From positions 8,945-72,944 of the forward strand of contig JAGBBO010000006.1 in the NCBI GenBank assembly GCA_017938435.1: a DNA stretch of 64,000 bases. Direction: 5' to 3'. The translations under genes were made by a program, and so were the position numbers. Source of the DNA: Alphaproteobacteria bacterium. GTDB lineage: Bacteria > Pseudomonadota > Alphaproteobacteria > Rs-D84 > CACZYB01. This document shows positions 1-64,000 of the stretch, piece after piece. The notes beneath the pieces are model-generated. The model was not told the DNA's origin. It saw only the letters and a program-made list of their open reading frames with translations, and did no database searches. Positions within the stretch are counted from its first letter, which is position 1, and each line of letters starts with the position of its first letter.

Positions 1-49
1 ATCAGGGCTTTGTGTTTTATCTCAGAATGCAACCGCGAAACTTCCTAAT

Positions 50-1867
50 GTGATTTATGCACAAGATGTAAAAAATTATAAAAAAATTTTTGAACTTCAA
101 GAAAAAGGAAGATTTAAAGAAGCTGATAAGGTTATTAAAGATATAAAAAACGATATATTGATGGGGTATGTATTACACCAAAGGTATATGAGCCCTTATT
201 ATAAAACTCCATTCAAAGAAGTGAAAGAATGGCTTTTAAAATATTACGATATGCCTAGTGCAAATGATATTTATAAACTTGGACTTCAAAAAGGTGCTAA
301 AAAAGAACTTAGAAGACCTAAAAAAGAAGCTAGACGAACTCAATATTTTAATGATGACTATAAAAGTGCTTATCAAATGATTCAATATTCGTATAGACAT
401 CTTCCAAAAAAAGAAAGAAATGAAGTTAATTATATGCTTAAAATTTTTAACAATAGATTGAAGCGTGGATATACAAAAAATGCTAGACAGATTTTGGAAA
501 ACCCAAACAGCAAAAAATATTTTGCAAGAAATGATTATTTAAGAATGGAAGCATATCTTGCCTTTACATACTTTTTAAACAATGAAGATGATATGGCTAT
601 ACTTTGGGCAAGAGAACCTGCTGAACAAATTAATTTTTACCTTGCAAACTGGACACTTGGTCTTGTATATTGGAGGCAAGGCGATTATATAAAGTCTAGG
701 GACTATTTTAAAAATATTGCATTCACAAAACAAGTTCCAGTAGATATGCTTACGGCTAGTGCATATTGGGCATACCGTGCAAATGAAAAAATTGATGATG
801 AAGAATTAAAAGATGATGGCGATATATTCCTTGAAACCGCATCAAGTTATCCAAAAACTTTTTATGGAATATTGGCAACCAAAAAATTAAATAGAAATTG
901 GGAAATTGAATGGGAAGAACCTTTGCTTACCATCCAAAATGCAAGGGAAATCAGTTCGTGGCAAGGTGGAATTCGTGCACTTGCTTTGCTTCAACTTGAT
1001 ATGAAAGAGGAAGCAAGTCAGGAGTTAAAGTTTTTGATAAACACTGCAAATAATGATTATTCTGATGATCTTATCAATGCTGTGTTGGCAGTTGCTGAAA
1101 TTTCAAATATGCCTCATCTTTCTATAAATGTTGCAAATTATATTAAACAATATGCAGATAATACGACTTTTGCAACTTGTACTTATCCAACTATTGATAT
1201 TGAATTAAAAGAGGGATGGAGCGTGGATAAGGCTTTGGTAAATGCTCTTATTAGACAAGAATCAAGATTTAATCCAAAGGCAAAATCCAATGCTGGGGCG
1301 CGTGGATTGATGCAAATTATGCCTGCAACTGCTTCATTTATTATGAGAGATTCATCTCTTAGAAAAAAACAAAAATCTAAACTTTTTGAAGAAGAACTTA
1401 ATCTTAAAATTGGTCAGATGTATATTGAATATTTGCTTTCATCACCTATAATAAATGGAAATCTATTCAAATTCTTGGTTGCATATAATGCTGGACCTGG
1501 AAACCTTAAACGACAAATGGATAGAATAAATAATCCTGATGATGACCCTTTGTTTTTTATTGAATCCATTAACCTTAAAGAAACAAGAATTTATGTTGAA
1601 CGCGTTATGGCGAACTTTTGGATTTACAGAAATAAATTAAATCAAACTTCGGAATCTTTGGATGATGTTATAAACAATATGTGGCCTATTTATATAAGCA
1701 AAGGTGATATTCCTATAAATAAATATACAAATGAAGAAATTGAATATTTAGAGGATTTCCTTGAAGACAAAGAAAAAGAAAATATCGAAGAAGAGGAATC
1801 TGAAAACAATACTGAAAATAATTTAGAAAATGGGAATATGTCCGATATGGAAAATCCTGAAATATAA
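50..1867 (+). CDS. slt: Soluble lytic murein transglycosylase (Slt family). The reading frame is open to position 2, so the gene may start upstream of the window; the first in-window start is GTG at 50
   Basis: Catalytic SLT motif region ...ALIRQESRFNPKAKSNAGARGLMQIMPATA... in the C-terminal third, with a long alpha-helical superhelical N-terminal region typical of Slt70. No in-frame stop between position 2 and 50. Confidence 0.8.
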   Translation: MIYAQDVKNYKKIFELQEKGRFKEADKVIKDIKNDILMGYVLHQRYMSPYYKTPFKEVKEWLLKYYDMPSANDIYKLGLQKGAKKELRRPKKEARRTQYFNDDYKSAYQMIQYSYRHLPKKERNEVNYMLKIFNNRLKRGYTKNARQILENPNSKKYFARNDYLRMEAYLAFTYFLNNEDDMAILWAREPAEQINFYLANWTLGLVYWRQGDYIKSRDYFKNIAFTKQVPVDMLTASAYWAYRANEKIDDEELKDDGDIFLETASSYPKTFYGILATKKLNRNWEIEWEEPLLTIQNAREISSWQGGIRALALLQLDMKEEASQELKFLINTANNDYSDDLINAVLAVAEISNMPHLSINVANYIKQYADNTTFATCTYPTIDIELKEGWSVDKALVNALIRQESRFNPKAKSNAGARGLMQIMPATASFIMRDSSLRKKQKSKLFEEELNLKIGQMYIEYLLSSPIINGNLFKFLVAYNAGPGNLKRQMDRINNPDDDPLFFIESINLKETRIYVERVMANFWIYRNKLNQTSESLDDVINNMWPIYISKGDIPINKYTNEEIEYLEDFLEDKEKENIEEEESENNTENNLENGNMSDMENPEI

Positions 1868-1875
1868 GAGTATCT

Positions 1876-2535
1876 ATGGTTAGAATAAATAAAGTTAAAC
1901 AAATTTCATTTGATATTGAAAAATCATTTATGCAAAGTGATGATGACATCATTCTTGGTGTTGATGAGGCTGGGCGTGGATGTTTGGTTGGACCTGTTGT
2001 TGCTGGGTGTTGTTGGATAAATCAAAATAAATTCCCTTATGAAATACTTTGCAAGATTGATGATTCAAAAAAAATTTCTGAAAAAAACAGGGAAGATATT
2101 TTTCAAAAATTATCTACACTACCTGATGATGTTTTTATGTTTGAATATGATGCTGTATCATCAAATGTAATTGATGAAATAAATATTTTACAAGCATCGT
2201 TGTTGGCAATGAAAAACGCGTATGAAAAACTTTTACCAAGATTTAAAAAATTACCAAAAATAACATTGGTTGATGGGAACAAAGCTCCTCTTATTACCCC
2301 ATGTCATACGGTTATTTCTGGGGATGCAAAATCTTATTCCATTGCTGCAGCATCTATTGTTGCAAAGGTTATGAAAGATAGACTTTTAAACGAAATAGGT
2401 AAAGATTTTCCGGAATACGAATTTGATAAAAATAAAGGATATGGAACGAAATCACATCTTGAAGCATTAGAAAAATATGGCATAACAAAATACCATAGAA
2501 AAACTTATGCTCCTGTAAAAAAATATATTAAATAA
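1876..2535 (+). CDS. rnhB: Ribonuclease HII
   Basis: N-terminal GVDEAGRGCLVGPVVAG motif (the DEAGRG active-site signature of RNase HII). 219 aa is the typical length. Confidence 0.9.
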   Translation: MVRINKVKQISFDIEKSFMQSDDDIILGVDEAGRGCLVGPVVAGCCWINQNKFPYEILCKIDDSKKISEKNREDIFQKLSTLPDDVFMFEYDAVSSNVIDEINILQASLLAMKNAYEKLLPRFKKLPKITLVDGNKAPLITPCHTVISGDAKSYSIAAASIVAKVMKDRLLNEIGKDFPEYEFDKNKGYGTKSHLEALEKYGITKYHRKTYAPVKKYIK

Positions 2536-5500
2536 TTTCATCAAATTTCAAATCATTTATCCATAAAATTGCAGTATGAATTTTTTTATTTGGATAAATT
2601 TGAGTAAGTGCATCCTTGTATTTATAAAGTTGCTTTTTATAAGACAATGGCATTTTATCGGTTGCTTTATCAGTTTTATAATCAATAATCCAAATATCGT
2701 TATTATAAAAAACGACCTTGTCCACACGCAAAATTTTAGAAATATTATTTTCTGATGTGATAATTTCGGTTTCGCTTAGACTATTTCCATTAAAAATAAA
2801 ATTATATTTTGGATTTTGGTAAAGTTCTAAAACATTATTTTTTAACAGATCGACATCTTGAAATTTTGAATTAAATTTTTCATATCTTGAAATTTCAAAA
2901 TCTATAAACTTTTCTATATCATCAATTTTATTTTTTGAAAGATGTTCCAAAATTTTATGAATAAATTTTCCACGAGAAAGTGATGTATCTGTTTCATTAT
3001 TTTGCAATGGAGATTTAGGTTCTATCTCAATATTTTTCTTATTTATATCATCAATTTTCTCGTTAAAAAATTGTGGCAAAATATTATTTTTCTTTGTTGC
3101 AAGAACAGGAGAATTAGATAAAATTCCATTTTCTTTTTCACCTAAAACTAAAGCCTTGTCTTCTGTAAAAATATCATTTGCAAAAATTATTGCATCATCA
3201 TTTTCTGATTTAGTTTTAATGTTTTCAAGCAAACTTTCTTTTATACAAGAATACCAACTTTTTTCATTGCCTTCCTTTTTATTTTCTGCACCAAGGACAT
3301 ATAATCTATCCCTTGCTCGGGTCATTGCAACATATAAAAGTCGATAAAACTCCTCTTGGTTTGCTCTTTTATTTACAGCATAAATATTTTCAAAATAATT
3401 AGATATATTCTGGAAACCACTAACTTTATACATTGGAAAATCTTCGGACCAAATAATTCTATCTTTTGAAGAAGATAATGTTGCATTTGCATTGTATAAA
3501 AATACGATTGGTGCTTCTAATCCTTTTGAACTATGCACTGTCATAATTCTAACGGTATTATTTACTTGCTCCATATTGCGTTTAATTTCGACATCATTTA
3601 ATGAAAACCATTCATAAAAATCTGATAATGATTTTCCAAGTTTTAAATTATCGTATGAAAGACATTGAGATAGAAAACCATTTAAAATATCAATAACTTC
3701 TATACCAAGACGAGAAATAAAATTACTGCGTTTATTTTGAACTTTTAATACATAATCAAAAAATTCAAATGGTAGAGTCTTTTTAGAAAAAGAAACAAGA
3801 TGTTTTAAATCATCAGCAATATCTTTATATTTTTCATTTTCGCAAATAACTTCGAATAATGTTTTATCCTTTCTATCATAACAAAGGGTAAATAAATCAT
3901 CATCGGTTAAATTATAAAGTGGTGATTTTAAAACTTCGGCTAGTGATAAATCGTCATAATTAAATAAAACAAATTTCAAAAGGGAAATTAAATCTTCTAC
4001 TGCAATATTATCACTTAAAGAAAGTTTATCACGACCAGCTAAAGGAATATTGTATGTAAGTAAAGCCTTTGTAATATTATCCGCAAATTTACGGGTTCTT
4101 ACCAAAATCATAATATCTTTTGGCTCAATTTTCCTTATGTATTTTTGACCATCCTTTACACCATCAGAAATATATTCATTATCCAAAAGATAACGAATTT
4201 TTTTAGCCAAGACATTTGCCATTTCAATACTTGAATTAAAGACTGTAATATTTTCAACAGGCGGCTTAAAACAATTTTCTGTTTTATCTTTGATTTGTTT
4301 AATAAGAGGCATTACTTCGACATAGCCATCACTATCATTTCTGTTCGGAATATGTTCAATTTTTTCGTCTGGAAGAAGGACCCCTTCTGAATTTTTAATA
4401 ACATCATCAACTGTATTCAAAATATTTTTGCATGAACGGAATGAAAGATTTAATGGCAAATCATAGAATGGATAATTTTGACTTGTAATTTTTTCTTTAA
4501 AATGTTGTTTGTATTTCTCAAATAATTTGATATTTGCACCCTGGAAACTGAAAATAGATTGTTTTCTATCACCAACAGAAAAAAGACTTTTTACATTCTT
4601 TTCAGTCGAGCCAGTTGTAAAAAATTCCTCTGTTAATTTATCAACAATTTTCCATTGAATAGGTGAAGTATCTTGTGCTTCATCAATTAAAATATGTGAT
4701 ATTCCACCATCAAGTTTATATAAAATCCATGAACTGATATTTTCACGATCAAAAAGTTTTTTTACAGTTGTAATCAAATCGGTGAAATCCATTACACCGC
4801 GTTTCTTTTTTAAATTATCATAGATGTGATTAAGGGTTAATCCAAAATCCAAAACGGCACTTGTTGCTTTGAATACCTTAACTGAATTTATAAAACTTAT
4901 AGATTGAAATAGTCGTTCACTTTCCCTTGAAATATCATCAACAAAACTTGGATTTGCAAGAATTGATTTTTTATTTAATATACAATCTTTTGGAATAGAA
5001 TTATCTGCATTTAACAAAAGAGTTTTGTATATATCAAATTTATTTTCAACATTATCTGATGATAAAAATGCAGAAATGATATCAAGTTTTTTTGCAGATG
5101 TTTTTCCATTATCAAGTAGGAAAAGTCGTTTTAATTCATCAATAAATCCATCGGGAATATGTGAAAGAACATTTGTTTTGAATGCAACTTCATCATCAAT
5201 AAAACTATCTATTGCAAAAGGAAATGTATTAAATATTTTTTTCTTTAATTCTGAAATAATACCGTCCTTTGTTTTATATTTTGATAAAAGTTCAATAAAG
5301 TGTTCACGACCATTTATTATACTTTCAATCATAGAATCAAAATCACTTTCCGGTGTGTTTTTCATCAAATAATCAAAACTTTTAAACACATCAAGATAGT
5401 CAATATTTTTATCACTTTTCAATGTGTGAATAAGTTTTTGATATGCTTCGTTTAATAAAATTTTTACATCAGAATCTTCAATAATTTTAAAATGAGGAGT

Positions 5501-5929
5501 AATGCCCGCCTCTATTGGAAAACGTTTTAAAACAGATTGGCAAAAGGCATGGATTGTATAAATTTTTAATGGAATTGGATTATCAATAAGTTTTGAAAAA
5601 AGTTTTCTTGCCTTTAAAAATAAATTATCAAAATCTATATTTTTATCAGTTTCATCCAATAGTTTTGTTAAATCCGTTTTTAATTCTTCATCTGAAATGA
5701 TAGCCCAATCCCTAGCCTTTTTATAAATACGATTTTGCATTTCAATCGCACCGGCATTTGTGTATGTAAGACATAGCACTTTGCTTGGATCGACATCATT
5801 TAAAAAAAGTCGCAAAAGTCTATTGATAAGAACAGTTGTTTTTCCAGTTCCAGCACTAGCCGACACCCAAACTGATAATTTGGGATTTGATGCTATTTTT
5901 TGATTTTCCAAAGATTGTTCTTTTTCCAT
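2528..5929 (-). CDS. addA: ATP-dependent helicase/nuclease AddA (alphaproteobacterial type: UvrD-like helicase with a C-terminal PD-(D/E)xK nuclease)
   Basis: N-terminal Walker A SASAGTGKTTVL (UvrD/Rep superfamily 1). Length 1133 aa, with a C-terminal ...IIDYKTDK... nuclease motif. No addB is adjacent. Confidence 0.8.
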   Translation of the reverse strand: MEKEQSLENQKIASNPKLSVWVSASAGTGKTTVLINRLLRLFLNDVDPSKVLCLTYTNAGAIEMQNRIYKKARDWAIISDEELKTDLTKLLDETDKNIDFDNLFLKARKLFSKLIDNPIPLKIYTIHAFCQSVLKRFPIEAGITPHFKIIEDSDVKILLNEAYQKLIHTLKSDKNIDYLDVFKSFDYLMKNTPESDFDSMIESIINGREHFIELLSKYKTKDGIISELKKKIFNTFPFAIDSFIDDEVAFKTNVLSHIPDGFIDELKRLFLLDNGKTSAKKLDIISAFLSSDNVENKFDIYKTLLLNADNSIPKDCILNKKSILANPSFVDDISRESERLFQSISFINSVKVFKATSAVLDFGLTLNHIYDNLKKKRGVMDFTDLITTVKKLFDRENISSWILYKLDGGISHILIDEAQDTSPIQWKIVDKLTEEFFTTGSTEKNVKSLFSVGDRKQSIFSFQGANIKLFEKYKQHFKEKITSQNYPFYDLPLNLSFRSCKNILNTVDDVIKNSEGVLLPDEKIEHIPNRNDSDGYVEVMPLIKQIKDKTENCFKPPVENITVFNSSIEMANVLAKKIRYLLDNEYISDGVKDGQKYIRKIEPKDIMILVRTRKFADNITKALLTYNIPLAGRDKLSLSDNIAVEDLISLLKFVLFNYDDLSLAEVLKSPLYNLTDDDLFTLCYDRKDKTLFEVICENEKYKDIADDLKHLVSFSKKTLPFEFFDYVLKVQNKRSNFISRLGIEVIDILNGFLSQCLSYDNLKLGKSLSDFYEWFSLNDVEIKRNMEQVNNTVRIMTVHSSKGLEAPIVFLYNANATLSSSKDRIIWSEDFPMYKVSGFQNISNYFENIYAVNKRANQEEFYRLLYVAMTRARDRLYVLGAENKKEGNEKSWYSCIKESLLENIKTKSENDDAIIFANDIFTEDKALVLGEKENGILSNSPVLATKKNNILPQFFNEKIDDINKKNIEIEPKSPLQNNETDTSLSRGKFIHKILEHLSKNKIDDIEKFIDFEISRYEKFNSKFQDVDLLKNNVLELYQNPKYNFIFNGNSLSETEIITSENNISKILRVDKVVFYNNDIWIIDYKTDKATDKMPLSYKKQLYKYKDALTQIYPNKKIHTAILWINDLKFDEII

Positions 5930-5932
5930 CTA

Positions 5933-6349
5933 TTATCTATCTGGTTCAGAAATTATTTTTGTAATTTTAAGAGGTGTTTTACTATTATGTTTGTCTTTTT
6001 TAACATCTTCATCCATATCTTTAAAAACTTGCTTTATATCTTCAGAAATTTTTTTTCTTTCTTCTTTTTTTATTTCTGCCATCATTTCACGCAAACCATC
6101 AAGTTGCTTTTCTCCAAAATGTTCATTTTTTTTAGGTTTTGGTGAAGACTTTTTAAAATCACGATATTCTTTTTGAAGTTGCAATCCAGCCTCCCAAAAA
6201 GATTTTGCCTCGCCACTTTGAACACGAATATCAGCAAAATCGATATACATATTGAGAATATCCCCCTCTGCATGACGGAAAAGGTTTCTTATAATATTAA
6301 GTTTTTGATCATAAGTTAAATTTTCGTATTCTGTTAAGTTTTCTTTCAT
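5933..6349 (-). CDS. Hypothetical protein, 138 aa, Lys/Glu-rich, 4 bp upstream of addA
   Basis: ORF with coding-like composition and tight spacing to addA. No confident family assignment. Confidence 0.4.
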   Translation of the reverse strand: MKENLTEYENLTYDQKLNIIRNLFRHAEGDILNMYIDFADIRVQSGEAKSFWEAGLQLQKEYRDFKKSSPKPKKNEHFGEKQLDGLREMMAEIKKEERKKISEDIKQVFKDMDEDVKKDKHNSKTPLKITKIISEPDR

Positions 6350-6444
6350 AATAAACTCCTTTGCGTTGGATTATATAAAATAATTATAGCACAAAATAAA
6401 AAAATATGCTATACTATTTTTATAAAGAATGAGAGGGGTAAAAA

Positions 6445-8835
6445 ATGCAAAAACAATTAACAAATCAAAAATATTTAAAAGAAAGACTTAACTTTTTTCT
6501 AACTGAAACAACAAATAAAACTCCACGCAATGCATCTGTAAAAGATTGGTATGTTGCATTCGTTAATATGATTAACGACGAACTTGTCGATATGGCGGAT
6601 ATTACCGAACACAATATTCTTAACGGAAAGAATAAAGTTATGGCATATCTTTCCATGGAATATTTGATTGGAAAACTTTCAAATCAAACTCTTTTGAATA
6701 TGGAAGTTAAAGAAAGTTTTAGAAAAGTTTTTGCATCGTTTGGTGTTGATTTAGAAAAGGTTTTAGCATTGGAACCTTCTACACAACTTGGAAATGGTGG
6801 ATTGGGACGACTTGCTGCATGTTTTTTTGATTCACTTGCAACACTTTCTTATCCTGCTTTTGGTTATGGACTTTTGTATAGATGCGGAATTTATAAACAA
6901 CTTATAAAAGATGGAAAACAAGTAGAAGTTCCTGATTTATGGATTGAAAAACAAAATGTTGCCTTGGATAAAAGAAAAGATATCTCTTATGAAATAGGTT
7001 TTGGTGGAAAATTAAAATCTGCATCAAAATTGGAAGATATGGAATGGATTCCAAATGAAAAAATTAAAACTTTTGCAAATGATATTTTGTTTGCTGGATA
7101 TGGTAATGAAAATGTTTTAAGAATACGACTTTGGGAAGCAGAGAGAAAAGATAAATCATCACCTGATTTGAAAAAAAATATTACAAATATAACAGACTTT
7201 TTATACCCACCTGATGGAACAGAAGATGGAAAAAGACTTAGACTTAGACAAGAATATTTACTTACTTCTGCATCAATCCAAGATTTGTTTGAAAGGTTTA
7301 AGAAAACAAAACTTGATATATCAGAAATTGATAAGTTTTTGGCTGTGCAATTAAATGATACACACCCTACTTTGGCGATACCTGAAATAATAAGAATTTT
7401 AATGAAAGATTATAATTTTTCTTATGATGAAGCGTATAAAAAAATGTATAATATTTGCGCATATACAAATCATACTCTTCTTGCAGAAGCATTGGAAAAA
7501 ATTGGTATTGATTTGTTTAAATCAGAACTTCCTTATCACTTTGCAATAATAGAGAAAATAAATTCTGATTTTATGGAAATAGCAAGACAAACAGTGGCGG
7601 ATTTTAAACTAAATAATCTTGAAATAGTAAATTACAAATATGGATATATTAACTGTGGAAATCTTTGTATCGTCGCTACACACAAAGTAAATGGTGTTGC
7701 CGCACTTCATTCGAAACTTTTGAAAAGAAAAGAATTTCCATTGTTTAATGAACTTTTTCCAAGAAAATTTATAAATGAAACAAATGGTATAACTCAACGA
7801 AAGTGGCTTTTGGAAACAAATCCAAAACTTTCAAATTTAATTACCAAAAATATTGGTGATGAATGGATTACAAATTTGCCTCATCTTAGAAAACTTTTGA
7901 AATATAAAAATGATTCAAATTTTTTGGATAAATGGCAAAAGGTTAAGTATGAAAATAAATTGGATTTAATGAATCTTATAAAAGATGATTTAGGTTTAAA
8001 ACTTTCACCTGATTTTATGGTAGATTCACAAATAAAGCGTATGCATGAATACAAAAGGCAATTCCTTAATATTCTTCAAGTAATTGATAGATATAACAGA
8101 ATTGTTGATGGTGATATAGATGGTCTTCAACCTAAAATATATGTATTTGCAGGAAAGGCTCATCCAAACTATACCGTTGGAAAGGAGATAATTACCCTTA
8201 TCAATGATGTTGCAAAAGTTGTCAATAATGATAAACGCTGTAAAGACTTGCTTAAGGTTGTATTCATACCTAATTATAACATTGATAAAGCACAAATTAT
8301 AATTTCAGCAACCGAACTTAGTGAACAAATTTCAACAGCAGGAAAAGAAGCAAGTGGAACTGGAAATATGAAATTTACACTTAACGGTGCATTGACTATT
8401 GGAACTTTGGATGGTGCAAATGTTGAAATAAAAAATAAAGTTGGTAGAAAAAATATTTTCATATTTGGTCTTACTGCAAGAAAAGTTTACAACATAAAAG
8501 AACGAGGTTATGATGCACAAAATTTGTTTAATAAAAACCCAAGAATTCAAAGAATTATTCAACAAATTTTAACCGGTGCATTTTCAAATGGTGATACCGA
8601 AAGATACAAAAATTTGATGACTGCATTTTTCAATCACAATGATGAATATATGCTTCTTGCTGATTTCAATTCTTATGTAAAAACACAACTTGAAATTGAC
8701 AAGGCATACGAAAATCAAAAACTTTGGTGGAAAAAATCTGTTATAAATACTGCTAATTCTGGATTTTTCTCATCCGATAGGACAATAAAAAGTTATGCCA
8801 AAGATATTTGGAAAATTAAGGAAATAAAAGAGTAA
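6445..8835 (+). CDS. glgP: Glycogen/maltodextrin phosphorylase (GT35, PLP-dependent)
   Basis: Pyridoxal-phosphate lysine motif EASGTGNMKFTLNGALTIGTLDGANVEI. 796 aa. Upstream extended -10 (TGcTATACT) and GAGAGGGG ribosome-binding site. Confidence 0.9.
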   Translation: MQKQLTNQKYLKERLNFFLTETTNKTPRNASVKDWYVAFVNMINDELVDMADITEHNILNGKNKVMAYLSMEYLIGKLSNQTLLNMEVKESFRKVFASFGVDLEKVLALEPSTQLGNGGLGRLAACFFDSLATLSYPAFGYGLLYRCGIYKQLIKDGKQVEVPDLWIEKQNVALDKRKDISYEIGFGGKLKSASKLEDMEWIPNEKIKTFANDILFAGYGNENVLRIRLWEAERKDKSSPDLKKNITNITDFLYPPDGTEDGKRLRLRQEYLLTSASIQDLFERFKKTKLDISEIDKFLAVQLNDTHPTLAIPEIIRILMKDYNFSYDEAYKKMYNICAYTNHTLLAEALEKIGIDLFKSELPYHFAIIEKINSDFMEIARQTVADFKLNNLEIVNYKYGYINCGNLCIVATHKVNGVAALHSKLLKRKEFPLFNELFPRKFINETNGITQRKWLLETNPKLSNLITKNIGDEWITNLPHLRKLLKYKNDSNFLDKWQKVKYENKLDLMNLIKDDLGLKLSPDFMVDSQIKRMHEYKRQFLNILQVIDRYNRIVDGDIDGLQPKIYVFAGKAHPNYTVGKEIITLINDVAKVVNNDKRCKDLLKVVFIPNYNIDKAQIIISATELSEQISTAGKEASGTGNMKFTLNGALTIGTLDGANVEIKNKVGRKNIFIFGLTARKVYNIKERGYDAQNLFNKNPRIQRIIQQILTGAFSNGDTERYKNLMTAFFNHNDEYMLLADFNSYVKTQLEIDKAYENQKLWWKKSVINTANSGFFSSDRTIKSYAKDIWKIKEIKE

Positions 8836-8836
8836 A

Positions 8837-10150
8837 ATGAAAACAATAAATACTATTTTTGCACTTAGTTCAGCGTATGGTAAAGCTGGGGTTTCGGTTT
8901 TTCGAATCTCTGGGGAAAGTTCGTATGAAATACTTTCAACACTTTCAAATGGTAAAAAATTTCAACCTAATGTAATGAAATTTACAAATATTTATCACCC
9001 TAAAACTGGTATTTTACTTGATAGTTGTATGGCTGTATTTTTTAAAGGTCCTGCATCATATACTGGTGAAGATACTGTTGAACTTTACACACATGGAAGT
9101 ATTGCCGTTATTGATAGTATTTATGATGCCCTTTCACAATTTAAAAATGCACGACTTGCGGAAAAAGGAGAATTTACTAAAAAGGCATTTTTAAATAATA
9201 AACTTGATTTAACACAAGTAGAGGCGGTTGCTGATTTGATAGATGCAGAAACAGAATCACAACGAAAACTTGCACTTTCAAATACAAATGGTAATGCGTC
9301 AAAACTTTATAATTCATGGCGTGAAAGATTGGTAAAAATTCTTGCTTGGTGTGAGGCGTCGATTGATTTTTCTGATGATGAAATGCCAAAAGATGTAGTT
9401 CAAAAAAATGATAAAGATTTACAAAATTTAATTACTGAAATTGAAAAACATATAGAAACAGCAAATTCTGCACAGCTTATAAAACAAGGATTAAAGGTTG
9501 CGATTATTGGAAAACCAAATGTTGGAAAATCTTCGATATTTAATAAAATCATCGGTGAAAACAAAGCTATTGTTTCAAATATAGCCGGAACTACACGAGA
9601 TATTGTCGATGCAAGTTTGGATATTGATGGATTTAAGGTAAATATTTCCGATACGGCTGGACTTAATGAAAAAACAAACGACAGAATTGAAAAAAAAGGT
9701 ATAAAAAAAGCGATTGATACTGCAAAGAAAGCTGATATCAAAATTTATATGATTGATGGTATCCGTTCATTTAATGAAAATATGGTTGATGATGACACCA
9801 TTGTTTTATTTAACAAGATTGATAAAAAACAAGTTGCCAATATGCCAAAAAATATAATTCCTATTTCTGTGAAAAGTGGAGAAAATTGGAATAAGTTTTG
9901 GAATATTTTTACAAAAAAAATAAAATCAAAAATGCAAAATTCTGCGGATGTGACATTAACTCAACAAAGATATAAAAATGCCTTAAATAATTGTATTGAG
10001 TTTTTAAGAATGGCTATCAAAGAACAAGAAATAGATTTGAAGGCTGAAAATCTTAGATTGGCAAGTGATGAGATAGGAAGCATTACTGGAAAAATTTATT
10101 TCAATGAACTTTTGGATAAAATATTTTCATCTTTTTGTTTAGGAAAATAA
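8837..10150 (+). CDS. mnmE: tRNA modification GTPase MnmE (TrmE)
   Basis: G domain GKPNVGKSSIFN...DTAG and C-terminal ...CLGK tail (the CxGK motif of MnmE). Start is 2 nt after the glgP stop. Confidence 0.9.
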   Translation: MKTINTIFALSSAYGKAGVSVFRISGESSYEILSTLSNGKKFQPNVMKFTNIYHPKTGILLDSCMAVFFKGPASYTGEDTVELYTHGSIAVIDSIYDALSQFKNARLAEKGEFTKKAFLNNKLDLTQVEAVADLIDAETESQRKLALSNTNGNASKLYNSWRERLVKILAWCEASIDFSDDEMPKDVVQKNDKDLQNLITEIEKHIETANSAQLIKQGLKVAIIGKPNVGKSSIFNKIIGENKAIVSNIAGTTRDIVDASLDIDGFKVNISDTAGLNEKTNDRIEKKGIKKAIDTAKKADIKIYMIDGIRSFNENMVDDDTIVLFNKIDKKQVANMPKNIIPISVKSGENWNKFWNIFTKKIKSKMQNSADVTLTQQRYKNALNNCIEFLRMAIKEQEIDLKAENLRLASDEIGSITGKIYFNELLDKIFSSFCLGK

Positions 10151-10178
10151 AAAAAATTCCATATTACGAAAAATGGGA

Positions 10179-10250
10179 GGGAAAGAATCCACGACTAACT
10201 CTTTCCCATTGGGAGGGAAAAAGCACACGACAAAACTTTTTCCCATTATT
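10179..10250 (+). terminator. Two tandem hairpins (GGGAGGGAAAG-15 nt loop-CTTTCCC twice). The second is followed by ATTATTTTTT and is the likely mnmE terminator
   Basis: Direct reading shows gggagggaaag...ctctttccc and gggagggaaaaag...ctttttccc, then a T-run at 10247-10256. Confidence 0.5.
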
Positions 10251-10256
10251 TTTTCA

Positions 10257-10559
10257 CAGGAAAAGTTATCCGGATCATTGATACGGTCGGGCGAGTTCGC
10301 AAATCATGACTATAGAAAATGACTTCTAAGGCTTTTAGAATTTGCAATAAATTCCTGTTGTATAACCTTAGCTCCCCAACCAAACAGTTGAGGAAATAGC
10401 CGTCGCTATTTTCAAGAACGAAAACAGCAACTAACGATGCTATTACATCGCTATAGTCTTTAGAGCCTGCGAAAGCCCCGCATCATACTGATGCCGATAT
10501 AACCTTTGCTATATCAAGAAAAAGTATAATTGATATTAGGAAAATTGTAAAGTGAAATA
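10257..10559. ncRNA. Candidate structured non-coding RNA of unknown class in a GC-enriched 400-nt intergenic region with no ORF
   Basis: Local GC is about 45% against about 30% genome-wide. Several stable stem-loops are present (gcatca-tac-tgatgc, gcctgcGAAAgc, gatata...tatatc). No ORF of 60 aa or more. Identity not established. Confidence 0.3.
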
Positions 10560-11756
10560 TTACAAATAATCACTTTTTGAACTAATTAACATATCACTAT
10601 GAACATAACAACATTCAATCAAGCCAAATCCTAAAAGTAATGTCATCATAGCAGTTCCACCATAAGATAAAAGTGGAGATGGAACACCAACAACAGGAAG
10701 AAGCCCCATAACCATTGCCGTGTTTATAAAAAAGTAAATAAAAAAGTTTGCAGCCAGTCCCAAAGTCAAAAGTTTTCCAAAATTATTCCTACTTACGAAT
10801 GCGACACGATAACATTGCCATAAAACTGCAATAATAAGTGCAAAAAGACAAAGACAACCAAACATTCCAAATTCTTCGGCAAACATAGTGAAAATAAAAT
10901 CAGTCTGTTTTTCAGGCAAGAAATTTAGATGACTTTGCGATCCATTCAAATATCCTTTTCCCCAAAATCCACCAGAACCTAATGTTATTTTTGATTGTGT
11001 AATATGATAACCGGAACCCATAATATCCTTTTCTGGATTCATAAAAATAATAATCCTTTGTTTTTGATAATCGTGAAGGCCATAACTCCATATAACAGGA
11101 AAAGATAATAAGACAACAAGTAAAACTGCACCAAATTTCCATATTTGGACGCCAGCTATGAAAAATACTATTGCTGATACCAAAACAAGTGTCATTGCAG
11201 TTCCAAGATCAGGTTGTTGAAGCACAAGTCCAACAGGAAGCAATACTAAAAATGCTGGAAATAAAAGGTAATAATTACTCTGAATTTCATTTATACTTAG
11301 TGCTGCAAAATATTTTGCCAATGCAAGGACAAGTGCAATTTTCATAAGTTCAGATGGTTGTATTTTTATAAATCCAATATTAAGCCATCTTTGTGCTCCC
11401 ATACCAACATGGCCAAAAAACATAACACATACCAAAAGGAAAACTGATACACCATAAATCCAATATGCATACTTAACCCAAACTTTTAAATCAATAACTG
11501 CGACAACAAATAAAATACAAAAACCTATTAAAATTTTTGGAATTTGTGAAAGTGCCCATGGTGTCCAACTTCCATAACTTATCAAGCATTTATACGCATC
11601 AGGACATTCCGCTTTTCCTGCACTATATAAAATCATAATACCTACACAACATACACATAGGATAAGAAATACCAATTTCCAATTCAAACATAAAAACTTT
11701 GAAAAGATATTCATTCTATCACTTTTTTTCATAACGGAATAGTCAAGCATTTTCAT
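10560..11756 (-). CDS. rodA: Peptidoglycan glycosyltransferase RodA (SEDS family)
   Basis: FtsW/RodA/SpoVE motifs (...GSGGFWGKGYLNGSQSHLNFLPEKQTDFIF...) in a polytopic membrane protein immediately downstream of mrdA. Confidence 0.85.
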   Translation of the reverse strand: MKMLDYSVMKKSDRMNIFSKFLCLNWKLVFLILCVCCVGIMILYSAGKAECPDAYKCLISYGSWTPWALSQIPKILIGFCILFVVAVIDLKVWVKYAYWIYGVSVFLLVCVMFFGHVGMGAQRWLNIGFIKIQPSELMKIALVLALAKYFAALSINEIQSNYYLLFPAFLVLLPVGLVLQQPDLGTAMTLVLVSAIVFFIAGVQIWKFGAVLLVVLLSFPVIWSYGLHDYQKQRIIIFMNPEKDIMGSGYHITQSKITLGSGGFWGKGYLNGSQSHLNFLPEKQTDFIFTMFAEEFGMFGCLCLFALIIAVLWQCYRVAFVSRNNFGKLLTLGLAANFFIYFFINTAMVMGLLPVVGVPSPLLSYGGTAMMTLLLGFGLIECCYVHSDMLISSKSDYL

Positions 11757-11761
11757 CCTCC

Positions 11762-13591
11762 CTATAAATAAAGTTCCAAAGTTTTCATCATTAAATCACG
11801 AGCAATAGGAGCCGCAGCACCAGAACCAGACATTCCGTGTTCAACCACAACACTTACTGCATATCGTGGATTTTTGTATGGAGCATATCCAACAAACAAA
11901 GCATGGTTTCTATATTTCCATGGCAAATCTTCTTGTCTTATAACACCCCTTGCTCGCTCTTCACGGGTAATTCGTTTAACCTGTGTAGTTCCAGTTTTTC
12001 CAGCCATATGATTCCCCTTAAAATCAAAATATGCAGTTTTTCCAGTTCCATTTGGTTTATTCACAACTGAAAACATACCTTTCTTTATCATATTAAGATG
12101 ATGAGGATCAATATTCATTGATGGAAAAATTATATTTGCATCGTTTTTATTTTTTATAATTCTTGGCTTTACTGCAAAACCACCATTTGCAATTCGTGAA
12201 GTCATTACTGCAAGTTGCAATGGTGTTACCAAAGTATATCCCTGTCCAATAGATGCAGTAATAGTATCACCAGTATACCAAGCCTCACTTTTGTAATTTC
12301 GTTTCCATTCACGACCAGGAACTTGACCTTTTTTTTCATTTGCAAGTTCAATTCCCGTATAATCACCAAGTCCAAATTTGTATGCCATATCTTGGATAAC
12401 ATCCATACTTACCTTTGTTGCCAAAGTATAATAGAAAATATCGCATGAATGAAGAAGTGATTGTTCCAAATTCAAAAATCCATGTCCCGCAGTATTCCAA
12501 CAATGGTATCGGCCATCACCATAATCCATATGTCCAGCACAATTTATTTTCGTATTAGCATTAAGTTTACCATCAGCAAGTGCAGCCAATGCCGTCATCA
12601 TTTTGAATGTTGATCCAGGGGAATAAAGACCTTCAATAGCCTTATTTATAAATGGATGACGCGGATTTGTGAAAAGTTTTTCAAATTCCTTTGATGAAAC
12701 ATCCTCATCCAAAAAAATATTTGGATTATATGATGGAACAGAAATCATCATCAAAATATCACCATTATATATATCCATCACAACGGCACTTGCACTTTCA
12801 TCTTTTATCCTGTTATATGCATATTCCTGTAATCGTTTATCAATAGTAAGATTTATTCTAGTTCCAGGAATCGCCTTTTTCTTTTTATCATCCAAAGTTT
12901 CAATAACACGACCAGTTGCATTTACGACCTGAATACTTTCACCGACTTCACCACGAAGTTCCTTATCCATCAATTTTTCAATACCAGCCTTTCCTGTTTT
13001 AAAGTCAGGTAATTGCAAAATAGGTGATGGATCAGATTTTAATTCTTGTTCGGTCACATCAGAAACATAACCTATAACATGTGCAGCAATTTCATCAAAT
13101 GGATAAAAACGGCGTTTCCCCTCTTCCACATAGACACCTGTAAAATCCAGATTGTTAACCTGAATTTTTGCCATTTCATTCCAACCAAGATTGTTTTTTA
13201 TAAATACTGGGAAAAATGCACGTTTTCTTTTTACATTTTTAAGGACTTTTTCTTTTTCCTTTTCTGTTAATGGAATAAGTTCAGAAATACGATTTAAAAT
13301 TTCATCTACAGTCAAACCTTGTGCTGTGACTTCTTCTGGAATCATTTGAATACCATAACTATTTACATTTACAGCAAGTTCAACACCGAATCTATCAGCG
13401 ATAATGCCACGAGGAGGAGGTAAAAGTTTTATCCTAACACTGTTTTTTTCAGAAAGTTTTTTATATTTTTCACTATCTAAAATTTGAAGTTGGTAAAGAC
13501 GCCCTGCCAAAATAGAAAAAAGGAAAAGTTCGCCTCCTGCAACAAGAAGCGCACGACGATTGAAAACCTTAATCAATTCAGCATCACGCAT
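11762..13591 (-). CDS. mrdA: Penicillin-binding protein 2 (peptidoglycan D,D-transpeptidase MrdA)
   Basis: Transpeptidase motifs (SPGSTFK-like ...YSPGSTFK..., SxN, KTG(T): ...AGKTGTTQ...). Gene order is mreC-mreD-mrdA-rodA. Confidence 0.9.
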   Translation of the reverse strand: MRDAELIKVFNRRALLVAGGELFLFSILAGRLYQLQILDSEKYKKLSEKNSVRIKLLPPPRGIIADRFGVELAVNVNSYGIQMIPEEVTAQGLTVDEILNRISELIPLTEKEKEKVLKNVKRKRAFFPVFIKNNLGWNEMAKIQVNNLDFTGVYVEEGKRRFYPFDEIAAHVIGYVSDVTEQELKSDPSPILQLPDFKTGKAGIEKLMDKELRGEVGESIQVVNATGRVIETLDDKKKKAIPGTRINLTIDKRLQEYAYNRIKDESASAVVMDIYNGDILMMISVPSYNPNIFLDEDVSSKEFEKLFTNPRHPFINKAIEGLYSPGSTFKMMTALAALADGKLNANTKINCAGHMDYGDGRYHCWNTAGHGFLNLEQSLLHSCDIFYYTLATKVSMDVIQDMAYKFGLGDYTGIELANEKKGQVPGREWKRNYKSEAWYTGDTITASIGQGYTLVTPLQLAVMTSRIANGGFAVKPRIIKNKNDANIIFPSMNIDPHHLNMIKKGMFSVVNKPNGTGKTAYFDFKGNHMAGKTGTTQVKRITREERARGVIRQEDLPWKYRNHALFVGYAPYKNPRYAVSVVVEHGMSGSGAAAPIARDLMMKTLELYL

Positions 13592-14111
13592 TGTATTTAC
13601 TTACCACCCTTTCATAAATTTGATTTAATGGCCAATAAAATATTGGATAACAAAGAATTAAAACAGCCCAACTTAACAATATATTAAAGAAATTTATATT
13701 TTCGATAAACATACTGGATATAACAAAATATTTTAATAAAATAAGCACAAGTGTAGAAATGCAAAATGCCAAATATGAAAATGAAAAAGACTCATCAAGT
13801 GGGAAAAATTTTTGGTAAAATACAACAAAATATATGCTTAAGAAAATAAACATATTAAAACCAAATTGAGTCCCATCCAAAAAATCTTGGATAAAACCAA
13901 AAAGCATAACAAAAATAAAATCAAAACATTTTACCTTTTTCATACCCCAAAAAAATATTGGAATAAGGACAAGTGTTGCCTTTACATTATAAACAGGAAT
14001 AAATACAAACGAAAGAACAAGTATAAAAAAACTACTTAACCAAGGAAGTTGCTTGGATAAAAAGGATTTAAGCCATTTATACTTGCTTTTACGAACCAAA
14101 TTGAACCTCAC
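13584..14111 (-). CDS. mreD: Rod shape-determining protein MreD
   Basis: Small polytopic membrane protein between mreC and mrdA, overlapping both. Confidence 0.6.
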   Translation of the reverse strand: MRFNLVRKSKYKWLKSFLSKQLPWLSSFFILVLSFVFIPVYNVKATLVLIPIFFWGMKKVKCFDFIFVMLFGFIQDFLDGTQFGFNMFIFLSIYFVVFYQKFFPLDESFSFSYLAFCISTLVLILLKYFVISSMFIENINFFNILLSWAVLILCYPIFYWPLNQIYERVVSKYNA

Positions 14112-15064
14112 TCTGATATATTAGTTTCTATAAGAAAATTTTTTATCCCATCAGTATGAGATGTTTTGATTACCTTTATATAATCAATGTTTGATTTATG
14201 AACAAAAGGTTGAATAATAATGCCGTTATCTTCACTTATGCTACCAATAATACCAACAGGAATTCCTGCTGGTAAATTACCACCCATTCCAGATGTAACA
14301 ACGACATCACCTATTTGAACAGGTTCCTGATTTTCAAAATGCACAACTTGTGGATAATCAGTATTATCACCAATAAGAAATGCACGCGTTTTTGTTCTTT
14401 CAATTTGAACTGGGATTTTTGAATTTGCATCAGAAATAAGTATCATTCTTGAGTAATTTGTTCCAACAGAATTTATTTGACCAACCAAATATCCATCGAC
14501 AAGAACACCTTGGTATTTTTTAACGCCTTCTTTTGCACCTGCATCAACCAAAAACGAGTGAGTAAAACCAGAACCAGAAGAACCCAAAACTCTTGTAGAA
14601 AGAAGATAATTAACTGCATTTGTTTTAAAGTTATTTAATTTTCGAAGTTCCTGATTTTCGACTTCTATTTGTTTGAAATAGTTAAGTTGTTCCTTTAATT
14701 TTGAAATTTCAGTTCTAAGTTCGTGATTTCTTGCATCTACATCACGAAAATTTTTTACATCAACAATAAACGATCCGACAAGGTATATTGGATAAGAAAT
14801 GACCTTTACAAATGGCGACATAACATCGGCGACAACGCCACTTGTCCTATTTAAAATAACATTGTCCGGTTTTCCAATGAATATAAGGATAAATGAAAAG
14901 ACAATAAACATTATGACAAAAATCTTTCGCACAAGTTTTTTTATCATTTGTATTTTTACTGCTTTTGATGTACTTAACTTATTCAAAATGGCCCCCATAT
15001 TCAATGCCTTATATTTATAGCACTGTAATTTTAAAGAGTCATCATTTTTTTTCACTTTTATCAA
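14108..15064 (-). CDS. mreC: Rod shape-determining protein MreC
   Basis: N-terminal transmembrane segment, coiled-coil segment (ELRTEISKLKEQLNYFKQIEVENQELRKL), and C-terminal beta domain with ...VVTSGMGGNLPAGIPVGII... Confidence 0.8.
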   Translation of the reverse strand: MIKVKKNDDSLKLQCYKYKALNMGAILNKLSTSKAVKIQMIKKLVRKIFVIMFIVFSFILIFIGKPDNVILNRTSGVVADVMSPFVKVISYPIYLVGSFIVDVKNFRDVDARNHELRTEISKLKEQLNYFKQIEVENQELRKLNNFKTNAVNYLLSTRVLGSSGSGFTHSFLVDAGAKEGVKKYQGVLVDGYLVGQINSVGTNYSRMILISDANSKIPVQIERTKTRAFLIGDNTDYPQVVHFENQEPVQIGDVVVTSGMGGNLPAGIPVGIIGSISEDNGIIIQPFVHKSNIDYIKVIKTSHTDGIKNFLIETNISE

Positions 15065-15105
15065 AAATTTAGTTCTTTACAAATAGCAAAAAAATTTATA
15101 ACATT

Positions 15106-16119
15106 TTGGAAAATATGAAAAAAGTAGAACGAAAACATAAAAATATCAAGATTGTGCCAACAAAAAAGCCTAATTTGTTGGCTGGATTTTGGCATTTTCT
15201 TATTCATCAGTTGGATGTAAGGTGGAATTTTTTATCAAGAAAATTTCTTAAATCTGAATTTATCCCTGTTTATATTGCTATACTTATATTCATAATTATT
15301 GCGATTATATCTGGAACTATGGTGTTTTATGATACTAATTCTCACATTACATCATACAGAAAAATGCAACAATTATTCCTTGATTCAGGGTATGATTTGG
15401 AAAAAATAAGAAACAAAGAAATGGATGTTCCTCGAATTTTTATAAAATCTTTGCCTGATGATTTTAATATGATAGAATCGCCAAAGGAAAAAAAGGATTT
15501 ATTTATAAAATTCCTTTTACCTCTTATTTTAAAGAAAAACGAAGAATTAAAAATTAGTCGTGAAAAATTATTGAAAATACAGGAAAAAATTGAACAAAAT
15601 AAAAAATTATCTGATTATGATAAATCTTTTTTAGATTATGTTCAGCAAGAATATAAAACGGAAACTGGTGATATAAAGGATATACTTGTAAAACTTGATG
15701 AAATTTCTGTTTCTATGGCATTGGGGCAAGCTATACAAGAAACAGGATGGGGAGAATCTAGATTTTTAATAAAAGGAAATTCTATATTTGCAGAATGGAC
15801 TTGGGGTGGCGAAGGTATGCTTCCTAGGGCAAGAAAAATTGGACTTATTCATAGAATAAAGACATTCCCTACCCTTTATGATTCAGTAAGTAGTTATGCA
15901 AATAACCTTAATAGAACCAGATATTATGCTGGGTTTAGAAGAATGAGAGCAAGACTTCGTGAACAAGGGAAGCCTTTGTTTGGACGCTGGTTGATGAGCT
16001 CTATGGTTCACTATTCTACGGAAAAAGACAGGTATATTCTTGATGTAAAAAGAATAATTAGGGATAATCATCTTGATGATTTTAATGAGGTGAAATTACA
16101 ACCGGATACTTCACCTTGA
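15106..16119 (+). CDS. Glucosaminidase-domain protein (Bax/FlgJ-like peptidoglycan hydrolase), membrane-anchored
   Basis: ...SVSMALGQAIQETGWGESRFLIKGNSIFAEWTW... matches the mannosyl-glycoprotein endo-beta-N-acetylglucosaminidase (Bax-like) motif. One N-terminal transmembrane segment. Confidence 0.6.
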   Translation: MENMKKVERKHKNIKIVPTKKPNLLAGFWHFLIHQLDVRWNFLSRKFLKSEFIPVYIAILIFIIIAIISGTMVFYDTNSHITSYRKMQQLFLDSGYDLEKIRNKEMDVPRIFIKSLPDDFNMIESPKEKKDLFIKFLLPLILKKNEELKISREKLLKIQEKIEQNKKLSDYDKSFLDYVQQEYKTETGDIKDILVKLDEISVSMALGQAIQETGWGESRFLIKGNSIFAEWTWGGEGMLPRARKIGLIHRIKTFPTLYDSVSSYANNLNRTRYYAGFRRMRARLREQGKPLFGRWLMSSMVHYSTEKDRYILDVKRIIRDNHLDDFNEVKLQPDTSP

Positions 16120-16138
16120 AAAAAAATGGGAGATAAAT

Positions 16139-17860
16139 ATGTTTAAATCACGACAAAATAAAAAGCGAAAATTAGTATCTATTATTGTTCCTGCATACAA
16201 CTGTGCGAAAAGTATATCTAAAACTTTGGACAGTTTGCTTGCACAAACATATAAAAATATTGAAATAGTTTGTATAAATGATGGTTCAAAAGATTCAACA
16301 TTTTCTATCCTTTATGATTACAAAAAAAGTGATAAAAGGGTCAAAATTTATAATAACAAACAAAATATGGGAATTGCATATACAAGAAACCGTGGCGTAG
16401 AACTTGCTCATGGCGACTATATTATGTGGTGTGATGCTGATGATTGGTATGAAAAAAATATGGTCGAAGAAATGGTTATTCCAATGGAAATGGACTATAT
16501 CGACTTTGCGATGTGTGAAACAAATGTCGTGCATGATGAAAATTTAACAGAACGACTTTTGCTTGAAAATTTTAAATTTATTATTCAAATTCCAGACAAT
16601 GAATTACAATATGTATCATACAAAACTTTTTTGGAAATGTCTTGTGTCCTTTGGAACAAAATTTTCAGAAAAAGTATTATTGATAAATATAAAATAAGGT
16701 GTGCCAATACAAAATATGCCGAAGATGAAAATTTCCTTTTTAAATATTTGGCTATGTCGAAACATTATTATTGTGTTCATGAAAAACTTTATAACTATTT
16801 AAGAAATGAAAGCGGAATTACAGGTGGAAGACTTGCTAAAAAAAGTAGCGACACCCTTTCTGCTATTGAAGATGTAGAAGATTTTATACACAAATATAAA
16901 ATAAAAGATTATTACAATATTGCAGAAAATATTTCCAATAATAAAAAGGAATATTATGCAACTTTGTTAGATAAATCTATGAATCTAGAAGTTCTTGGAT
17001 TGAATAGTTTAGTAAAAAATATTGAAACTAGTTTACCAAAAGATTTTCATATATTTTATGCTGTAGATAATAGTTGTATTGAACCTTTTATTGTATCAAT
17101 AACTTCTGTTGTAAATAATGCAAATAATAATGAAGTTTTACATTTTCATATTATATATCGTGAACTTGATAATATAAAAATATTGAAAAATGAACTTTCA
17201 TTTAAAAAACATACTGTGGAATTTATTCAACTTTCGAAAAAACAAATTTCAAGATTAGGCGATTTTAAAAATGATATTTCAACATATAAATATTTCATAC
17301 CTGAAATTGCTAATGAATTGGATAAATGTCTTTATTTGGATTGTGATACAGTGGTTTTATCATCTCTTGATGAGCTATATAAAACAAAACTTTTGAAATC
17401 GTATATGGCAGTGGTTGAATCTGCTATAGATAGTGAGAAAAAATCTGAAAAAGTTAATTTGTTAAATATTCCAAACTATTTTGATTGTGGTGTTATTCTT
17501 ATGAATCTTAAATTGATACGAGAAGACGACCTTGCAAACAAATGGATTGTTGCAAGAAAAAATATTTACAAATATTTAGAAAACCCTGATTGCGATGTAG
17601 TAAATCTTATTGTAAATAACATATTTACTATGTTGAAACCTCAATATAATCTTCAAACTGAAATTTTTGAAAATCCAAAACCATTTTGGTGTTATACAAC
17701 AGAAGAAAAAGAATTTGCAAAAAATAATCCTGTAATTATTCATTATTCCGGAAAAAATAAACCTTGGAATTCTGTTTCATCACATTTATGGAAGGATATT
17801 TATTTTAAATATTTAAAATTGGCACCGAAAAAACACTTATGCTATTGGAAAAATGTATAA
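16139..17860 (+). CDS. Bifunctional glycosyltransferase: N-terminal GT2 (GT-A, SpsA-like) plus C-terminal GT8 (LgtC/RfaJ-like)
   Basis: GT2: SIIVPAYN...CINDGSKD...YIMWCDADD. GT8: LDCDTVV (DxD), YFDCGVILMNL, DCDVVN, IHYSGKNKPW. Paralog of 32315-34162. Confidence 0.8.
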   Translation: MFKSRQNKKRKLVSIIVPAYNCAKSISKTLDSLLAQTYKNIEIVCINDGSKDSTFSILYDYKKSDKRVKIYNNKQNMGIAYTRNRGVELAHGDYIMWCDADDWYEKNMVEEMVIPMEMDYIDFAMCETNVVHDENLTERLLLENFKFIIQIPDNELQYVSYKTFLEMSCVLWNKIFRKSIIDKYKIRCANTKYAEDENFLFKYLAMSKHYYCVHEKLYNYLRNESGITGGRLAKKSSDTLSAIEDVEDFIHKYKIKDYYNIAENISNNKKEYYATLLDKSMNLEVLGLNSLVKNIETSLPKDFHIFYAVDNSCIEPFIVSITSVVNNANNNEVLHFHIIYRELDNIKILKNELSFKKHTVEFIQLSKKQISRLGDFKNDISTYKYFIPEIANELDKCLYLDCDTVVLSSLDELYKTKLLKSYMAVVESAIDSEKKSEKVNLLNIPNYFDCGVILMNLKLIREDDLANKWIVARKNIYKYLENPDCDVVNLIVNNIFTMLKPQYNLQTEIFENPKPFWCYTTEEKEFAKNNPVIIHYSGKNKPWNSVSSHLWKDIYFKYLKLAPKKHLCYWKNV

Positions 17861-17864
17861 AAAA

Positions 17865-17893
17865 AATCCCCACCTAAACGATGGGGAATTTTT
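17865..17893. terminator. Bidirectional rho-independent terminator (aatcccca-cctaaacga-tggggaatt + T-run)
   Basis: Hairpin with A-run upstream and T-run downstream, between convergent genes. Confidence 0.7.
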
Positions 17894-17906
17894 ATACAAA
17901 GAAATT

Positions 17907-18518
17907 TTATTCAATACAACAATTAACTGCTTTTTTAACAGCTTCTTTTAATTTTGAAATTTTAGTTGTTTTCTTTTCTTCTTTTGAAATAGATTTCGAA
18001 GATTTTACATCTTGGTTTGCAATTTTAATATTTGAAAGATGTTCTTCGATTTCCTTAACATCTATACCTGCATCCTTTACCCATTCAACATCCTTTAAAT
18101 TTATTGCATTCGTATTTAAACCCCAGAAAAGGCAATAAAGTTCGTATGCTTTATCAAATAAATCGTATGCCTCTTTTGTATTACCCATAGATTGTTGTTT
18201 GGTTCCAACTTCCATCAAACGATATGCAGCACCAAGCAAGTGTTTTGAAATACACCAAACTTCACCTTCGTATGCTTTTATCATTTTTTGCATCAATGTT
18301 TTACGCATATCGCGAATCTCTTCAATTAAATCATAGAACGAAGTCTTTCCAGTTTTTGCACCTGAAAAAATCAGATGTTCTTCGATAGAAATTAAGTTCA
18401 TAATTGCAATAGATAAATCCTGATCGGATGATAAATCCTTTGGATTAACTTTTTTCATATTATCAATTTTTTCAACAAATGCTTTTAAACTTTTTTCTCT
18501 TTTATTATCCTTTTTCAT
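17907..18518 (-). CDS. Hypothetical protein, 203 aa, with a Lys-rich C-terminal tail ending ...NCCIE
   Basis: ORF 12 nt downstream of an unknown membrane-protein gene, in an apparent operon with the Mur-ligase fusion gene. Confidence 0.4.
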   Translation of the reverse strand: MKKDNKREKSLKAFVEKIDNMKKVNPKDLSSDQDLSIAIMNLISIEEHLIFSGAKTGKTSFYDLIEEIRDMRKTLMQKMIKAYEGEVWCISKHLLGAAYRLMEVGTKQQSMGNTKEAYDLFDKAYELYCLFWGLNTNAINLKDVEWVKDAGIDVKEIEEHLSNIKIANQDVKSSKSISKEEKKTTKISKLKEAVKKAVNCCIE

Positions 18519-18530
18519 TACTCTTTCCTC

Positions 18531-19016
18531 CTATGGTAAATAATTAAAAATTATTGATGTTACAAGTAAAAATACAACAGCCATTACAACCTTTTCAAAT
18601 GGAAAATGTGCATGACCTCCATTTGCGGTTTTCATTTTTTGGTAAATAAACTGAGAAAGCCAAAATGCAAAAGCACCAGAAATCATACTTATCAAAAAGG
18701 CATCAATACCAAAAAATGTATCAAATTTATACTGAACAAAATTATACATAACTGGAACAAGACATAATGTCATCAATCCCCAAAAAAGTTTATAAAACTT
18801 AAAGGTCCATTTTTTATACTCAACAAATTTAATTGTAAAGTAATATGTCATCAAAAGAAGTCCACCAATCCAAACGCCAGTTGCATTATCTGATATTCCC
18901 AAAGCCCTTGAGATACCAAGGAATGCACCCATAGCAACAGTGCAAACTGCACATGCCGGATTTGCCCTTGCAACAGATGGAATTAACATAGATATCAAAA
19001 ATAATAATTTAACCAT
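18531..19016 (-). CDS. Hypothetical integral membrane protein, 161 aa, 4-5 transmembrane segments
   Basis: Hydrophobic segments throughout. Immediately downstream of the Mur-ligase fusion on the same strand. Confidence 0.4.
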   Translation of the reverse strand: MVKLLFLISMLIPSVARANPACAVCTVAMGAFLGISRALGISDNATGVWIGGLLLMTYYFTIKFVEYKKWTFKFYKLFWGLMTLCLVPVMYNFVQYKFDTFFGIDAFLISMISGAFAFWLSQFIYQKMKTANGGHAHFPFEKVVMAVVFLLVTSIIFNYLP

Positions 19017-19082
19017 TTTTACCTTTCCTTATATAAATTCAATATATAACAATTTTATATATGACTGTAAAATTGTCAAGTT

Positions 19083-22034
19083 TTAATACCCTTCCTTTAT
19101 CAAATCAAGAATTGTTTCCTGATCAGTATATGGAATATTTTTTGTGCCAAATGTGACATAGTCTTCATGCCCTTTTCCAGCAACCAAAATAACATCGTCA
19201 GGTTTTGAAATTTCCATTGCCTTTTTAATAGCATCACGACGACCAGTTTTTACCTCTATCGCATTAGGGCAATGTTTCAAAATTTCATCCCTTATTTTTT
19301 GTGGATCTTCACATCTTGGCGAATCATCAGTTAATATAGGAATATCGGCATATTTATTTGCAATAGTGCCAAGTTCAAAACGACGAGTATTTGCTTCGTA
19401 AATATCACCACAAGTGCTAAATACATTTATAATTCGACCATTTTCCTTTAACATAGGGCGTATAGTTTTAAGAGTATTTTCCAAAGCTTCTCCCTTATAC
19501 GCAAAATCGACATAGATACTTGCCCCTGATTTCGTTTTTCCCATATATTCAAGACGACCAAGTGCATTTCTAACATTTCCAAGGAGTGGAATTACCCTTT
19601 CCCAATCAGGTGTTGTTGCCGCAACCATACCCAATGCACACATAAGATTGTTAAGTTGGAATGAACCAAGAATTTTTAAATCCAAATGGTATTTTTTACC
19701 AAACAATTCCACATCTGCAATTTGTCCTTCCAAACTGGTTTGTTGAGATAAAATTTTAAGTTCAGTTCCGTTTCGTCCGTATGAAAATACCCTGACGCCT
19801 CGATTATCACAAATTTGTTTTAAATAATCGTATTCTGGAACATCTGCATTTAAAACAGCAGTCCCTGTAATATCAAGATTTTCACGGAAAAGTTTTGATT
19901 TAGATTTTAAATAAGAATCATAACTTCCATAAAATTCAAGATGATCAGTTCCAAGGTTTGAAAAACCTGCGGCTGAAATTTTTATATTTTCCATACGAAG
20001 TTGATCAAGTCCATGGCTTGATAATTCAATCGCACCATGTTCAACACCTTTTTCCTTAAAATATTTCAAAAATTTGTATGCTTCACCATTACCAGGTGTT
20101 GTATGATCGGCATCACTAAACTTTACAATTTCCTTTTTACTGTAAACATTTTCCACAATCATACCTATTGTGCCGATACTTATTGTTGGGAATGAAAGCA
20201 ATCCCCAAATTTGTCTTGTAAAATCGACAATAGATGATTTTCCACTGGTTCCAGTAATTGCACAAATAACTTCGGGTTGCTTTTTATCATAGAAAGTAAA
20301 TACCAAATCAGCCAAAGCCTTTCTTGGATTTTCGGTTCTAACTATGAAAATATTTTTTTCCTTTATCAAAGACAAAGTTTTTTCATCAAATTCGTATGAT
20401 GGTTCAACGACAATAGCTTTTGCTCCTTTTTGAATAGCATCATATGAATAATTAGCACCATTTTGTGCAAATCCTTTTATACCAACAAAAATACTTCCAT
20501 CGACAATAGTTTTGGAATCACATGAAACAAGATGAATTGGTGTATCGGTCGCACCATTACATTCGTATCCTGCTTCGGAAAGAAGTTTATTTAGCGGTTT
20601 TGAAGGTAAGGCAAGTTTGTTTCTAATAAACTCTTTATCCTTTTCATACATAGTTCCACAAATTATAATTGAATCCCAATCGCGTGATGTATCAATTATT
20701 TCATTGATAGCTTCGTAACGATTTGGAATTACCCTAGCCTTTGGGCAATATTTAAGCAATGTTGAACGAATATTTTCAGGATTTTCAGTTCTTGGATTAT
20801 CATCTACAATTACAACTGTATCTGCATACTCATTTAAAACTTTACCCATTTCAATACGACGAATTTCTGGTCTATCTCCACTGCAACCAGCAATGCAAAT
20901 AAGATTATGTTTTACATGCGGTCTGAACTCGGTCAAAAGTTTTTTAAGCCCGTCACCATTATGTCCGAAATCAACAAATATTTTTGCCCCATTAGGTGTA
21001 GTTGCAACATATTCAATACGACCTTTTTCATTTTTTATATCAGAAACTTTTGAAAGTATTTTTTCCCAATCTTTATAAGATGAAATAAACATTCCAAGTG
21101 CACACATAAAATTAAATACTTGGAACTTGGTAACAAGGTTTAATGTCATATCATAAGTTTTTCCAAATATTGATAATTTTACTTGTTGTTTATCATCGAC
21201 TATTTCATATTTTTCAAGTCTGATATCGGATTGTTGATTTTCACCGTATGTTATAACTTTTATTCCCCGAGATTCACAAACATCAACAACTTTTTGTCCT
21301 TTTGCATCATCTATGTTTATTGTTGCAGTGCCATCGGAATCAAGAAGTTCAGAAAATAGACGAAGTTTTGCATTAAAGTATTCTTCGACCGTTTTATGAT
21401 AATCCAAATGATCGTTTGAAATATTTGTAAAACCAGCTGATTTTATTTTTACACTATCGGCACGATGTTGTTCAATACCATGACTGGAAGTTTCTATGGC
21501 TACATTTGTAACACCAGAAGAAGCAAGATTATCTAAATTTTTATGCAAATCAATAGCATCTGGTGTTGTTAAAGTTTTTCCACCTACACCATCAGGAGTA
21601 TGAATACCAACTGTTCCAATAGATGCAGATTTAAGATCAATAAATTCCCACATCTGACGAATAAAGTTTACAACTGAACTTTTTCCATTTGTTCCTGTTA
21701 CTGCACAAATAAATTCTGGTTGATTAGGGTAAAAATTACTTGCAATAATAGATTCAACTAAACGAATATTATCTACAAATATAAATGGAATATGTTGATA
21801 TTTTTTAATATCTATATAATCTTTGTTTTCTTTATTAGTAAGGATAGCAACAGCACCCAAATTTATTGCATCATCAATGAAATCAGCACCATTAACTTTT
21901 GTTCCTTTTACTGCAATAAAAAGACTACCTTTATTAACTTTTGATGAATTATTTTCAACAGAGGTTATATCTAAATCCAAATTTTTATTTTCTATTTCAT
22001 AAGAAATATTATTTAATAATTCTGAAAGTAACAT
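19083..22034 (-). CDS. murE: Tandem Mur-ligase fusion protein, 983 aa: MurE-like N-half (DNPR motif) and MurE/MurF-like C-half (DSPR motif)
   Basis: Two complete Mur ligase modules, each with a P-loop (TGTNGKSS / TGTSGKSS), an SSHG motif (ETSSHGIEQHR / ELSSHGLDQLR), a DHLD/DHLE motif and a C-terminal DDNPRTENP / DDSPRCEDP motif. Confidence 0.8.
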   Translation of the reverse strand: MLLSELLNNISYEIENKNLDLDITSVENNSSKVNKGSLFIAVKGTKVNGADFIDDAINLGAVAILTNKENKDYIDIKKYQHIPFIFVDNIRLVESIIASNFYPNQPEFICAVTGTNGKSSVVNFIRQMWEFIDLKSASIGTVGIHTPDGVGGKTLTTPDAIDLHKNLDNLASSGVTNVAIETSSHGIEQHRADSVKIKSAGFTNISNDHLDYHKTVEEYFNAKLRLFSELLDSDGTATINIDDAKGQKVVDVCESRGIKVITYGENQQSDIRLEKYEIVDDKQQVKLSIFGKTYDMTLNLVTKFQVFNFMCALGMFISSYKDWEKILSKVSDIKNEKGRIEYVATTPNGAKIFVDFGHNGDGLKKLLTEFRPHVKHNLICIAGCSGDRPEIRRIEMGKVLNEYADTVVIVDDNPRTENPENIRSTLLKYCPKARVIPNRYEAINEIIDTSRDWDSIIICGTMYEKDKEFIRNKLALPSKPLNKLLSEAGYECNGATDTPIHLVSCDSKTIVDGSIFVGIKGFAQNGANYSYDAIQKGAKAIVVEPSYEFDEKTLSLIKEKNIFIVRTENPRKALADLVFTFYDKKQPEVICAITGTSGKSSIVDFTRQIWGLLSFPTISIGTIGMIVENVYSKKEIVKFSDADHTTPGNGEAYKFLKYFKEKGVEHGAIELSSHGLDQLRMENIKISAAGFSNLGTDHLEFYGSYDSYLKSKSKLFRENLDITGTAVLNADVPEYDYLKQICDNRGVRVFSYGRNGTELKILSQQTSLEGQIADVELFGKKYHLDLKILGSFQLNNLMCALGMVAATTPDWERVIPLLGNVRNALGRLEYMGKTKSGASIYVDFAYKGEALENTLKTIRPMLKENGRIINVFSTCGDIYEANTRRFELGTIANKYADIPILTDDSPRCEDPQKIRDEILKHCPNAIEVKTGRRDAIKKAMEISKPDDVILVAGKGHEDYVTFGTKNIPYTDQETILDLIKEGY

Positions 22035-22160
22035 TTTCTTTCCTTTTAAATTTAATATTTAGATATTTTATAAGAAAAAATGTCAGTAATCAATAGAAAC
22101 TTTTACTTGTATATTTACAAGAAAAAAGTTACAATTTACAAAGACTAAGGGGATTGTAAA

Positions 22161-23339
22161 ATGGAAAAATTTGAAAATTATGATGTAATTCGTGTTTTTG
22201 ATGAAAAGGCATTGGCTAAAAATATTGAAAATACTATTAAAAAAAATAAAACAAAACTTGGTGTTGTGGTAAAGGCAAATTCGTATGGAATTGGAATTGA
22301 ACGGACTTTACCTGTTTTTGAAAAACATAAAATTTCTGATTTTTTTACGCAAGATATTATTGAGGCAAAAAAAATCAAACGCTTGCTTGAAAATAAAAAT
22401 GCAAATATTTATGTTTTTGCAGGTGTGCAAGATGGACAAGTCGAAGATTTTATCAAAAATAAAATTATCCCTTTGTGTGTAAATCTTTCCCAGATAAAAT
22501 ATTTTAATGAAAAAGCAAAGGGACAAAAATCAAAACCAAAAATTGGAATACATTTTGATACAGGAATGAACCGAACTGGACTTTCCCTATCCGAAGTAGA
22601 GGAGCTTTCCAAAAATTTTGAAAAAATAACATCAAATCTTGATGTCGTTTTATATGTAAGTCATCTTCACAGTTCGTATGAAAAAAACAACAAAGCAAAT
22701 AATAAACAACTGGAAAAATTTACAAAAATTATATCTAAACTTCCAAAAAGAATATGCAGTCTTTCCGCAACTGGTGGAAGTTTTAGATTGCCTGAAAAAT
22801 ATCATTTTGATTTATTAAGGGTTGGATATGGTATTTATGGAGTCCTTAGGGAAATGGATGCTGTTGTTTCCGTGTATGCAAAAATCTTACAAATACGCGA
22901 TGTTGCAAAAGGCGAAAGTATCGGATATTTTGGTGGTTATAAAGCTGAAAAAAATATGAAAATTGCAATTCTTAATATTGGATACAAAGACGGATATTCA
23001 AGAAGTTTAAGTCATACAAATAAGTGGAAAGATAAACTTCGTGCCAAACTTAAAAGTGGGGCTAATTTTGCGACAAGTTATGCTGTTATTGATGGAAAAT
23101 ACAAATGTTATGTTGTTGGAATTATTTCTATGAATAATATTATGATTGATGTTTCAAATGTTCCAGAAAAAGTTTTAGCAAAGGTTAAATTTGCTGAAAT
23201 AGTTGGTAAAAATGCAAACCTTATGGATTTCAGAGAAGCAAACGGATTTATTCCATGCGATTTGTTAACATCGCTACTTTTACCAAATCCAAATGCTGTG
23301 GATATGAATATGGATGAGTTTAAAAAACTTAAAATATAA
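22161..23339 (+). CDS. alr: Alanine racemase
   Basis: PLP-lysine motif VVVKANSYGIG near the N-terminus. 392 aa. Confidence 0.8.
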   Translation: MEKFENYDVIRVFDEKALAKNIENTIKKNKTKLGVVVKANSYGIGIERTLPVFEKHKISDFFTQDIIEAKKIKRLLENKNANIYVFAGVQDGQVEDFIKNKIIPLCVNLSQIKYFNEKAKGQKSKPKIGIHFDTGMNRTGLSLSEVEELSKNFEKITSNLDVVLYVSHLHSSYEKNNKANNKQLEKFTKIISKLPKRICSLSATGGSFRLPEKYHFDLLRVGYGIYGVLREMDAVVSVYAKILQIRDVAKGESIGYFGGYKAEKNMKIAILNIGYKDGYSRSLSHTNKWKDKLRAKLKSGANFATSYAVIDGKYKCYVVGIISMNNIMIDVSNVPEKVLAKVKFAEIVGKNANLMDFREANGFIPCDLLTSLLLPNPNAVDMNMDEFKKLKI

Positions 23340-23360
23340 AAATTCAAGCAAGTGTTTGAA

Positions 23361-23395
23361 AAAATCCCCGTTTTGAATTTCGGGGATTTTTATTT
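23361..23395. terminator. Bidirectional terminator (aaaatccccg-ttttgaattt-cggggatttt)
   Basis: GC-clamped hairpin flanked by A-run and T-run between convergent alr and ctp. Confidence 0.75.
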
Positions 23396-24826
23396 TATTT
23401 TTTAGAAGGCTGTTTAGTATTTATAGCAGGTTGTTTTGATGGCTTTTTTACTTCTGGTTTTTTAACTGGTTTCACAGAAGAAAATCTTTCACCATAAATT
23501 GCCAAACCCTTTACCATATCAACAGCACGATTAAGTTGATAATCGTTTTTATCGCGTTCTTCTTCAATCTTTTCACGCTCTGCCTTTGCATCTTTTTTAA
23601 TGATTGATTTTGTATCATTTTTAAGAGCATTAGTCAAAGTTTCCTCAGAGAACATTCTATCTTCTTTTACTTCTTCAATTTTTGCACGATTGACTTCGAC
23701 ATCAGGTTCAATACCATCAGCTTGGATTGAACGACCACTTGGAGTATAATATCTTGCAGTAGTAATTTTAAGAGCTGTATCCCCAATAGGAATCAATGTT
23801 TGAACAGAACCTTTACCATAAGATTTTGTTCCAATTAAAACTGCACGGCGATGATCTTGCAATGCTCCAGCAACAATTTCCGCAGCCGATGCAGAAGCTC
23901 CATTTATAATCACAACCAATGGTTTATTATCCAATATATCCCCTTCTGATGCAAAGAAAACACGGCTGGCATTTTCTTGGCGTGACATAATAGAAACAAT
24001 TTCACCCTCAGATAAAAAGGCATCTGAAATCTTAACTGCTTGATCAAGAAGTCCGCCTGTATTATTTCGTAAATCAAGAACGAAACCAATGACCTTTGGA
24101 TTTTCTGATTTTATTTTTTTTATCGCCTTTATCATATCATCATAGGAATTTTCATTAAATGTAGAAAGACGAATATAACCAACAGAATTGTCAGCCTTCA
24201 TCTTTGATTTAACCGGTTCCGTGCGAATAATATCACGGGTCACAACAATATCAAGAGGTTCAGAATTTTCGCGGAAAATTTTAAGTTTTACTTTTGTCCC
24301 TGGTTTACCCTTCATACGCTTAATTGCCTCTTGTAATGATAAACCTTGAACTTGGACATCATCAATATGAGTGATTAAATCCCCTGCTTCGACACCAGCC
24401 TTAAAAGCAGGACTATCATCAAGTGGAGAAATAACTTTTATAACACCTTTATCCATTGTGACCTCAATACCAAGACCGCCAAACGAACCAGATGTTTGTT
24501 CATTCATAGAATTAAAATCTTCTTCATTTAAAAAACTTGAATGAGGGTCAAGTTTGGAAAGCATTCCATCTATGGCTCCTTCTATCAACTTTTTATTATC
24601 GACATCATCAACATAGCGAGTTTTTGTTATTTCAAATGCACGACCAAAAAGCTCAAGCATTTCGTAAACATCTGAATCCTTTTTAGTTGATACTTTTTTT
24701 TCATTTTTCGATGCTGCACCTGTCAATTTTGATGATGAAATTTCATAAGAAACAATAGAGGCTATAAAAAATACAAATGCCAATGTTGTTAATAATTTTG
24801 TAAATGAAGAATGTTTTTTAGCCATA
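23395..24826 (-). CDS. ctpA: Carboxy-terminal processing protease (S41) with PDZ domain. Start chosen at the internal ATG (MAKKHSS...) preceded by AGGAG
   Basis: S41 motifs (...GGLGIEV... PDZ region; ...NNTGGLLDQAVKISD...; ...SASAAEIVAGALQD...). Signal-anchor N-terminus. Ribosome-binding site AGGAG 8 nt upstream of ATG at 24826. Confidence 0.85.
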
Positions 24827-24897
24827 AGTAATCTCCTTTGTTTTATATAATTAAAACATAAAATAAACCAAAATTGCAACAATTATTGATTTATTTC

Positions 24898-26040
24898 TCA
24901 AAATTTAAAATATTTTAAAGGATTTATCGGAGTTTCTTTATCCCTTATTTCAATATAAAGTTCCGAATCTCCCATTTCACCGATTGGTTCACCAGAAAGA
25001 AGATTTTGCCCCTCCTCTGCGAAAATTTCCTTCATACCACCAAGGATGATATAATAATCATCACTAGAATGTAGAATAAGTAGGTTTTTAAACCCATAAA
25101 AACTACCTGAAAAAACGACATCCGAATCAGATGGAGATATAACTTGGGAATTAGCACGAGGTTTAATATAAATACCTTTTGAAGTAATACCTTTTTTGGT
25201 ATGTTCCCCAAAATATGTTGTAATATTACCACTTACAGGAAGAGGTGCAGTTCCACTTGCCTTTCTGACGACTATAGTCGAAGCAATTTTTGTTTGTTTT
25301 GCCTTTTTTTCACGCTCTTTTCTTAACTTTTCTGCCTTTTTAATAAATTCTTCAATAGTTTTCGATTCAGCAACCAAACGCTTAATTTCTCGTTTATTTT
25401 TTTCCTGTTTCGAGGTTAATTTTTTTTGTGTAGATTTTTTGTTTTTTATTAAATTTGCAATTTTATTCTTTTCACCACGCACTTTTTTAGTCAAAGTATG
25501 AATAGAAGTTTTTGCAACCGTGATTTCATCTTTTGTTTTTATTAAATCATTCAAGTCCTGTCTATAAACACGAGTTGAACGGGTAAGTTCATCAGCCAAA
25601 CTTCGAAGTAAAATTGAACTTTGGAATACAGTATCAATTCGTGCCGGTGAAATAAGCAAATACCCCTTTGGGACCTGAGATATATTTTCAAAAACAGCAA
25701 TTATTTTTATAAGTTCAGTATTATTTCCCTCTATTTTTTTATTTAAAAGGAATTCTTTCCATTGTAAATCAGAAAGTTGCTTATCAAAACCAGAAAGTTT
25801 TCGTTCATATTGCTTAACATTATTTGCAATTTCGACCATTTTTTTTTGGGTTTGACGGATTTCCTCGGAAAGCTTTTTTTGTTCCTTTTCCAGCTTTGCC
25901 GTAGCCTTTCTTTTATTTTCTATTTCCTTATTTATTCTAGCTAGACTTTGTTTATCCTTTTTTGCTGAAAAAACTTCTTGCGAAAACAAAAGGTTTACGC
26001 ATAAAATAAAGATTAGTGATTTTAATTTTAACTTTAACAA
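24898..26040 (-). CDS. Peptidoglycan DD-metalloendopeptidase family protein (EnvC/NlpD-like M23) with N-terminal coiled coil
   Basis: Signal peptide, long coiled coil, C-terminal M23/LytM-like domain (...LLILHSSDDYYIILGGMKEI...). Confidence 0.7.
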   Translation of the reverse strand: MLKLKLKSLIFILCVNLLFSQEVFSAKKDKQSLARINKEIENKRKATAKLEKEQKKLSEEIRQTQKKMVEIANNVKQYERKLSGFDKQLSDLQWKEFLLNKKIEGNNTELIKIIAVFENISQVPKGYLLISPARIDTVFQSSILLRSLADELTRSTRVYRQDLNDLIKTKDEITVAKTSIHTLTKKVRGEKNKIANLIKNKKSTQKKLTSKQEKNKREIKRLVAESKTIEEFIKKAEKLRKEREKKAKQTKIASTIVVRKASGTAPLPVSGNITTYFGEHTKKGITSKGIYIKPRANSQVISPSDSDVVFSGSFYGFKNLLILHSSDDYYIILGGMKEIFAEEGQNLLSGEPIGEMGDSELYIEIRDKETPINPLKYFKF

Positions 26041-26105
26041 AAAAATTCCTTATATTTTATTTTTGTATGTTATACTAGAATCAGAAAAGATGCAAGGATT
26101 TAAAA

Positions 26106-26912
26106 ATGAATTTTAGTTTTTTAAAAGATAAATATTTAAGAAAGTTATTTGTATTATTTGAAAAATATGATGAAAAACTTTATGTCGTCGGTGGTGCAGT
26201 AAGGGATTCTTTGATTGATAAGCCCATTACTGATATTGATTTGGCAACAACTATGCTTCCTGAAAAAATGATGGAAATGTTTCAGGTAAATGAACTTAGG
26301 CATGATGGTCCAGGAATTAAATTTGGAACAGTAAGGTCTTTCTTTGGTGGTGATAAATTTGAAATAACTACACTTAGAAAAGATAAATATGAAAAAATTA
26401 TTAAAAAAAGGAAAAAGTCTTATTCACGATATCCAACCGTTACTTATGTAACTGATCCTTTGATTGATGCAAGACGAAGAGATTTTACAATCAATGCGAT
26501 GTATGTTGATAAAAAAGGTCAGTTGATTGATCCTTTTAATGGATTAGAAGACCTTAAAAACGGACTTGTAAAATTTATAGGAAATCCTTTGGATAGTGTT
26601 GAACAAGATCCATTCAGAATTCTTAGATATTTTCGTATTTGTGCAGAAAATTTTCATAAAAATTTTGATGAAGTAGCATTGAATGTTTGTATTGCAAATT
26701 TTGATAGAACATTTAATCTTAATAAAAGAAAATTTCTTACTGAATACAACAGAATGTTAAATTGCCGCGGAAGATTCATTATATTTAATAAATGGCAAGA
26801 ATTTGGTATTTTAAAACAAGTAGAAGAATTTGTTGCCTATTCTTCGGCGATTATAGATGAAGAAGATTTAAGAGAAAGAGAGCGTGAAAATGCAAAAAGA
26901 AATAGAATCTAA
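26106..26912 (+). CDS. Poly(A) polymerase / CCA tRNA nucleotidyltransferase head-domain protein (short, 268 aa)
   Basis: Nucleotidyltransferase motif YVVGGAVRDSLIDKPITDIDLAT and RRDFTINAMY. Lacks the C-terminal body/HD region of full-length CCA enzymes. Confidence 0.6.
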   Translation: MNFSFLKDKYLRKLFVLFEKYDEKLYVVGGAVRDSLIDKPITDIDLATTMLPEKMMEMFQVNELRHDGPGIKFGTVRSFFGGDKFEITTLRKDKYEKIIKKRKKSYSRYPTVTYVTDPLIDARRRDFTINAMYVDKKGQLIDPFNGLEDLKNGLVKFIGNPLDSVEQDPFRILRYFRICAENFHKNFDEVALNVCIANFDRTFNLNKRKFLTEYNRMLNCRGRFIIFNKWQEFGILKQVEEFVAYSSAIIDEEDLRERERENAKRNRI

Positions 26913-27807
26913 AAATACAAAATGTGGTTTTATCGCACTTATTGGTGCAACAAACAGTGGCAAATCCACTTTACTTAATACAATACTTGCGACAAAGGTA
27001 TCTATTACTTCGCATAAGGTTCAAACTACACGAAATCAAATTCGTGGAATTAAAACTGATGACAATACTCAGATGGTTTTTATTGATACACCAGGTATTT
27101 TTAATCCAAAAGGAAAATTTGATAAGGCGATGGTTTCAAGTGCATGGTCAGCTATGAATGATAGCGACTGTGTTATATTTTTACTTGATGCTCATAAGGG
27201 GATTACTGATACTTTTAATAGTATTGTTAAAAAACTTAGGACAATAAATACACCTATTGCACTTTGCCTTAATAAGGTTGATTTACTTAAAAAAGAAGAT
27301 CTTTTGAAACTTACTTCAAAAATAACTGAAATTGCACCAGATTTATTTAAAGAAGTTTTTATGATTTCTGCACTTCGAAATGATGGCATTGATGATTTAG
27401 TTAAATGGATAAAAAATCAGATGCCAGAATCTCCTTTCTTTTTTGATAGTGAAATAAAAAGTGATTTACCATTAGAACTTAGACTTTCTGAAATAACTAG
27501 GGAAAAAGTATATGAACTTTTGCATCAGGAACTTCCTTACTCTATTACTATAAAAACTGATAGAATTGAGGAAGAAAAAAGTGCATTTACAGTAAGACAA
27601 ACTATTTATACAAGTTCGGAAAATCACAAGGCTATTATCATAGGTGAGCATGGTTCCAAAATTAAAAATATTGGAATAAAAGCAAGGGAAGAAATGTCTG
27701 TGATTATGGGTAAAAAAGTTAATCTTTTCCTTTTTGTAAAGGTAAAAGAAAATTGGCGTGAAACACCTGAATTTTTTACAGATATTGGTTTAGAATTTAA
27801 AAAATAA
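26884..27807 (+). CDS. era: GTPase Era
   Basis: G1 GATNSGKSTLLN, G3 DTPG, G4 NKVD, C-terminal KH domain. Overlaps the upstream gene by 29 nt. Confidence 0.9.
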   Translation: MKMQKEIESKNTKCGFIALIGATNSGKSTLLNTILATKVSITSHKVQTTRNQIRGIKTDDNTQMVFIDTPGIFNPKGKFDKAMVSSAWSAMNDSDCVIFLLDAHKGITDTFNSIVKKLRTINTPIALCLNKVDLLKKEDLLKLTSKITEIAPDLFKEVFMISALRNDGIDDLVKWIKNQMPESPFFFDSEIKSDLPLELRLSEITREKVYELLHQELPYSITIKTDRIEEEKSAFTVRQTIYTSSENHKAIIIGEHGSKIKNIGIKAREEMSVIMGKKVNLFLFVKVKENWRETPEFFTDIGLEFKK

Positions 27808-27819
27808 ACGGAGGAAAAT

Positions 27820-30606
27820 ATGCAAAAAAAATACATTCTTGTTGATGGATCTGGTTATATTTTTAGGGCGTTTTATGCTTTACCACCTATTTCCAGAAGT
27901 GACAATTTGCCTGTTGGTGCAGTGTATGGATTTTGCAATATGCTTTTAAAACTTTTGAATGAAAGACATAATCCAAACGAAATTATTGCTGTGATTTTTG
28001 ATAAGGCTAGAAAAAATTTTAGAAATGAAATTTATCCTGAATACAAGGCAAATCGTTCAGAAACTCCGGAAGAACTTATTCCTCAATTTTCATATATAAG
28101 AAAAGCTGTGGAGGCATTCAATATTGCATCTATTGAACAGGCTGGGTTCGAAGCTGATGATTTAATTGCAACTTATGCGACACAAGCCGAAGCAAATGGT
28201 GATAAAGTCGTAATTTATTCATCGGATAAAGATTTAATGCAACTTATGACTCCGAATATTCGTATTCATGATCCACTTAAAAACAAAGATATTGATGAAG
28301 AAACTGTGCTTCAAAAATTCGGTGTTGAACCATCAAAAGTCATTGAAGTTCAAGCCTTAATTGGTGATAGTGTAGATAATATTCCTGGGGTTCGTGGTAT
28401 TGGTCCAAAGACTGCGGCTGAACTTATTCTAAAGTATGGAAGCATTGAAAATTTGATTGAAAATGCAAAAAATATTAAACAGGACAAACGCCGTCAGATG
28501 ATTATTGATGGGGCTGAAAATGCAAAAATTTCGAAACAACTTGCAACACTTAAAAAAGATGTGCCCGTAGAATTTCCATTATCTTCTATTGTAAATTGTC
28601 CCGTTGAAAAAAATAGGATTATGGCATTTTTAGAAGAAATGGAATTTAAATCTTTGGTAACAAAAGCGAATAATTTCATTGATAGTGTAAACAAAATTTT
28701 TGATGAAAATGCTATTATTGTATCAGAAGTTGAACCAGAGAAAAAAGTATTTAAACAAATTGAAAAACATTATGAACTTGTTCGTGATATTCCTACACTT
28801 GAAAAATGGATAAAAGAGTGTGAAAACAAGGGAATATTTGCTGTTGATACAGAAACAACTGGACTTAATAGTTTGGATGCAAAAATTGTAGGTATGAGTA
28901 TTGCAACAGATGAAGGAAAGGCTTGCTATATTCCTATACACCATATAAAAAAAGTATTTGATGGGGCTGATTTATTTAATGATGGTCAGGATGTATTGCA
29001 AGAAAATCAAATTCCAATAGATGAACTTGTTAAACGAATAAAACCTCTGCTTGAAAATCCAAACATAAAAAAAATTGGGCATAATATAAAATATGATATG
29101 CACATTTTTAAACAACTTGGAATAACGGTATATCCAATAGAAGATACTATGGTAATGAGTTATGTATTGGATAGTTCAAAAAATCTTCATAATATGGATG
29201 AACTTGCAAATATACATCTTGGATATACAACAATTCATTATACTGATGTATGTGGAACTGGAAAAGCACAAATTTCATTTTCCGAAGTGCCATTTGATAA
29301 AGCGTTGGATTACGCAGCCGAAGATGCTGATGTAACTTTACGACTTTACAATAATTTTAAGGAAAGAATTGAAAAAGAAAATTGTTCGGAAATTTATTAC
29401 AATATCGATTTACCACTTATTTATAATCTTTTTGAAATGGAAGAATTGGGTGTGTGTGTCGATACAGAAAAACTGATATCGTTAAGTAAAAATTTTGAAG
29501 AAATTTTGACTGGACTTGCAACTGAAATTTACACATTGTCAGGAATGGAATTTAATATACTTTCACCAAAACAACTTGGAGAAGTATTGTTTGAAAAAAT
29601 GGCTATACCCTACCCTGAAAAAAACAAAAAATCTTACTCAACAGATGTGGAAATTTTAAAACAACTTTCGTATCAAGGGTATGAAATTGCAGGTAAAGTT
29701 TTGAAATATCGTGAACTTGCAAAACTTAAAAGCACTTATGCTGATGCCTTAGTAGGACAAGTTTTACCAAGGGATAATCGTGTTCACACAAACTATTTTC
29801 AATGTGGAACATCAACAGGAAGACTTTCATCAAACGATCCAAATCTTCAAAATATTCCTGTGCGTTCCGAACTTGGAAAAGATATTCGCTCAGCATTTGT
29901 GGCAAAGGATGGATATATGCTTTTATCCGCAGATTACTCGCAAATAGAATTGCGACTTATGGCTGCAACTGCACATGTAAAAAATTTGGAAAAAGCTTTC
30001 TTGGATAATGTTGATATTCATACAAGAACTGCATCTCAAATTTTTGGTATTCCTGAAAATGAAATGACTCCGGATATAAGGAGAAAAGCAAAGGCAATAA
30101 ACTTTGGCATCATTTATGGAATATCTGCTTTTGGATTGGCGAAACAACTTGATATTCCTCAAACCGAAGCAAAAGAATATATTGATAATTATTTTAAAAT
30201 ATACCCTGAAATCCTTGATTATATGGAAAAGGCAAAAGCATTCGCTCATGCAAATGGATATGTTGAAACTATTTATGGAAGAAAACTTTTTATTGCAAAT
30301 ATAAATAATCCAAGATTAAAGGCGTATGCTGAACGTGCTGCAATAAATGCTCCGATGCAAGGAACTGGCGCTGAAATATTAAAGAAAGCTATGATTCGAA
30401 TCCGTGAAATTTTAAAGAAACAAAATTTAGAATCAGATGTTCGTATGTTATTACAGGTGCATGATGAACTTGTCTTTGAAGTTAAGGAAGATAAGATTGA
30501 AATCGCAACTAAGATAATAAAAGAAACTATGGAAAACATTGAAAAATTCTCTATTCCTTTGGTTGTAGAAGTTGGTGTTGCCAAAAATTGGACAGATGCA
30601 CATTAA
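27820..30606 (+). CDS. polA: DNA polymerase I (5'-3' exonuclease, 3'-5' exonuclease and polymerase domains)
   Basis: 5'-nuclease N-terminus (ILVDGSGYIFRAFYA), 3'-5' exonuclease (FAVDTETTGLN), polymerase motifs A (LLSADYSQIELR), B (RRKAKAINFGIIYG) and C (QVHDELVFE). Confidence 0.95.
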   Translation: MQKKYILVDGSGYIFRAFYALPPISRSDNLPVGAVYGFCNMLLKLLNERHNPNEIIAVIFDKARKNFRNEIYPEYKANRSETPEELIPQFSYIRKAVEAFNIASIEQAGFEADDLIATYATQAEANGDKVVIYSSDKDLMQLMTPNIRIHDPLKNKDIDEETVLQKFGVEPSKVIEVQALIGDSVDNIPGVRGIGPKTAAELILKYGSIENLIENAKNIKQDKRRQMIIDGAENAKISKQLATLKKDVPVEFPLSSIVNCPVEKNRIMAFLEEMEFKSLVTKANNFIDSVNKIFDENAIIVSEVEPEKKVFKQIEKHYELVRDIPTLEKWIKECENKGIFAVDTETTGLNSLDAKIVGMSIATDEGKACYIPIHHIKKVFDGADLFNDGQDVLQENQIPIDELVKRIKPLLENPNIKKIGHNIKYDMHIFKQLGITVYPIEDTMVMSYVLDSSKNLHNMDELANIHLGYTTIHYTDVCGTGKAQISFSEVPFDKALDYAAEDADVTLRLYNNFKERIEKENCSEIYYNIDLPLIYNLFEMEELGVCVDTEKLISLSKNFEEILTGLATEIYTLSGMEFNILSPKQLGEVLFEKMAIPYPEKNKKSYSTDVEILKQLSYQGYEIAGKVLKYRELAKLKSTYADALVGQVLPRDNRVHTNYFQCGTSTGRLSSNDPNLQNIPVRSELGKDIRSAFVAKDGYMLLSADYSQIELRLMAATAHVKNLEKAFLDNVDIHTRTASQIFGIPENEMTPDIRRKAKAINFGIIYGISAFGLAKQLDIPQTEAKEYIDNYFKIYPEILDYMEKAKAFAHANGYVETIYGRKLFIANINNPRLKAYAERAAINAPMQGTGAEILKKAMIRIREILKKQNLESDVRMLLQVHDELVFEVKEDKIEIATKIIKETMENIEKFSIPLVVEVGVAKNWTDAH

Positions 30607-30680
30607 AAAAATATAAAAAAAACTTTACAAATTTTTTTCTGTTTGATATCATACTGGTGTTGAGAAATTGGGGGGGCGCT

Positions 30681-31085
30681 ATGAATATCTTTCGAAATAT
30701 TTTTATTTTAGTATTCGCTGTTTTGTGGTCTTCTGTTTCTTATTCGGCTGATAGAGCTGCGATTGAATCTGCATTATCTAAATACTGTATAGGTTGTAGA
30801 GTAAATGCCGATGATGAACAGGTTCCAGTCTATACTCCAAGTAAGACAGATAAGCCAACAATGTGTGGTTGTGATACATCTTCTGGATATGTTTATAATA
30901 CAACAAAGAGAATCTGTAAACTTTGTGAAAACGGATCTGTTGCGACTACATTTGCTGTGGATTGCCAACCTATTGTTTGCCCAAGAGGAACTTATAGAGC
31001 GGAGGTTGCAAAATGGAATCAAAATTGCCCAAGAGGTTCATATCAAGGAATTTTAATAAATCAAAATACAACATATATTAAATAG
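30681..31085 (+). CDS. Secreted cysteine-rich protein with GCC2/GCC3 (ephrin-receptor-like) CxxCPxG[ST]Y repeats. Start placed at ATG 30681, after the G7 ribosome-binding site
   Basis: Signal peptide MNIFRNIFILVFAVLWSSVSYSA. Repeats CQPIVCPRGTY and CPRGSY, plus CGCDTSSGYVY. G7 run at 30670-30676, 4 nt before the ATG. Confidence 0.6.
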   Translation: MNIFRNIFILVFAVLWSSVSYSADRAAIESALSKYCIGCRVNADDEQVPVYTPSKTDKPTMCGCDTSSGYVYNTTKRICKLCENGSVATTFAVDCQPIVCPRGTYRAEVAKWNQNCPRGSYQGILINQNTTYIK

Positions 31086-31096
31086 TGGGGTTCATT

Positions 31097-31849
31097 ATGA
31101 AGATAAAATTACTTAAATTGTTAGATAAAATTTTAAAAATGTTTGCATTTATTGGATTGTTTTCTTTTAAAACATCAACTAATGCTCAAACTGCATATCA
31201 ATGTTTACCATGTCCAGAAGGATATACGACTTCGTCTGCTGGTGCGACTTCTAGTTCTAGTTGTGTTCCTGTTAGACAAGCAACTGGCGATTTTGTGAAG
31301 ACTTGCACTAATGCAAATTGCACAGGAACGCTTACAAGGGGTTGGTATAGAATCACTTTGAATACAGCAAATGGTTCTGCTGGTGCTGGTGTTGCTGCTG
31401 TTGGAAATAGTAAAAGTTGTTGTCATACATACAATAATACTTGTATGGCATACAACGAAGTTGCTGGTTGTGTAGCAAGAAATGGTGGTGCTGGTGGTAA
31501 AGGATTAACAAAATCTTATGTGATTTATTTGTCAGAAACTGCTTCTTATTCTTACACATACAATAGTGGTGCGCCAAAGATTGTTATTTCAAATAGCAAG
31601 GATGGAACAAGGACTTTCCAACTTTCTGCTGCGGGAAATGGAACAAACGCATCAAGATCATCGAAATCGGTATCTAACTCTTCAACATATCCTGCTTGCA
31701 CTAAAACTACTTGGACAAGTGCTGCTGGAACAAATGGAGCTGCTTCGACTGTTAGAATCGAAAGTGGTTTGATTGGAAGAGATGCTTCTAGTTCTGCTAT
31801 TGATGGAACAACATCTGGAACTGGTGTAAAAATTACAAAACTTTCTTAA
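31097..31849 (+). CDS. Secreted Ser/Thr/Gly/Ala-rich protein with an N-terminal CxxCPxGY cysteine motif. Start at ATG 31097, after a GGGG ribosome-binding site
   Basis: Signal peptide MKIKLLKLLDKILKMFAFIGLFSF...A. Motif YQCLPCPEGYTTSS...CVP. Low-complexity S/T/G/A/N-rich body. 11 nt after the upstream gene. Confidence 0.55.
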   Translation: MKIKLLKLLDKILKMFAFIGLFSFKTSTNAQTAYQCLPCPEGYTTSSAGATSSSSCVPVRQATGDFVKTCTNANCTGTLTRGWYRITLNTANGSAGAGVAAVGNSKSCCHTYNNTCMAYNEVAGCVARNGGAGGKGLTKSYVIYLSETASYSYTYNSGAPKIVISNSKDGTRTFQLSAAGNGTNASRSSKSVSNSSTYPACTKTTWTSAAGTNGAASTVRIESGLIGRDASSSAIDGTTSGTGVKITKLS

Positions 31850-31958
31850 TATAAAAATTAAACTAAAAAATGAAAAAGAAAGTATTATTTACTTTCTTTT
31901 TTTATTTTGCTATGGTAAAATTTGTAAATAAAATTATGAAGGTTAGGAAAATTTATAA

Positions 31959-32318
31959 ATGGCAAAAGAAAATGAAGAAATGATTATAATTCCAGTTGGC
32001 CTTAATTATGGAAAATGTATTACCTATGATGATTTACAAGAAGCTGGTTTTTATAACACTTTGTCCGATATTGATGAGCATATGCGTGATTGTTTGAAAC
32101 GTGCCGATGAGATAAAGGACGCTATTGAAATGGCTGAAAAGGAACGCTATTTTTCCGTATCTGATAGAAATAAGGATTACACTGGTTTGGAATTAAAGTT
32201 CGAAAAATTAAGAAATGAACTCGCTTCGTTTCATGATTTTATTATGCAATTTGGCGATAATGAAGTATGGAATTCTGTTGTAAGAAATTTTCCTGATGAA
32301 AATAAGGGTGAAAAATGA
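31959..32318 (+). CDS. Hypothetical protein, 119 aa, acidic. Its stop overlaps the start of the downstream glycosyltransferase (ATGA)
   Basis: ORF with a 4-nt overlap to the GT2+GT8 gene. No family recognised. Confidence 0.4.
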   Translation: MAKENEEMIIIPVGLNYGKCITYDDLQEAGFYNTLSDIDEHMRDCLKRADEIKDAIEMAEKERYFSVSDRNKDYTGLELKFEKLRNELASFHDFIMQFGDNEVWNSVVRNFPDENKGEK

Positions 32319-34162
32319 AAGATTTAATTTCTGTTATTGTTTTGGTTTATAACCGTGAAAAAGTTGTTGGACGATGTTTGGAACACCTTATCAATCAGTC
32401 ATACAAAAATCTTGAAATTATTTGTGTAAATGATGGTTCAAAGGATAAATCTTTAGAAATTTTACAAGAGTATGCAAAAAAAGATAGTCGTATAAAAATA
32501 ATAAACAATCCTAAAAATATGGGCATTGCTTATTCTCGAAATGCTGGTCTTGATGCTGCAACTGCGGAATACATTATGTGGTGTGATAGTGATGATTGGT
32601 ATGATAGGCATATGTGCAAAACAATGCTTAAAGCCATTACACAAAATAATGTAGATTATGCTGAATGTCCTGCAAAAATTGTATATGAAAATGAAAATCT
32701 TGGCGTTAGAAAAAATTGGAATCAACAACGTGATTGGGAGTTAAGGTGGACTGGTAAAAAGAAGGTTGATTTGGCTGTTTGCAGACATACTGGCTGTTTT
32801 TTATGGAATAAAATTTTCAAAAAATCATTTATAAATAAGTATGGTTTAAGAATTCCAAATATCAACACTCATGAAGATACTATTTTCGTGTCTATTTATA
32901 TTATGCTTTCAAAAAATGCGTATCTTGTGAAGGAAAAACTTTACTATTATGTAATTCATTCTGGTTCGACTATTGATAAAGTATATGAAGAAAAACGAGG
33001 ATTTACTGAGTTTGAAGAAGTTGAATATTTTTCAAAGTGGGCTGGTGGATTTATTAAGGAACATGGACTTACACAAATATATCCTATGTATAATGAACTG
33101 TTATATACAAAGATATTTAATTTTCTACTGAATGCAAGCATACTTACAAATAATATTCAAATAATCTTAGGTAAAAAACTTGAAGATTTAAAAAAAAAAT
33201 TTGAACAGTTGAACGAAATTGAAGTAAAAGCTCTTTTAAAAAAAGAGGATGAAATCAAGTTACAAAAGATAGCAGAAAGAAATAAAATTATAGAAAAAGA
33301 AAATAAAATTCGAGAAGTTAAATTCGAACCTATGGATATATTTTTTACTGCTGATGATAAGTATGCTGAACATTTGGCAACTACTTTGGTTTCGATACTT
33401 TTGAATGCAAATTATTCTGATGAATTTAATTTTCATATTTTAGATGGTGGCATTTCGTGGCTAAACAAACGAAAAATCCTTAAACTAAAAAATATAAAAT
33501 CATGTAATATTGAATTTTTAAAAGTTGATACAAGTCTTTTTAAAAATTTTCCATTGGAAATTTCTTATATGTCCCTTGCAACATATTATAAATACCTTAT
33601 TCCAAGAATAAAAAGAAAAATCAAACGTGCACTTTATTTGGATTGCGATTTGATTGTAAGGGATTCACTTCATAATTTTTATTATCAAGATTTTAAAAAC
33701 AAGGCGGTTGTTGTTTGCGATGATGCGTATTGGGATTCTGATTTTGCGAAAAAATATAAAATCAAAAATTATTTCAATGCTGGTGTTATGTTGATTGATT
33801 GCGTTAAATGGCGTGCAAAAAAGTATATTGATGAACTTTTTAAACAAACAAAACTTTTGAAAGATGATATAAAACACGAAGATCAAGATGTGTTAAATTA
33901 TGTCCTTAAAAATGACAAGTTATTGGAAAGCCAAAGATATAATCTTCAAGTATATTCATCTATTACTCATAAATTCAAAGGATTGAAAAAAGATACAATA
34001 CTTTCCATTACTGCAAATCCTGCGATTGTGCATTATAATACAAAAGAAAAGCCATGGACTGGACATTCAATACACCCTTACACTATGGAATATTTTATTT
34101 ACAAAAATAAAACCCCGTTTAAAAACAGGGTTAAGAAAGATTTAGAAAAAGTCATTGGATAA
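32315..34162 (+). CDS. Bifunctional glycosyltransferase: N-terminal GT2 plus C-terminal GT8, joined by a coiled-coil linker
   Basis: GT2: SVIVLVYN...CVNDGSKD...YIMWCDSDD. GT8: LDCDLIV (DxD), YFNAGVMLID, DQDVLN, VHYNTKEKPW. Paralog of 16139-17860. Confidence 0.8.
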   Translation: MKDLISVIVLVYNREKVVGRCLEHLINQSYKNLEIICVNDGSKDKSLEILQEYAKKDSRIKIINNPKNMGIAYSRNAGLDAATAEYIMWCDSDDWYDRHMCKTMLKAITQNNVDYAECPAKIVYENENLGVRKNWNQQRDWELRWTGKKKVDLAVCRHTGCFLWNKIFKKSFINKYGLRIPNINTHEDTIFVSIYIMLSKNAYLVKEKLYYYVIHSGSTIDKVYEEKRGFTEFEEVEYFSKWAGGFIKEHGLTQIYPMYNELLYTKIFNFLLNASILTNNIQIILGKKLEDLKKKFEQLNEIEVKALLKKEDEIKLQKIAERNKIIEKENKIREVKFEPMDIFFTADDKYAEHLATTLVSILLNANYSDEFNFHILDGGISWLNKRKILKLKNIKSCNIEFLKVDTSLFKNFPLEISYMSLATYYKYLIPRIKRKIKRALYLDCDLIVRDSLHNFYYQDFKNKAVVVCDDAYWDSDFAKKYKIKNYFNAGVMLIDCVKWRAKKYIDELFKQTKLLKDDIKHEDQDVLNYVLKNDKLLESQRYNLQVYSSITHKFKGLKKDTILSITANPAIVHYNTKEKPWTGHSIHPYTMEYFIYKNKTPFKNRVKKDLEKVIG

Positions 34163-34181
34163 AACTTTTCACTTAAAATTT

Positions 34182-35138
34182 CTATTTTGTAAATTTAATA
34201 TATGAGAAATCAGACACAGGATCCAATTCTATTTCATCCCCATCCGAATCTTTTTTTACTTTTGTATTATTTTCATACCAATTATCAAATTCTTCTTGAA
34301 TCATCTCGTCATCACCATCATATGAGAAAGTTGCATATATACCATTTAATCCACTTGGACAATAAGAAGCTCCATTATCAACATAAAAATAATACTTATC
34401 TAAATCTGATTTTAATATAGATTTATTTCCCAAATAATATTCCTCATTTGCTGATACATCTTTACAGAAATGACCACCATCATTTGGATTATCACCATCA
34501 GGTTCAAAATCATATACATATTTAGGGCTATTTTTAAATTTATTGATAATATCACTTTTAACAGAATTATTGTTACCATTTGCACGAATTTGAGCATTGG
34601 CAATAGCTTTTTGAACATTCATATCATTCATTTGATTTTCTGTTATCAATTTCATTCCACAATCGCTATACCTAAACGAAAAAGAAACATAATCTTTCAT
34701 TTTACTGAGATTTATTAAATCTGATAACTTATAAAAATTTCCTTCTTTTAATATTGTAGTTTTATTTTTAAATATATTTCCAAAAATTATATTATCAGAG
34801 AAACTCATAAAACCATTATCACAAACGGGAATATCTTCTATAAAAATATTCGAGTTAGTATCAGGACAATTACATGAAACACGAGAAGTATTTTCAGAAG
34901 AAATTGAAGTATTAGTTATTGGTTTTCTTGAAACGCTTTTAGCACTTGCCCTTTTACTTGACCTTGTCACAGAAACATTAGCTTTCTGACTTGAACCGGA
35001 CCTTTTACTTGATTTTGTTGAAGACGATGTTGCATTTTTTGAACTTGCAGAACGCAAGCCTTTTTTTGAAGATTTTTGAGTTTTTGCCAGCGAGTTTTCA
35101 CCCAATATAACAACAGATACAACTATCGCTGAAAGCAA
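34182..35138 (-). CDS. Secreted protein with a Ser/Lys/Thr-rich low-complexity N-terminal region and a Cys-containing C-terminal domain. Probable TTG start
   Basis: Signal-peptide-like N-terminus (LLSAIVVSVVILGENSLA). About 70 aa of S/K/T/R low complexity. Ribosome-binding site AGGGA upstream of TTG. In-frame TAG immediately upstream. Confidence 0.5.
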   Translation of the reverse strand: MLSAIVVSVVILGENSLAKTQKSSKKGLRSASSKNATSSSTKSSKRSGSSQKANVSVTRSSKRASAKSVSRKPITNTSISSENTSRVSCNCPDTNSNIFIEDIPVCDNGFMSFSDNIIFGNIFKNKTTILKEGNFYKLSDLINLSKMKDYVSFSFRYSDCGMKLITENQMNDMNVQKAIANAQIRANGNNNSVKSDIINKFKNSPKYVYDFEPDGDNPNDGGHFCKDVSANEEYYLGNKSILKSDLDKYYFYVDNGASYCPSGLNGIYATFSYDGDDEMIQEEFDNWYENNTKVKKDSDGDEIELDPVSDFSYIKFTK

Positions 35139-35275
35139 GATTTTCCCTAGGTTTGAAGGGATTTGCCCCCCTATTCGTCTATTTTATCTAATCATATTTT
35201 CTTCTTTTTTATCGTGTCTAAGATAAACCTATATTTTTTATATTTTAGGAATACATACAAGAAAAATATAATTTT

Positions 35276-35305
35276 TGTTGAAATTTAGATTTTTAGGAGT
35301 ATAAT
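35276..35305 (+). promoter_or_regulatory. Sigma-70-like promoter for the tRNA-Arg gene (-35 TTGAAA, 18-nt spacer, -10 TATAAT)
   Basis: Consensus hexamers read directly, 24 nt upstream of the mature tRNA 5' end. Confidence 0.5.
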
Positions 35306-35329
35306 TCCCTTTGTATTTCATTTCAGATT

Positions 35330-35406
35330 GCGCCGTTAGCTCAATTGGATAGAGTATCTGACTACGGATCAGAAGGTTAGAGGTTCGACTCCCCTACGGC
35401 GCACCA
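35330..35406 (+). tRNA. tRNA-Arg (anticodon ACG), CCA encoded
   Basis: 7-bp acceptor stem GCGCCGT/ACGGCGC, D-arm AGCTCAATTGGATAGAGT, anticodon stem-loop tctga-CTACGGA-tcaga, T-arm AGAGGTTCGACTCCCCT, discriminator A plus CCA. Confidence 0.9.
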
Positions 35407-35751
35407 CTTTACATAATCCTTACTTTTTAGCATAGCATCGAACGGTTTAGTTATTGATAATACTAACTTTTTTGAATCCAATAAAGAGTTCGGAATTAAA
35501 ATTTGTAAAATTTCCTTTTTTAAAGAAAAATCCGAACCAATAAAATATTTACCAATATTGTTTGCAAAATCTACGACTCCATTAACTATTTGATTTATCT
35601 CGCCATTCACAATGTCATAAGATACAAGCTTTTGAGTCTATCGGTAATACAAACCTTGATTTACAATTTTCAACGAAAGATTATTTTCACTTGAAAGTAG
35701 TTTTTATAGAAAGTAAAATATCTGTATATGAAATAAAAAAGAGAGGTAAAA

Positions 35752-36462
35752 ATGAAAAAAATAATATTTACATTGTTCATTTTAATTATATCATTTACTG
35801 CAATAGCAAAGGAATACAATGAAAACGAAACTAAGGATTGTTCCAAAAATTCAGTTCTTATGTTTTGCGATTTAAATGGAAATACCATTACAGGATTTAT
35901 AAAAAAATATTACAAAAATAGCAATTTAAAAGGAGAAATTCCTCTTAAGGATGGTAAAATTGATGGTATAGGTAAATTATATTACGAAAACGGAAATTTA
36001 GAAAAAGAAATGAATTATAAAAATGGTAAACGTGAAGGTTCAACCAAAACATATTATGAAAATGGGAACTTAGAACAAGAAATAAATTATAAAGATGATA
36101 AACCTGAAGGTTTACTTAAGATGTATTCTGAAAATGGAAACTTAGAACAAGAAATAAATTATAAAGATGGTAAAATGAATTTGAACAAAGAATATTTTGA
36201 TAATGGAAATTTAAAGGTAGAAATAAATTATAAAGATGACAAAATTACATCATCCAAAATGTATTTTGAAGGAGGAAGTTTAAGGTTAGAGATGAATCAT
36301 GAAGGTTTAAAAACATATTATTGGAATGGAGATCTAGAACAAGAAGTTTATTTTAAAGATGGTAAAGCTATATCAGGATATATGTATGATGTTTCTGGAA
36401 AAAAGATAGAAATGACCAATGCTCATTTACACAATATGATGAAAAATATAAAAATAAATTAG
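35752..36462 (+). CDS. Secreted MORN-variant (MORN_2 / YwqK-like) repeat protein
   Basis: Signal peptide MKKIIFTLFILIISFTAIA. At least 6 repeats of YYENGNLEqEiNYKDGKxEG. Confidence 0.7.
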   Translation: MKKIIFTLFILIISFTAIAKEYNENETKDCSKNSVLMFCDLNGNTITGFIKKYYKNSNLKGEIPLKDGKIDGIGKLYYENGNLEKEMNYKNGKREGSTKTYYENGNLEQEINYKDDKPEGLLKMYSENGNLEQEINYKDGKMNLNKEYFDNGNLKVEINYKDDKITSSKMYFEGGSLRLEMNHEGLKTYYWNGDLEQEVYFKDGKAISGYMYDVSGKKIEMTNAHLHNMMKNIKIN

Positions 36463-36682
36463 GTTTTTGTAACTAAATCATGCTTAAAATTCTTTTCGTA
36501 TGCTTGGGTAATATTTGTCAGTCGTCTATGGTGCAGTTTGTGTTTCGACATATGGTGGACAGTTAAACTTTTGTTCTTCATACTCATCTTGAAAATGTTT
36601 TATCTTTCTATACAAAGATAGTAATTCTTGCCAATTATTAGCTCGGAAATCACGTAAAATCGTGCACCATTTCATAAAATTG

Positions 36683-38134
36683 TTATTTTTCGCTTGATGG
36701 TGGGATTGTTGGAGGAGTATCATTTCTCCACTTTACATGGTGTTTGCAATAATATATTTCATATTTATTTCTTAATAAGGCAACCAAATTAAATGGTTCT
36801 GTTTTTACTTGTATATCAAGTTGTTGACCTTTTTTAACTTTAATTTTATATAAAAAATTAAAATCTTTTGATACACAAAGTGTGCGCCGTAAAACATCTT
36901 GGCCATTAACTTTTATTTTAGAAAAATAAGAATTATTCCCAAAGGTATTAAACACACATGTCACAAAGCCATCATCTTCAATCTTTAATTTTATTTCTGC
37001 ATTTTTTAAAAAACCTAAAAGTTCGACACCTTCACCATATTCTGTTCTAAGCCAAGATTGGTTTCGTGAAAATTTAACGCCAGAACATTCCTTTATTTCA
37101 ATTTTATTGTGTTTATTAAAAGAATCAGTCAAATCATTTGCACATAAAACAGCAACCTGAGCTTTATCTATTTTTATATCGCCTATACCTATTTTATTTA
37201 ACATATATTTATTATATCTTTTTCCAAAATTTTGGCTTGCGAGAAAATAGTAAATAGCCCTTTGACAATGATATTTTAAATATTCCACCCCATCCTTTGA
37301 AAGGTTATGCTTTTTTGCATAAAATTGTAAAAATTTAAAAATAATAAACAAACAATTTACAATATTTTTAACATTCTTACTTACACTATTTGGGGTATCG
37401 TGATTTTGCAATAATGGTTTGAAAATCATTGAAAATTTAAGACCTTTATGCAAAAGAATTTGGAACAAAAATAATGTATCATCAGGACCATTTAGTTTTG
37501 TAAAAAATCTTAAATGCAAATTATCAATTACTGATTTTTTTATTGCTAAATTCCAAATAACACCTTCGGTTTCATAAAGATCGAAATTTTTTCCATCAGA
37601 AACAAATCTTTCACCATAAGTAGTAGGAAGAGTCACAATCATCAGATTTTCTGTAAAATCACGTCTATATTGAAATACCTCATTTTCAAAAGATAAAAAA
37701 TGGTAATTTGTTTTCTTTATCGCATCTTTTATATATTCAAACATTACGATATCAGAATCATCTTCTATAATACGACCATAAACTGTGCTACAAGTATCAG
37801 GCATATATTCATCATCACTATCAAGAAACATTATATATTTTCCAGTAGCATACTGCATACCAGTATTTCTTGCCTTTGCAACACCACCATTTTCTTGATG
37901 AATAACCTTTATTCTATCATCTTTTCTTGCAAATTCATAAAGAACTTCTAAAGAATTATCCTTGGATCCATCATCAACGCAAATTATTTCTATATCACGA
38001 AATATTTGTGCGCGTAAACTTTGAATACTTCTATCAACAAGTTTACCTCTGTTATAGACTGGCATAATAATGGAAAAAATGGCATCTAAAATCCCCGTGT
38101 TACAATTAAATATAATTCCGATTAAAGATAACAA
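36683..38134 (-). CDS. Glycosyltransferase family 2 protein (GT-A fold) with an extended C-terminal domain
   Basis: IIMPVYNRGKL...CVDDGSKDNS...YIMFLDSDDEY (the GT2 signatures, including DxD). Confidence 0.75.
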   Translation of the reverse strand: MLSLIGIIFNCNTGILDAIFSIIMPVYNRGKLVDRSIQSLRAQIFRDIEIICVDDGSKDNSLEVLYEFARKDDRIKVIHQENGGVAKARNTGMQYATGKYIMFLDSDDEYMPDTCSTVYGRIIEDDSDIVMFEYIKDAIKKTNYHFLSFENEVFQYRRDFTENLMIVTLPTTYGERFVSDGKNFDLYETEGVIWNLAIKKSVIDNLHLRFFTKLNGPDDTLFLFQILLHKGLKFSMIFKPLLQNHDTPNSVSKNVKNIVNCLFIIFKFLQFYAKKHNLSKDGVEYLKYHCQRAIYYFLASQNFGKRYNKYMLNKIGIGDIKIDKAQVAVLCANDLTDSFNKHNKIEIKECSGVKFSRNQSWLRTEYGEGVELLGFLKNAEIKLKIEDDGFVTCVFNTFGNNSYFSKIKVNGQDVLRRTLCVSKDFNFLYKIKVKKGQQLDIQVKTEPFNLVALLRNKYEIYYCKHHVKWRNDTPPTIPPSSEK

Positions 38135-38172
38135 ATAAGCACTATCTTTGCAAGAAAATTTTTAAAAAACAA

Positions 38173-38937
38173 TTAAATGCTATCAGATGTTTCCTTGTCT
38201 GCTAAATTCCAAACAAGTTCATAAGATTCCCCCGTTTTCTTATCCTTGCCAAGTTTAAGAGAATTTACAAATTCAGTATGTTCTGCAATTTCTTCGTCGG
38301 TTGCGGGGAAATGACGCGCAGTATGAAATTCACCATGTTCTATTTTCACAGGAGCATCGGTTAGAGAATTGATATGTTCAGAAGCATCTTGTTGTTTAAA
38401 GAAATCAACCTCTTTTCCACCAAGAAGTTCGATATAAACCTCAGCAAGAAGTCGAGCATCAAGTAAAGCACCATGCAAATCACGGTTAGAATTATCAATT
38501 CCATAACGAACACAAAGTGCATCCAAACTATGTCTTGCAAGATGAGGATTTTTCTTTCGCGAAATGGCAAGGGTATCAACCATTCTGTCCCATGAAACCT
38601 CAGGCATATCAAGACGGCGAAATTCGGCATTTATAAAGTTAATATCAAACACTGCATTGTGGGCAACCAGCTTTGCATCGCCGATAAATTTCACAAAATC
38701 ATCGGCAATTTCAGCAAATGTTGGCTTATCAGATAAAAATTCAGTCGTTAACCCGTGGACCTTTACAACAGCCTCTGGAACTTCGCGTTCAGGATTTATA
38801 TAGCGGTGAAAAGTTTTACCGGTTGGGGTATGATTTATCATTTCAATACATCCAACTTCGACAAGTCGGTCATCGCCAGAGTAATTAAACCCTGTTGTTT
38901 CGGTATCAAATACTATTTCTCTTAAACTTTCTGCCAT
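38173..38937 (-). CDS. dnaQ: DNA polymerase III epsilon subunit (3'-5' proofreading exonuclease)
   Basis: Exo I IVFDTETTG, Exo II VAHNAVFD, Exo III HGALLDA. Confidence 0.85.
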   Translation of the reverse strand: MAESLREIVFDTETTGFNYSGDDRLVEVGCIEMINHTPTGKTFHRYINPEREVPEAVVKVHGLTTEFLSDKPTFAEIADDFVKFIGDAKLVAHNAVFDINFINAEFRRLDMPEVSWDRMVDTLAISRKKNPHLARHSLDALCVRYGIDNSNRDLHGALLDARLLAEVYIELLGGKEVDFFKQQDASEHINSLTDAPVKIEHGEFHTARHFPATDEEIAEHTEFVNSLKLGKDKKTGESYELVWNLADKETSDSI

Positions 38938-39059
38938 AGTAGGATTATATTACAAATAATATAAGATTTTTGCAAGAAACTTTTTTACTTTAAATTGTTG
39001 CCTTTTACTTACCATTACCTTATAATCAAAAATATAGAAAAAACAGAAAGGAGATTACT

Positions 39060-39602
39060 ATGTTAGAAAGAACACTTGTTATTTTAAAACCTGATGCAGT
39101 GAAAAGACAACTTTGCGGAAGAATCATTTCTATGTTCGAAGATGCTGGATTTAAGATTATTGCAACAAAAATGACTATTGCACCAAAAGAACTTTTGGAA
39201 AGACATTATCCAAGCAATAACAAGTGGTACACTTCTGTTGGAAATAAATCTATTGATAATTTCAAAGAAGTTGGTCTTGATATAAAAGATGTTATGGGAA
39301 CAGATGATCCTTTGGAAATTGGAAAAACTGTTAAAAAATGGCTTGTTGATTATATGACTTCCGGTCCTGTGCTTGCAATGGTATTGGAAGGAAACAATGC
39401 AATTAAAAATGTAAGAAAGATGTGTGGAAATACTATTCCATCGAATGCTGATCCATCAACAATTCGTGGAAAATTTTCGATTGATTCATCGGATGTTGCA
39501 AATGCAGAACACAGACCAGTTCATAACCTTATCCATGCAAGTGGTGAACCTGATGAAGCAAAGTATGAAATTTCTCTTTGGTTTGGAAGTGAGAACGCAT
39601 AA
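39060..39602 (+). CDS. ndk: Nucleoside diphosphate kinase, long form with a roughly 45-aa insertion
   Basis: [30 protein letters not shown], and NLIHASG (the active-site His region). Insertion lies between ...LLERHY and MTSGPV. Confidence 0.8.
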
Positions 39603-39850
39603 TGTTTGAAGATATTAAAAATTTAAGTTTCGAAGAAAGTTTGGCTGAACTTGAAACCATAATCAAAAAAATGGAAAGTGGTGATGTAAAACTTTCACAA
39701 TCTGTTGAATTTTATGAACGCGGTATTGCATTAAAAAATCATTGTGAAGATATTTTAAAAGATGCAAAACTGAAGATAGAAAAAATTCAACTTAAACCTA
39801 TGTCAAATGATGGGCAAGAGTTTGAAACGGTTCCGTTTGATGTAAAATAA
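39602..39850 (+). CDS. xseB: Exodeoxyribonuclease VII small subunit
   Basis: 82 aa, [45 protein letters not shown] start/stop overlap with ndk. Confidence 0.8.
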
Positions 39851-39854
39851 AAAT

Positions 39855-39890
39855 AAAAAAAGCACTTTAAATAGTGCTTTTATTTTTTCC
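39855..39890. terminator. Bidirectional terminator (aaagcact-ttaaat-agtgcttt + T-run) between convergent xseB and virD4
   Basis: Perfect 8-bp stem with flanking A- and T-runs. Confidence 0.7.
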
Positions 39891-41985
39891 TTAACCAATC
39901 AGGCACAGCCGGTGCAGGTGGAATTTGTGATTTTGCAAGAAGTTTTGGATCCTTGTAATACCTTGGGCTTTCTGCCTCAATAGGGTATCGAGGATAACCT
40001 TGCATAATAACGATTTGTTTTTCCGGAGAAAGTGACATAATTTTACTTGTGCTATATAATGACTTTTTTCCAACGTTAATATCAAAATCTCGTTTAAATG
40101 CATTAAGATTGGTTCCGTTTTTATATTTTGTTTCAGCAAAATTCATATCACCCATAATCTTTGAAAAACGAGCTGCTGTATTTTCATTATTTTGTGTAAG
40201 CAAAATTTTTGCCGCAGTTGTTGACATCAAGGTTTCAACATGTTCACGACCATATCCTGCCTCTATCTGACCCAAATCCTGGGCAATTAAAAGATATGAA
40301 ACTTTTTGACCACGACCAACCGCAGGTCCATCAATAACGGCATTTAATTTTGGCATTTGAGGAAACTCGTCAAGTACAAAAAGTGTAGGACATGGTCCGG
40401 CTTTAACTCCACCACCTAAATCTTTTCCTGGTGGTGTAGAAATAAGATAATTTGACATCAATTCAACAAAAACACCAGTAATAACATTTAATGCACGGGC
40501 ATCTGTTTGATTTACTGATAAATAAATAGTCACAGGTTTCATTTTACCATCAGTTGGATCAACCATACCACGCAAATCTTTGAAAGAAAAATCACTATGT
40601 GAAGTTCTTTGGCGGACGGCTTGGTTTTTAAAAATACCAATACCAGTTAAACCAGTGGAAAGAATAGATCCTCGTTCCTTATCTGGCGTATTGGCAAGTT
40701 GTGTCATTTCCAAAACAGCACGATGAGAATATCCATAACGACGCGCTTCCATAACTGCATTTTCAAGCATTTCTTTCATAGGATCAGCAAGTGCAGCCAT
40801 TTGATCGCCCTGCTCCTTTCGTTGTCTTATATCCTCAGAAATATGGACCTGAGCTTCACTCATCCAATCAAGAAGCATTGGAATATTTGCTTCGTGTCCG
40901 ACCCATTCCTTTGGAATATCAGCCCATGTTCCAACAGGAACATAATTATCTTTATTTATTTTTCCCTCACGAAGAAGTGTTAATGCACCCATTGCATAAC
41001 TGTCATTCATAGAAAGATAATATTGTTCCAAACTTGCCGCATCACGCGCATTAAATTCTCCATTAGAAAGTCGTGTATAAAAATAATCACTAGCAGTTGC
41101 GCGTTCACATTTGGAAACTATGTAATGCATAAAACCAGAAAGTGCATTTCTACCAGTTTTTGACCAGTGTGGATCAGCCGAAGATCCAGCAGGATCTTGA
41201 ACAAAAACATTAACCATACTATCGATATACATATCCCTATCTGGACCTTGGGGAGGAATGGTGCCTGGTGATAATGGGTTCCATGATGGATAATATTCAC
41301 CCTTTTCAGGATTATCTTCTTTACCCCAATTCATAATAAACACAGGACCAATTTTTGCACGATAACCACTTGTGATATAACAAAGTTCTGGCTTAGGGTC
41401 ATTGACAATCATACTTACCGTATCACATTCAAAAATTGTTGGAATAACTATACCAACAGTTTTACCAGTTCCAGGAGGAGCACACGCAAGAACAGATAAT
41501 GTTTCTCCTAATTTTAAAAAACGCTTTTTAAAACGACCAAGAACTATAATAAATCCATCCCAAACTTTCATTTTTTTCATAATTTTTTCATCAGCATTTT
41601 TTGAATATGCCGCAGGGGTAGATGTGACATCATACGGATTAGAATTATTTATTACCACAAGTGTAGGCGGAATTGCCATAAGTGGAATTGCAGGAATAAT
41701 TGTTGATGTATGCCCACTTACAAAAGCCATAATCCATTCATAATAAGCCCATAAGACATAGAACCCAGCGGTATTAAAAATATTTCTAAAATATCGTTGC
41801 ATTTTTGCAGAATGGAAAACTGCCATATCGAAATCATGATTTACCCAAAAAGAAATTGGAAAAATCATTATCAAAACTCCCCACAAAAGAAGTCCTGATA
41901 TAATATATGCAAACATAAGCCATCGGGCAGCCTTTTGATGTTCGCCTTCATACTTATCTTCAAATACTTTTTTAAGAAATACCAT
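39880..41985 (-). CDS. virD4: Type IV secretion system coupling protein VirD4/TraG family. Start placed at internal ATG MVFLKK...
   Basis: Two N-terminal transmembrane segments, Walker A LACAPPGTGKTVGIVIPTI (compare APTRSGKGVGVVIPT in VirD4), Walker B LFVLDEFPQMPKL. Confidence 0.85.
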   Translation of the reverse strand: MVFLKKVFEDKYEGEHQKAARWLMFAYIISGLLLWGVLIMIFPISFWVNHDFDMAVFHSAKMQRYFRNIFNTAGFYVLWAYYEWIMAFVSGHTSTIIPAIPLMAIPPTLVVINNSNPYDVTSTPAAYSKNADEKIMKKMKVWDGFIIVLGRFKKRFLKLGETLSVLACAPPGTGKTVGIVIPTIFECDTVSMIVNDPKPELCYITSGYRAKIGPVFIMNWGKEDNPEKGEYYPSWNPLSPGTIPPQGPDRDMYIDSMVNVFVQDPAGSSADPHWSKTGRNALSGFMHYIVSKCERATASDYFYTRLSNGEFNARDAASLEQYYLSMNDSYAMGALTLLREGKINKDNYVPVGTWADIPKEWVGHEANIPMLLDWMSEAQVHISEDIRQRKEQGDQMAALADPMKEMLENAVMEARRYGYSHRAVLEMTQLANTPDKERGSILSTGLTGIGIFKNQAVRQRTSHSDFSFKDLRGMVDPTDGKMKPVTIYLSVNQTDARALNVITGVFVELMSNYLISTPPGKDLGGGVKAGPCPTLFVLDEFPQMPKLNAVIDGPAVGRGQKVSYLLIAQDLGQIEAGYGREHVETLMSTTAAKILLTQNNENTAARFSKIMGDMNFAETKYKNGTNLNAFKRDFDINVGKKSLYSTSKIMSLSPEKQIVIMQGYPRYPIEAESPRYYKDPKLLAKSQIPPAPAVPDWLRKK

Positions 41986-42045
41986 TTTCCCTATCCCTAT
42001 AGTAATAGTATAGCACATTTTTTTTATAAGGTAAAGTGGCAAAAT

Positions 42046-43200
42046 CTATTTAATTTGAGAATTTTCTATTTCTATAAATAATGAACTTTTATTTTCAAAA
42101 AACTCAAAATCTGAACGCAAAATTCCAGTCATCCAAACCTGTGTTGGAAGTTTTTCAAGTTCCTTAAACAACTCTAAAGTTTTTATTTCATCAAGATGGG
42201 CCGGAGCTTCGTCAATTAAAATTAACGGATACTTATTAAAATACAAATAAAGCATATTTGCATAAGCAAGAATTATCGAAATAACAGCCAACTTTTGTTC
42301 ACCAGTTGATGTTTGATCAGCAGGCATATTTTTATCCAAATTTATTGCTGAAAAATCGGAACGATGAACTCCTTCTACCGGTGGGGAAAAAGTAAATTTG
42401 AATAATTCCCTATTATCCAACAATGATTTTTTATAGAAATCCTCTACCTCAACGGATTTTAAGGTCTTTAGTTTTTCCTCTATTGCACCATCAATATGGA
42501 TTTGAATTTTTGGGAAGACATTATCCGAAGTCTTTAAAATATTATTAAGTTTTTCTTCGAATTCAATTCTTAATGCCGCAATAGAAACGCCCTTTTCTAC
42601 TATTTCAGACTCAATCGCATCAAGCCATTTTTCATCAACATTGTGTGATTTTAAAACCTTTGCCCTTTGTTTTAAAAGATTTGAATATTGGTTAAGGGAA
42701 ACGCCATAAAATGGATAAAAATTGGATATAAGATTATCAAGAAACTTTCTTCGTTCACCGGTTGCTTCGGAAAAAAGTCTATCCATAAACGGAGTAATCC
42801 AAATAACACGAATATAGTTTTGTAAATCGCCAACGGTTATATTATCATCATTAGCAATAATCTGTCTTTTTTCAACAATATCGTCATCATCAGAAATATT
42901 TTGTTTATCGGTGTAATTATAAGACAAACCAAGATTAAAAACATCATCATCACTTTCTATTTGTGAGGAAATTGTAAAAACAGAAATGTTTGCATTAGTT
43001 TTTCCAAGTTGCGAAAGTTTTGCCTTTCTGAATGGACCAGATTGTGATAGCATGGAAATTGCTTCTAAAATATTTGTCTTTCCAGCACCATTTTCACCAG
43101 TAATAATGATATTTTTTGAAAGATTAGTATCAATTCTTAATTTTTCATAAGAACGATAATTATTCAAAACAAGTCTTTTTATAAAATATGAATTTATCAT
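42046..43200 (-). CDS. recF: DNA replication and repair protein RecF
   Basis: Walker A GENGAGKTNILEAIS, signature region, Walker B LILIDEAPAHLD. 384 aa. Confidence 0.85.
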   Translation of the reverse strand: MINSYFIKRLVLNNYRSYEKLRIDTNLSKNIIITGENGAGKTNILEAISMLSQSGPFRKAKLSQLGKTNANISVFTISSQIESDDDVFNLGLSYNYTDKQNISDDDDIVEKRQIIANDDNITVGDLQNYIRVIWITPFMDRLFSEATGERRKFLDNLISNFYPFYGVSLNQYSNLLKQRAKVLKSHNVDEKWLDAIESEIVEKGVSIAALRIEFEEKLNNILKTSDNVFPKIQIHIDGAIEEKLKTLKSVEVEDFYKKSLLDNRELFKFTFSPPVEGVHRSDFSAINLDKNMPADQTSTGEQKLAVISIILAYANMLYLYFNKYPLILIDEAPAHLDEIKTLELFKELEKLPTQVWMTGILRSDFEFFENKSSLFIEIENSQIK

Positions 43201-44018
43201 TATAGTTTATGTGTCTGTTGTAATATTCCACCAATACGCAAGGGTTCAATAGATTTTGCAAGTCCAGTTTTATCATCTGTTTCTATAATTACACCACAGA
43301 TTGTTGCTTCACCTTCTGCTGGTTCAAGATGATTTTTTATGTTCCTATCAAAAAATCTATCAATGGATGCTTGCTTTTTCATACCAATGGACGAGTCATA
43401 ATCCCCACACATTCCAGCGTCGGATTGAAATGCAGTTCCATTTGGTAAAATATGAGCATCACCAGTTGGAATATGTGTATGAGTTCCAACAACTGCACTT
43501 ACCTTTCCATCGACATAATTTGCAAGTGACATTTTTTCACTTGTTGCTTCGGCGTGCATATCTATAAATATTGCATCCACATGAACACCAAGAGTATATT
43601 TTTCTAAAATATTTGTAATAGTAATAAATGGATTATCAAGATTTTCCCTATCAATAAAAAGATTACCAAGCAAATTTATAACCAAAACTTTTTTACCATT
43701 ATTTGCAGTAAATACCTTTGCCCCTATACCATCATTATATTTATTATAATTAGCAGGACGAAGTATCCTTAATTCCTCCTGTAGATATGGTTTTATAGTC
43801 ATTTGATCCCATATATGATCACCAGTAGTAATTACATCTATTGGATATTTAAAAAATTTTTCAGAAACACTTGGGTTTATACCAAATCCATGTGCGGAAT
43901 TTTCTGCATTTACAATAGTAAAATCAATTTTTAATTTTGATACAATTTTATTGATATAGGCAAAAACTTGTCTTCTTCCACTTCTACCAACTACATCGCC
44001 AAGAAATAAAATTCTCAT
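43200..44018 (-). CDS. ymdB: YmdB-family metallophosphoesterase (2',3'-cyclic-nucleotide phosphodiesterase, TIGR00282)
   Basis: MRILFLGDVVGRSGR, ...NAENSAHGFG..., GDHIWD, GTHTHIPT (calcineurin-like metal-binding motifs in YmdB arrangement). Confidence 0.8.
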   Translation of the reverse strand: MRILFLGDVVGRSGRRQVFAYINKIVSKLKIDFTIVNAENSAHGFGINPSVSEKFFKYPIDVITTGDHIWDQMTIKPYLQEELRILRPANYNKYNDGIGAKVFTANNGKKVLVINLLGNLFIDRENLDNPFITITNILEKYTLGVHVDAIFIDMHAEATSEKMSLANYVDGKVSAVVGTHTHIPTGDAHILPNGTAFQSDAGMCGDYDSSIGMKKQASIDRFFDRNIKNHLEPAEGEATICGVIIETDDKTGLAKSIEPLRIGGILQQTHKL

Positions 44019-44083
44019 AATACTCTTTCAATTTGTTTTTTGTTTATTTTAATCAAAAGGTCAAAGATTTACAATAAAAAAAT

Positions 44084-44115
44084 ATCCCCAAAAAAACCTT
44101 GGGGATAAAATTCTT
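44084..44115 (-). terminator. Rho-independent terminator downstream of fdx (tatcccc-11-nt loop-ggggata + T-run on the minus strand)
   Basis: Hairpin followed by a T7 run, read on the minus strand. Confidence 0.6.
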
Positions 44116-44132
44116 TAAAAATAATAAAGATA

Positions 44133-44309
44133 TTATTCATCTTTTGAAATTGCTTCAACAGGACAATTTTCAGCACATGTTGCACAATCAACACATTTTG
44201 CAGGATCGATTTCGTATCCACCATCTTTGAAAGCAACTGCTGACTGTGGGCAAATAGCCTCACATTGACCACATGTGATACAAATATCTTTATTTATTTT
44301 ATAAGCCAT
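44133..44309 (-). CDS. fdx: 2x[4Fe-4S] ferredoxin, 58 aa (below the 60-aa cutoff of the ORF track)
   Basis: My translation: MAYKINKDICITCGQCEAICPQSAVAFKDGGYEIDPAKCVDCATCAENCPVEAISKDE. Two CxxCxxCxxxCP clusters. Ribosome-binding site AAGGAG 7 nt upstream of the ATG. Confidence 0.75.
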   Translation of the reverse strand: MAYKINKDICITCGQCEAICPQSAVAFKDGGYEIDPAKCVDCATCAENCPVEAISKDE

Positions 44310-44390
44310 TTTTAAACTCCTTTTAAGTTTTATTAAAGTTTGTCTTTTGCAAGTATGCCAAAAATAGGAATATTTTGCAAGTATTTTTTA

Positions 44391-45125
44391 TTATTCCCTA
44401 TTATTACCCATAATATTCAAAAGTGCGGTAAAAATATTAAGGAAAGATAAATACAAATTCAATGCACAAAAGACAGCAAGTTTATCTGATGTTTCGCCAT
44501 ATCCTCCAAAATTAGAATAAATGTATTTTATTTGTTGTGTTTCGTATGCAACTAATGCTGTGAAAATTAAAACTACGGCATAAGAGAACCAAATTCCAAC
44601 TCCACCAAAGAAAATACTAAATATTGATACAAGGAATAATCCCCATACTGCCATCATTAAAAAACTTCCCATTCCAAGTAAATCTTTGTCTGTAATATAA
44701 CCGTAAAGGGACATACTTCCAAATAAAATTGCAGTTAGGAAAAATGCCTGGAATGCGTTATGAACACCAGCATATAAAATCAATAAAGATATTGATGCAC
44801 CTTCAAGTCCAGCAATGGTGAAAAGTCCAATTTTTGAACCTTTTGCACCAATAGTCCTACTGAAACTCATATACAAAATAATAAAAAGTGGGGACCATGC
44901 AACAAGTGTTCCAAGTCCGGTATAACCAACAACGCCGGTTGCTGAAACTTTTAAAAATAGGTTTATAAGACCTGTTCTTAAAATAAGATATGAAATAACG
45001 GCAGTTAACCCTAAACTTGCCATCATATAATTGAAAACCTTTCTTGTGTATGCTTTCAATCCTTCGTTACCAACAACTTTTTCTTTTTTTGTATCGTAAA
45101 CATATTCAAAATCTTTTGCTTGCAT
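44391..45125 (-). CDS. Bax inhibitor-1 / YccA family membrane protein
   Basis: 7-transmembrane protein of 244 aa. Conserved BI-1 family features (...GLFLVSIFSIFFG..., charged C-terminus). Confidence 0.7.
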   Translation of the reverse strand: MQAKDFEYVYDTKKEKVVGNEGLKAYTRKVFNYMMASLGLTAVISYLILRTGLINLFLKVSATGVVGYTGLGTLVAWSPLFIILYMSFSRTIGAKGSKIGLFTIAGLEGASISLLILYAGVHNAFQAFFLTAILFGSMSLYGYITDKDLLGMGSFLMMAVWGLFLVSIFSIFFGGVGIWFSYAVVLIFTALVAYETQQIKYIYSNFGGYGETSDKLAVFCALNLYLSFLNIFTALLNIMGNNRE

Positions 45126-45305
45126 AGTAATTCTCCTTTCGTTGCTATGTATATTTTATATATAGTAAAAAAGAAAAAATAATTCAAGAATAAAACGCTA
45201 ACTTATTGAAAAGAGTCTATTTTTCAAAAATCAAGAAAAATTTTTCCAAAATTTTGCATTTTTGTGCTTTTTTTAATCCAAAAATTATGCTATACTTGGT
45301 TTTGA

Positions 45306-46400
<1,095 letters not shown>

Positions 46401-46408
46401 ATTTTAAA

Positions 46409-47044
46409 TTGAGAATGTTGATAATGAAAAAATCCGTTTTGTTTTTGCTTGCACTTAGTGGATGTGTAAGACTTAATTATGTTGATATTCCTGCACAAGA
46501 AAATTCATATAAATTTAGATATGTTGGCGAAAATGCACTTGTAGAATGTGTGGATGAAAAACTTGCTGATCGTATGTGTGAAAAAGATGGAATAACTCCA
46601 GCAAATGGTATTTGGGCACAAGAAATAAGTGGTAAAAAATATGCTGTTAACTATACTTTCTTTTCTGCAGGACTTAAAATTGCTTCGGAACTTTATGATG
46701 AAAATGCTGGTGCTGGAATAAAGGGATATGTTGAGGTTGATGGAAACAGTTATACATATTGTCGTAATGGAAATTTGTGTAATATTAGTTGTAAAGTTTT
46801 TGATGATAAATTTATTTATATAACTGGTGATGCACTTTCTATTTGGGTGAAAGCTAAGGGTGCAGATGCACTTAAGTGTGCATTTATTGAAGGTTATTTA
46901 GAAGGATATTACGGTAAAGATAAAGCAATAAAACTTATATCAAAAAATTCAATGGTGGCAGATGTTTCTTGGGATTTTATTCGTCAACTAGATAAAACAA
47001 AAGGTAATCCGGATAAAAAAATAATTTTCAAAGACAAAGAATAA
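46409..47044 (+). CDS. Hypothetical lipoprotein, 211 aa, 8 Cys
   Basis: Signal peptide plus lipobox LALSGC. 8 nt downstream of ccrM. Confidence 0.5.
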   Translation: MRMLIMKKSVLFLLALSGCVRLNYVDIPAQENSYKFRYVGENALVECVDEKLADRMCEKDGITPANGIWAQEISGKKYAVNYTFFSAGLKIASELYDENAGAGIKGYVEVDGNSYTYCRNGNLCNISCKVFDDKFIYITGDALSIWVKAKGADALKCAFIEGYLEGYYGKDKAIKLISKNSMVADVSWDFIRQLDKTKGNPDKKIIFKDKE

Positions 47045-47064
47045 TACAAATATATTTCAGTTTA

Positions 47065-47095
47065 ATTCCAGTATAAATTTACTGGAATTTTTTTA
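47065..47095 (+). terminator. Rho-independent terminator (attccagta-taaatt-tactggaat + T8)
   Basis: Hairpin plus T-run after the lipoprotein gene. Confidence 0.65.
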
Positions 47096-47107
47096 TTTAA
47101 AATAAAT

Positions 47108-47150
47108 AAATGAAAACAAAAATCCCCCATGGAAACCGACACGGGGGATT
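47108..47150 (-). terminator. Rho-independent terminator for rlpA (aatccccc-14-nt loop-gggggatt, T-rich tail on the minus strand)
   Basis: C5/G5 clamp hairpin, 20 nt downstream of the rlpA stop. Confidence 0.6.
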
Positions 47151-47169
47151 AAAAAAGAAAAGGAATTTT

Positions 47170-48285
47170 TTATTTAATATTCCATTTAAAAGCACCATCT
47201 TCCTTTAGAATAACGCGTGAACCGTTTATTCCAGAGTCAGTTACTTGCTTTTGAACTTTTTCGGCTTCTTCTTTACTTGTAAATTCGCCAAGACGAACCT
47301 TGTAAAGTGTTTCACCATTTACAACAGATTTGAAAATCTTTACTGTTCCAAATGTTGTAAGTTTATCTTTTAAAGCTTCTGCTTTTTCATATGTTGAATA
47401 TGCAGCAACTTGAACAAAATAATCACTGTTGTGTGCAGAAACAGGTGCAGGTGCTGGTGCTGGCTCTACTGGAGCTGGAGCAGGAGCAGGTGCTGGTGCT
47501 GATTCAGCAACAGGTGCAGGTTCTTGAACCTTTGGTTGTTCAGGTTGAATTTCAGCAGATGAGTAAGTGATATTTGGTTCATAAATATCAGTATTTTGTG
47601 AAGCAATTGCAAGTTCCTTTAAATTCTTACTTTCTTCTGGTAAGATTTCAACACGAACACGAGCTGTGCCTTTTTCTTTAATTCTTAATACTTCAGCAGC
47701 AGCAGATGAAAGGTCAATAATTCTATCCCTTGCATATGGACCACGATCATTTACCTTTAATGTTATACCGATACCATTTTCCAAATTTGTTACACGAACA
47801 AGTGATGGCATAGGAAGTGTTCTGTGTGCAGCAGTAAATTTTGTTTCATCAAAAATTTCACCATTTGCTGTTTTACCACCTGAAAATGATGGACCATACC
47901 ATGATGCCATACCTATTTCACTGTAGTTATAATCTTCGTGTGGGTAATATGAAACACCATCAATTAAATATGGATTTCCAATTTTATATGTTCCCATAGC
48001 AGCAAAATTTGTTTTTGCAACATCACTTGGAGTATTATCAACAACTTGTGGTTGGATTTCAGGAACTGGCTCTGCCATAACAGGAGCCTGTGTTTCCATA
48101 GCACTAACTTCATCAATAATAGATGGTTGATTCATACTTTGAATTTTTGATGGTCCCATTCCACCATTTAAAAGTGCTGTAGAAGTAATAGGTGCAGTTG
48201 TAGAACCTATTGGAACAATATTTTCAGTCATTGCGCAAGATGCCAATAATGCTGATAAAGTTAAAATAGATGTATATTTTCTCAT
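47170..48285 (-). CDS. rlpA: Septal ring lytic transglycosylase RlpA (DPBB domain + Pro/Ala linker + C-terminal SPOR domain), lipoprotein
   Basis: Lipobox LLASCA. DPBB motifs (...GMASWYGPSFSGGKTANGE...TAAHRTLPMPS...). (PA)n linker. SPOR-like C-terminus (YFVQVAAYSTYEKAEALKDKL...). Confidence 0.8.
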   Translation of the reverse strand: MRKYTSILTLSALLASCAMTENIVPIGSTTAPITSTALLNGGMGPSKIQSMNQPSIIDEVSAMETQAPVMAEPVPEIQPQVVDNTPSDVAKTNFAAMGTYKIGNPYLIDGVSYYPHEDYNYSEIGMASWYGPSFSGGKTANGEIFDETKFTAAHRTLPMPSLVRVTNLENGIGITLKVNDRGPYARDRIIDLSSAAAEVLRIKEKGTARVRVEILPEESKNLKELAIASQNTDIYEPNITYSSAEIQPEQPKVQEPAPVAESAPAPAPAPAPVEPAPAPAPVSAHNSDYFVQVAAYSTYEKAEALKDKLTTFGTVKIFKSVVNGETLYKVRLGEFTSKEEAEKVQKQVTDSGINGSRVILKEDGAFKWNIK

Positions 48286-48342
48286 TTTATCTTCTCCTTT
48301 TTACTTTTTCTATAATATCATATTTTTTAGATACTTACAAGT

Positions 48343-49116
48343 TTATTTTAAATATAAATACAAAAATATTCCAAGGATAATACGATAGATAGCAAATGGC
48401 TTGAATGACATCTTTTTAAGCCACAACATCATAAACTTTATAGTTGCAAGTGAAAATATAAATGAAAAAATTGTTATTTCAAAAAGTGGTAATAATTCTA
48501 TTTGCTCTGGGTTTAATGCAAATTTTAATATTCCACCACAACCAACCAAAATCATTGTGGGAATAGAAAGTAAAAATGAAAACTTTATTGCATCATATCT
48601 TTTATATCCAATAGATAAAGCACAAGTCGTGGTTATACCACTACGGCTTACACCTGGAATAATTGATAATACCTGAGCAAGTCCAATATAAAAGGCATCT
48701 TTTATAGAAAGTTTTTTTATGGAATTTTTCTTTTTTCCAAAGGTATCTGATAAATAAAAAAGCAAACCAAAAATTATACTTGTGCATGCAACAATTTTTG
48801 GATTACGAAATTCTATTTTAAAAATAAAAAACAAAAGTCCTATTATAAAAATTGGAAATGTTGCAATTATTAGTGAATAAAACATTGTTTTATCTTTTTT
48901 ACTAAAAATACTTAAAAATATTTCCTTGATATCCTGTCTATAGAAATATATCACAGCAAAAAGAGAACCAAAATGAGCAAAAATATCAGTAATTACTCCC
49001 TGATCCGAAATGTTAAATAAAAAAGGGAAAAGCATAAGATGTGCCGAAGAACTTACTGGTAAAAACTCAGTAATTCCCTGAATTAACGATAATAAAAGTA
49101 TAGTTTTTAAATCCAT
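48343..49116 (-). CDS. uppP: Undecaprenyl-diphosphatase (BacA/UppP)
   Basis: MDLKTILLLSLIQGITEFLPVSSSAHL (N-terminal UppP signature). ...PGVSRSGITT... second signature. 8 transmembrane segments. Confidence 0.85.
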   Translation of the reverse strand: MDLKTILLLSLIQGITEFLPVSSSAHLMLFPFLFNISDQGVITDIFAHFGSLFAVIYFYRQDIKEIFLSIFSKKDKTMFYSLIIATFPIFIIGLLFFIFKIEFRNPKIVACTSIIFGLLFYLSDTFGKKKNSIKKLSIKDAFYIGLAQVLSIIPGVSRSGITTTCALSIGYKRYDAIKFSFLLSIPTMILVGCGGILKFALNPEQIELLPLFEITIFSFIFSLATIKFMMLWLKKMSFKPFAIYRIILGIFLYLYLK

Positions 49117-49238
49117 TTTTACCTCTGTCGAAAAAATACTTGTCTTATTTAAGGTTTTTTGCTATAATACTGTATTATACAGTAATATTTTCTGAGATTC
49201 TATTACTATTTTATATTTTAATATTGCGGAGTTGTTAA

Positions 49239-49805
49239 ATGGCAAAAAATGAATGGGAAATTACAGTTGGCGATTATGTGGTATATCCTACACACGGTGT
49301 TGGTCAGGTAAAGGAAATAACAGAAGAAGTTATAGCTGGTTTTAAAATTGAATTTTTGGTTATTCTGTTTGCTAAAAACAGAATGACTTTGAAAATACCT
49401 GTTGATAAAATTGAAATGTCTGGATTAAGAAAACTTTCTAGCGAGTATGAAATTAAAAAAGCTATTGATATTATGAAAACTGCTCCACAACAAAAAAGAA
49501 TTGTGTGGGCAAAGCGTGCACAAGAATACGAAGAAAAAATCAATTCTGGGGATCCTTTGGTTGTTGCAGAAGTTGTTCGCGATTTATATAAACGCGCAGA
49601 CAGGGTTGAACAATCATTTAGTGAACGACAAATTTACGAACAAGCATTGGGCCGTCTTGCCGATGAATATGCTGCAATTTTCGGACTTCCTTCTGATGAA
49701 GCAGTTGCAAAAATCGAAGGCATTATCGAAAAAGAAGATAAAAAACAACAATCAAATAAAGAAAAGGAAATTTCAAAAGTCGAAGAAGACGAAGACGATG
49801 AATAA
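49239..49805 (+). CDS. cdnL: CarD/CdnL-family transcriptional regulator (RNAP-interacting)
   Basis: N-terminal Tudor-like RID domain VGDYVVYPTHGVGQVKEI. About 160 aa plus an acidic tail. Confidence 0.8.
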   Translation: MAKNEWEITVGDYVVYPTHGVGQVKEITEEVIAGFKIEFLVILFAKNRMTLKIPVDKIEMSGLRKLSSEYEIKKAIDIMKTAPQQKRIVWAKRAQEYEEKINSGDPLVVAEVVRDLYKRADRVEQSFSERQIYEQALGRLADEYAAIFGLPSDEAVAKIEGIIEKEDKKQQSNKEKEISKVEEDEDDE

Positions 49806-49814
49806 TCTTTGTTT

Positions 49815-49852
49815 CAAAAAAAATATTCCCCATCTTTTGATGGGGATTTTTT
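49815..49852. terminator. Bidirectional terminator (attcccca-tcttttga-tggggatttttt) between convergent cdnL and the GNAT gene
   Basis: Hairpin flanked by an A9 run upstream and a T6 run downstream. Confidence 0.7.
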
Positions 49853-50402
49853 AATGTTCATTATTTATATTTGATAATTTTTTAATAAAATCTTTCATAC
49901 AAAAACCTGTTTCATTAAAAGTATATCCATTTTTATTTGCTACGCGAATTGAATTTTCATTTGTTTCGTTTATCTCTAACACAATTTCTTTGAACCCAAG
50001 TTTTGCCATTTCAGGTTCTGCTAGATTTAAAGATTTGGAAATAAATCCCATACCACGAAATTGCTTATCAATATAATAAGTAACGCCAACTGAACCATCA
50101 CCTCTGTTTGTAAAACTTATACAACCAATAGTTTTTCCGGTAAAAAGTTGTATTGCATAATCTACAAGCAAGCCCTGCTTTGCAAGTTGCTCCCTTTTTG
50201 AAATAACCCTTTTGGCACTATCAATATTTGTATAGTGTCTTAAATCTAAATAAGTAGAAAAATCTTTTTGATTTCTATTTACCATATTTACAACTTCGGC
50301 AATATGGTTATCATCTTCGGCATGGTGCATTTGTAAAAACATATCTTGGCCCATAATAAAATCGGGGAATGAATCTACTTCAAAAAAATTTTTCATTGAC
50401 AA
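49851..50402 (-). CDS. GNAT family N-acetyltransferase (RimJ/RimL-like)
   Basis: GNAT acetyl-CoA-binding motif region (...QFRGMGFISKSL...), 183 aa. Confidence 0.65.
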   Translation of the reverse strand: MSMKNFFEVDSFPDFIMGQDMFLQMHHAEDDNHIAEVVNMVNRNQKDFSTYLDLRHYTNIDSAKRVISKREQLAKQGLLVDYAIQLFTGKTIGCISFTNRGDGSVGVTYYIDKQFRGMGFISKSLNLAEPEMAKLGFKEIVLEINETNENSIRVANKNGYTFNETGFCMKDFIKKLSNINNEH

Positions 50403-50523
50403 ATCCTTTCTGTTTTGTATAAAAAGAATATAAACATAAAATTTTTATTTGTCAATAGCATTTTTCAAAAAAAATTAAAAGGGTCGTGTTTTGCACAACC
50501 CTTTGTTTATACCGGATTTATTA

Positions 50524-52911
50524 TTACTTATCGCGAAGTATTCCTCCAAGTTTAACAACTGAATTTATTGCGGAATTGAAGATTACATTGATTTCATCTT
50601 CGGTCAAAGTCTTATCTTTTTGTTCAATAGTTATATGAACAGCAACTGATTTTTTATCAGAATCAAGTTTTTCGCCCTTGTAAATATCAAAAATCACAGC
50701 GTCTTTTATATACTCTTTATTAGAGTTTTTAACTGCATTTAAAATATTTCCAGCAGGCACAGTATCATCAATAATGACTGCAAAATCACGATTGATTGGT
50801 AAGAAATCAGAAATAGTTAATTTCTTTTTGGCTGTTCCTTTTGATTTTGATTCTGGCATTAAATCAAGATTGATTTCAAACGCAACAACATTTGCATTTT
50901 TTATGCCGAACTTTTTAAGTGTAAGTGGGTGAATTTCACCAACATAACCAATAACTTTATTTGCAAAAATTATACTTGCACTTTTATATGGATTAAGCCA
51001 CGATGGCAAGTCCTTTGTTTCAAATTTTACACTAGATGCATTTACTCCGAATACTGAAAGAACTGCAAATACATCATTTTTTACATCATAAAATGATGGA
51101 AGTTTTGCCGAATTTGCCCAATCTTTTACACCAGACAAACCTTGTCTTATACCTGCAACACTGGTATTTTGTTCGGTTGGTTTATTGCCATAAAATACTG
51201 GTCCAATTTCAAACAAGTTTGATGTCATAATTGAGCGAGAAAGATTTGCCTTTACCCCATCAAGAAGATTTGGAATTATACTTTGACGCATAACATTCAA
51301 ATCAGATGCAATAGGGTTAATAATTTTTATACTTTCCTTTACATCAAATTCTTTTTTATCACTCATAAATGACCAAGTATAAACTTCGGTAAGGCCACGA
51401 GAAGCAAGTGTGCGTGGAAGTTTTGTTTTGTGAATGATTTTTGTATCGACAACTTTTTCATCACCTTCTGGTTTTACGGAAACAGCAGGAAGTTTTTCAA
51501 AACCATATACACGAACAAGTTCTTCGGTAATATCTGCTTTACCTTCTAAATCCTGCCTATATGATGGAGGAATGATAGATAAAATTTCACCATTATCACT
51601 AACCTTACAACCAAGGTTTGAAAGAATTGTTATCATATCAGTTTTAGGAATATCAAAACCGACACGCTTTGCAAAATATGATACTGGGAAATCTATTGTA
51701 TATTCCTTGAATTCACATTTTCCAGTTTTACAAATTTCAGATGCTTCTCCACCACAAATTTCAAGAATTTTATTTGTTGCAAATTCCATTCCCCAAACTG
51801 TGCAACATGGATCAATTCCGCGTTCAAATCTTGCTTTTGAATCGGATTCAATTTTTAGTTGTCTTGCAGTTTTTCTGATTACAACTGGATTAAAATATGC
51901 AGATTCAAGAAGCACATTTTTTGTTTCCATTGTGCAAGAGGTTGCAAGTCCACCCATTACACCAGCCAAACTTTGGATACCGTTATCATCTCGAATAACA
52001 ATATCGCCAGCATTTAGGATATAAGTATTACCGTCAAGAGCAATAAATTCTTCGCCACCCTTTGCATAATCGACAACCAATTTTCCCTTTATCTTATCAG
52101 CATCAAAAACATGAAGTGGACGATTTAAACTATGCAAACAATAATTTGTAATATCAACTAATGCAGAGATTGAATTCATTTCAACCGAAGATAAATAGTC
52201 AACAAGCCATTTTGGTGATGGGCCGTTTTTTACATCTTTGATATACCTTGTATTAAATTCGTGTGCATCAGCAGTTGCATTATTTTCAACTGTAATTGGA
52301 CTTTTGAATTTAGCCTTTACTTCATTTATTTCTGGCATTAAAAGTTCACCGAAACCACCAGCGGCTAAATCACGAGCGATACCCAAAACTCCAAGGTAGT
52401 CAGGATGATTTGGCAAAACATTACCATCATAAATAACATCAAGATTGTATATTTTTGAAAGTGCAGAAATGGCACTATCCCCAGCCTTTACATCACTTGG
52501 CAATTCAATAATACCATCGTGATTATCGCCAAGTCCAAGTTCCTTTTCTGAACACATCATACCGTTTGACTCGCGACCACGAACCATTCCTTTTTTAAGT
52601 TTTGTTCCATCAAGAGGAATAATATTTCCTGGGCGTGCAAGAATACCCTTTAAACCCTTTCTTGCATTTGGTGCACCACAAACAACATTCAAAATTTCAG
52701 TTCCAATATTTACTTTTAAAAGATGAAGATGATCGCTGTCTGGATGATTTTCACATTCAACAATTTCACCAACGATAAAGTCAGCAAGCGGAGCCTTCAT
52801 ATCCTTTACATCTTCTATTTCCAAACCAAGCATAGTTAGTTTGTTTGCAATTTCATCAGGAGTAAGTTCTGTTTTTAAATATTTTTTTAATTGATTATAT
52901 GTGAATAACAT
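50524..52911 (-). CDS. pheT: Phenylalanine--tRNA ligase beta subunit
   Basis: 795 aa. tRNA-binding N-terminal domain, B3/B4, and a C-terminal FDX-ACB domain. Immediately downstream of pheS. Confidence 0.9.
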   Translation of the reverse strand: MLFTYNQLKKYLKTELTPDEIANKLTMLGLEIEDVKDMKAPLADFIVGEIVECENHPDSDHLHLLKVNIGTEILNVVCGAPNARKGLKGILARPGNIIPLDGTKLKKGMVRGRESNGMMCSEKELGLGDNHDGIIELPSDVKAGDSAISALSKIYNLDVIYDGNVLPNHPDYLGVLGIARDLAAGGFGELLMPEINEVKAKFKSPITVENNATADAHEFNTRYIKDVKNGPSPKWLVDYLSSVEMNSISALVDITNYCLHSLNRPLHVFDADKIKGKLVVDYAKGGEEFIALDGNTYILNAGDIVIRDDNGIQSLAGVMGGLATSCTMETKNVLLESAYFNPVVIRKTARQLKIESDSKARFERGIDPCCTVWGMEFATNKILEICGGEASEICKTGKCEFKEYTIDFPVSYFAKRVGFDIPKTDMITILSNLGCKVSDNGEILSIIPPSYRQDLEGKADITEELVRVYGFEKLPAVSVKPEGDEKVVDTKIIHKTKLPRTLASRGLTEVYTWSFMSDKKEFDVKESIKIINPIASDLNVMRQSIIPNLLDGVKANLSRSIMTSNLFEIGPVFYGNKPTEQNTSVAGIRQGLSGVKDWANSAKLPSFYDVKNDVFAVLSVFGVNASSVKFETKDLPSWLNPYKSASIIFANKVIGYVGEIHPLTLKKFGIKNANVVAFEINLDLMPESKSKGTAKKKLTISDFLPINRDFAVIIDDTVPAGNILNAVKNSNKEYIKDAVIFDIYKGEKLDSDKKSVAVHITIEQKDKTLTEDEINVIFNSAINSVVKLGGILRDK

Positions 52912-52923
52912 TTTTAATTCTCC

Positions 52924-53985
52924 TTATTTCTTACTTAAATCTGTAATCATATTTGGTATATCATCAGCTTCGAAACCATAATGTGAAAGCCAGCGAGTAT
53001 CAGTTTCAAAACATTTTCTCATATCTGGAATACCGTATTTTAACATAGTCAATCTTTCGATACCCATACCGAATGCGAATCCTTGGTATTCATCAGGATC
53101 AACACCAACAGCCTTTAACACATTTGGATGAACCATACCACAACCCAAAATTTCAAGCCAACGATTACCGTTTGCACCAATCTTTAATTCACCGTTTTGT
53201 AAACTACAACGAATATCCATTTCCGCAGATGGTTCGGTAAATGGGAAATAGCTTGGTCTGAATTGTGTTGGAACATCATCTACTTCGAAAAATGCTTTTA
53301 AAAAGTCAATCAAACAACCTTTAAGATGACTCATATTGATATTTTTATCGACATACAAACCTTCGATTTGGTGGAACATAGGTGTATGAGTTGCATCCCA
53401 ATCACTTCTGTAAACACGACCCATTGTAATAACCTTAACAGGCACACCGGTTCTTTCCATTTCACGAATTTGAACAGATGAAGTTTGTGTTCTTAATAAA
53501 TTTCCGCCTTCGACAAAGAATGTATCTTGCATTGAACGAGCAGGATGAAATGGAGGAACATTAAGTGCAGTAAAATTATGAAAATCATCTTCTATATCAG
53601 GATCATTGGCAGATACCAAACGAAAACCAAGTGAACCAAAAATTTGCAATAATTCTTCACGAACTTGTGTAAGTGGGTGGATATGCCCCTTGCTATCTTC
53701 TGCTTTATTCAAAGAGACATCAATTTTATCACTTTCCAATTTTTTATTTATTTCAGAAAGTTCAAGGATTGATTTTTTTGTATCCATAGCAGAAATTATT
53801 TCTGTTTTAATTTGGTTAAGTTCAGCACCCCTAACCTTTCGTTCATCAGGTGTCATTTTTCCAAGTTCACGAAGGGCAAGCGATAAAGAACCAGATTTTC
53901 CCAAAACCTCGACATTCAAACTTTCCAATTCAGATGTAGAAGTTGCCTTTTCAATTTTTTCTAATATTTCATTTTTATCTATCAT
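52924..53985 (-). CDS. pheS: Phenylalanine--tRNA ligase alpha subunit
   Basis: Class II aaRS motifs (...FHPARSMQDTFF..., ...RSDWDATHTPMFHQIEG..., ...GFAFGMGIERLTMLKYGI...). Confidence 0.9.
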   Translation of the reverse strand: MIDKNEILEKIEKATSTSELESLNVEVLGKSGSLSLALRELGKMTPDERKVRGAELNQIKTEIISAMDTKKSILELSEINKKLESDKIDVSLNKAEDSKGHIHPLTQVREELLQIFGSLGFRLVSANDPDIEDDFHNFTALNVPPFHPARSMQDTFFVEGGNLLRTQTSSVQIREMERTGVPVKVITMGRVYRSDWDATHTPMFHQIEGLYVDKNINMSHLKGCLIDFLKAFFEVDDVPTQFRPSYFPFTEPSAEMDIRCSLQNGELKIGANGNRWLEILGCGMVHPNVLKAVGVDPDEYQGFAFGMGIERLTMLKYGIPDMRKCFETDTRWLSHYGFEADDIPNMITDLSKK

Positions 53986-55117
53986 TTGTATTATCCAATA
54001 TTATATTATTGTTATTATTTTGTTTGTTTAAAATCTTATCAGAAGCATTTTCAAATTCCAATGTTTTTATTATATTTTCAGAATTTATTATACTACATTT
54101 TCTACCACAAATTTCTTTTTCTAATCCTGTTTTTATTGCAATATCAAAGAATTTTTCAGGTGTAATTTCTGGAAACGAGTTTTTTGCAACAGCATAAATA
54201 CCAGCAAGATATGGAACAGCCCAACTCATACCTCCATCACTATAATATGTATAATCTTCATTTCCTATTGGAGATGCCACAGTTACCCTATCTTGTGGAA
54301 CAATAAGTGTATTTTTTGTATCAGAATTTTTATTGTTCGAAGATAAATTTCTTTTTTGAATAAAAAGTGGTTCTTTGTATTCCTGTGGATTATCTAAATT
54401 ATTGTTGATATTTCTATCCCCACCTATAAAGCTAAAGTTATGAGTTTTTTCAAGAGATGTCGTAATAACAAAAATATCCGATTCTTGTGCCTTTTGCATT
54501 ATATCTAACAATCTTTTTTCTTGTTCTTTATTTTCCGTTGGAATAGCATAGGAAATTGAAAGCGTATGAATTTTATTTTCTGGATGTTCTTCATTATATT
54601 TAATAACTCTATCTATCGCATTTATATAATTGTCAGTATTTGTATCAGAAACGCAAAAATATACAAGTTTTGCATCTGGTGCGACACCAATATTTTTACC
54701 ACATAAAATAGAAGAAACAGCAATACCGTGTTGCGATGCCTCATTTGACCAAGATTTATGCTCATCAACCTCTTCATAATGGATAAGTTTGTCTTTTATT
54801 TCATTATGTGTAGTAAGTAATGGTTGATCAATAATTGCAACGGTTGCACCTTTACCAGTATATCCCTTTTTATGCAAAGCATTTATTCCAAGACCTCGAT
54901 TTTTTGCAACTTCTAATCTTTCAGTAAATTTAGAAGCAATAGAAGATAGAAATTTTGTTTTTGAATTAAATAAAAATTGTTCTAAAAATTCGGATGAAAG
55001 TAATTTATCCCAATCATAATTATTTTGCGAAATGTCAAGGCTACGAAAATCATATGCACTACTTCTTTCTGAAAGAGGCTTTACATAATTTAAAGGTTGT
55101 ATTTTTGTATCTATCAT
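53975..55117 (-). CDS. Subtilisin-like (S8) serine peptidase homolog, no signal peptide
   Basis: Catalytic-triad-like motifs in S8 order: Asp (GATVAIIDQP), His (HGIAVSSI), Ser (GGMSWAVPYLAG). Inserted between rplT and pheS, overlapping the pheS start by 11 nt. Confidence 0.55.
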   Translation of the reverse strand: MIDTKIQPLNYVKPLSERSSAYDFRSLDISQNNYDWDKLLSSEFLEQFLFNSKTKFLSSIASKFTERLEVAKNRGLGINALHKKGYTGKGATVAIIDQPLLTTHNEIKDKLIHYEEVDEHKSWSNEASQHGIAVSSILCGKNIGVAPDAKLVYFCVSDTNTDNYINAIDRVIKYNEEHPENKIHTLSISYAIPTENKEQEKRLLDIMQKAQESDIFVITTSLEKTHNFSFIGGDRNINNNLDNPQEYKEPLFIQKRNLSSNNKNSDTKNTLIVPQDRVTVASPIGNEDYTYYSDGGMSWAVPYLAGIYAVAKNSFPEITPEKFFDIAIKTGLEKEICGRKCSIINSENIIKTLEFENASDKILNKQNNNNNIILDNTNDR

Positions 55118-55135
55118 TTGTATTCCTTACATTTC

Positions 55136-55170
55136 TAAAAAAATAAAAGAGCTTGTTTCCAAGCCCTCTT
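55136..55170 (-). terminator. Rho-independent terminator after rplT (aagagggcttg-GAAA-caagctctttt + ttttattttttt on the minus strand)
   Basis: 11-bp stem with a GNRA tetraloop and T-run, about 20 nt upstream of the S8 peptidase start codon. Confidence 0.7.
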
Positions 55171-55213
55171 ATTATAATACTTTTTCAATGAATATGCAAA
55201 CCATATCCGAGGG

Positions 55214-55579
55214 CTATTTAGCTTCTCCGATAAATCGTTTTGCATTTTCAACAACAACCTTGAATGCATCAGCATCACGAACAGCCATATCAGCCAATAC
55301 TTTTCTATCAAGAGTGATGTTTGCCTTTGTCAAAGCATTTATGAATTCTGAATATGTAATTCCGTATGCACGAACAGCAGCATTGATACGAGCAATCCAC
55401 AAAGATCTGAAATTAGATTTGTTTTTCTTTCTATCACGGTATGCATATTGCAAACCTTTTTCAACGCGTTCATGTGCAATACGATAGCAAGAAGAGCTAC
55501 GACCACGGTATCCCTTTGCCATTGATAATATTTTTTTATGTCTTTGTCTTTTTGTAAGACCTCTTTTTACACGTGCCAT
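55214..55579 (-). CDS. rplT: 50S ribosomal protein L20
   Basis: [18 protein letters not shown]...AYRDRK... is the canonical L20 sequence. Confidence 0.9.
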
Positions 55580-55593
55580 TTTTTAAACTCCTA

Positions 55594-55797
55594 TTATTTC
55601 ATACCATAAGGCATTGATCTTGCTACTATTTTTTTGTCGCTTCCTTCAAGGTATTGACCATGAATTGCTTCTGTTAATGATCTTGAAGATTTTCTTCTCA
55701 TAAAGTGATTATGTCCAGCGCGACTTGTTTTAACTTTACCACTAGCGGTCAAGCGAAAACGAAGTTTAAAAGCACTTCTTGTTTTTAATTTTGGCAT
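55594..55797 (-). CDS. rpmI: 50S ribosomal protein L35
   Basis: [14 protein letters not shown]...[10 protein letters not shown]... is canonical L35. Confidence 0.85.
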
Positions 55798-56044
55798 TTT
55801 AACTCCTTTTAATTTAGGTTAAACAAACAGCAGACAGGCAGCCAATTTCAAGCCCGTTCTACCAAAGATAGCAAGATTTATACATCTTTTTCCCGTGTTT
55901 GTCAAGCATTTTTCTGACTTTTATATCATAGGTTCTAAAAGTAATCCAAAAAATTCAAACAAGCGTTTGATTGATTTTTATTTAAGGCAAAAACAGTGAA
56001 AATTTTTCAAACTTTTTATCATTATTAAAAAAATCCCACTACTA

Positions 56045-56075
56045 CTATAAAAAATCCCCAGCCGAAACTGGGGAA
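56045..56075 (-). terminator. Rho-independent terminator for the 457-aa gene (tcccca-gtttcggc-tgggga + T-run on the minus strand)
   Basis: Hairpin immediately after the stop codon. Confidence 0.7.
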
Positions 56076-56080
56076 TTCAT

Positions 56081-57454
56081 TTATCTGACATCTTCATCCT
56101 GTTTTAAACGCCCAATTACCGGAGTCTTTCTCCCCTTAATGGCAAGTTTTTTCGAACCTTCATCAAACATTGACTTTTTATGCATAACTTTGCTGAAAGA
56201 AAGATTTTCTTTTTCTTCAAGTTCTTTAAAGTTAATGTTATTTAAATTGTTATTATAATTAACAGCCTTTTTCTTTAAGTTTAATATTTCATCTTTATAC
56301 ATAGTCAAAATTTTTTCTATAGAATTTCTATTTGATATTATTTTTAACAACATATCTTCAGAAAAAGTTAAAGGAACATATTTATCATATTTCCATTTTA
56401 ATGTCTTAGAATATTCTGAATTATATTTTTTCCAACAATTATCATTAAACTTTTTATCATATTCATCCTTGTAGGATATAAATTTATTTACAGTATCATA
56501 TACATACTCTTCTTTTAAATCAAAGTTTTTCATTATTTCTTTTCTTGCTTCAGGATAATTTTCATAAACATATGTATAAAGCCCAATATTTTCAGGATAT
56601 TCAATTTTTTTGATTTCATACATTTTATCACTTATATTAGAGAAAAGAATATTACTAAGTTCAGTTAAAGTTTGATTATAGTCTTTGTTTAAATATTTAT
56701 TATTATAAACATTTGGAAATTTAATATCTACATAACTAAAACTCTGGTCATAATAACCTTTAATTCTATCTTGATAAGAATCTGCAGATAAGTATCCTTC
56801 TTTAATTAAAGGTCTTTCTTTTAATTTTTCATGCAAATCATAATATGTATTAATAAATTCTTTAGAAACCCCAATATCCATTGTTTTAAATTGAAAATTT
56901 TTAAGGAAAAATTGTTCTGGAGGAACATTCTTAGCTTCATTAAACAAGATAACATTTCTTTTCATATTTTCTAAACTATGTTTATTTATTTTGCTAATTT
57001 GTTTTTCTTCACGTAATTTTTTAAGTGTTTCAGCATCATGTCTTAAATCCACAAAAAGTTCAGAACATTTTTTTATCAAAGGCAAGATAGTATCTTTATA
57101 GTATTTTTTATCTTCAGTTATTGTAGGAGTAAGTTTTTTCTTAATATTTTTATCTACATAATCCAAATGCTTTTTAGCTGTTATATTAAAATCAATCGCA
57201 TTTTTAATTTTAAATCCATATGGAATAGCATCTTTTAGTTTAGAAGATAAATCTGCTAAAGGATAAATAGTATTTGGTACCCGTAGACTATTATATCCAC
57301 TTCTTTCTGCTAATCTATCCATTTCATTTAAATGTCTTCTTAAAGTTTTTTTAACTTCAATACCAAGTTCTTTTCTAACACTGTTAGGCATTGGAGTATT
57401 ATCTGCTTCTCTTATTCTTCTCTCAATTTCTTTTTGAATATCCTTTTTATCCAT
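56081..57454 (-). CDS. Hypothetical Lys/Tyr-rich protein (457 aa from MDKKD...) with a basic C-terminal tail
   Basis: Ribosome-binding site AAGGAG 7 nt upstream of ATG at 57454. Own terminator. No recognisable domain. C-terminus ...KKLAIKGRKTPVIGRLKQDEDVR. Confidence 0.5.
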   Translation of the reverse strand: MDKKDIQKEIERRIREADNTPMPNSVRKELGIEVKKTLRRHLNEMDRLAERSGYNSLRVPNTIYPLADLSSKLKDAIPYGFKIKNAIDFNITAKKHLDYVDKNIKKKLTPTITEDKKYYKDTILPLIKKCSELFVDLRHDAETLKKLREEKQISKINKHSLENMKRNVILFNEAKNVPPEQFFLKNFQFKTMDIGVSKEFINTYYDLHEKLKERPLIKEGYLSADSYQDRIKGYYDQSFSYVDIKFPNVYNNKYLNKDYNQTLTELSNILFSNISDKMYEIKKIEYPENIGLYTYVYENYPEARKEIMKNFDLKEEYVYDTVNKFISYKDEYDKKFNDNCWKKYNSEYSKTLKWKYDKYVPLTFSEDMLLKIISNRNSIEKILTMYKDEILNLKKKAVNYNNNLNNINFKELEEKENLSFSKVMHKKSMFDEGSKKLAIKGRKTPVIGRLKQDEDVR

Positions 57455-57697
57455 TTTTTTCTCCTTTTTATAAAAAATAAACAAAACCACAAAAGTGACT
57501 GGAAGCTAGAAACTATGTAAGATAGTGCGTATTATTTTGCTGAAAGATACTTGCAGCATTATTCTACTGCCTTCCAGCCAAAACGCCAGAAAGCGTGTAA
57601 ATTTTTTGTCCTTACACTATGGACACTTACATAGGCTTCTAGACCCAATATCTATAATATCATATTTTCAAATAAAATAAAAGATTTTTTTCAAACT

Positions 57698-58787
57698 TTA
57701 TTTCTTTATATTATTATAAAGTAGCGTTGCAGAAAGGAACTCATCAATATCACCGTCAAGGGTAGATGTAATATTTGATGTTTCAAAATTTGTTCGTAAA
57801 TCTTTTATCATTTGATATGGTTGAAGGACATAGGAACGAATTTGTGCACCCCAACCTATTTCAGATTTTGATTCGTTGATTTTTGCCTCCTCCTCGGCAC
57901 GCTTTTCAAGTTCAAGATTATATAAGCGAGATTTAAGCATACTCATGGCAACATCTTTGTTTTTAAATTGCGACCTTTCGTTTTGGCATTGAACGACAAT
58001 CCCTGTTGGAATGTGTGTAATACGAACAGCACTATCGGTTTTATTGACATGTTGACCGCCGGCACCACTTGCACGGTAAGTATCAATTCGTAAATCTTTT
58101 TCTTCTATATGAATTTCAATTTTGTCATCAATAACCGGATAGACCCAGACAGAGGCAAAACTTGTGTGACGACGAGCATTACTATCAAATGGTGAAATAC
58201 GAACCAAGCGATGAATACCACTTTCACCCTTAAGCCAACCATAAACATTTATACCAGTAATTTGTAATGTCGCAGATTTTATACCTGCCTCATCCCCAGC
58301 ATGCTCCTCAATCAAATCAACCTTATACCCATGGCGTTCACCCCAGCGGATATACATACGAAGAAGCATTTGTGCCCAATCGCATGCCTCGGTTCCACCA
58401 GCACCACTGTGAATTTCAAGGTAGGCAGGAAGATTATCAGCCTCCCCGTTCAACATAAGATTTAATTTTTCCTTTTCAAGACTTGATACAAAATTTTCAA
58501 GTTGAATTTCAGTATCGGAAACCAAATCCGAATCATTTTCAAGTTTTGCTAAATCCAAAAGTTCATGAAGATTTTCGTATTCTTTTTTCTTTGTTTCATA
58601 AAGATTGATTTTACGCTCCACCTCTGCCTTTTGCGACATAAGTTTTTGGGCAAAATCAGGATTATCCCACAAATTAGGAGATGAAGTTTTTTCCTCTAAT
58701 TCCTTTAATTCATTGGTTAAAGAGGAGATGTCAAAGACACCCCCTAATTTCTGATAATAAACTTTCTATTTTTCCAAAATCAACCAT
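57698..58787 (-). CDS. prfB: Peptide chain release factor 2, expressed via a programmed +1 frameshift: complement(join(57698..58732,58734..58787))
   Basis: Frame 0 is MVDFGKIESLLSEIRGCL, ending at the CUU UGA C shift site (58736-58730, minus strand). An AGGGGG Shine-Dalgarno-like element lies 3 nt upstream. The +1 frame continues DISSLTNELKELEEKTSSPNLWDNPDFAQ... into the RF2 body, including SPF and GGQ (SGAGGQHVNKT). Confidence 0.85.
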
Positions 58788-60259
58788 TATTCAACAACCT
58801 TTAAACAATCAGAAGCATAAGTCATCAATGATTTATTCTTTTTTATTTCTATTTTTGAAAGTTTATCAAACTCTCCATCAGAAGTAAGCATCAAAACCTG
58901 ACAGTTATTTGAATTATCTTTTATAACAAAAGTATCACCTTCTGCAAGATTACTTATTACTTCATAAAGCCCAGCATCAGTTGTGCTTACACGACCGCCA
59001 AGACCAGTTATCACTGCATAATCTATATCATCTTGTGTTTCAGTGGAACCGATATCACCAGTTGAAATAATATTCAAAAGACGAGCACGAGCTTTGTTAA
59101 TACTTGAAACATCTTCTATTACATAGACATTTGAAATATTTTCAAGATTTTTAATTTGTGGTGTTGTATCACCGTATGTTTTTGAATTTCTGATAACAGA
59201 TTTTGCTATTGTTTTACCTAGATTATTAGGATCTGTAGCATCAAGTTGTTTGTAAAATTTGCCTGAAGTTGCAGGAACCAAAACAACGCCATTTTTTGTT
59301 GGAGCAATAGCGACAGAGCCTGTTTTTACAAAGTTACCAGCACGACGACCAAGGTTTGAAGCAACTTCGGAAGCAAAACTATCTTTTGCCTTGGATAAAA
59401 TATTTTCGCGCTTATCTTCGGTAAATTGATTAAGTTCAAGAATATCATAACTTTCTTCACCACAATTTTGTCTTGCATCATAAATATATCCCGCAAGAAC
59501 AGCTTCGATAGCACTTCTCCAATTTCCAGATTTATTTGTGAATTGTAAAGTTGAATAATTTTCAAGAAGTTGTGGAATATTGGAAAGTCCCATATCCCCA
59601 GCATTTGAAAACTTTTTTGCAACCTCTGGAATTTCACCGCATGATGTCATCATTAAATCATCAAATTCAAAGAAATTTCCATCATGAGCGATAGCGGCCG
59701 CATAACATTTTTTAGCAGCGGTAAGTCTTTTTGTTGCAAGGATACATTCACTTGAACCTTTGATTGCTGACTTTTCAATTATACCCTTTGATGAAAGCCA
59801 TTTATCAAGAGCATATCCCTTATAAGTATCACATTTTGATTTATAAGTCACAAAATTATCTACACCAACTATGTATGATAATTGCATATCCATAATATCG
59901 TAGTAATCAGCCATAGTTTTATCACTACAATCCGCATATGCACCACCACTTTGGACACGATTTGTGTTATAACATTCCCTATCAAGTCCAAGCATATACT
60001 TTGTTGCACAATCATCTTGAGAATACTGAGTTTCACTAGTTGTCGTTGTAGAAGTAGAAGTAGAAGTTCTTTTTGAAGATTTACGTCTTGAAGAGGAAGA
60101 AGAGCGACGATCTGTTGATATAGAAGTAGAGGTTCTGGAAGATAAAGCCTTTCTTTCACCTTCTAATTGATCAATTATTTCATCAGCCGAAAACGCCACA
60201 TTTGTAATAAATGTAAGTGGAACTAAAGCAAGTAATAAAGTCTTGTATGATATCTTCAT
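58787..60259 (-). CDS. Secreted protein (490 aa) with a Ser/Arg/Thr-rich low-complexity N-terminal region. Its stop overlaps the prfB start (TAATG)
   Basis: Signal peptide MKISYKTLLLALVPLTFITNVAFSA. About 45 aa of SR/ST low complexity. 12 Cys. Confidence 0.5.
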   Translation of the reverse strand: MKISYKTLLLALVPLTFITNVAFSADEIIDQLEGERKALSSRTSTSISTDRRSSSSSRRKSSKRTSTSTSTTTTSETQYSQDDCATKYMLGLDRECYNTNRVQSGGAYADCSDKTMADYYDIMDMQLSYIVGVDNFVTYKSKCDTYKGYALDKWLSSKGIIEKSAIKGSSECILATKRLTAAKKCYAAAIAHDGNFFEFDDLMMTSCGEIPEVAKKFSNAGDMGLSNIPQLLENYSTLQFTNKSGNWRSAIEAVLAGYIYDARQNCGEESYDILELNQFTEDKRENILSKAKDSFASEVASNLGRRAGNFVKTGSVAIAPTKNGVVLVPATSGKFYKQLDATDPNNLGKTIAKSVIRNSKTYGDTTPQIKNLENISNVYVIEDVSSINKARARLLNIISTGDIGSTETQDDIDYAVITGLGGRVSTTDAGLYEVISNLAEGDTFVIKDNSNNCQVLMLTSDGEFDKLSKIEIKKNKSLMTYASDCLKVVE

Positions 60260-60370
60260 AAAACTCTCCTTTTAAACCTTCGATTACTTTTGATTTTACA
60301 CTTTTTTTAACTTCTTTTCAAGATGTAATTTAAAAATAGCAATATTTTTATTTTTTTAGTGACTTTTTTA

Positions 60371-60400
60371 TTGAAAAAGAGTTAGGAAAAGACTTATAAT
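60371..60400 (+). promoter_or_regulatory. Sigma-70-like promoter upstream of alaS (-35 TTGAAA, 18-nt spacer, -10 TATAAT)
   Basis: Hexamers read directly, 40 nt upstream of the alaS ATG. Confidence 0.45.
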
Positions 60401-60440
60401 ACGCAAATATTGTAAAAAAAATAAAATAAGGCATATAAAA

Positions 60441-63074
60441 ATGAAACTTAATGATATTAGAAAGACTTATACTGAATTTTTCCAACAAAGGGGACATACA
60501 CTTGTAAAGTCAAGTTCTTTGGTTCCACAAAATGATCCGACCTTGCTTTTTACAAATGCAGGTATGAACCAATTTAAAGATGTTTTTACAGGTAAGGAAA
60601 AGCGTGAATATACAAGAGCTACTACTGCACAAAAATGTGTTCGTGCCGGTGGTAAACATAACGATTTGGATAATGTTGGATATACAACAAGACATCATAC
60701 ATTCTTTGAAATGCTTGGAAACTTTTCTTTTGGTGATTATTTTAAAGAACATGCAATTACTTATGCTTGGGAATTTTTATCGAAGGTTTTAAAACTTGAT
60801 AAAGACAGACTTTACTTTACCGTTTATCCAGAGGATACCGAAGCAAGAGAACTTTGGAAAAAAATTGCAAATGTTCCTGATTCAAGAGTTTTAGATATAA
60901 AAGACAATATTTGGGCAATGGGTGATGTTGGTCCATGCGGTTTTGATACAGAAATGTTTTATGATAAAGGTCCAGAAGTTGCTGGTGGACTTCCTGGAAC
61001 TCCGGATGAAGATGGAGATAGATACATTGAAATTTGGAACAATGTTTTTATGCAATATGAAACTTTACCAAGTGGTGAAAAAGTAGAACTTAAAAACAAA
61101 AATATTGATACAGGTATGGGACTAGAAAGAATTGCATCAGTTCTTCAAGGAGTTGATGATAATTTTAAAATTGATTTGTTCCAAAACCTTATGAAATATG
61201 AAGAGGAAGTTTTGGGTGTAAAAAGAACAAATGAAAATATTTCTTCATTCAAAGTTATTGCCGATCATATCCGTGCAACTTCGTTCTTGATTGCTGATGG
61301 TGTATTACCATCAAATGAAGGCCGTGGTTATGTTCTTCGCAGAATTATGCGTCGTGCACTTCGTCATATAAATATGCTTGGGGTAAAGGAACCTGCATTC
61401 TATAAAATGTTTGATAATGTAAAAGAGCAAATGGCTGATACTTATCCTGAACTTATTGAGGCAGAAGCTCTTATTAAACAAACAATAAAAACAGAAGAAG
61501 AAAATTTCGGTCAAACACTTGATGCTGGACTTAAAATTTTGGATAATGAAATTGCAAAAACAAGTGGTAAAGTTTTAAGTGGCGAAAGTGCCTTTAAACT
61601 TTATGATACTTATGGTTTTCCATTAGATTTAACTGCTGATATTTTAAGAAACAGAAATATGACTGTTGATACTGTTGGTTTTGATAAAGCTATGGCTGAA
61701 CAAAGAAGTAAGTCAAAGAAAGCTTCTAACTTTAAAGGAGAAGCTGGAAACCAAAAAATTTGGTATGATGTAAAATCACAAGGTTGCACGACTGAATTTA
61801 TTGGATACACTGATTTAACTTCGAAATCAAAAGTAAAAGCTGTTGTTAAAAATGGGGCTATTGAACAAAATGCAACTATGGCTGATGGTGATGAAATATT
61901 TGTGATTGTTGATAAAACTCCATTCTATGCGGAATGTGGTGGTCAAATTTCTGATAAAGGAACTATTGCAAAAGATGGAAAAATTTACAATGTTTCTGAT
62001 GTGAAAAAGGCTTTGGATAATGTTTATTTTCATAAAATTGACCTAGGTATTGGCGATACAATTTCTGTTGGTGATGAAATTGAAATGAATGTTGATAAAG
62101 ATTCAAGAAAACGCATTATTGCAAATCACTCGGGAACTCATCTTCTTCAAAAAGCATTACAAGAAATTGTTGGAAAAAATGTTGCTCAAAAGGGATCATG
62201 GGTTGGTGAAACAGGATTAAGATTTGATTTCGCGAATCCAAAGGCTTTGACATTTGAACAAATTCAACAAGTTGAAAAATTGGTAAATAAATATATTGCT
62301 GATAAAATGGAAATTTCGAAAAAAGAAATGCCTATTGATGAAGCAAAGAAAACCGGTGCAATGGCTTTGTTTGGAGAAAAGTATGGAGATATAGTTCGTG
62401 TTGTAAATATGGGTGGTATTTCAATAGAACTTTGTGGTGGAACACATTGCGATAATACTTCGGAAATTGGTTTCTTTAAAATTTTAAAAGAAGAATCTGT
62501 TGCATCAGGTGTTCGCCGTATAGAAGCAATTACCCTTAATGATGCGTTTGATATGGCAAAAAAATATGAACTTGATACAACAAAGTCACCAGATATATTG
62601 ATTATTGAACTTCAAGAAAAACTTCGTAAAGAAAAAGAAGCAGAGCAAGATAAACTTGCCCGAGAATTTGAAGAAAAAAGAAAACAAGAAATGGAACTTC
62701 AAAATAAACAAATTGATACTGTTGTAAAAGGTGTTAAATCTGAAGTTGTTAATGGAATAAATTTTGTAAGTGGAATTTTTGAAAATATTTCTGCGAAAAT
62801 TTTAAAACCTGCAACTGATAATTTAAGAAAAGATGCAAAAAATACAGTAATACTTCTTATTGCATCAGATGGTGCAAAAGTATCTGTTTTGACTGCTGTA
62901 AGTTCCGATTTAACAAATAAAATTTCGGCTGTGGATTTGGTTAAAAAATCTGCTGAAATGCTTGGCGGTCACGGCGGTGGCGGAAGGGCTGATTTGGCAC
63001 AAGCTGGTGGAACAGATGCATCAAACGCAAAGGATGTTGCTGATATGATTAAAAAGGAAATTGAAAATATATAG
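60441..63074 (+). CDS. alaS: Alanine--tRNA ligase
   Basis: N-terminal class II motifs (FTNAGMNQFK...), editing-domain HxxxH/CxxxH region (ANHSGTHLL... GGTHC...), C-terminal DHHA1 domain (GGHGGGG). Confidence 0.95.
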   Translation: MKLNDIRKTYTEFFQQRGHTLVKSSSLVPQNDPTLLFTNAGMNQFKDVFTGKEKREYTRATTAQKCVRAGGKHNDLDNVGYTTRHHTFFEMLGNFSFGDYFKEHAITYAWEFLSKVLKLDKDRLYFTVYPEDTEARELWKKIANVPDSRVLDIKDNIWAMGDVGPCGFDTEMFYDKGPEVAGGLPGTPDEDGDRYIEIWNNVFMQYETLPSGEKVELKNKNIDTGMGLERIASVLQGVDDNFKIDLFQNLMKYEEEVLGVKRTNENISSFKVIADHIRATSFLIADGVLPSNEGRGYVLRRIMRRALRHINMLGVKEPAFYKMFDNVKEQMADTYPELIEAEALIKQTIKTEEENFGQTLDAGLKILDNEIAKTSGKVLSGESAFKLYDTYGFPLDLTADILRNRNMTVDTVGFDKAMAEQRSKSKKASNFKGEAGNQKIWYDVKSQGCTTEFIGYTDLTSKSKVKAVVKNGAIEQNATMADGDEIFVIVDKTPFYAECGGQISDKGTIAKDGKIYNVSDVKKALDNVYFHKIDLGIGDTISVGDEIEMNVDKDSRKRIIANHSGTHLLQKALQEIVGKNVAQKGSWVGETGLRFDFANPKALTFEQIQQVEKLVNKYIADKMEISKKEMPIDEAKKTGAMALFGEKYGDIVRVVNMGGISIELCGGTHCDNTSEIGFFKILKEESVASGVRRIEAITLNDAFDMAKKYELDTTKSPDILIIELQEKLRKEKEAEQDKLAREFEEKRKQEMELQNKQIDTVVKGVKSEVVNGINFVSGIFENISAKILKPATDNLRKDAKNTVILLIASDGAKVSVLTAVSSDLTNKISAVDLVKKSAEMLGGHGGGGRADLAQAGGTDASNAKDVADMIKKEIENI

Positions 63075-63081
63075 GTGTAAT

Positions 63082-64000
63082 ATGAAAACAAAAGTTGCAG
63101 TTTTTTTTGGTGGTCCATCATTTGAACATGATGTAAGTATTTTGACTGGACTTCAAGTAATGCAAGTTATTGATATAACTAAATATGAACCAATTCCTGT
63201 GTATGTTGATATAGATGGTAATTGGTGGAATGGTAAAGCATTACTTAATATGAAAAATTATCCTTTGGATGAAAAGGTAAAGGCAACTTTGAATCGTATT
63301 ACTATTCCAGTTGGAATCAAAAATGATAGTCCAAAATTTACAATTATGAATCGTAAACTTTTTGGTAAAAAATTTATCGATTTTGATATTGCATTTTTTG
63401 CATTCCATGGAAGCATGGGTGAAAATGGTCCAATGCAGGGAATAATGGAGGCTTTGAATATTCCTTATACTGGGGCTGATATTTCCTCATCTACTTTGTA
63501 TATGAGTAAATTGGAAACAAAGGCAATATGCCGTAATCTTGGCATTGATGTTTTGGATGAAGTAGTTCTTTTTAAACCAAATATGACTGAAAAATTTAAT
63601 ATTTCTGAAATGACAAAGGAAATAAAAATAAAATATCCTGCATTTGTTAAACCTGCAAATCTTGGTAGTTCAGTTGGTATTGCAAAGGTTAAAAACAAAG
63701 ACGAACTTCAATCGGCAATACTTAATGTTTTTAAACTTGATAATACCGTTATTATAGAGCCATTTGTTGCAAATCTTAAGGAATATAATATTGCTGTGAT
63801 GAAAGATTTGGATGGCAAAATTATAACTTCGGTTATTGAATCTCCTGTTGAAAAACATGAATTTTTGGATTTCAAAGATAAATATCTTGCAAGTAATGGT
63901 GCAAAAAAAGTTGGACCTGTGAAACTTGCTGTGCCAAGTGAGGGACTTCTTTCTATGGGACGTGAATATGCTCCGAAAATGACAAAGAAGGCAAAGGATT
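63082..64000 (+). CDS. ddl: D-alanine--D-alanine ligase, 3'-truncated by the window end
   Basis: MKTKVAVFFGGPSFEHDVSILTG..., FALHGSMGENGPMQGIMEALNIPYTGA (the N-terminal Ddl signature). No stop before position 64000. Confidence 0.85.
   Translation, partial: MKTKVAVFFGGPSFEHDVSILTGLQVMQVIDITKYEPIPVYVDIDGNWWNGKALLNMKNYPLDEKVKATLNRITIPVGIKNDSPKFTIMNRKLFGKKFIDFDIAFFAFHGSMGENGPMQGIMEALNIPYTGADISSSTLYMSKLETKAICRNLGIDVLDEVVLFKPNMTEKFNISEMTKEIKIKYPAFVKPANLGSSVGIAKVKNKDELQSAILNVFKLDNTVIIEPFVANLKEYNIAVMKDLDGKIITSVIESPVEKHEFLDFKDKYLASNGAKKVGPVKLAVPSEGLLSMGREYAPKMTKKAKD

What the first reader, a model, noticed from the sequence alone, without database searches (positions are those of the whole stretch)
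53975..55117. Cytoplasmic S8 (subtilisin-like) peptidase gene inserted into the conserved rpmI-rplT-pheS-pheT operon
A 380-aa ORF lies between rplT and pheS, which are universally adjacent. It has D/H/S motifs in S8 order (AIIDQP, HGIAV, GGMSWAVP) but no signal peptide. It begins about 20 nt after the rplT terminator hairpin, and its last codons overlap the pheS start by 11 nt. pheST expression is therefore now translationally coupled to a lineage-specific gene. The N-terminal about 100 aa and the C-terminal Asn-rich tail are unrelated to secreted subtilases. It could be a degenerate protease homolog, an intracellular effector or an inserted selfish gene.
Basis: partly seen in the sequence, partly recalled or inferred. 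Interest (0 to 1): 0.55.

Follow-up and report, generated by a model that had tools for sequence, protein, structure and literature searches.

The report
Subtilisin-like protease gene inserted before pheS
A real, conserved gene for a divergent subtilisin-type protease with no export signal was inserted long ago between the ribosomal-protein gene rplT and the Phe-tRNA synthetase genes in a group of gut and rumen Alphaproteobacteria, by an event that duplicated the pheS ribosome-binding site and start; this is an evolutionary curiosity, not a new kind of system.

Summary
A 380-aa ORF lies on the minus strand at 53975..55117, between rplT and pheS. It hits Pfam Peptidase_S8 above threshold, has an invariant Asp97/His130/Ser298 triad, folds confidently as a subtilisin (pLDDT 91), has no N-terminal hydrophobic segment, and overlaps pheS by 11 nt.

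New findings:
- The order rpmI-rplT-S8-pheS-pheT, with the same 11-nt overlap, is conserved in at least 8 metagenomic lineages (S8 identity 47-80%). One further lineage has a frameshifted S8.
- The protein belongs to a widespread uncharacterised S8 subfamily. Most members carry lipoprotein or membrane anchors. The signal-less forms are one derived branch, which includes other gut Alphaproteobacteria where the gene sits elsewhere.
- The insert is flanked by a direct repeat of the pheS translation-initiation region (17 nt exact here, 27 nt in a relative). S8 therefore starts on a copy of the pheS start and reads through the second copy.
- pheS keeps its own unstructured Shine-Dalgarno, so coupling is possible but not obligatory.
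- rplT and pheS are not universally adjacent: 12 of 67 outgroup loci have gaps of 500 nt or more, the ones with clear ORFs holding unrelated genes.
- The rplT-S8 spacer holds a conserved terminator, a co-varying stop-adjacent complement and a conserved TATAAT.

Moderate-to-low interest.

The parts
53975..55117 (-). S8 (subtilisin-like) peptidase ORF, 380 aa
   Evidence: ORF list; PF00082 47.3 bits; AF2 pLDDT 91 / pTM 0.91; Foldseek top hits are subtilisins, TM (target-normalised) about 0.71
54827..54829 (-). Codon of catalytic Asp97 (AIIDQP)
   Evidence: Invariant in 90 family sequences; aligned to BPN' D32
54728..54730 (-). Codon of catalytic His130 (HGIAV)
   Evidence: Invariant in 90 sequences; aligned to BPN' H64
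54224..54226 (-). Codon of catalytic Ser298 (GGMSWAVP)
   Evidence: Invariant in 90 sequences, followed by Trp in 89 of 90; aligned to BPN' S221
55108..55124 (-). Direct repeat copy 1: AATACAAATGATAGATA, covering the spacer and first codons (MID) of S8
   Evidence: Only two exact copies in the window; 0.10 matches expected with up to 2 mismatches; alignment of the two start regions
53976..53992 (-). Direct repeat copy 2: the same 17-mer, covering the spacer and first codons (MID) of pheS; it also encodes the last residues (..NTNDR*) of S8
   Evidence: relatives show the same paired start regions (27 nt identical in L011)
53975..53985 (-). 11-nt overlap ATGATAGATAA: pheS codons 1-4 and the S8 stop TAA; stops in both alternative frames
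   Evidence: Sequence read; the same overlap in L004, L008, L010, L011, L012, L175
53994..53996 (-). pheS Shine-Dalgarno core GGA, inside the S8 tail codons, 8 nt before the ATG
   Evidence: Sequence; (A/T)GGA conserved upstream of pheS in all relatives; the region is unstructured, z=-0.01
55124..55128 (-). S8 Shine-Dalgarno AAGGA, 6 nt before the ATG
   Evidence: Sequence; AGGA/GGAA conserved upstream of S8 in relatives
55142..55173 (-). Intrinsic-terminator-like hairpin (14 pairs) followed by a U-run, between rplT and S8
   Evidence: z=-3.2; hairpin plus T-run conserved in all 9 lineages with compensatory changes
55209..55214 (-). Segment 1, GCCCTC, abutting the rplT stop codon; complementary to the 5' arm of the terminator (GAGGGC, 55163..55168). 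Candidate antiterminator
   Evidence: RNAalifold consensus helix: 54 of 54 cells paired, 3 pairs with compensatory changes; duplex -12.8 to -15.4 kcal/mol against about -3 for random 16-mers
55171..55200 (-). Promoter-like site TTTGCA-18-TATAAT; its -10 hexamer sits just 5' of, and overlaps, the terminator stem
   Evidence: Consensus scan 10/12; TATAAT (TGnTATAAT in several lineages) is the best conserved block of the spacer. Function not shown
55214..55579 (-). rplT (L20)
   Evidence: ORF; orthologues hit PF00453
52924..53985 (-). pheS
   Evidence: ORF; orthologues hit PF02912/PF01409
50524..52911 (-). pheT
   Evidence: ORF; orthologues hit tRNA_bind/B3_4/B5/FDX-ACB

Best explanation
The ORF encodes a functional, divergent S8A subtilase with catalytic Asp97-His130-Ser298. 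It belongs to a widespread but uncharacterised subfamily with the motifs IIDQPL, MHG, GGMSW(A/S)xPY and a conserved ~50-residue N-terminal module. In most phyla this subfamily is a lipoprotein or membrane-anchored extracytoplasmic protease. A derived branch, found in gut Alphaproteobacteria, lost the N-terminal anchor.

In the ancestor of one rumen/gut alphaproteobacterial clade this signal-less gene was inserted once, immediately in front of pheS. The event duplicated about 27 nt of the pheS translation-initiation region (SD + ATGATAGATAAAAA). S8 therefore starts on the upstream copy (Met-Ile-Asp...). It has no stop of its own, reads through the downstream copy and ends at the TAA formed by pheS codons 3-4.

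It is co-transcribed with pheST. Transcription comes either from the conserved TATAAT in the rplT-S8 spacer or by read-through of the rplT terminator, which has a co-varying, stop-codon-adjacent competitor segment.

pheS can be initiated from its own accessible SD. Ribosomes terminating 8 nt downstream of the pheS ATG may also re-initiate there, so coupling is facultative.

Shown: gene, fold, triad conservation, synteny, repeats, overlap.
Inferred: proteolytic activity, cellular location, transcription pattern, coupling.
For: Domain and fold:
- PF00082 above threshold.
- PDB sequence hits are subtilases, best an intracellular serine protease, 7y6m, E=1.7e-9.
- AF2 pLDDT 91; Foldseek hits subtilisins.
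- D/H/S aligned to BPN' D32/H64/S221 and invariant in 90 homologues.

Selection and age:
- dN/dS is 0.18-0.54, against 0.08-0.19 for pheS.
- GC, GC3 and codon usage are like the neighbouring genes.
- The ORF stayed intact although direct repeats flank it.

Synteny:
- rpmI-rplT-S8-pheS-pheT occurs in P0004, P0005, P0007, P0008, P0011 and P0012, always with the 11-nt overlap; the short P0002 contig shows the rplT-S8-pheS-start junction only.
- S8 is absent from 67 outgroup rplT-pheS loci.
- The 39% homologue P0013 lies beside groES/EL. P0041 and P0045 lie in other contexts.

Family:
- Lipoprotein or TM N-termini in P0016, P0019, P0022, P0032, P0063, P0073, P0085 and P0087.
- The NJ tree places the signal-less forms as one branch.

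Repeat of the start region.

Regulatory spacer.

pheS start region is unstructured.
Against: - No biochemical data exist for any member of this subfamily.
- The canonical oxyanion-hole Asn (BPN' N155) aligns to a non-conserved position, E223 here. The nearest candidate, position 221, is Asp/Ser/Asn in only 65 of 90 sequences.
- S8 evolves 2-3 times faster than pheS. One lineage carries a frameshift, and the P0009-P0011 branch is strongly diverged. The gene may therefore be dispensable in some lineages.
- dS is near saturation, so the dN/dS values are rough.
- Absence of a Sec/Tat-type N-terminus does not prove a cytoplasmic location.
- The promoter is only a conserved consensus match.
Confidence: 0.68

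Rival explanations
1. Catalytically weakened or non-proteolytic subtilase homologue (pseudo-enzyme, binding protein or chaperone-like) kept for a non-hydrolytic role, or slowly decaying.
For: - The canonical oxyanion Asn is not conserved.
- dN is raised relative to pheS and rplT.
- There is a frameshift in the RUG13061 lineage.
- P0011 gives only a 'faint' Pfam hit.
Against: - Asp, His, Ser and the GG-x-S-W-x-x-P motif are invariant or nearly invariant in 90 sequences from many phyla, which is not expected of a pseudo-enzyme.
- The ORF is intact in 8 of 9 lineages despite an AT-rich, stop-prone genome.
- dN/dS is below 1.
Confidence: 0.15
2. Exported protease or effector that leaves the cell by a route not needing an N-terminal signal (type I, IV or VI secretion, or vesicles). 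It would keep the extracytoplasmic role of the rest of the family.
For: - About 55 of 90 family members carry lipoprotein or TM anchors, so the ancestral site of action is outside the cytoplasm.
- The signal-less alphaproteobacterial homologues lie in accessory contexts, one beside an integrase/Fic island.
Against: - No secretion genes lie next to it in any locus, and there is no conserved neighbour across 80 loci.
- The C-terminal tail is just the translated pheS leader and varies in length.
- The window shows an ordinary free-living gene set.
Confidence: 0.2
3. Selfish or recently mobile gene cassette that targeted the pheS start; the flanking direct repeats are its target-site duplication.
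For: - A 17-27 nt direct repeat flanks the insert.
- Homologues occupy varied loci in other Alphaproteobacteria.
Against: - No transposase, integrase or inverted repeats are present.
- The gene is inherited with the locus across lineages with saturated pheS dS.
- Composition is fully host-like.
- The repeat is far longer than usual target-site duplications and consists of the host's own SD and start.
Confidence: 0.05
4. The long ORF is kept mainly as a translated leader that sets pheST expression by obligatory translational coupling, and the protein itself is secondary.
For: - The 11-nt overlap is conserved in all intact lineages.
- The S8 stop lies 8 nt after the pheS ATG.
- The two start regions appear to evolve in concert.
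Against: - The pheS SD is conserved and the region is unstructured.
- The frameshifted lineage terminates S8 150 nt before pheS, yet pheS is intact there.
- Triad conservation shows that the protein sequence is under selection.
- The overlap is a by-product of ATGATAGATAA.
Confidence: 0.07

Closest known systems
Classical secreted subtilisins (MEROPS S8A: BPN', Carlsberg, savinase)
   Same: Same fold (Foldseek TM about 0.7 on the target). Same D-H-S order, and alignable catalytic residues. Pfam PF00082 member.
   Different: No signal peptide and no I9 propeptide. An extra conserved ~78-residue N-terminal region. DQP instead of DSG/DTG after the Asp. Trp instead of Met after the Ser. Oxyanion Asn155 not conserved. 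Only 15-21% identity.
Intracellular subtilisin proteases (ISPs) of Bacillus and relatives (e.g. PDB 7y6m, 7xr8)
   Same: S8A proteases without a signal peptide. Best PDB sequence hit (7y6m, E=1.7e-9).
   Different: No LIPY/F-type N-terminal inhibitory motif can be read in the first 30 residues. The score is only marginally better than for secreted subtilisins. The phylogenetic neighbours are anchored extracytoplasmic enzymes, not ISPs. The loss of the signal is an independent event.
Uncharacterised 'S8 family serine peptidase' or 'S8/S53 family peptidase' lipoproteins of Bacillota, Chloroflexota, Patescibacteria, Planctomycetota and others (P0016-P0120)
   Same: True family: 29-39% identity over 80-90% of the length, E 1e-28 to 1e-51. 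Shared N-terminal module and motifs.
   Different: Those proteins carry lipoprotein, TM or CPBP-fusion N-termini, and none was found at rplT-pheS. The window protein has no anchor and is embedded in the pheST operon.
E. coli rplT-pheM-pheST arrangement (leader-peptide attenuator between rplT and pheS; textbook knowledge, not tested here)
   Same: A translated ORF and a terminator lie between rplT and pheS. Alternative RNA pairings upstream of pheS are plausible here too.
   Different: pheM is a 14-codon Phe-rich leader. Here the ORF is a 380-codon enzyme gene with ordinary Phe content (15 of 380). No leader peptide is conserved in the spacer. The candidate antiterminator abuts the rplT stop codon instead.
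Mycosins (type VII secretion S8 proteases, TIGR03921)
   Same: Weak similarity over the catalytic domain (33 bits).
   Different: Far below the 278.75-bit cutoff. No TM anchor and no ESX genes. Not a member.

Membership tests
Peptidase S8 (subtilase, PF00082) | Domain-model match above the curated threshold | tested here: met
   47.3 bits against a gathering score of 21.8, residues 88-330
Peptidase S8 (subtilase, PF00082) | Catalytic triad in the order Asp-His-Ser, alignable with subtilisin D32/H64/S221 | tested here: met
   D97/H130/S298 by hhalign; invariant in 90 homologues
Peptidase S8 (subtilase, PF00082) | Subtilisin alpha/beta fold | tested here: met
   AF2 pLDDT 91, pTM 0.91; 306 PDB matches with E<=0.001, top hits subtilisins
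Peptidase S8 (subtilase, PF00082) | Oxyanion-hole Asn (BPN' N155) | tested here: inconclusive
   hhalign puts N155 on E223, a variable column. Position 221 is D/S/N in 65 of 90 sequences. A two-residue register shift cannot be excluded without coordinates
Peptidase S8 (subtilase, PF00082) | Triad residues within catalytic geometry in 3D | not testable with these tools
   Model coordinates are not exposed; only confidence and secondary structure are returned
Intracellular subtilisin proteases (ISP) | No signal peptide | tested here: met
   Highest hydropathy in the first 60 residues is 0.47
Intracellular subtilisin proteases (ISP) | Short N-terminal extension with a LIPY/F motif that blocks the active site (feature recalled from the literature) | tested here: not met
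   The N-terminus MIDTKIQPLNYVKPLSERSSAYDFRSLDIS has no LIPY/F. Instead there is a ~78-residue family-specific module
Intracellular subtilisin proteases (ISP) | Specific phylogenetic affinity to ISPs | tested here: not met
   The nearest relatives are anchored S8 proteins of many phyla. The ISP hit is only E=1.7e-9, close to those of secreted subtilisins
Mycosin (TIGR03921) | Equivalog model score above cutoff | tested here: not met
   33 bits against 278.75
Translationally coupled overlapping gene pair | Upstream stop overlaps or lies next to the downstream start, with the SD inside the upstream ORF | tested here: met
   11-nt overlap, with GGA 8 nt upstream of the pheS ATG inside the S8 codons; conserved in 6 further lineages
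Translationally coupled overlapping gene pair | Downstream translation depends on upstream translation (for example a sequestered SD) | tested here: not met
   No structure around the pheS start (MFE -5.6, z=-0.01). The frameshifted lineage separates the S8 stop from pheS by 150 nt. Actual dependence needs an experiment
Mobile element or cassette | Mobility genes, terminal inverted repeats, or the same cassette at other sites | tested here: not met
   None in the window or in 9 orthologous loci. Only a direct repeat of the host's pheS start region

The most novel reading that the evidence does not exclude
The rplT-S8-pheS junction could be a small, undescribed regulatory module with two parts.

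(a) A leaderless, ribosome-position-sensing attenuator. The segment abutting the rplT stop codon (GCCCTC) competes with the terminator 3' arm for the 5' arm. A ribosome finishing rplT would then decide whether transcription reads through into S8-pheST.

(b) Two copies of one translation-initiation sequence, kept alike by conversion or by selection for a shared trans-acting regulator. This would tie a signal-less, cytoplasmic S8 protease with a non-canonical oxyanion hole stoichiometrically to Phe-tRNA synthetase.
Probability: 0.12. Interest if true: 0.6.

Novelty: new member of a known kind. Interest (0 to 1): 0.33.

Why it matters
The finding shows how a foreign enzyme gene can be built into one of the most conserved bacterial gene neighbourhoods without disturbing it. 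The host's own ribosome-binding site and start codon were duplicated, so that both the new gene and pheS have one.

It also flags a large, uncharacterised subtilase subfamily with unusual active-site surroundings, and a branch of it that has lost its export signal.

For annotation, it warns that rplT-pheS adjacency is not absolute. About 18% of sampled outgroup loci have a gap of 500 nt or more there.

None of this changes current understanding of subtilases or of pheST regulation unless the side observations, the stop-adjacent antiterminator and the concerted start regions, prove functional.

Tried and rejected
- Conserved partners of the S8 subfamily: all-against-all clustering of ORFs in 80 genome loci found none. 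The best real cluster occurs in 8 of 80 loci; the larger ones are antisense artefacts.
- Defence-system and phage libraries gave only generic subtilase or protease hits.
- Rfam at gathering threshold and at E<=1 over 53800..55900 gave nothing. There is no T-box, L20 leader or known attenuator model.
- A leader peptide in the rplT-S8 spacer: a 10-codon ORF (MVCIFIEKVL) exists in the window but is not conserved, for example it has no ATG in L176. Rejected.
- SD sequestration at pheS: rejected.
- Paralogues of S8 in the window: none.
- Close relatives in the JGI metagenome collection via pheS: only outgroups at 57% identity or less were returned. The boundary of the insertion clade could not be mapped, and precise-excision variants could not be searched for.
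- Literature searches for this arrangement, for the gut alphaproteobacterial clade and for pheST/rplT attenuators returned nothing specific.
- An obligate-endosymbiont lifestyle, prompted by the Rickettsia sRNA47 hit, is not supported. The hit lies antisense within a CtpA-like gene, and the window encodes full cell-wall and rod-shape machinery.
Full report
OBSERVATION. The reported ORF exists exactly at 53975..55117, on the minus strand (380 aa, ATG start). On that strand the gene order is rpmI (55797..55594), rplT (55579..55214), the ORF, pheS (53985..52924) and pheT (52911..50524). The neighbours' identities follow from their translations and from the Pfam families of the orthologous genes in related contigs. 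The window is 30.9% G+C, so stop codons are frequent and a 380-codon open frame is not a chance event.

THE PROTEIN.
- Pfam Peptidase_S8 matches residues 88-330 at 47.3 bits against a cutoff of 21.8. NCBIfam gives only a sub-threshold mycosin hit (33 against 278.75 bits).
- Against PDB sequences the best hit is an intracellular serine protease (7y6m, E=1.7e-9). Secreted subtilisins follow at E 1e-7 to 1e-5.
- A profile of 90 family members aligns to subtilisin BPN' with 98.4% probability. It puts D97, H130 and S298 on D32, H64 and S221. These three residues, plus G296 and P302, are invariant in all 90 sequences, and W299 occurs in 89 of 90.
- AlphaFold2 with that alignment gives mean pLDDT 91 and pTM 0.91. 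Foldseek against the PDB returns subtilisins, with TM about 0.71 on the target and about 0.53 on the query because of the extra N- and C-terminal parts.
- The canonical oxyanion Asn155 aligns to E223, a variable column. The nearest plausible substitute, position 221, is Asp, Ser or Asn in 65 of 90 sequences.
- There is no N-terminal hydrophobic stretch: the Kyte-Doolittle maximum is 0.47 in the first 60 residues.

THE FAMILY. The database search found 138 relatives, and a genome scan found 318 encoded relatives in many phyla: Bacillota, Chloroflexota, Patescibacteria, Elusimicrobiota, Planctomycetota, Verrucomicrobiota, Bacteroidota and Alphaproteobacteria.
- Reading the N-termini shows that most are lipoproteins or membrane-anchored. 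Examples are P0019 '...ILLSGCSV', P0022 '...WLVACGIS' and P0032 '...LVGSCAAP'. P0073 and P0085 have TM segments, and P0067 and P0080 are fused to a CPBP membrane protease.
- The ~50 residues before the catalytic core (D.R..DLS....L....FDS.T.WP...F.P...LE.GKNPGLGI..LH) are conserved throughout.
- In a neighbour-joining tree the forms without an anchor make one derived branch. The window clade is sister to other signal-less proteins from gut Alphaproteobacteria (P0013, P0014, P0028, P0041, P0045, P0054). The export signal was therefore lost before the gene arrived at rplT-pheS.
- No gene is a conserved neighbour across 80 loci. Defence and phage libraries add nothing.

THE INSERTION.
- rpmI-rplT-S8-pheS-pheT, or as much of it as the contig holds, is found for P0004 (59% identity to the window protein), P0005 (54%), P0007 and P0008 (50-51%), P0011 (48%) and P0012 (47%); for P0002 (80%) the 1.4-kb contig shows only the rplT end, S8 and the pheS start. 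It is also found in the MAGs CACZYB01 (RUG13061, rumen), CAKQHZ01 (Hadza gut) and JAAVBO01.
- In every lineage with an intact S8 whose contig reaches pheS, the overlap with pheS is 11 nt.
- pheS in these lineages is 74-90% identical to the window's and S8 is 45-80% identical. pheS synonymous divergence is near saturation (dS about 0.7-1.8). S8 dN/dS is 0.18-0.54, against 0.08-0.19 for pheS. S8 composition (28.3% GC, GC3 13.4%) and codon usage match the neighbouring genes.
- This describes an old, vertically inherited, selected but fast-evolving gene.
- In the more distant signal-less homologues the gene lies elsewhere: beside groES/EL (P0013), near an integrase/Fic island (P0041), and between an efflux operon and hypothetical genes (P0045).
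- Among 67 outgroup loci (pheS 49-57% identical) none has S8 between rplT and pheS. 55 have a gap under 310 nt. 12 have a gap of 500-2400 nt; the clearer ORFs there encode unrelated proteins, for example a repeated 166-171-aa protein, a 141-aa deaminase-like protein, a 292-aa protein and a histidine-kinase-like protein. The junction is usually tight but is a recurrent place for insertions, so 'universally adjacent' overstates the case.

HOW IT WAS INSERTED.
- The S8 start and the pheS start share an exact 17-mer, AATACAAATGATAGATA (55124..55108 and 53992..53976). These are the only two exact copies in the window, and 0.10 matches are expected even when two mismatches are allowed. Both proteins begin Met-Ile-Asp.
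- The same pairing is seen in relatives. In L011 the two start regions are identical over 27 nt (ATAGGAAATGTAAATGATAGATAAAAA). L175 carries that same sequence in front of S8. L008 and L012 share TATAGGAATGGAA at both places.
- Non-inserted homologues (P0013, P0014) end about 8-10 residues earlier than the window protein. The last ~10 codons of S8 (..NIILDNTNDR*) are thus the translated downstream copy of the pheS ribosome-binding region.
- The simplest reading (inference): a start-less and stop-less S8 segment was joined in frame after about codon 4 of pheS, and about 27 nt of the pheS initiation region was duplicated so that pheS kept an SD and a start.
- ATGATAGATAA contains TGA and TAG in one alternative frame and TAA in the other. 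Any upstream frame must therefore end within 11 nt of the pheS ATG, and the conserved overlap is a consequence of the conserved pheS N-terminus.
- The two copies seem to have been homogenised at times. The window's nearest relative L176 has AACGGAA before the S8 ATG, as does L001. The window has AATACAA, three changes that all match its own pheS copy. With sequences this short the point is only suggestive.
- Direct repeats of 17-27 nt flanking 1.1 kb would allow precise excision, so long-term retention argues that the gene is useful (inference).

EXPRESSION.
- Between rplT and S8 (96 nt) there is a 14-pair hairpin plus U-run at 55173..55142 (z=-3.2). It is conserved with compensatory changes in all nine lineages.
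- Directly 5' of it lies TATAAT, which is TGnTATAAT in several lineages. In the window, a TTTGCA hexamer sits 18 nt upstream of it. This is the most conserved block of the spacer. A start about 7 nt downstream of it would fall inside the 5' arm of the hairpin. Transcripts from this putative promoter would then lack a full terminator (inference).
- The six bases abutting the rplT stop codon (GCCCTC, 55214..55209) are complementary to the hairpin's 5' arm (GAGGGC). In L175 and L010 the equivalent bases lie inside the last rplT codons.
- RNAalifold picks this long-range helix as the consensus. All 54 cells pair, and three of six pairs show compensatory CG<->UA changes. No shuffle out of 500 reaches the observed covariation score, and slid registers score lower.
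- Duplex energies are -12.8 to -15.4 kcal/mol, against about -3 for random 16-mers.
- This is the anatomy of a terminator/antiterminator choice in which a ribosome sitting on the rplT stop would mask the antiterminator strand. That mechanism is a hypothesis. There are only about three independent sequence states. The same stop-adjacent complement occurs in only 3 outgroup loci (L123, L161, L172).
- No Rfam family matches, and no leader peptide is conserved.
- At the S8/pheS junction the RNA is unstructured (z=-0.01). pheS keeps a GGA 8 nt before its ATG in every lineage.
- In the RUG13061 lineage, S8 carries a 1-nt deletion (GAAAAATTCTTTGAT to GAAAATTTTTTGAT) in four independent assemblies. 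The annotated product ends 150 nt before an intact pheS.
- Together these results make translational coupling facultative at most.

VERDICT. It needs three corrections:
- The gene is an old resident under selection, not a recent or selfish arrival.
- Its 'odd' ends are explained: the N-terminal module is family-wide, and the end of the tail is the translated pheS leader.
- Coupling is not enforced.

It is a new member of the S8 family, within an uncharacterised subfamily, in an unusual but explicable genomic setting. The unexplained parts are the missing canonical oxyanion Asn, the cellular location, the apparent concerted evolution of the two start regions, and the co-varying stop-adjacent segment.

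Noticed in passing
window 55209..55214 with 55163..55168 (minus strand); also L176, L001, L004, L175, L012, L008, L010, L011: The six bases abutting the rplT stop codon are complementary to the 5' arm of the downstream terminator. They co-vary with it across lineages (GCCCTC/GAGGGC, GCCTCT/AGAGGC, GCCCCT/AGGGGC). This is a candidate antiterminator that a ribosome terminating on rplT would cover.
   Followed up: partly
window 55171..55176 (TATAAT) and the aligned columns in 8 related loci: A perfectly conserved -10-like hexamer (extended TGnTATAAT in several lineages) sits immediately 5' of the terminator stem. Transcripts started there would lack most of the 5' arm.
   Followed up: partly
window 55108..55130 compared with 53976..53998; L176, L001, L008, L012, L011, L175: The S8 and pheS start regions look homogenised within genomes. 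The window S8 copy differs from its closest relative at three positions, all matching its own pheS copy. L008 and L012 share GGAATGGAA at both sites. This points to gene conversion or to a shared constraint.
   Followed up: partly
L001 5960..5990 (also L002, L003, L013): The RUG13061-lineage S8 has a 1-nt deletion that creates T_TTT_TTG, a -1 slippery-like heptamer. The downstream 57 codons are still open, 92% identical over 38 aa, and run to the normal NDR* end. This is either a very recent pseudogene or recoding.
   Followed up: partly
L093, L095, L107, L108, L115, L122, L124, L127, L138, L159, L162, L170: Twelve of 67 outgroup loci have gaps of 500-2400 nt between rplT and pheS. The clear ORFs in them encode unrelated proteins, including a shared 166-171-aa protein in L159/L162, a deaminase-like ORF in L093 and a sensor-kinase-like ORF in L107. 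The junction is a recurrent insertion site.
   Followed up: partly
window 58787..57698 (minus strand), site at 58736..58730: prfB (RF2) carries the classical programmed +1 frameshift site CTT TGA C, preceded by an AGGGGG SD-like element. Its ATG overlaps the stop of the upstream gene (TAATG).
   Followed up: yes
window 19083..22034 (minus strand): A 983-aa ORF with two complete sets of Mur-ligase domains: an apparent MurE-MurF-type fusion.
   Followed up: no
window 16139..17860 (plus strand): A 573-aa protein that fuses a family-2 and a family-8 glycosyltransferase domain.
   Followed up: no
window 23769..24072 (plus strand): An Rfam 'Rickettsia sRNA47' hit (64.7 bits, cutoff 60) lies antisense inside the S41/CtpA-like protease gene 23395..24882(-). 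It probably reflects conservation of the coding sequence and not an sRNA.
   Followed up: partly
window 56081..57490 and 58787..60259 (minus strand): Two large ORFs flank the rpmI-rplT and prfB genes: a 469-aa Lys-rich ORF, and a 490-aa ORF with an N-terminal signal-like segment and a Ser/Thr-rich linker. Neither has a Pfam match. The region upstream of rpmI differs in every related contig, and infC is not adjacent.
   Followed up: no
L006 1..2486: In the genome carrying the 39%-identical S8 homologue, microvirus-like genes (Phage_F capsid, Rep) lie next to groEL. This may be an integrated Microviridae prophage.
   Followed up: no
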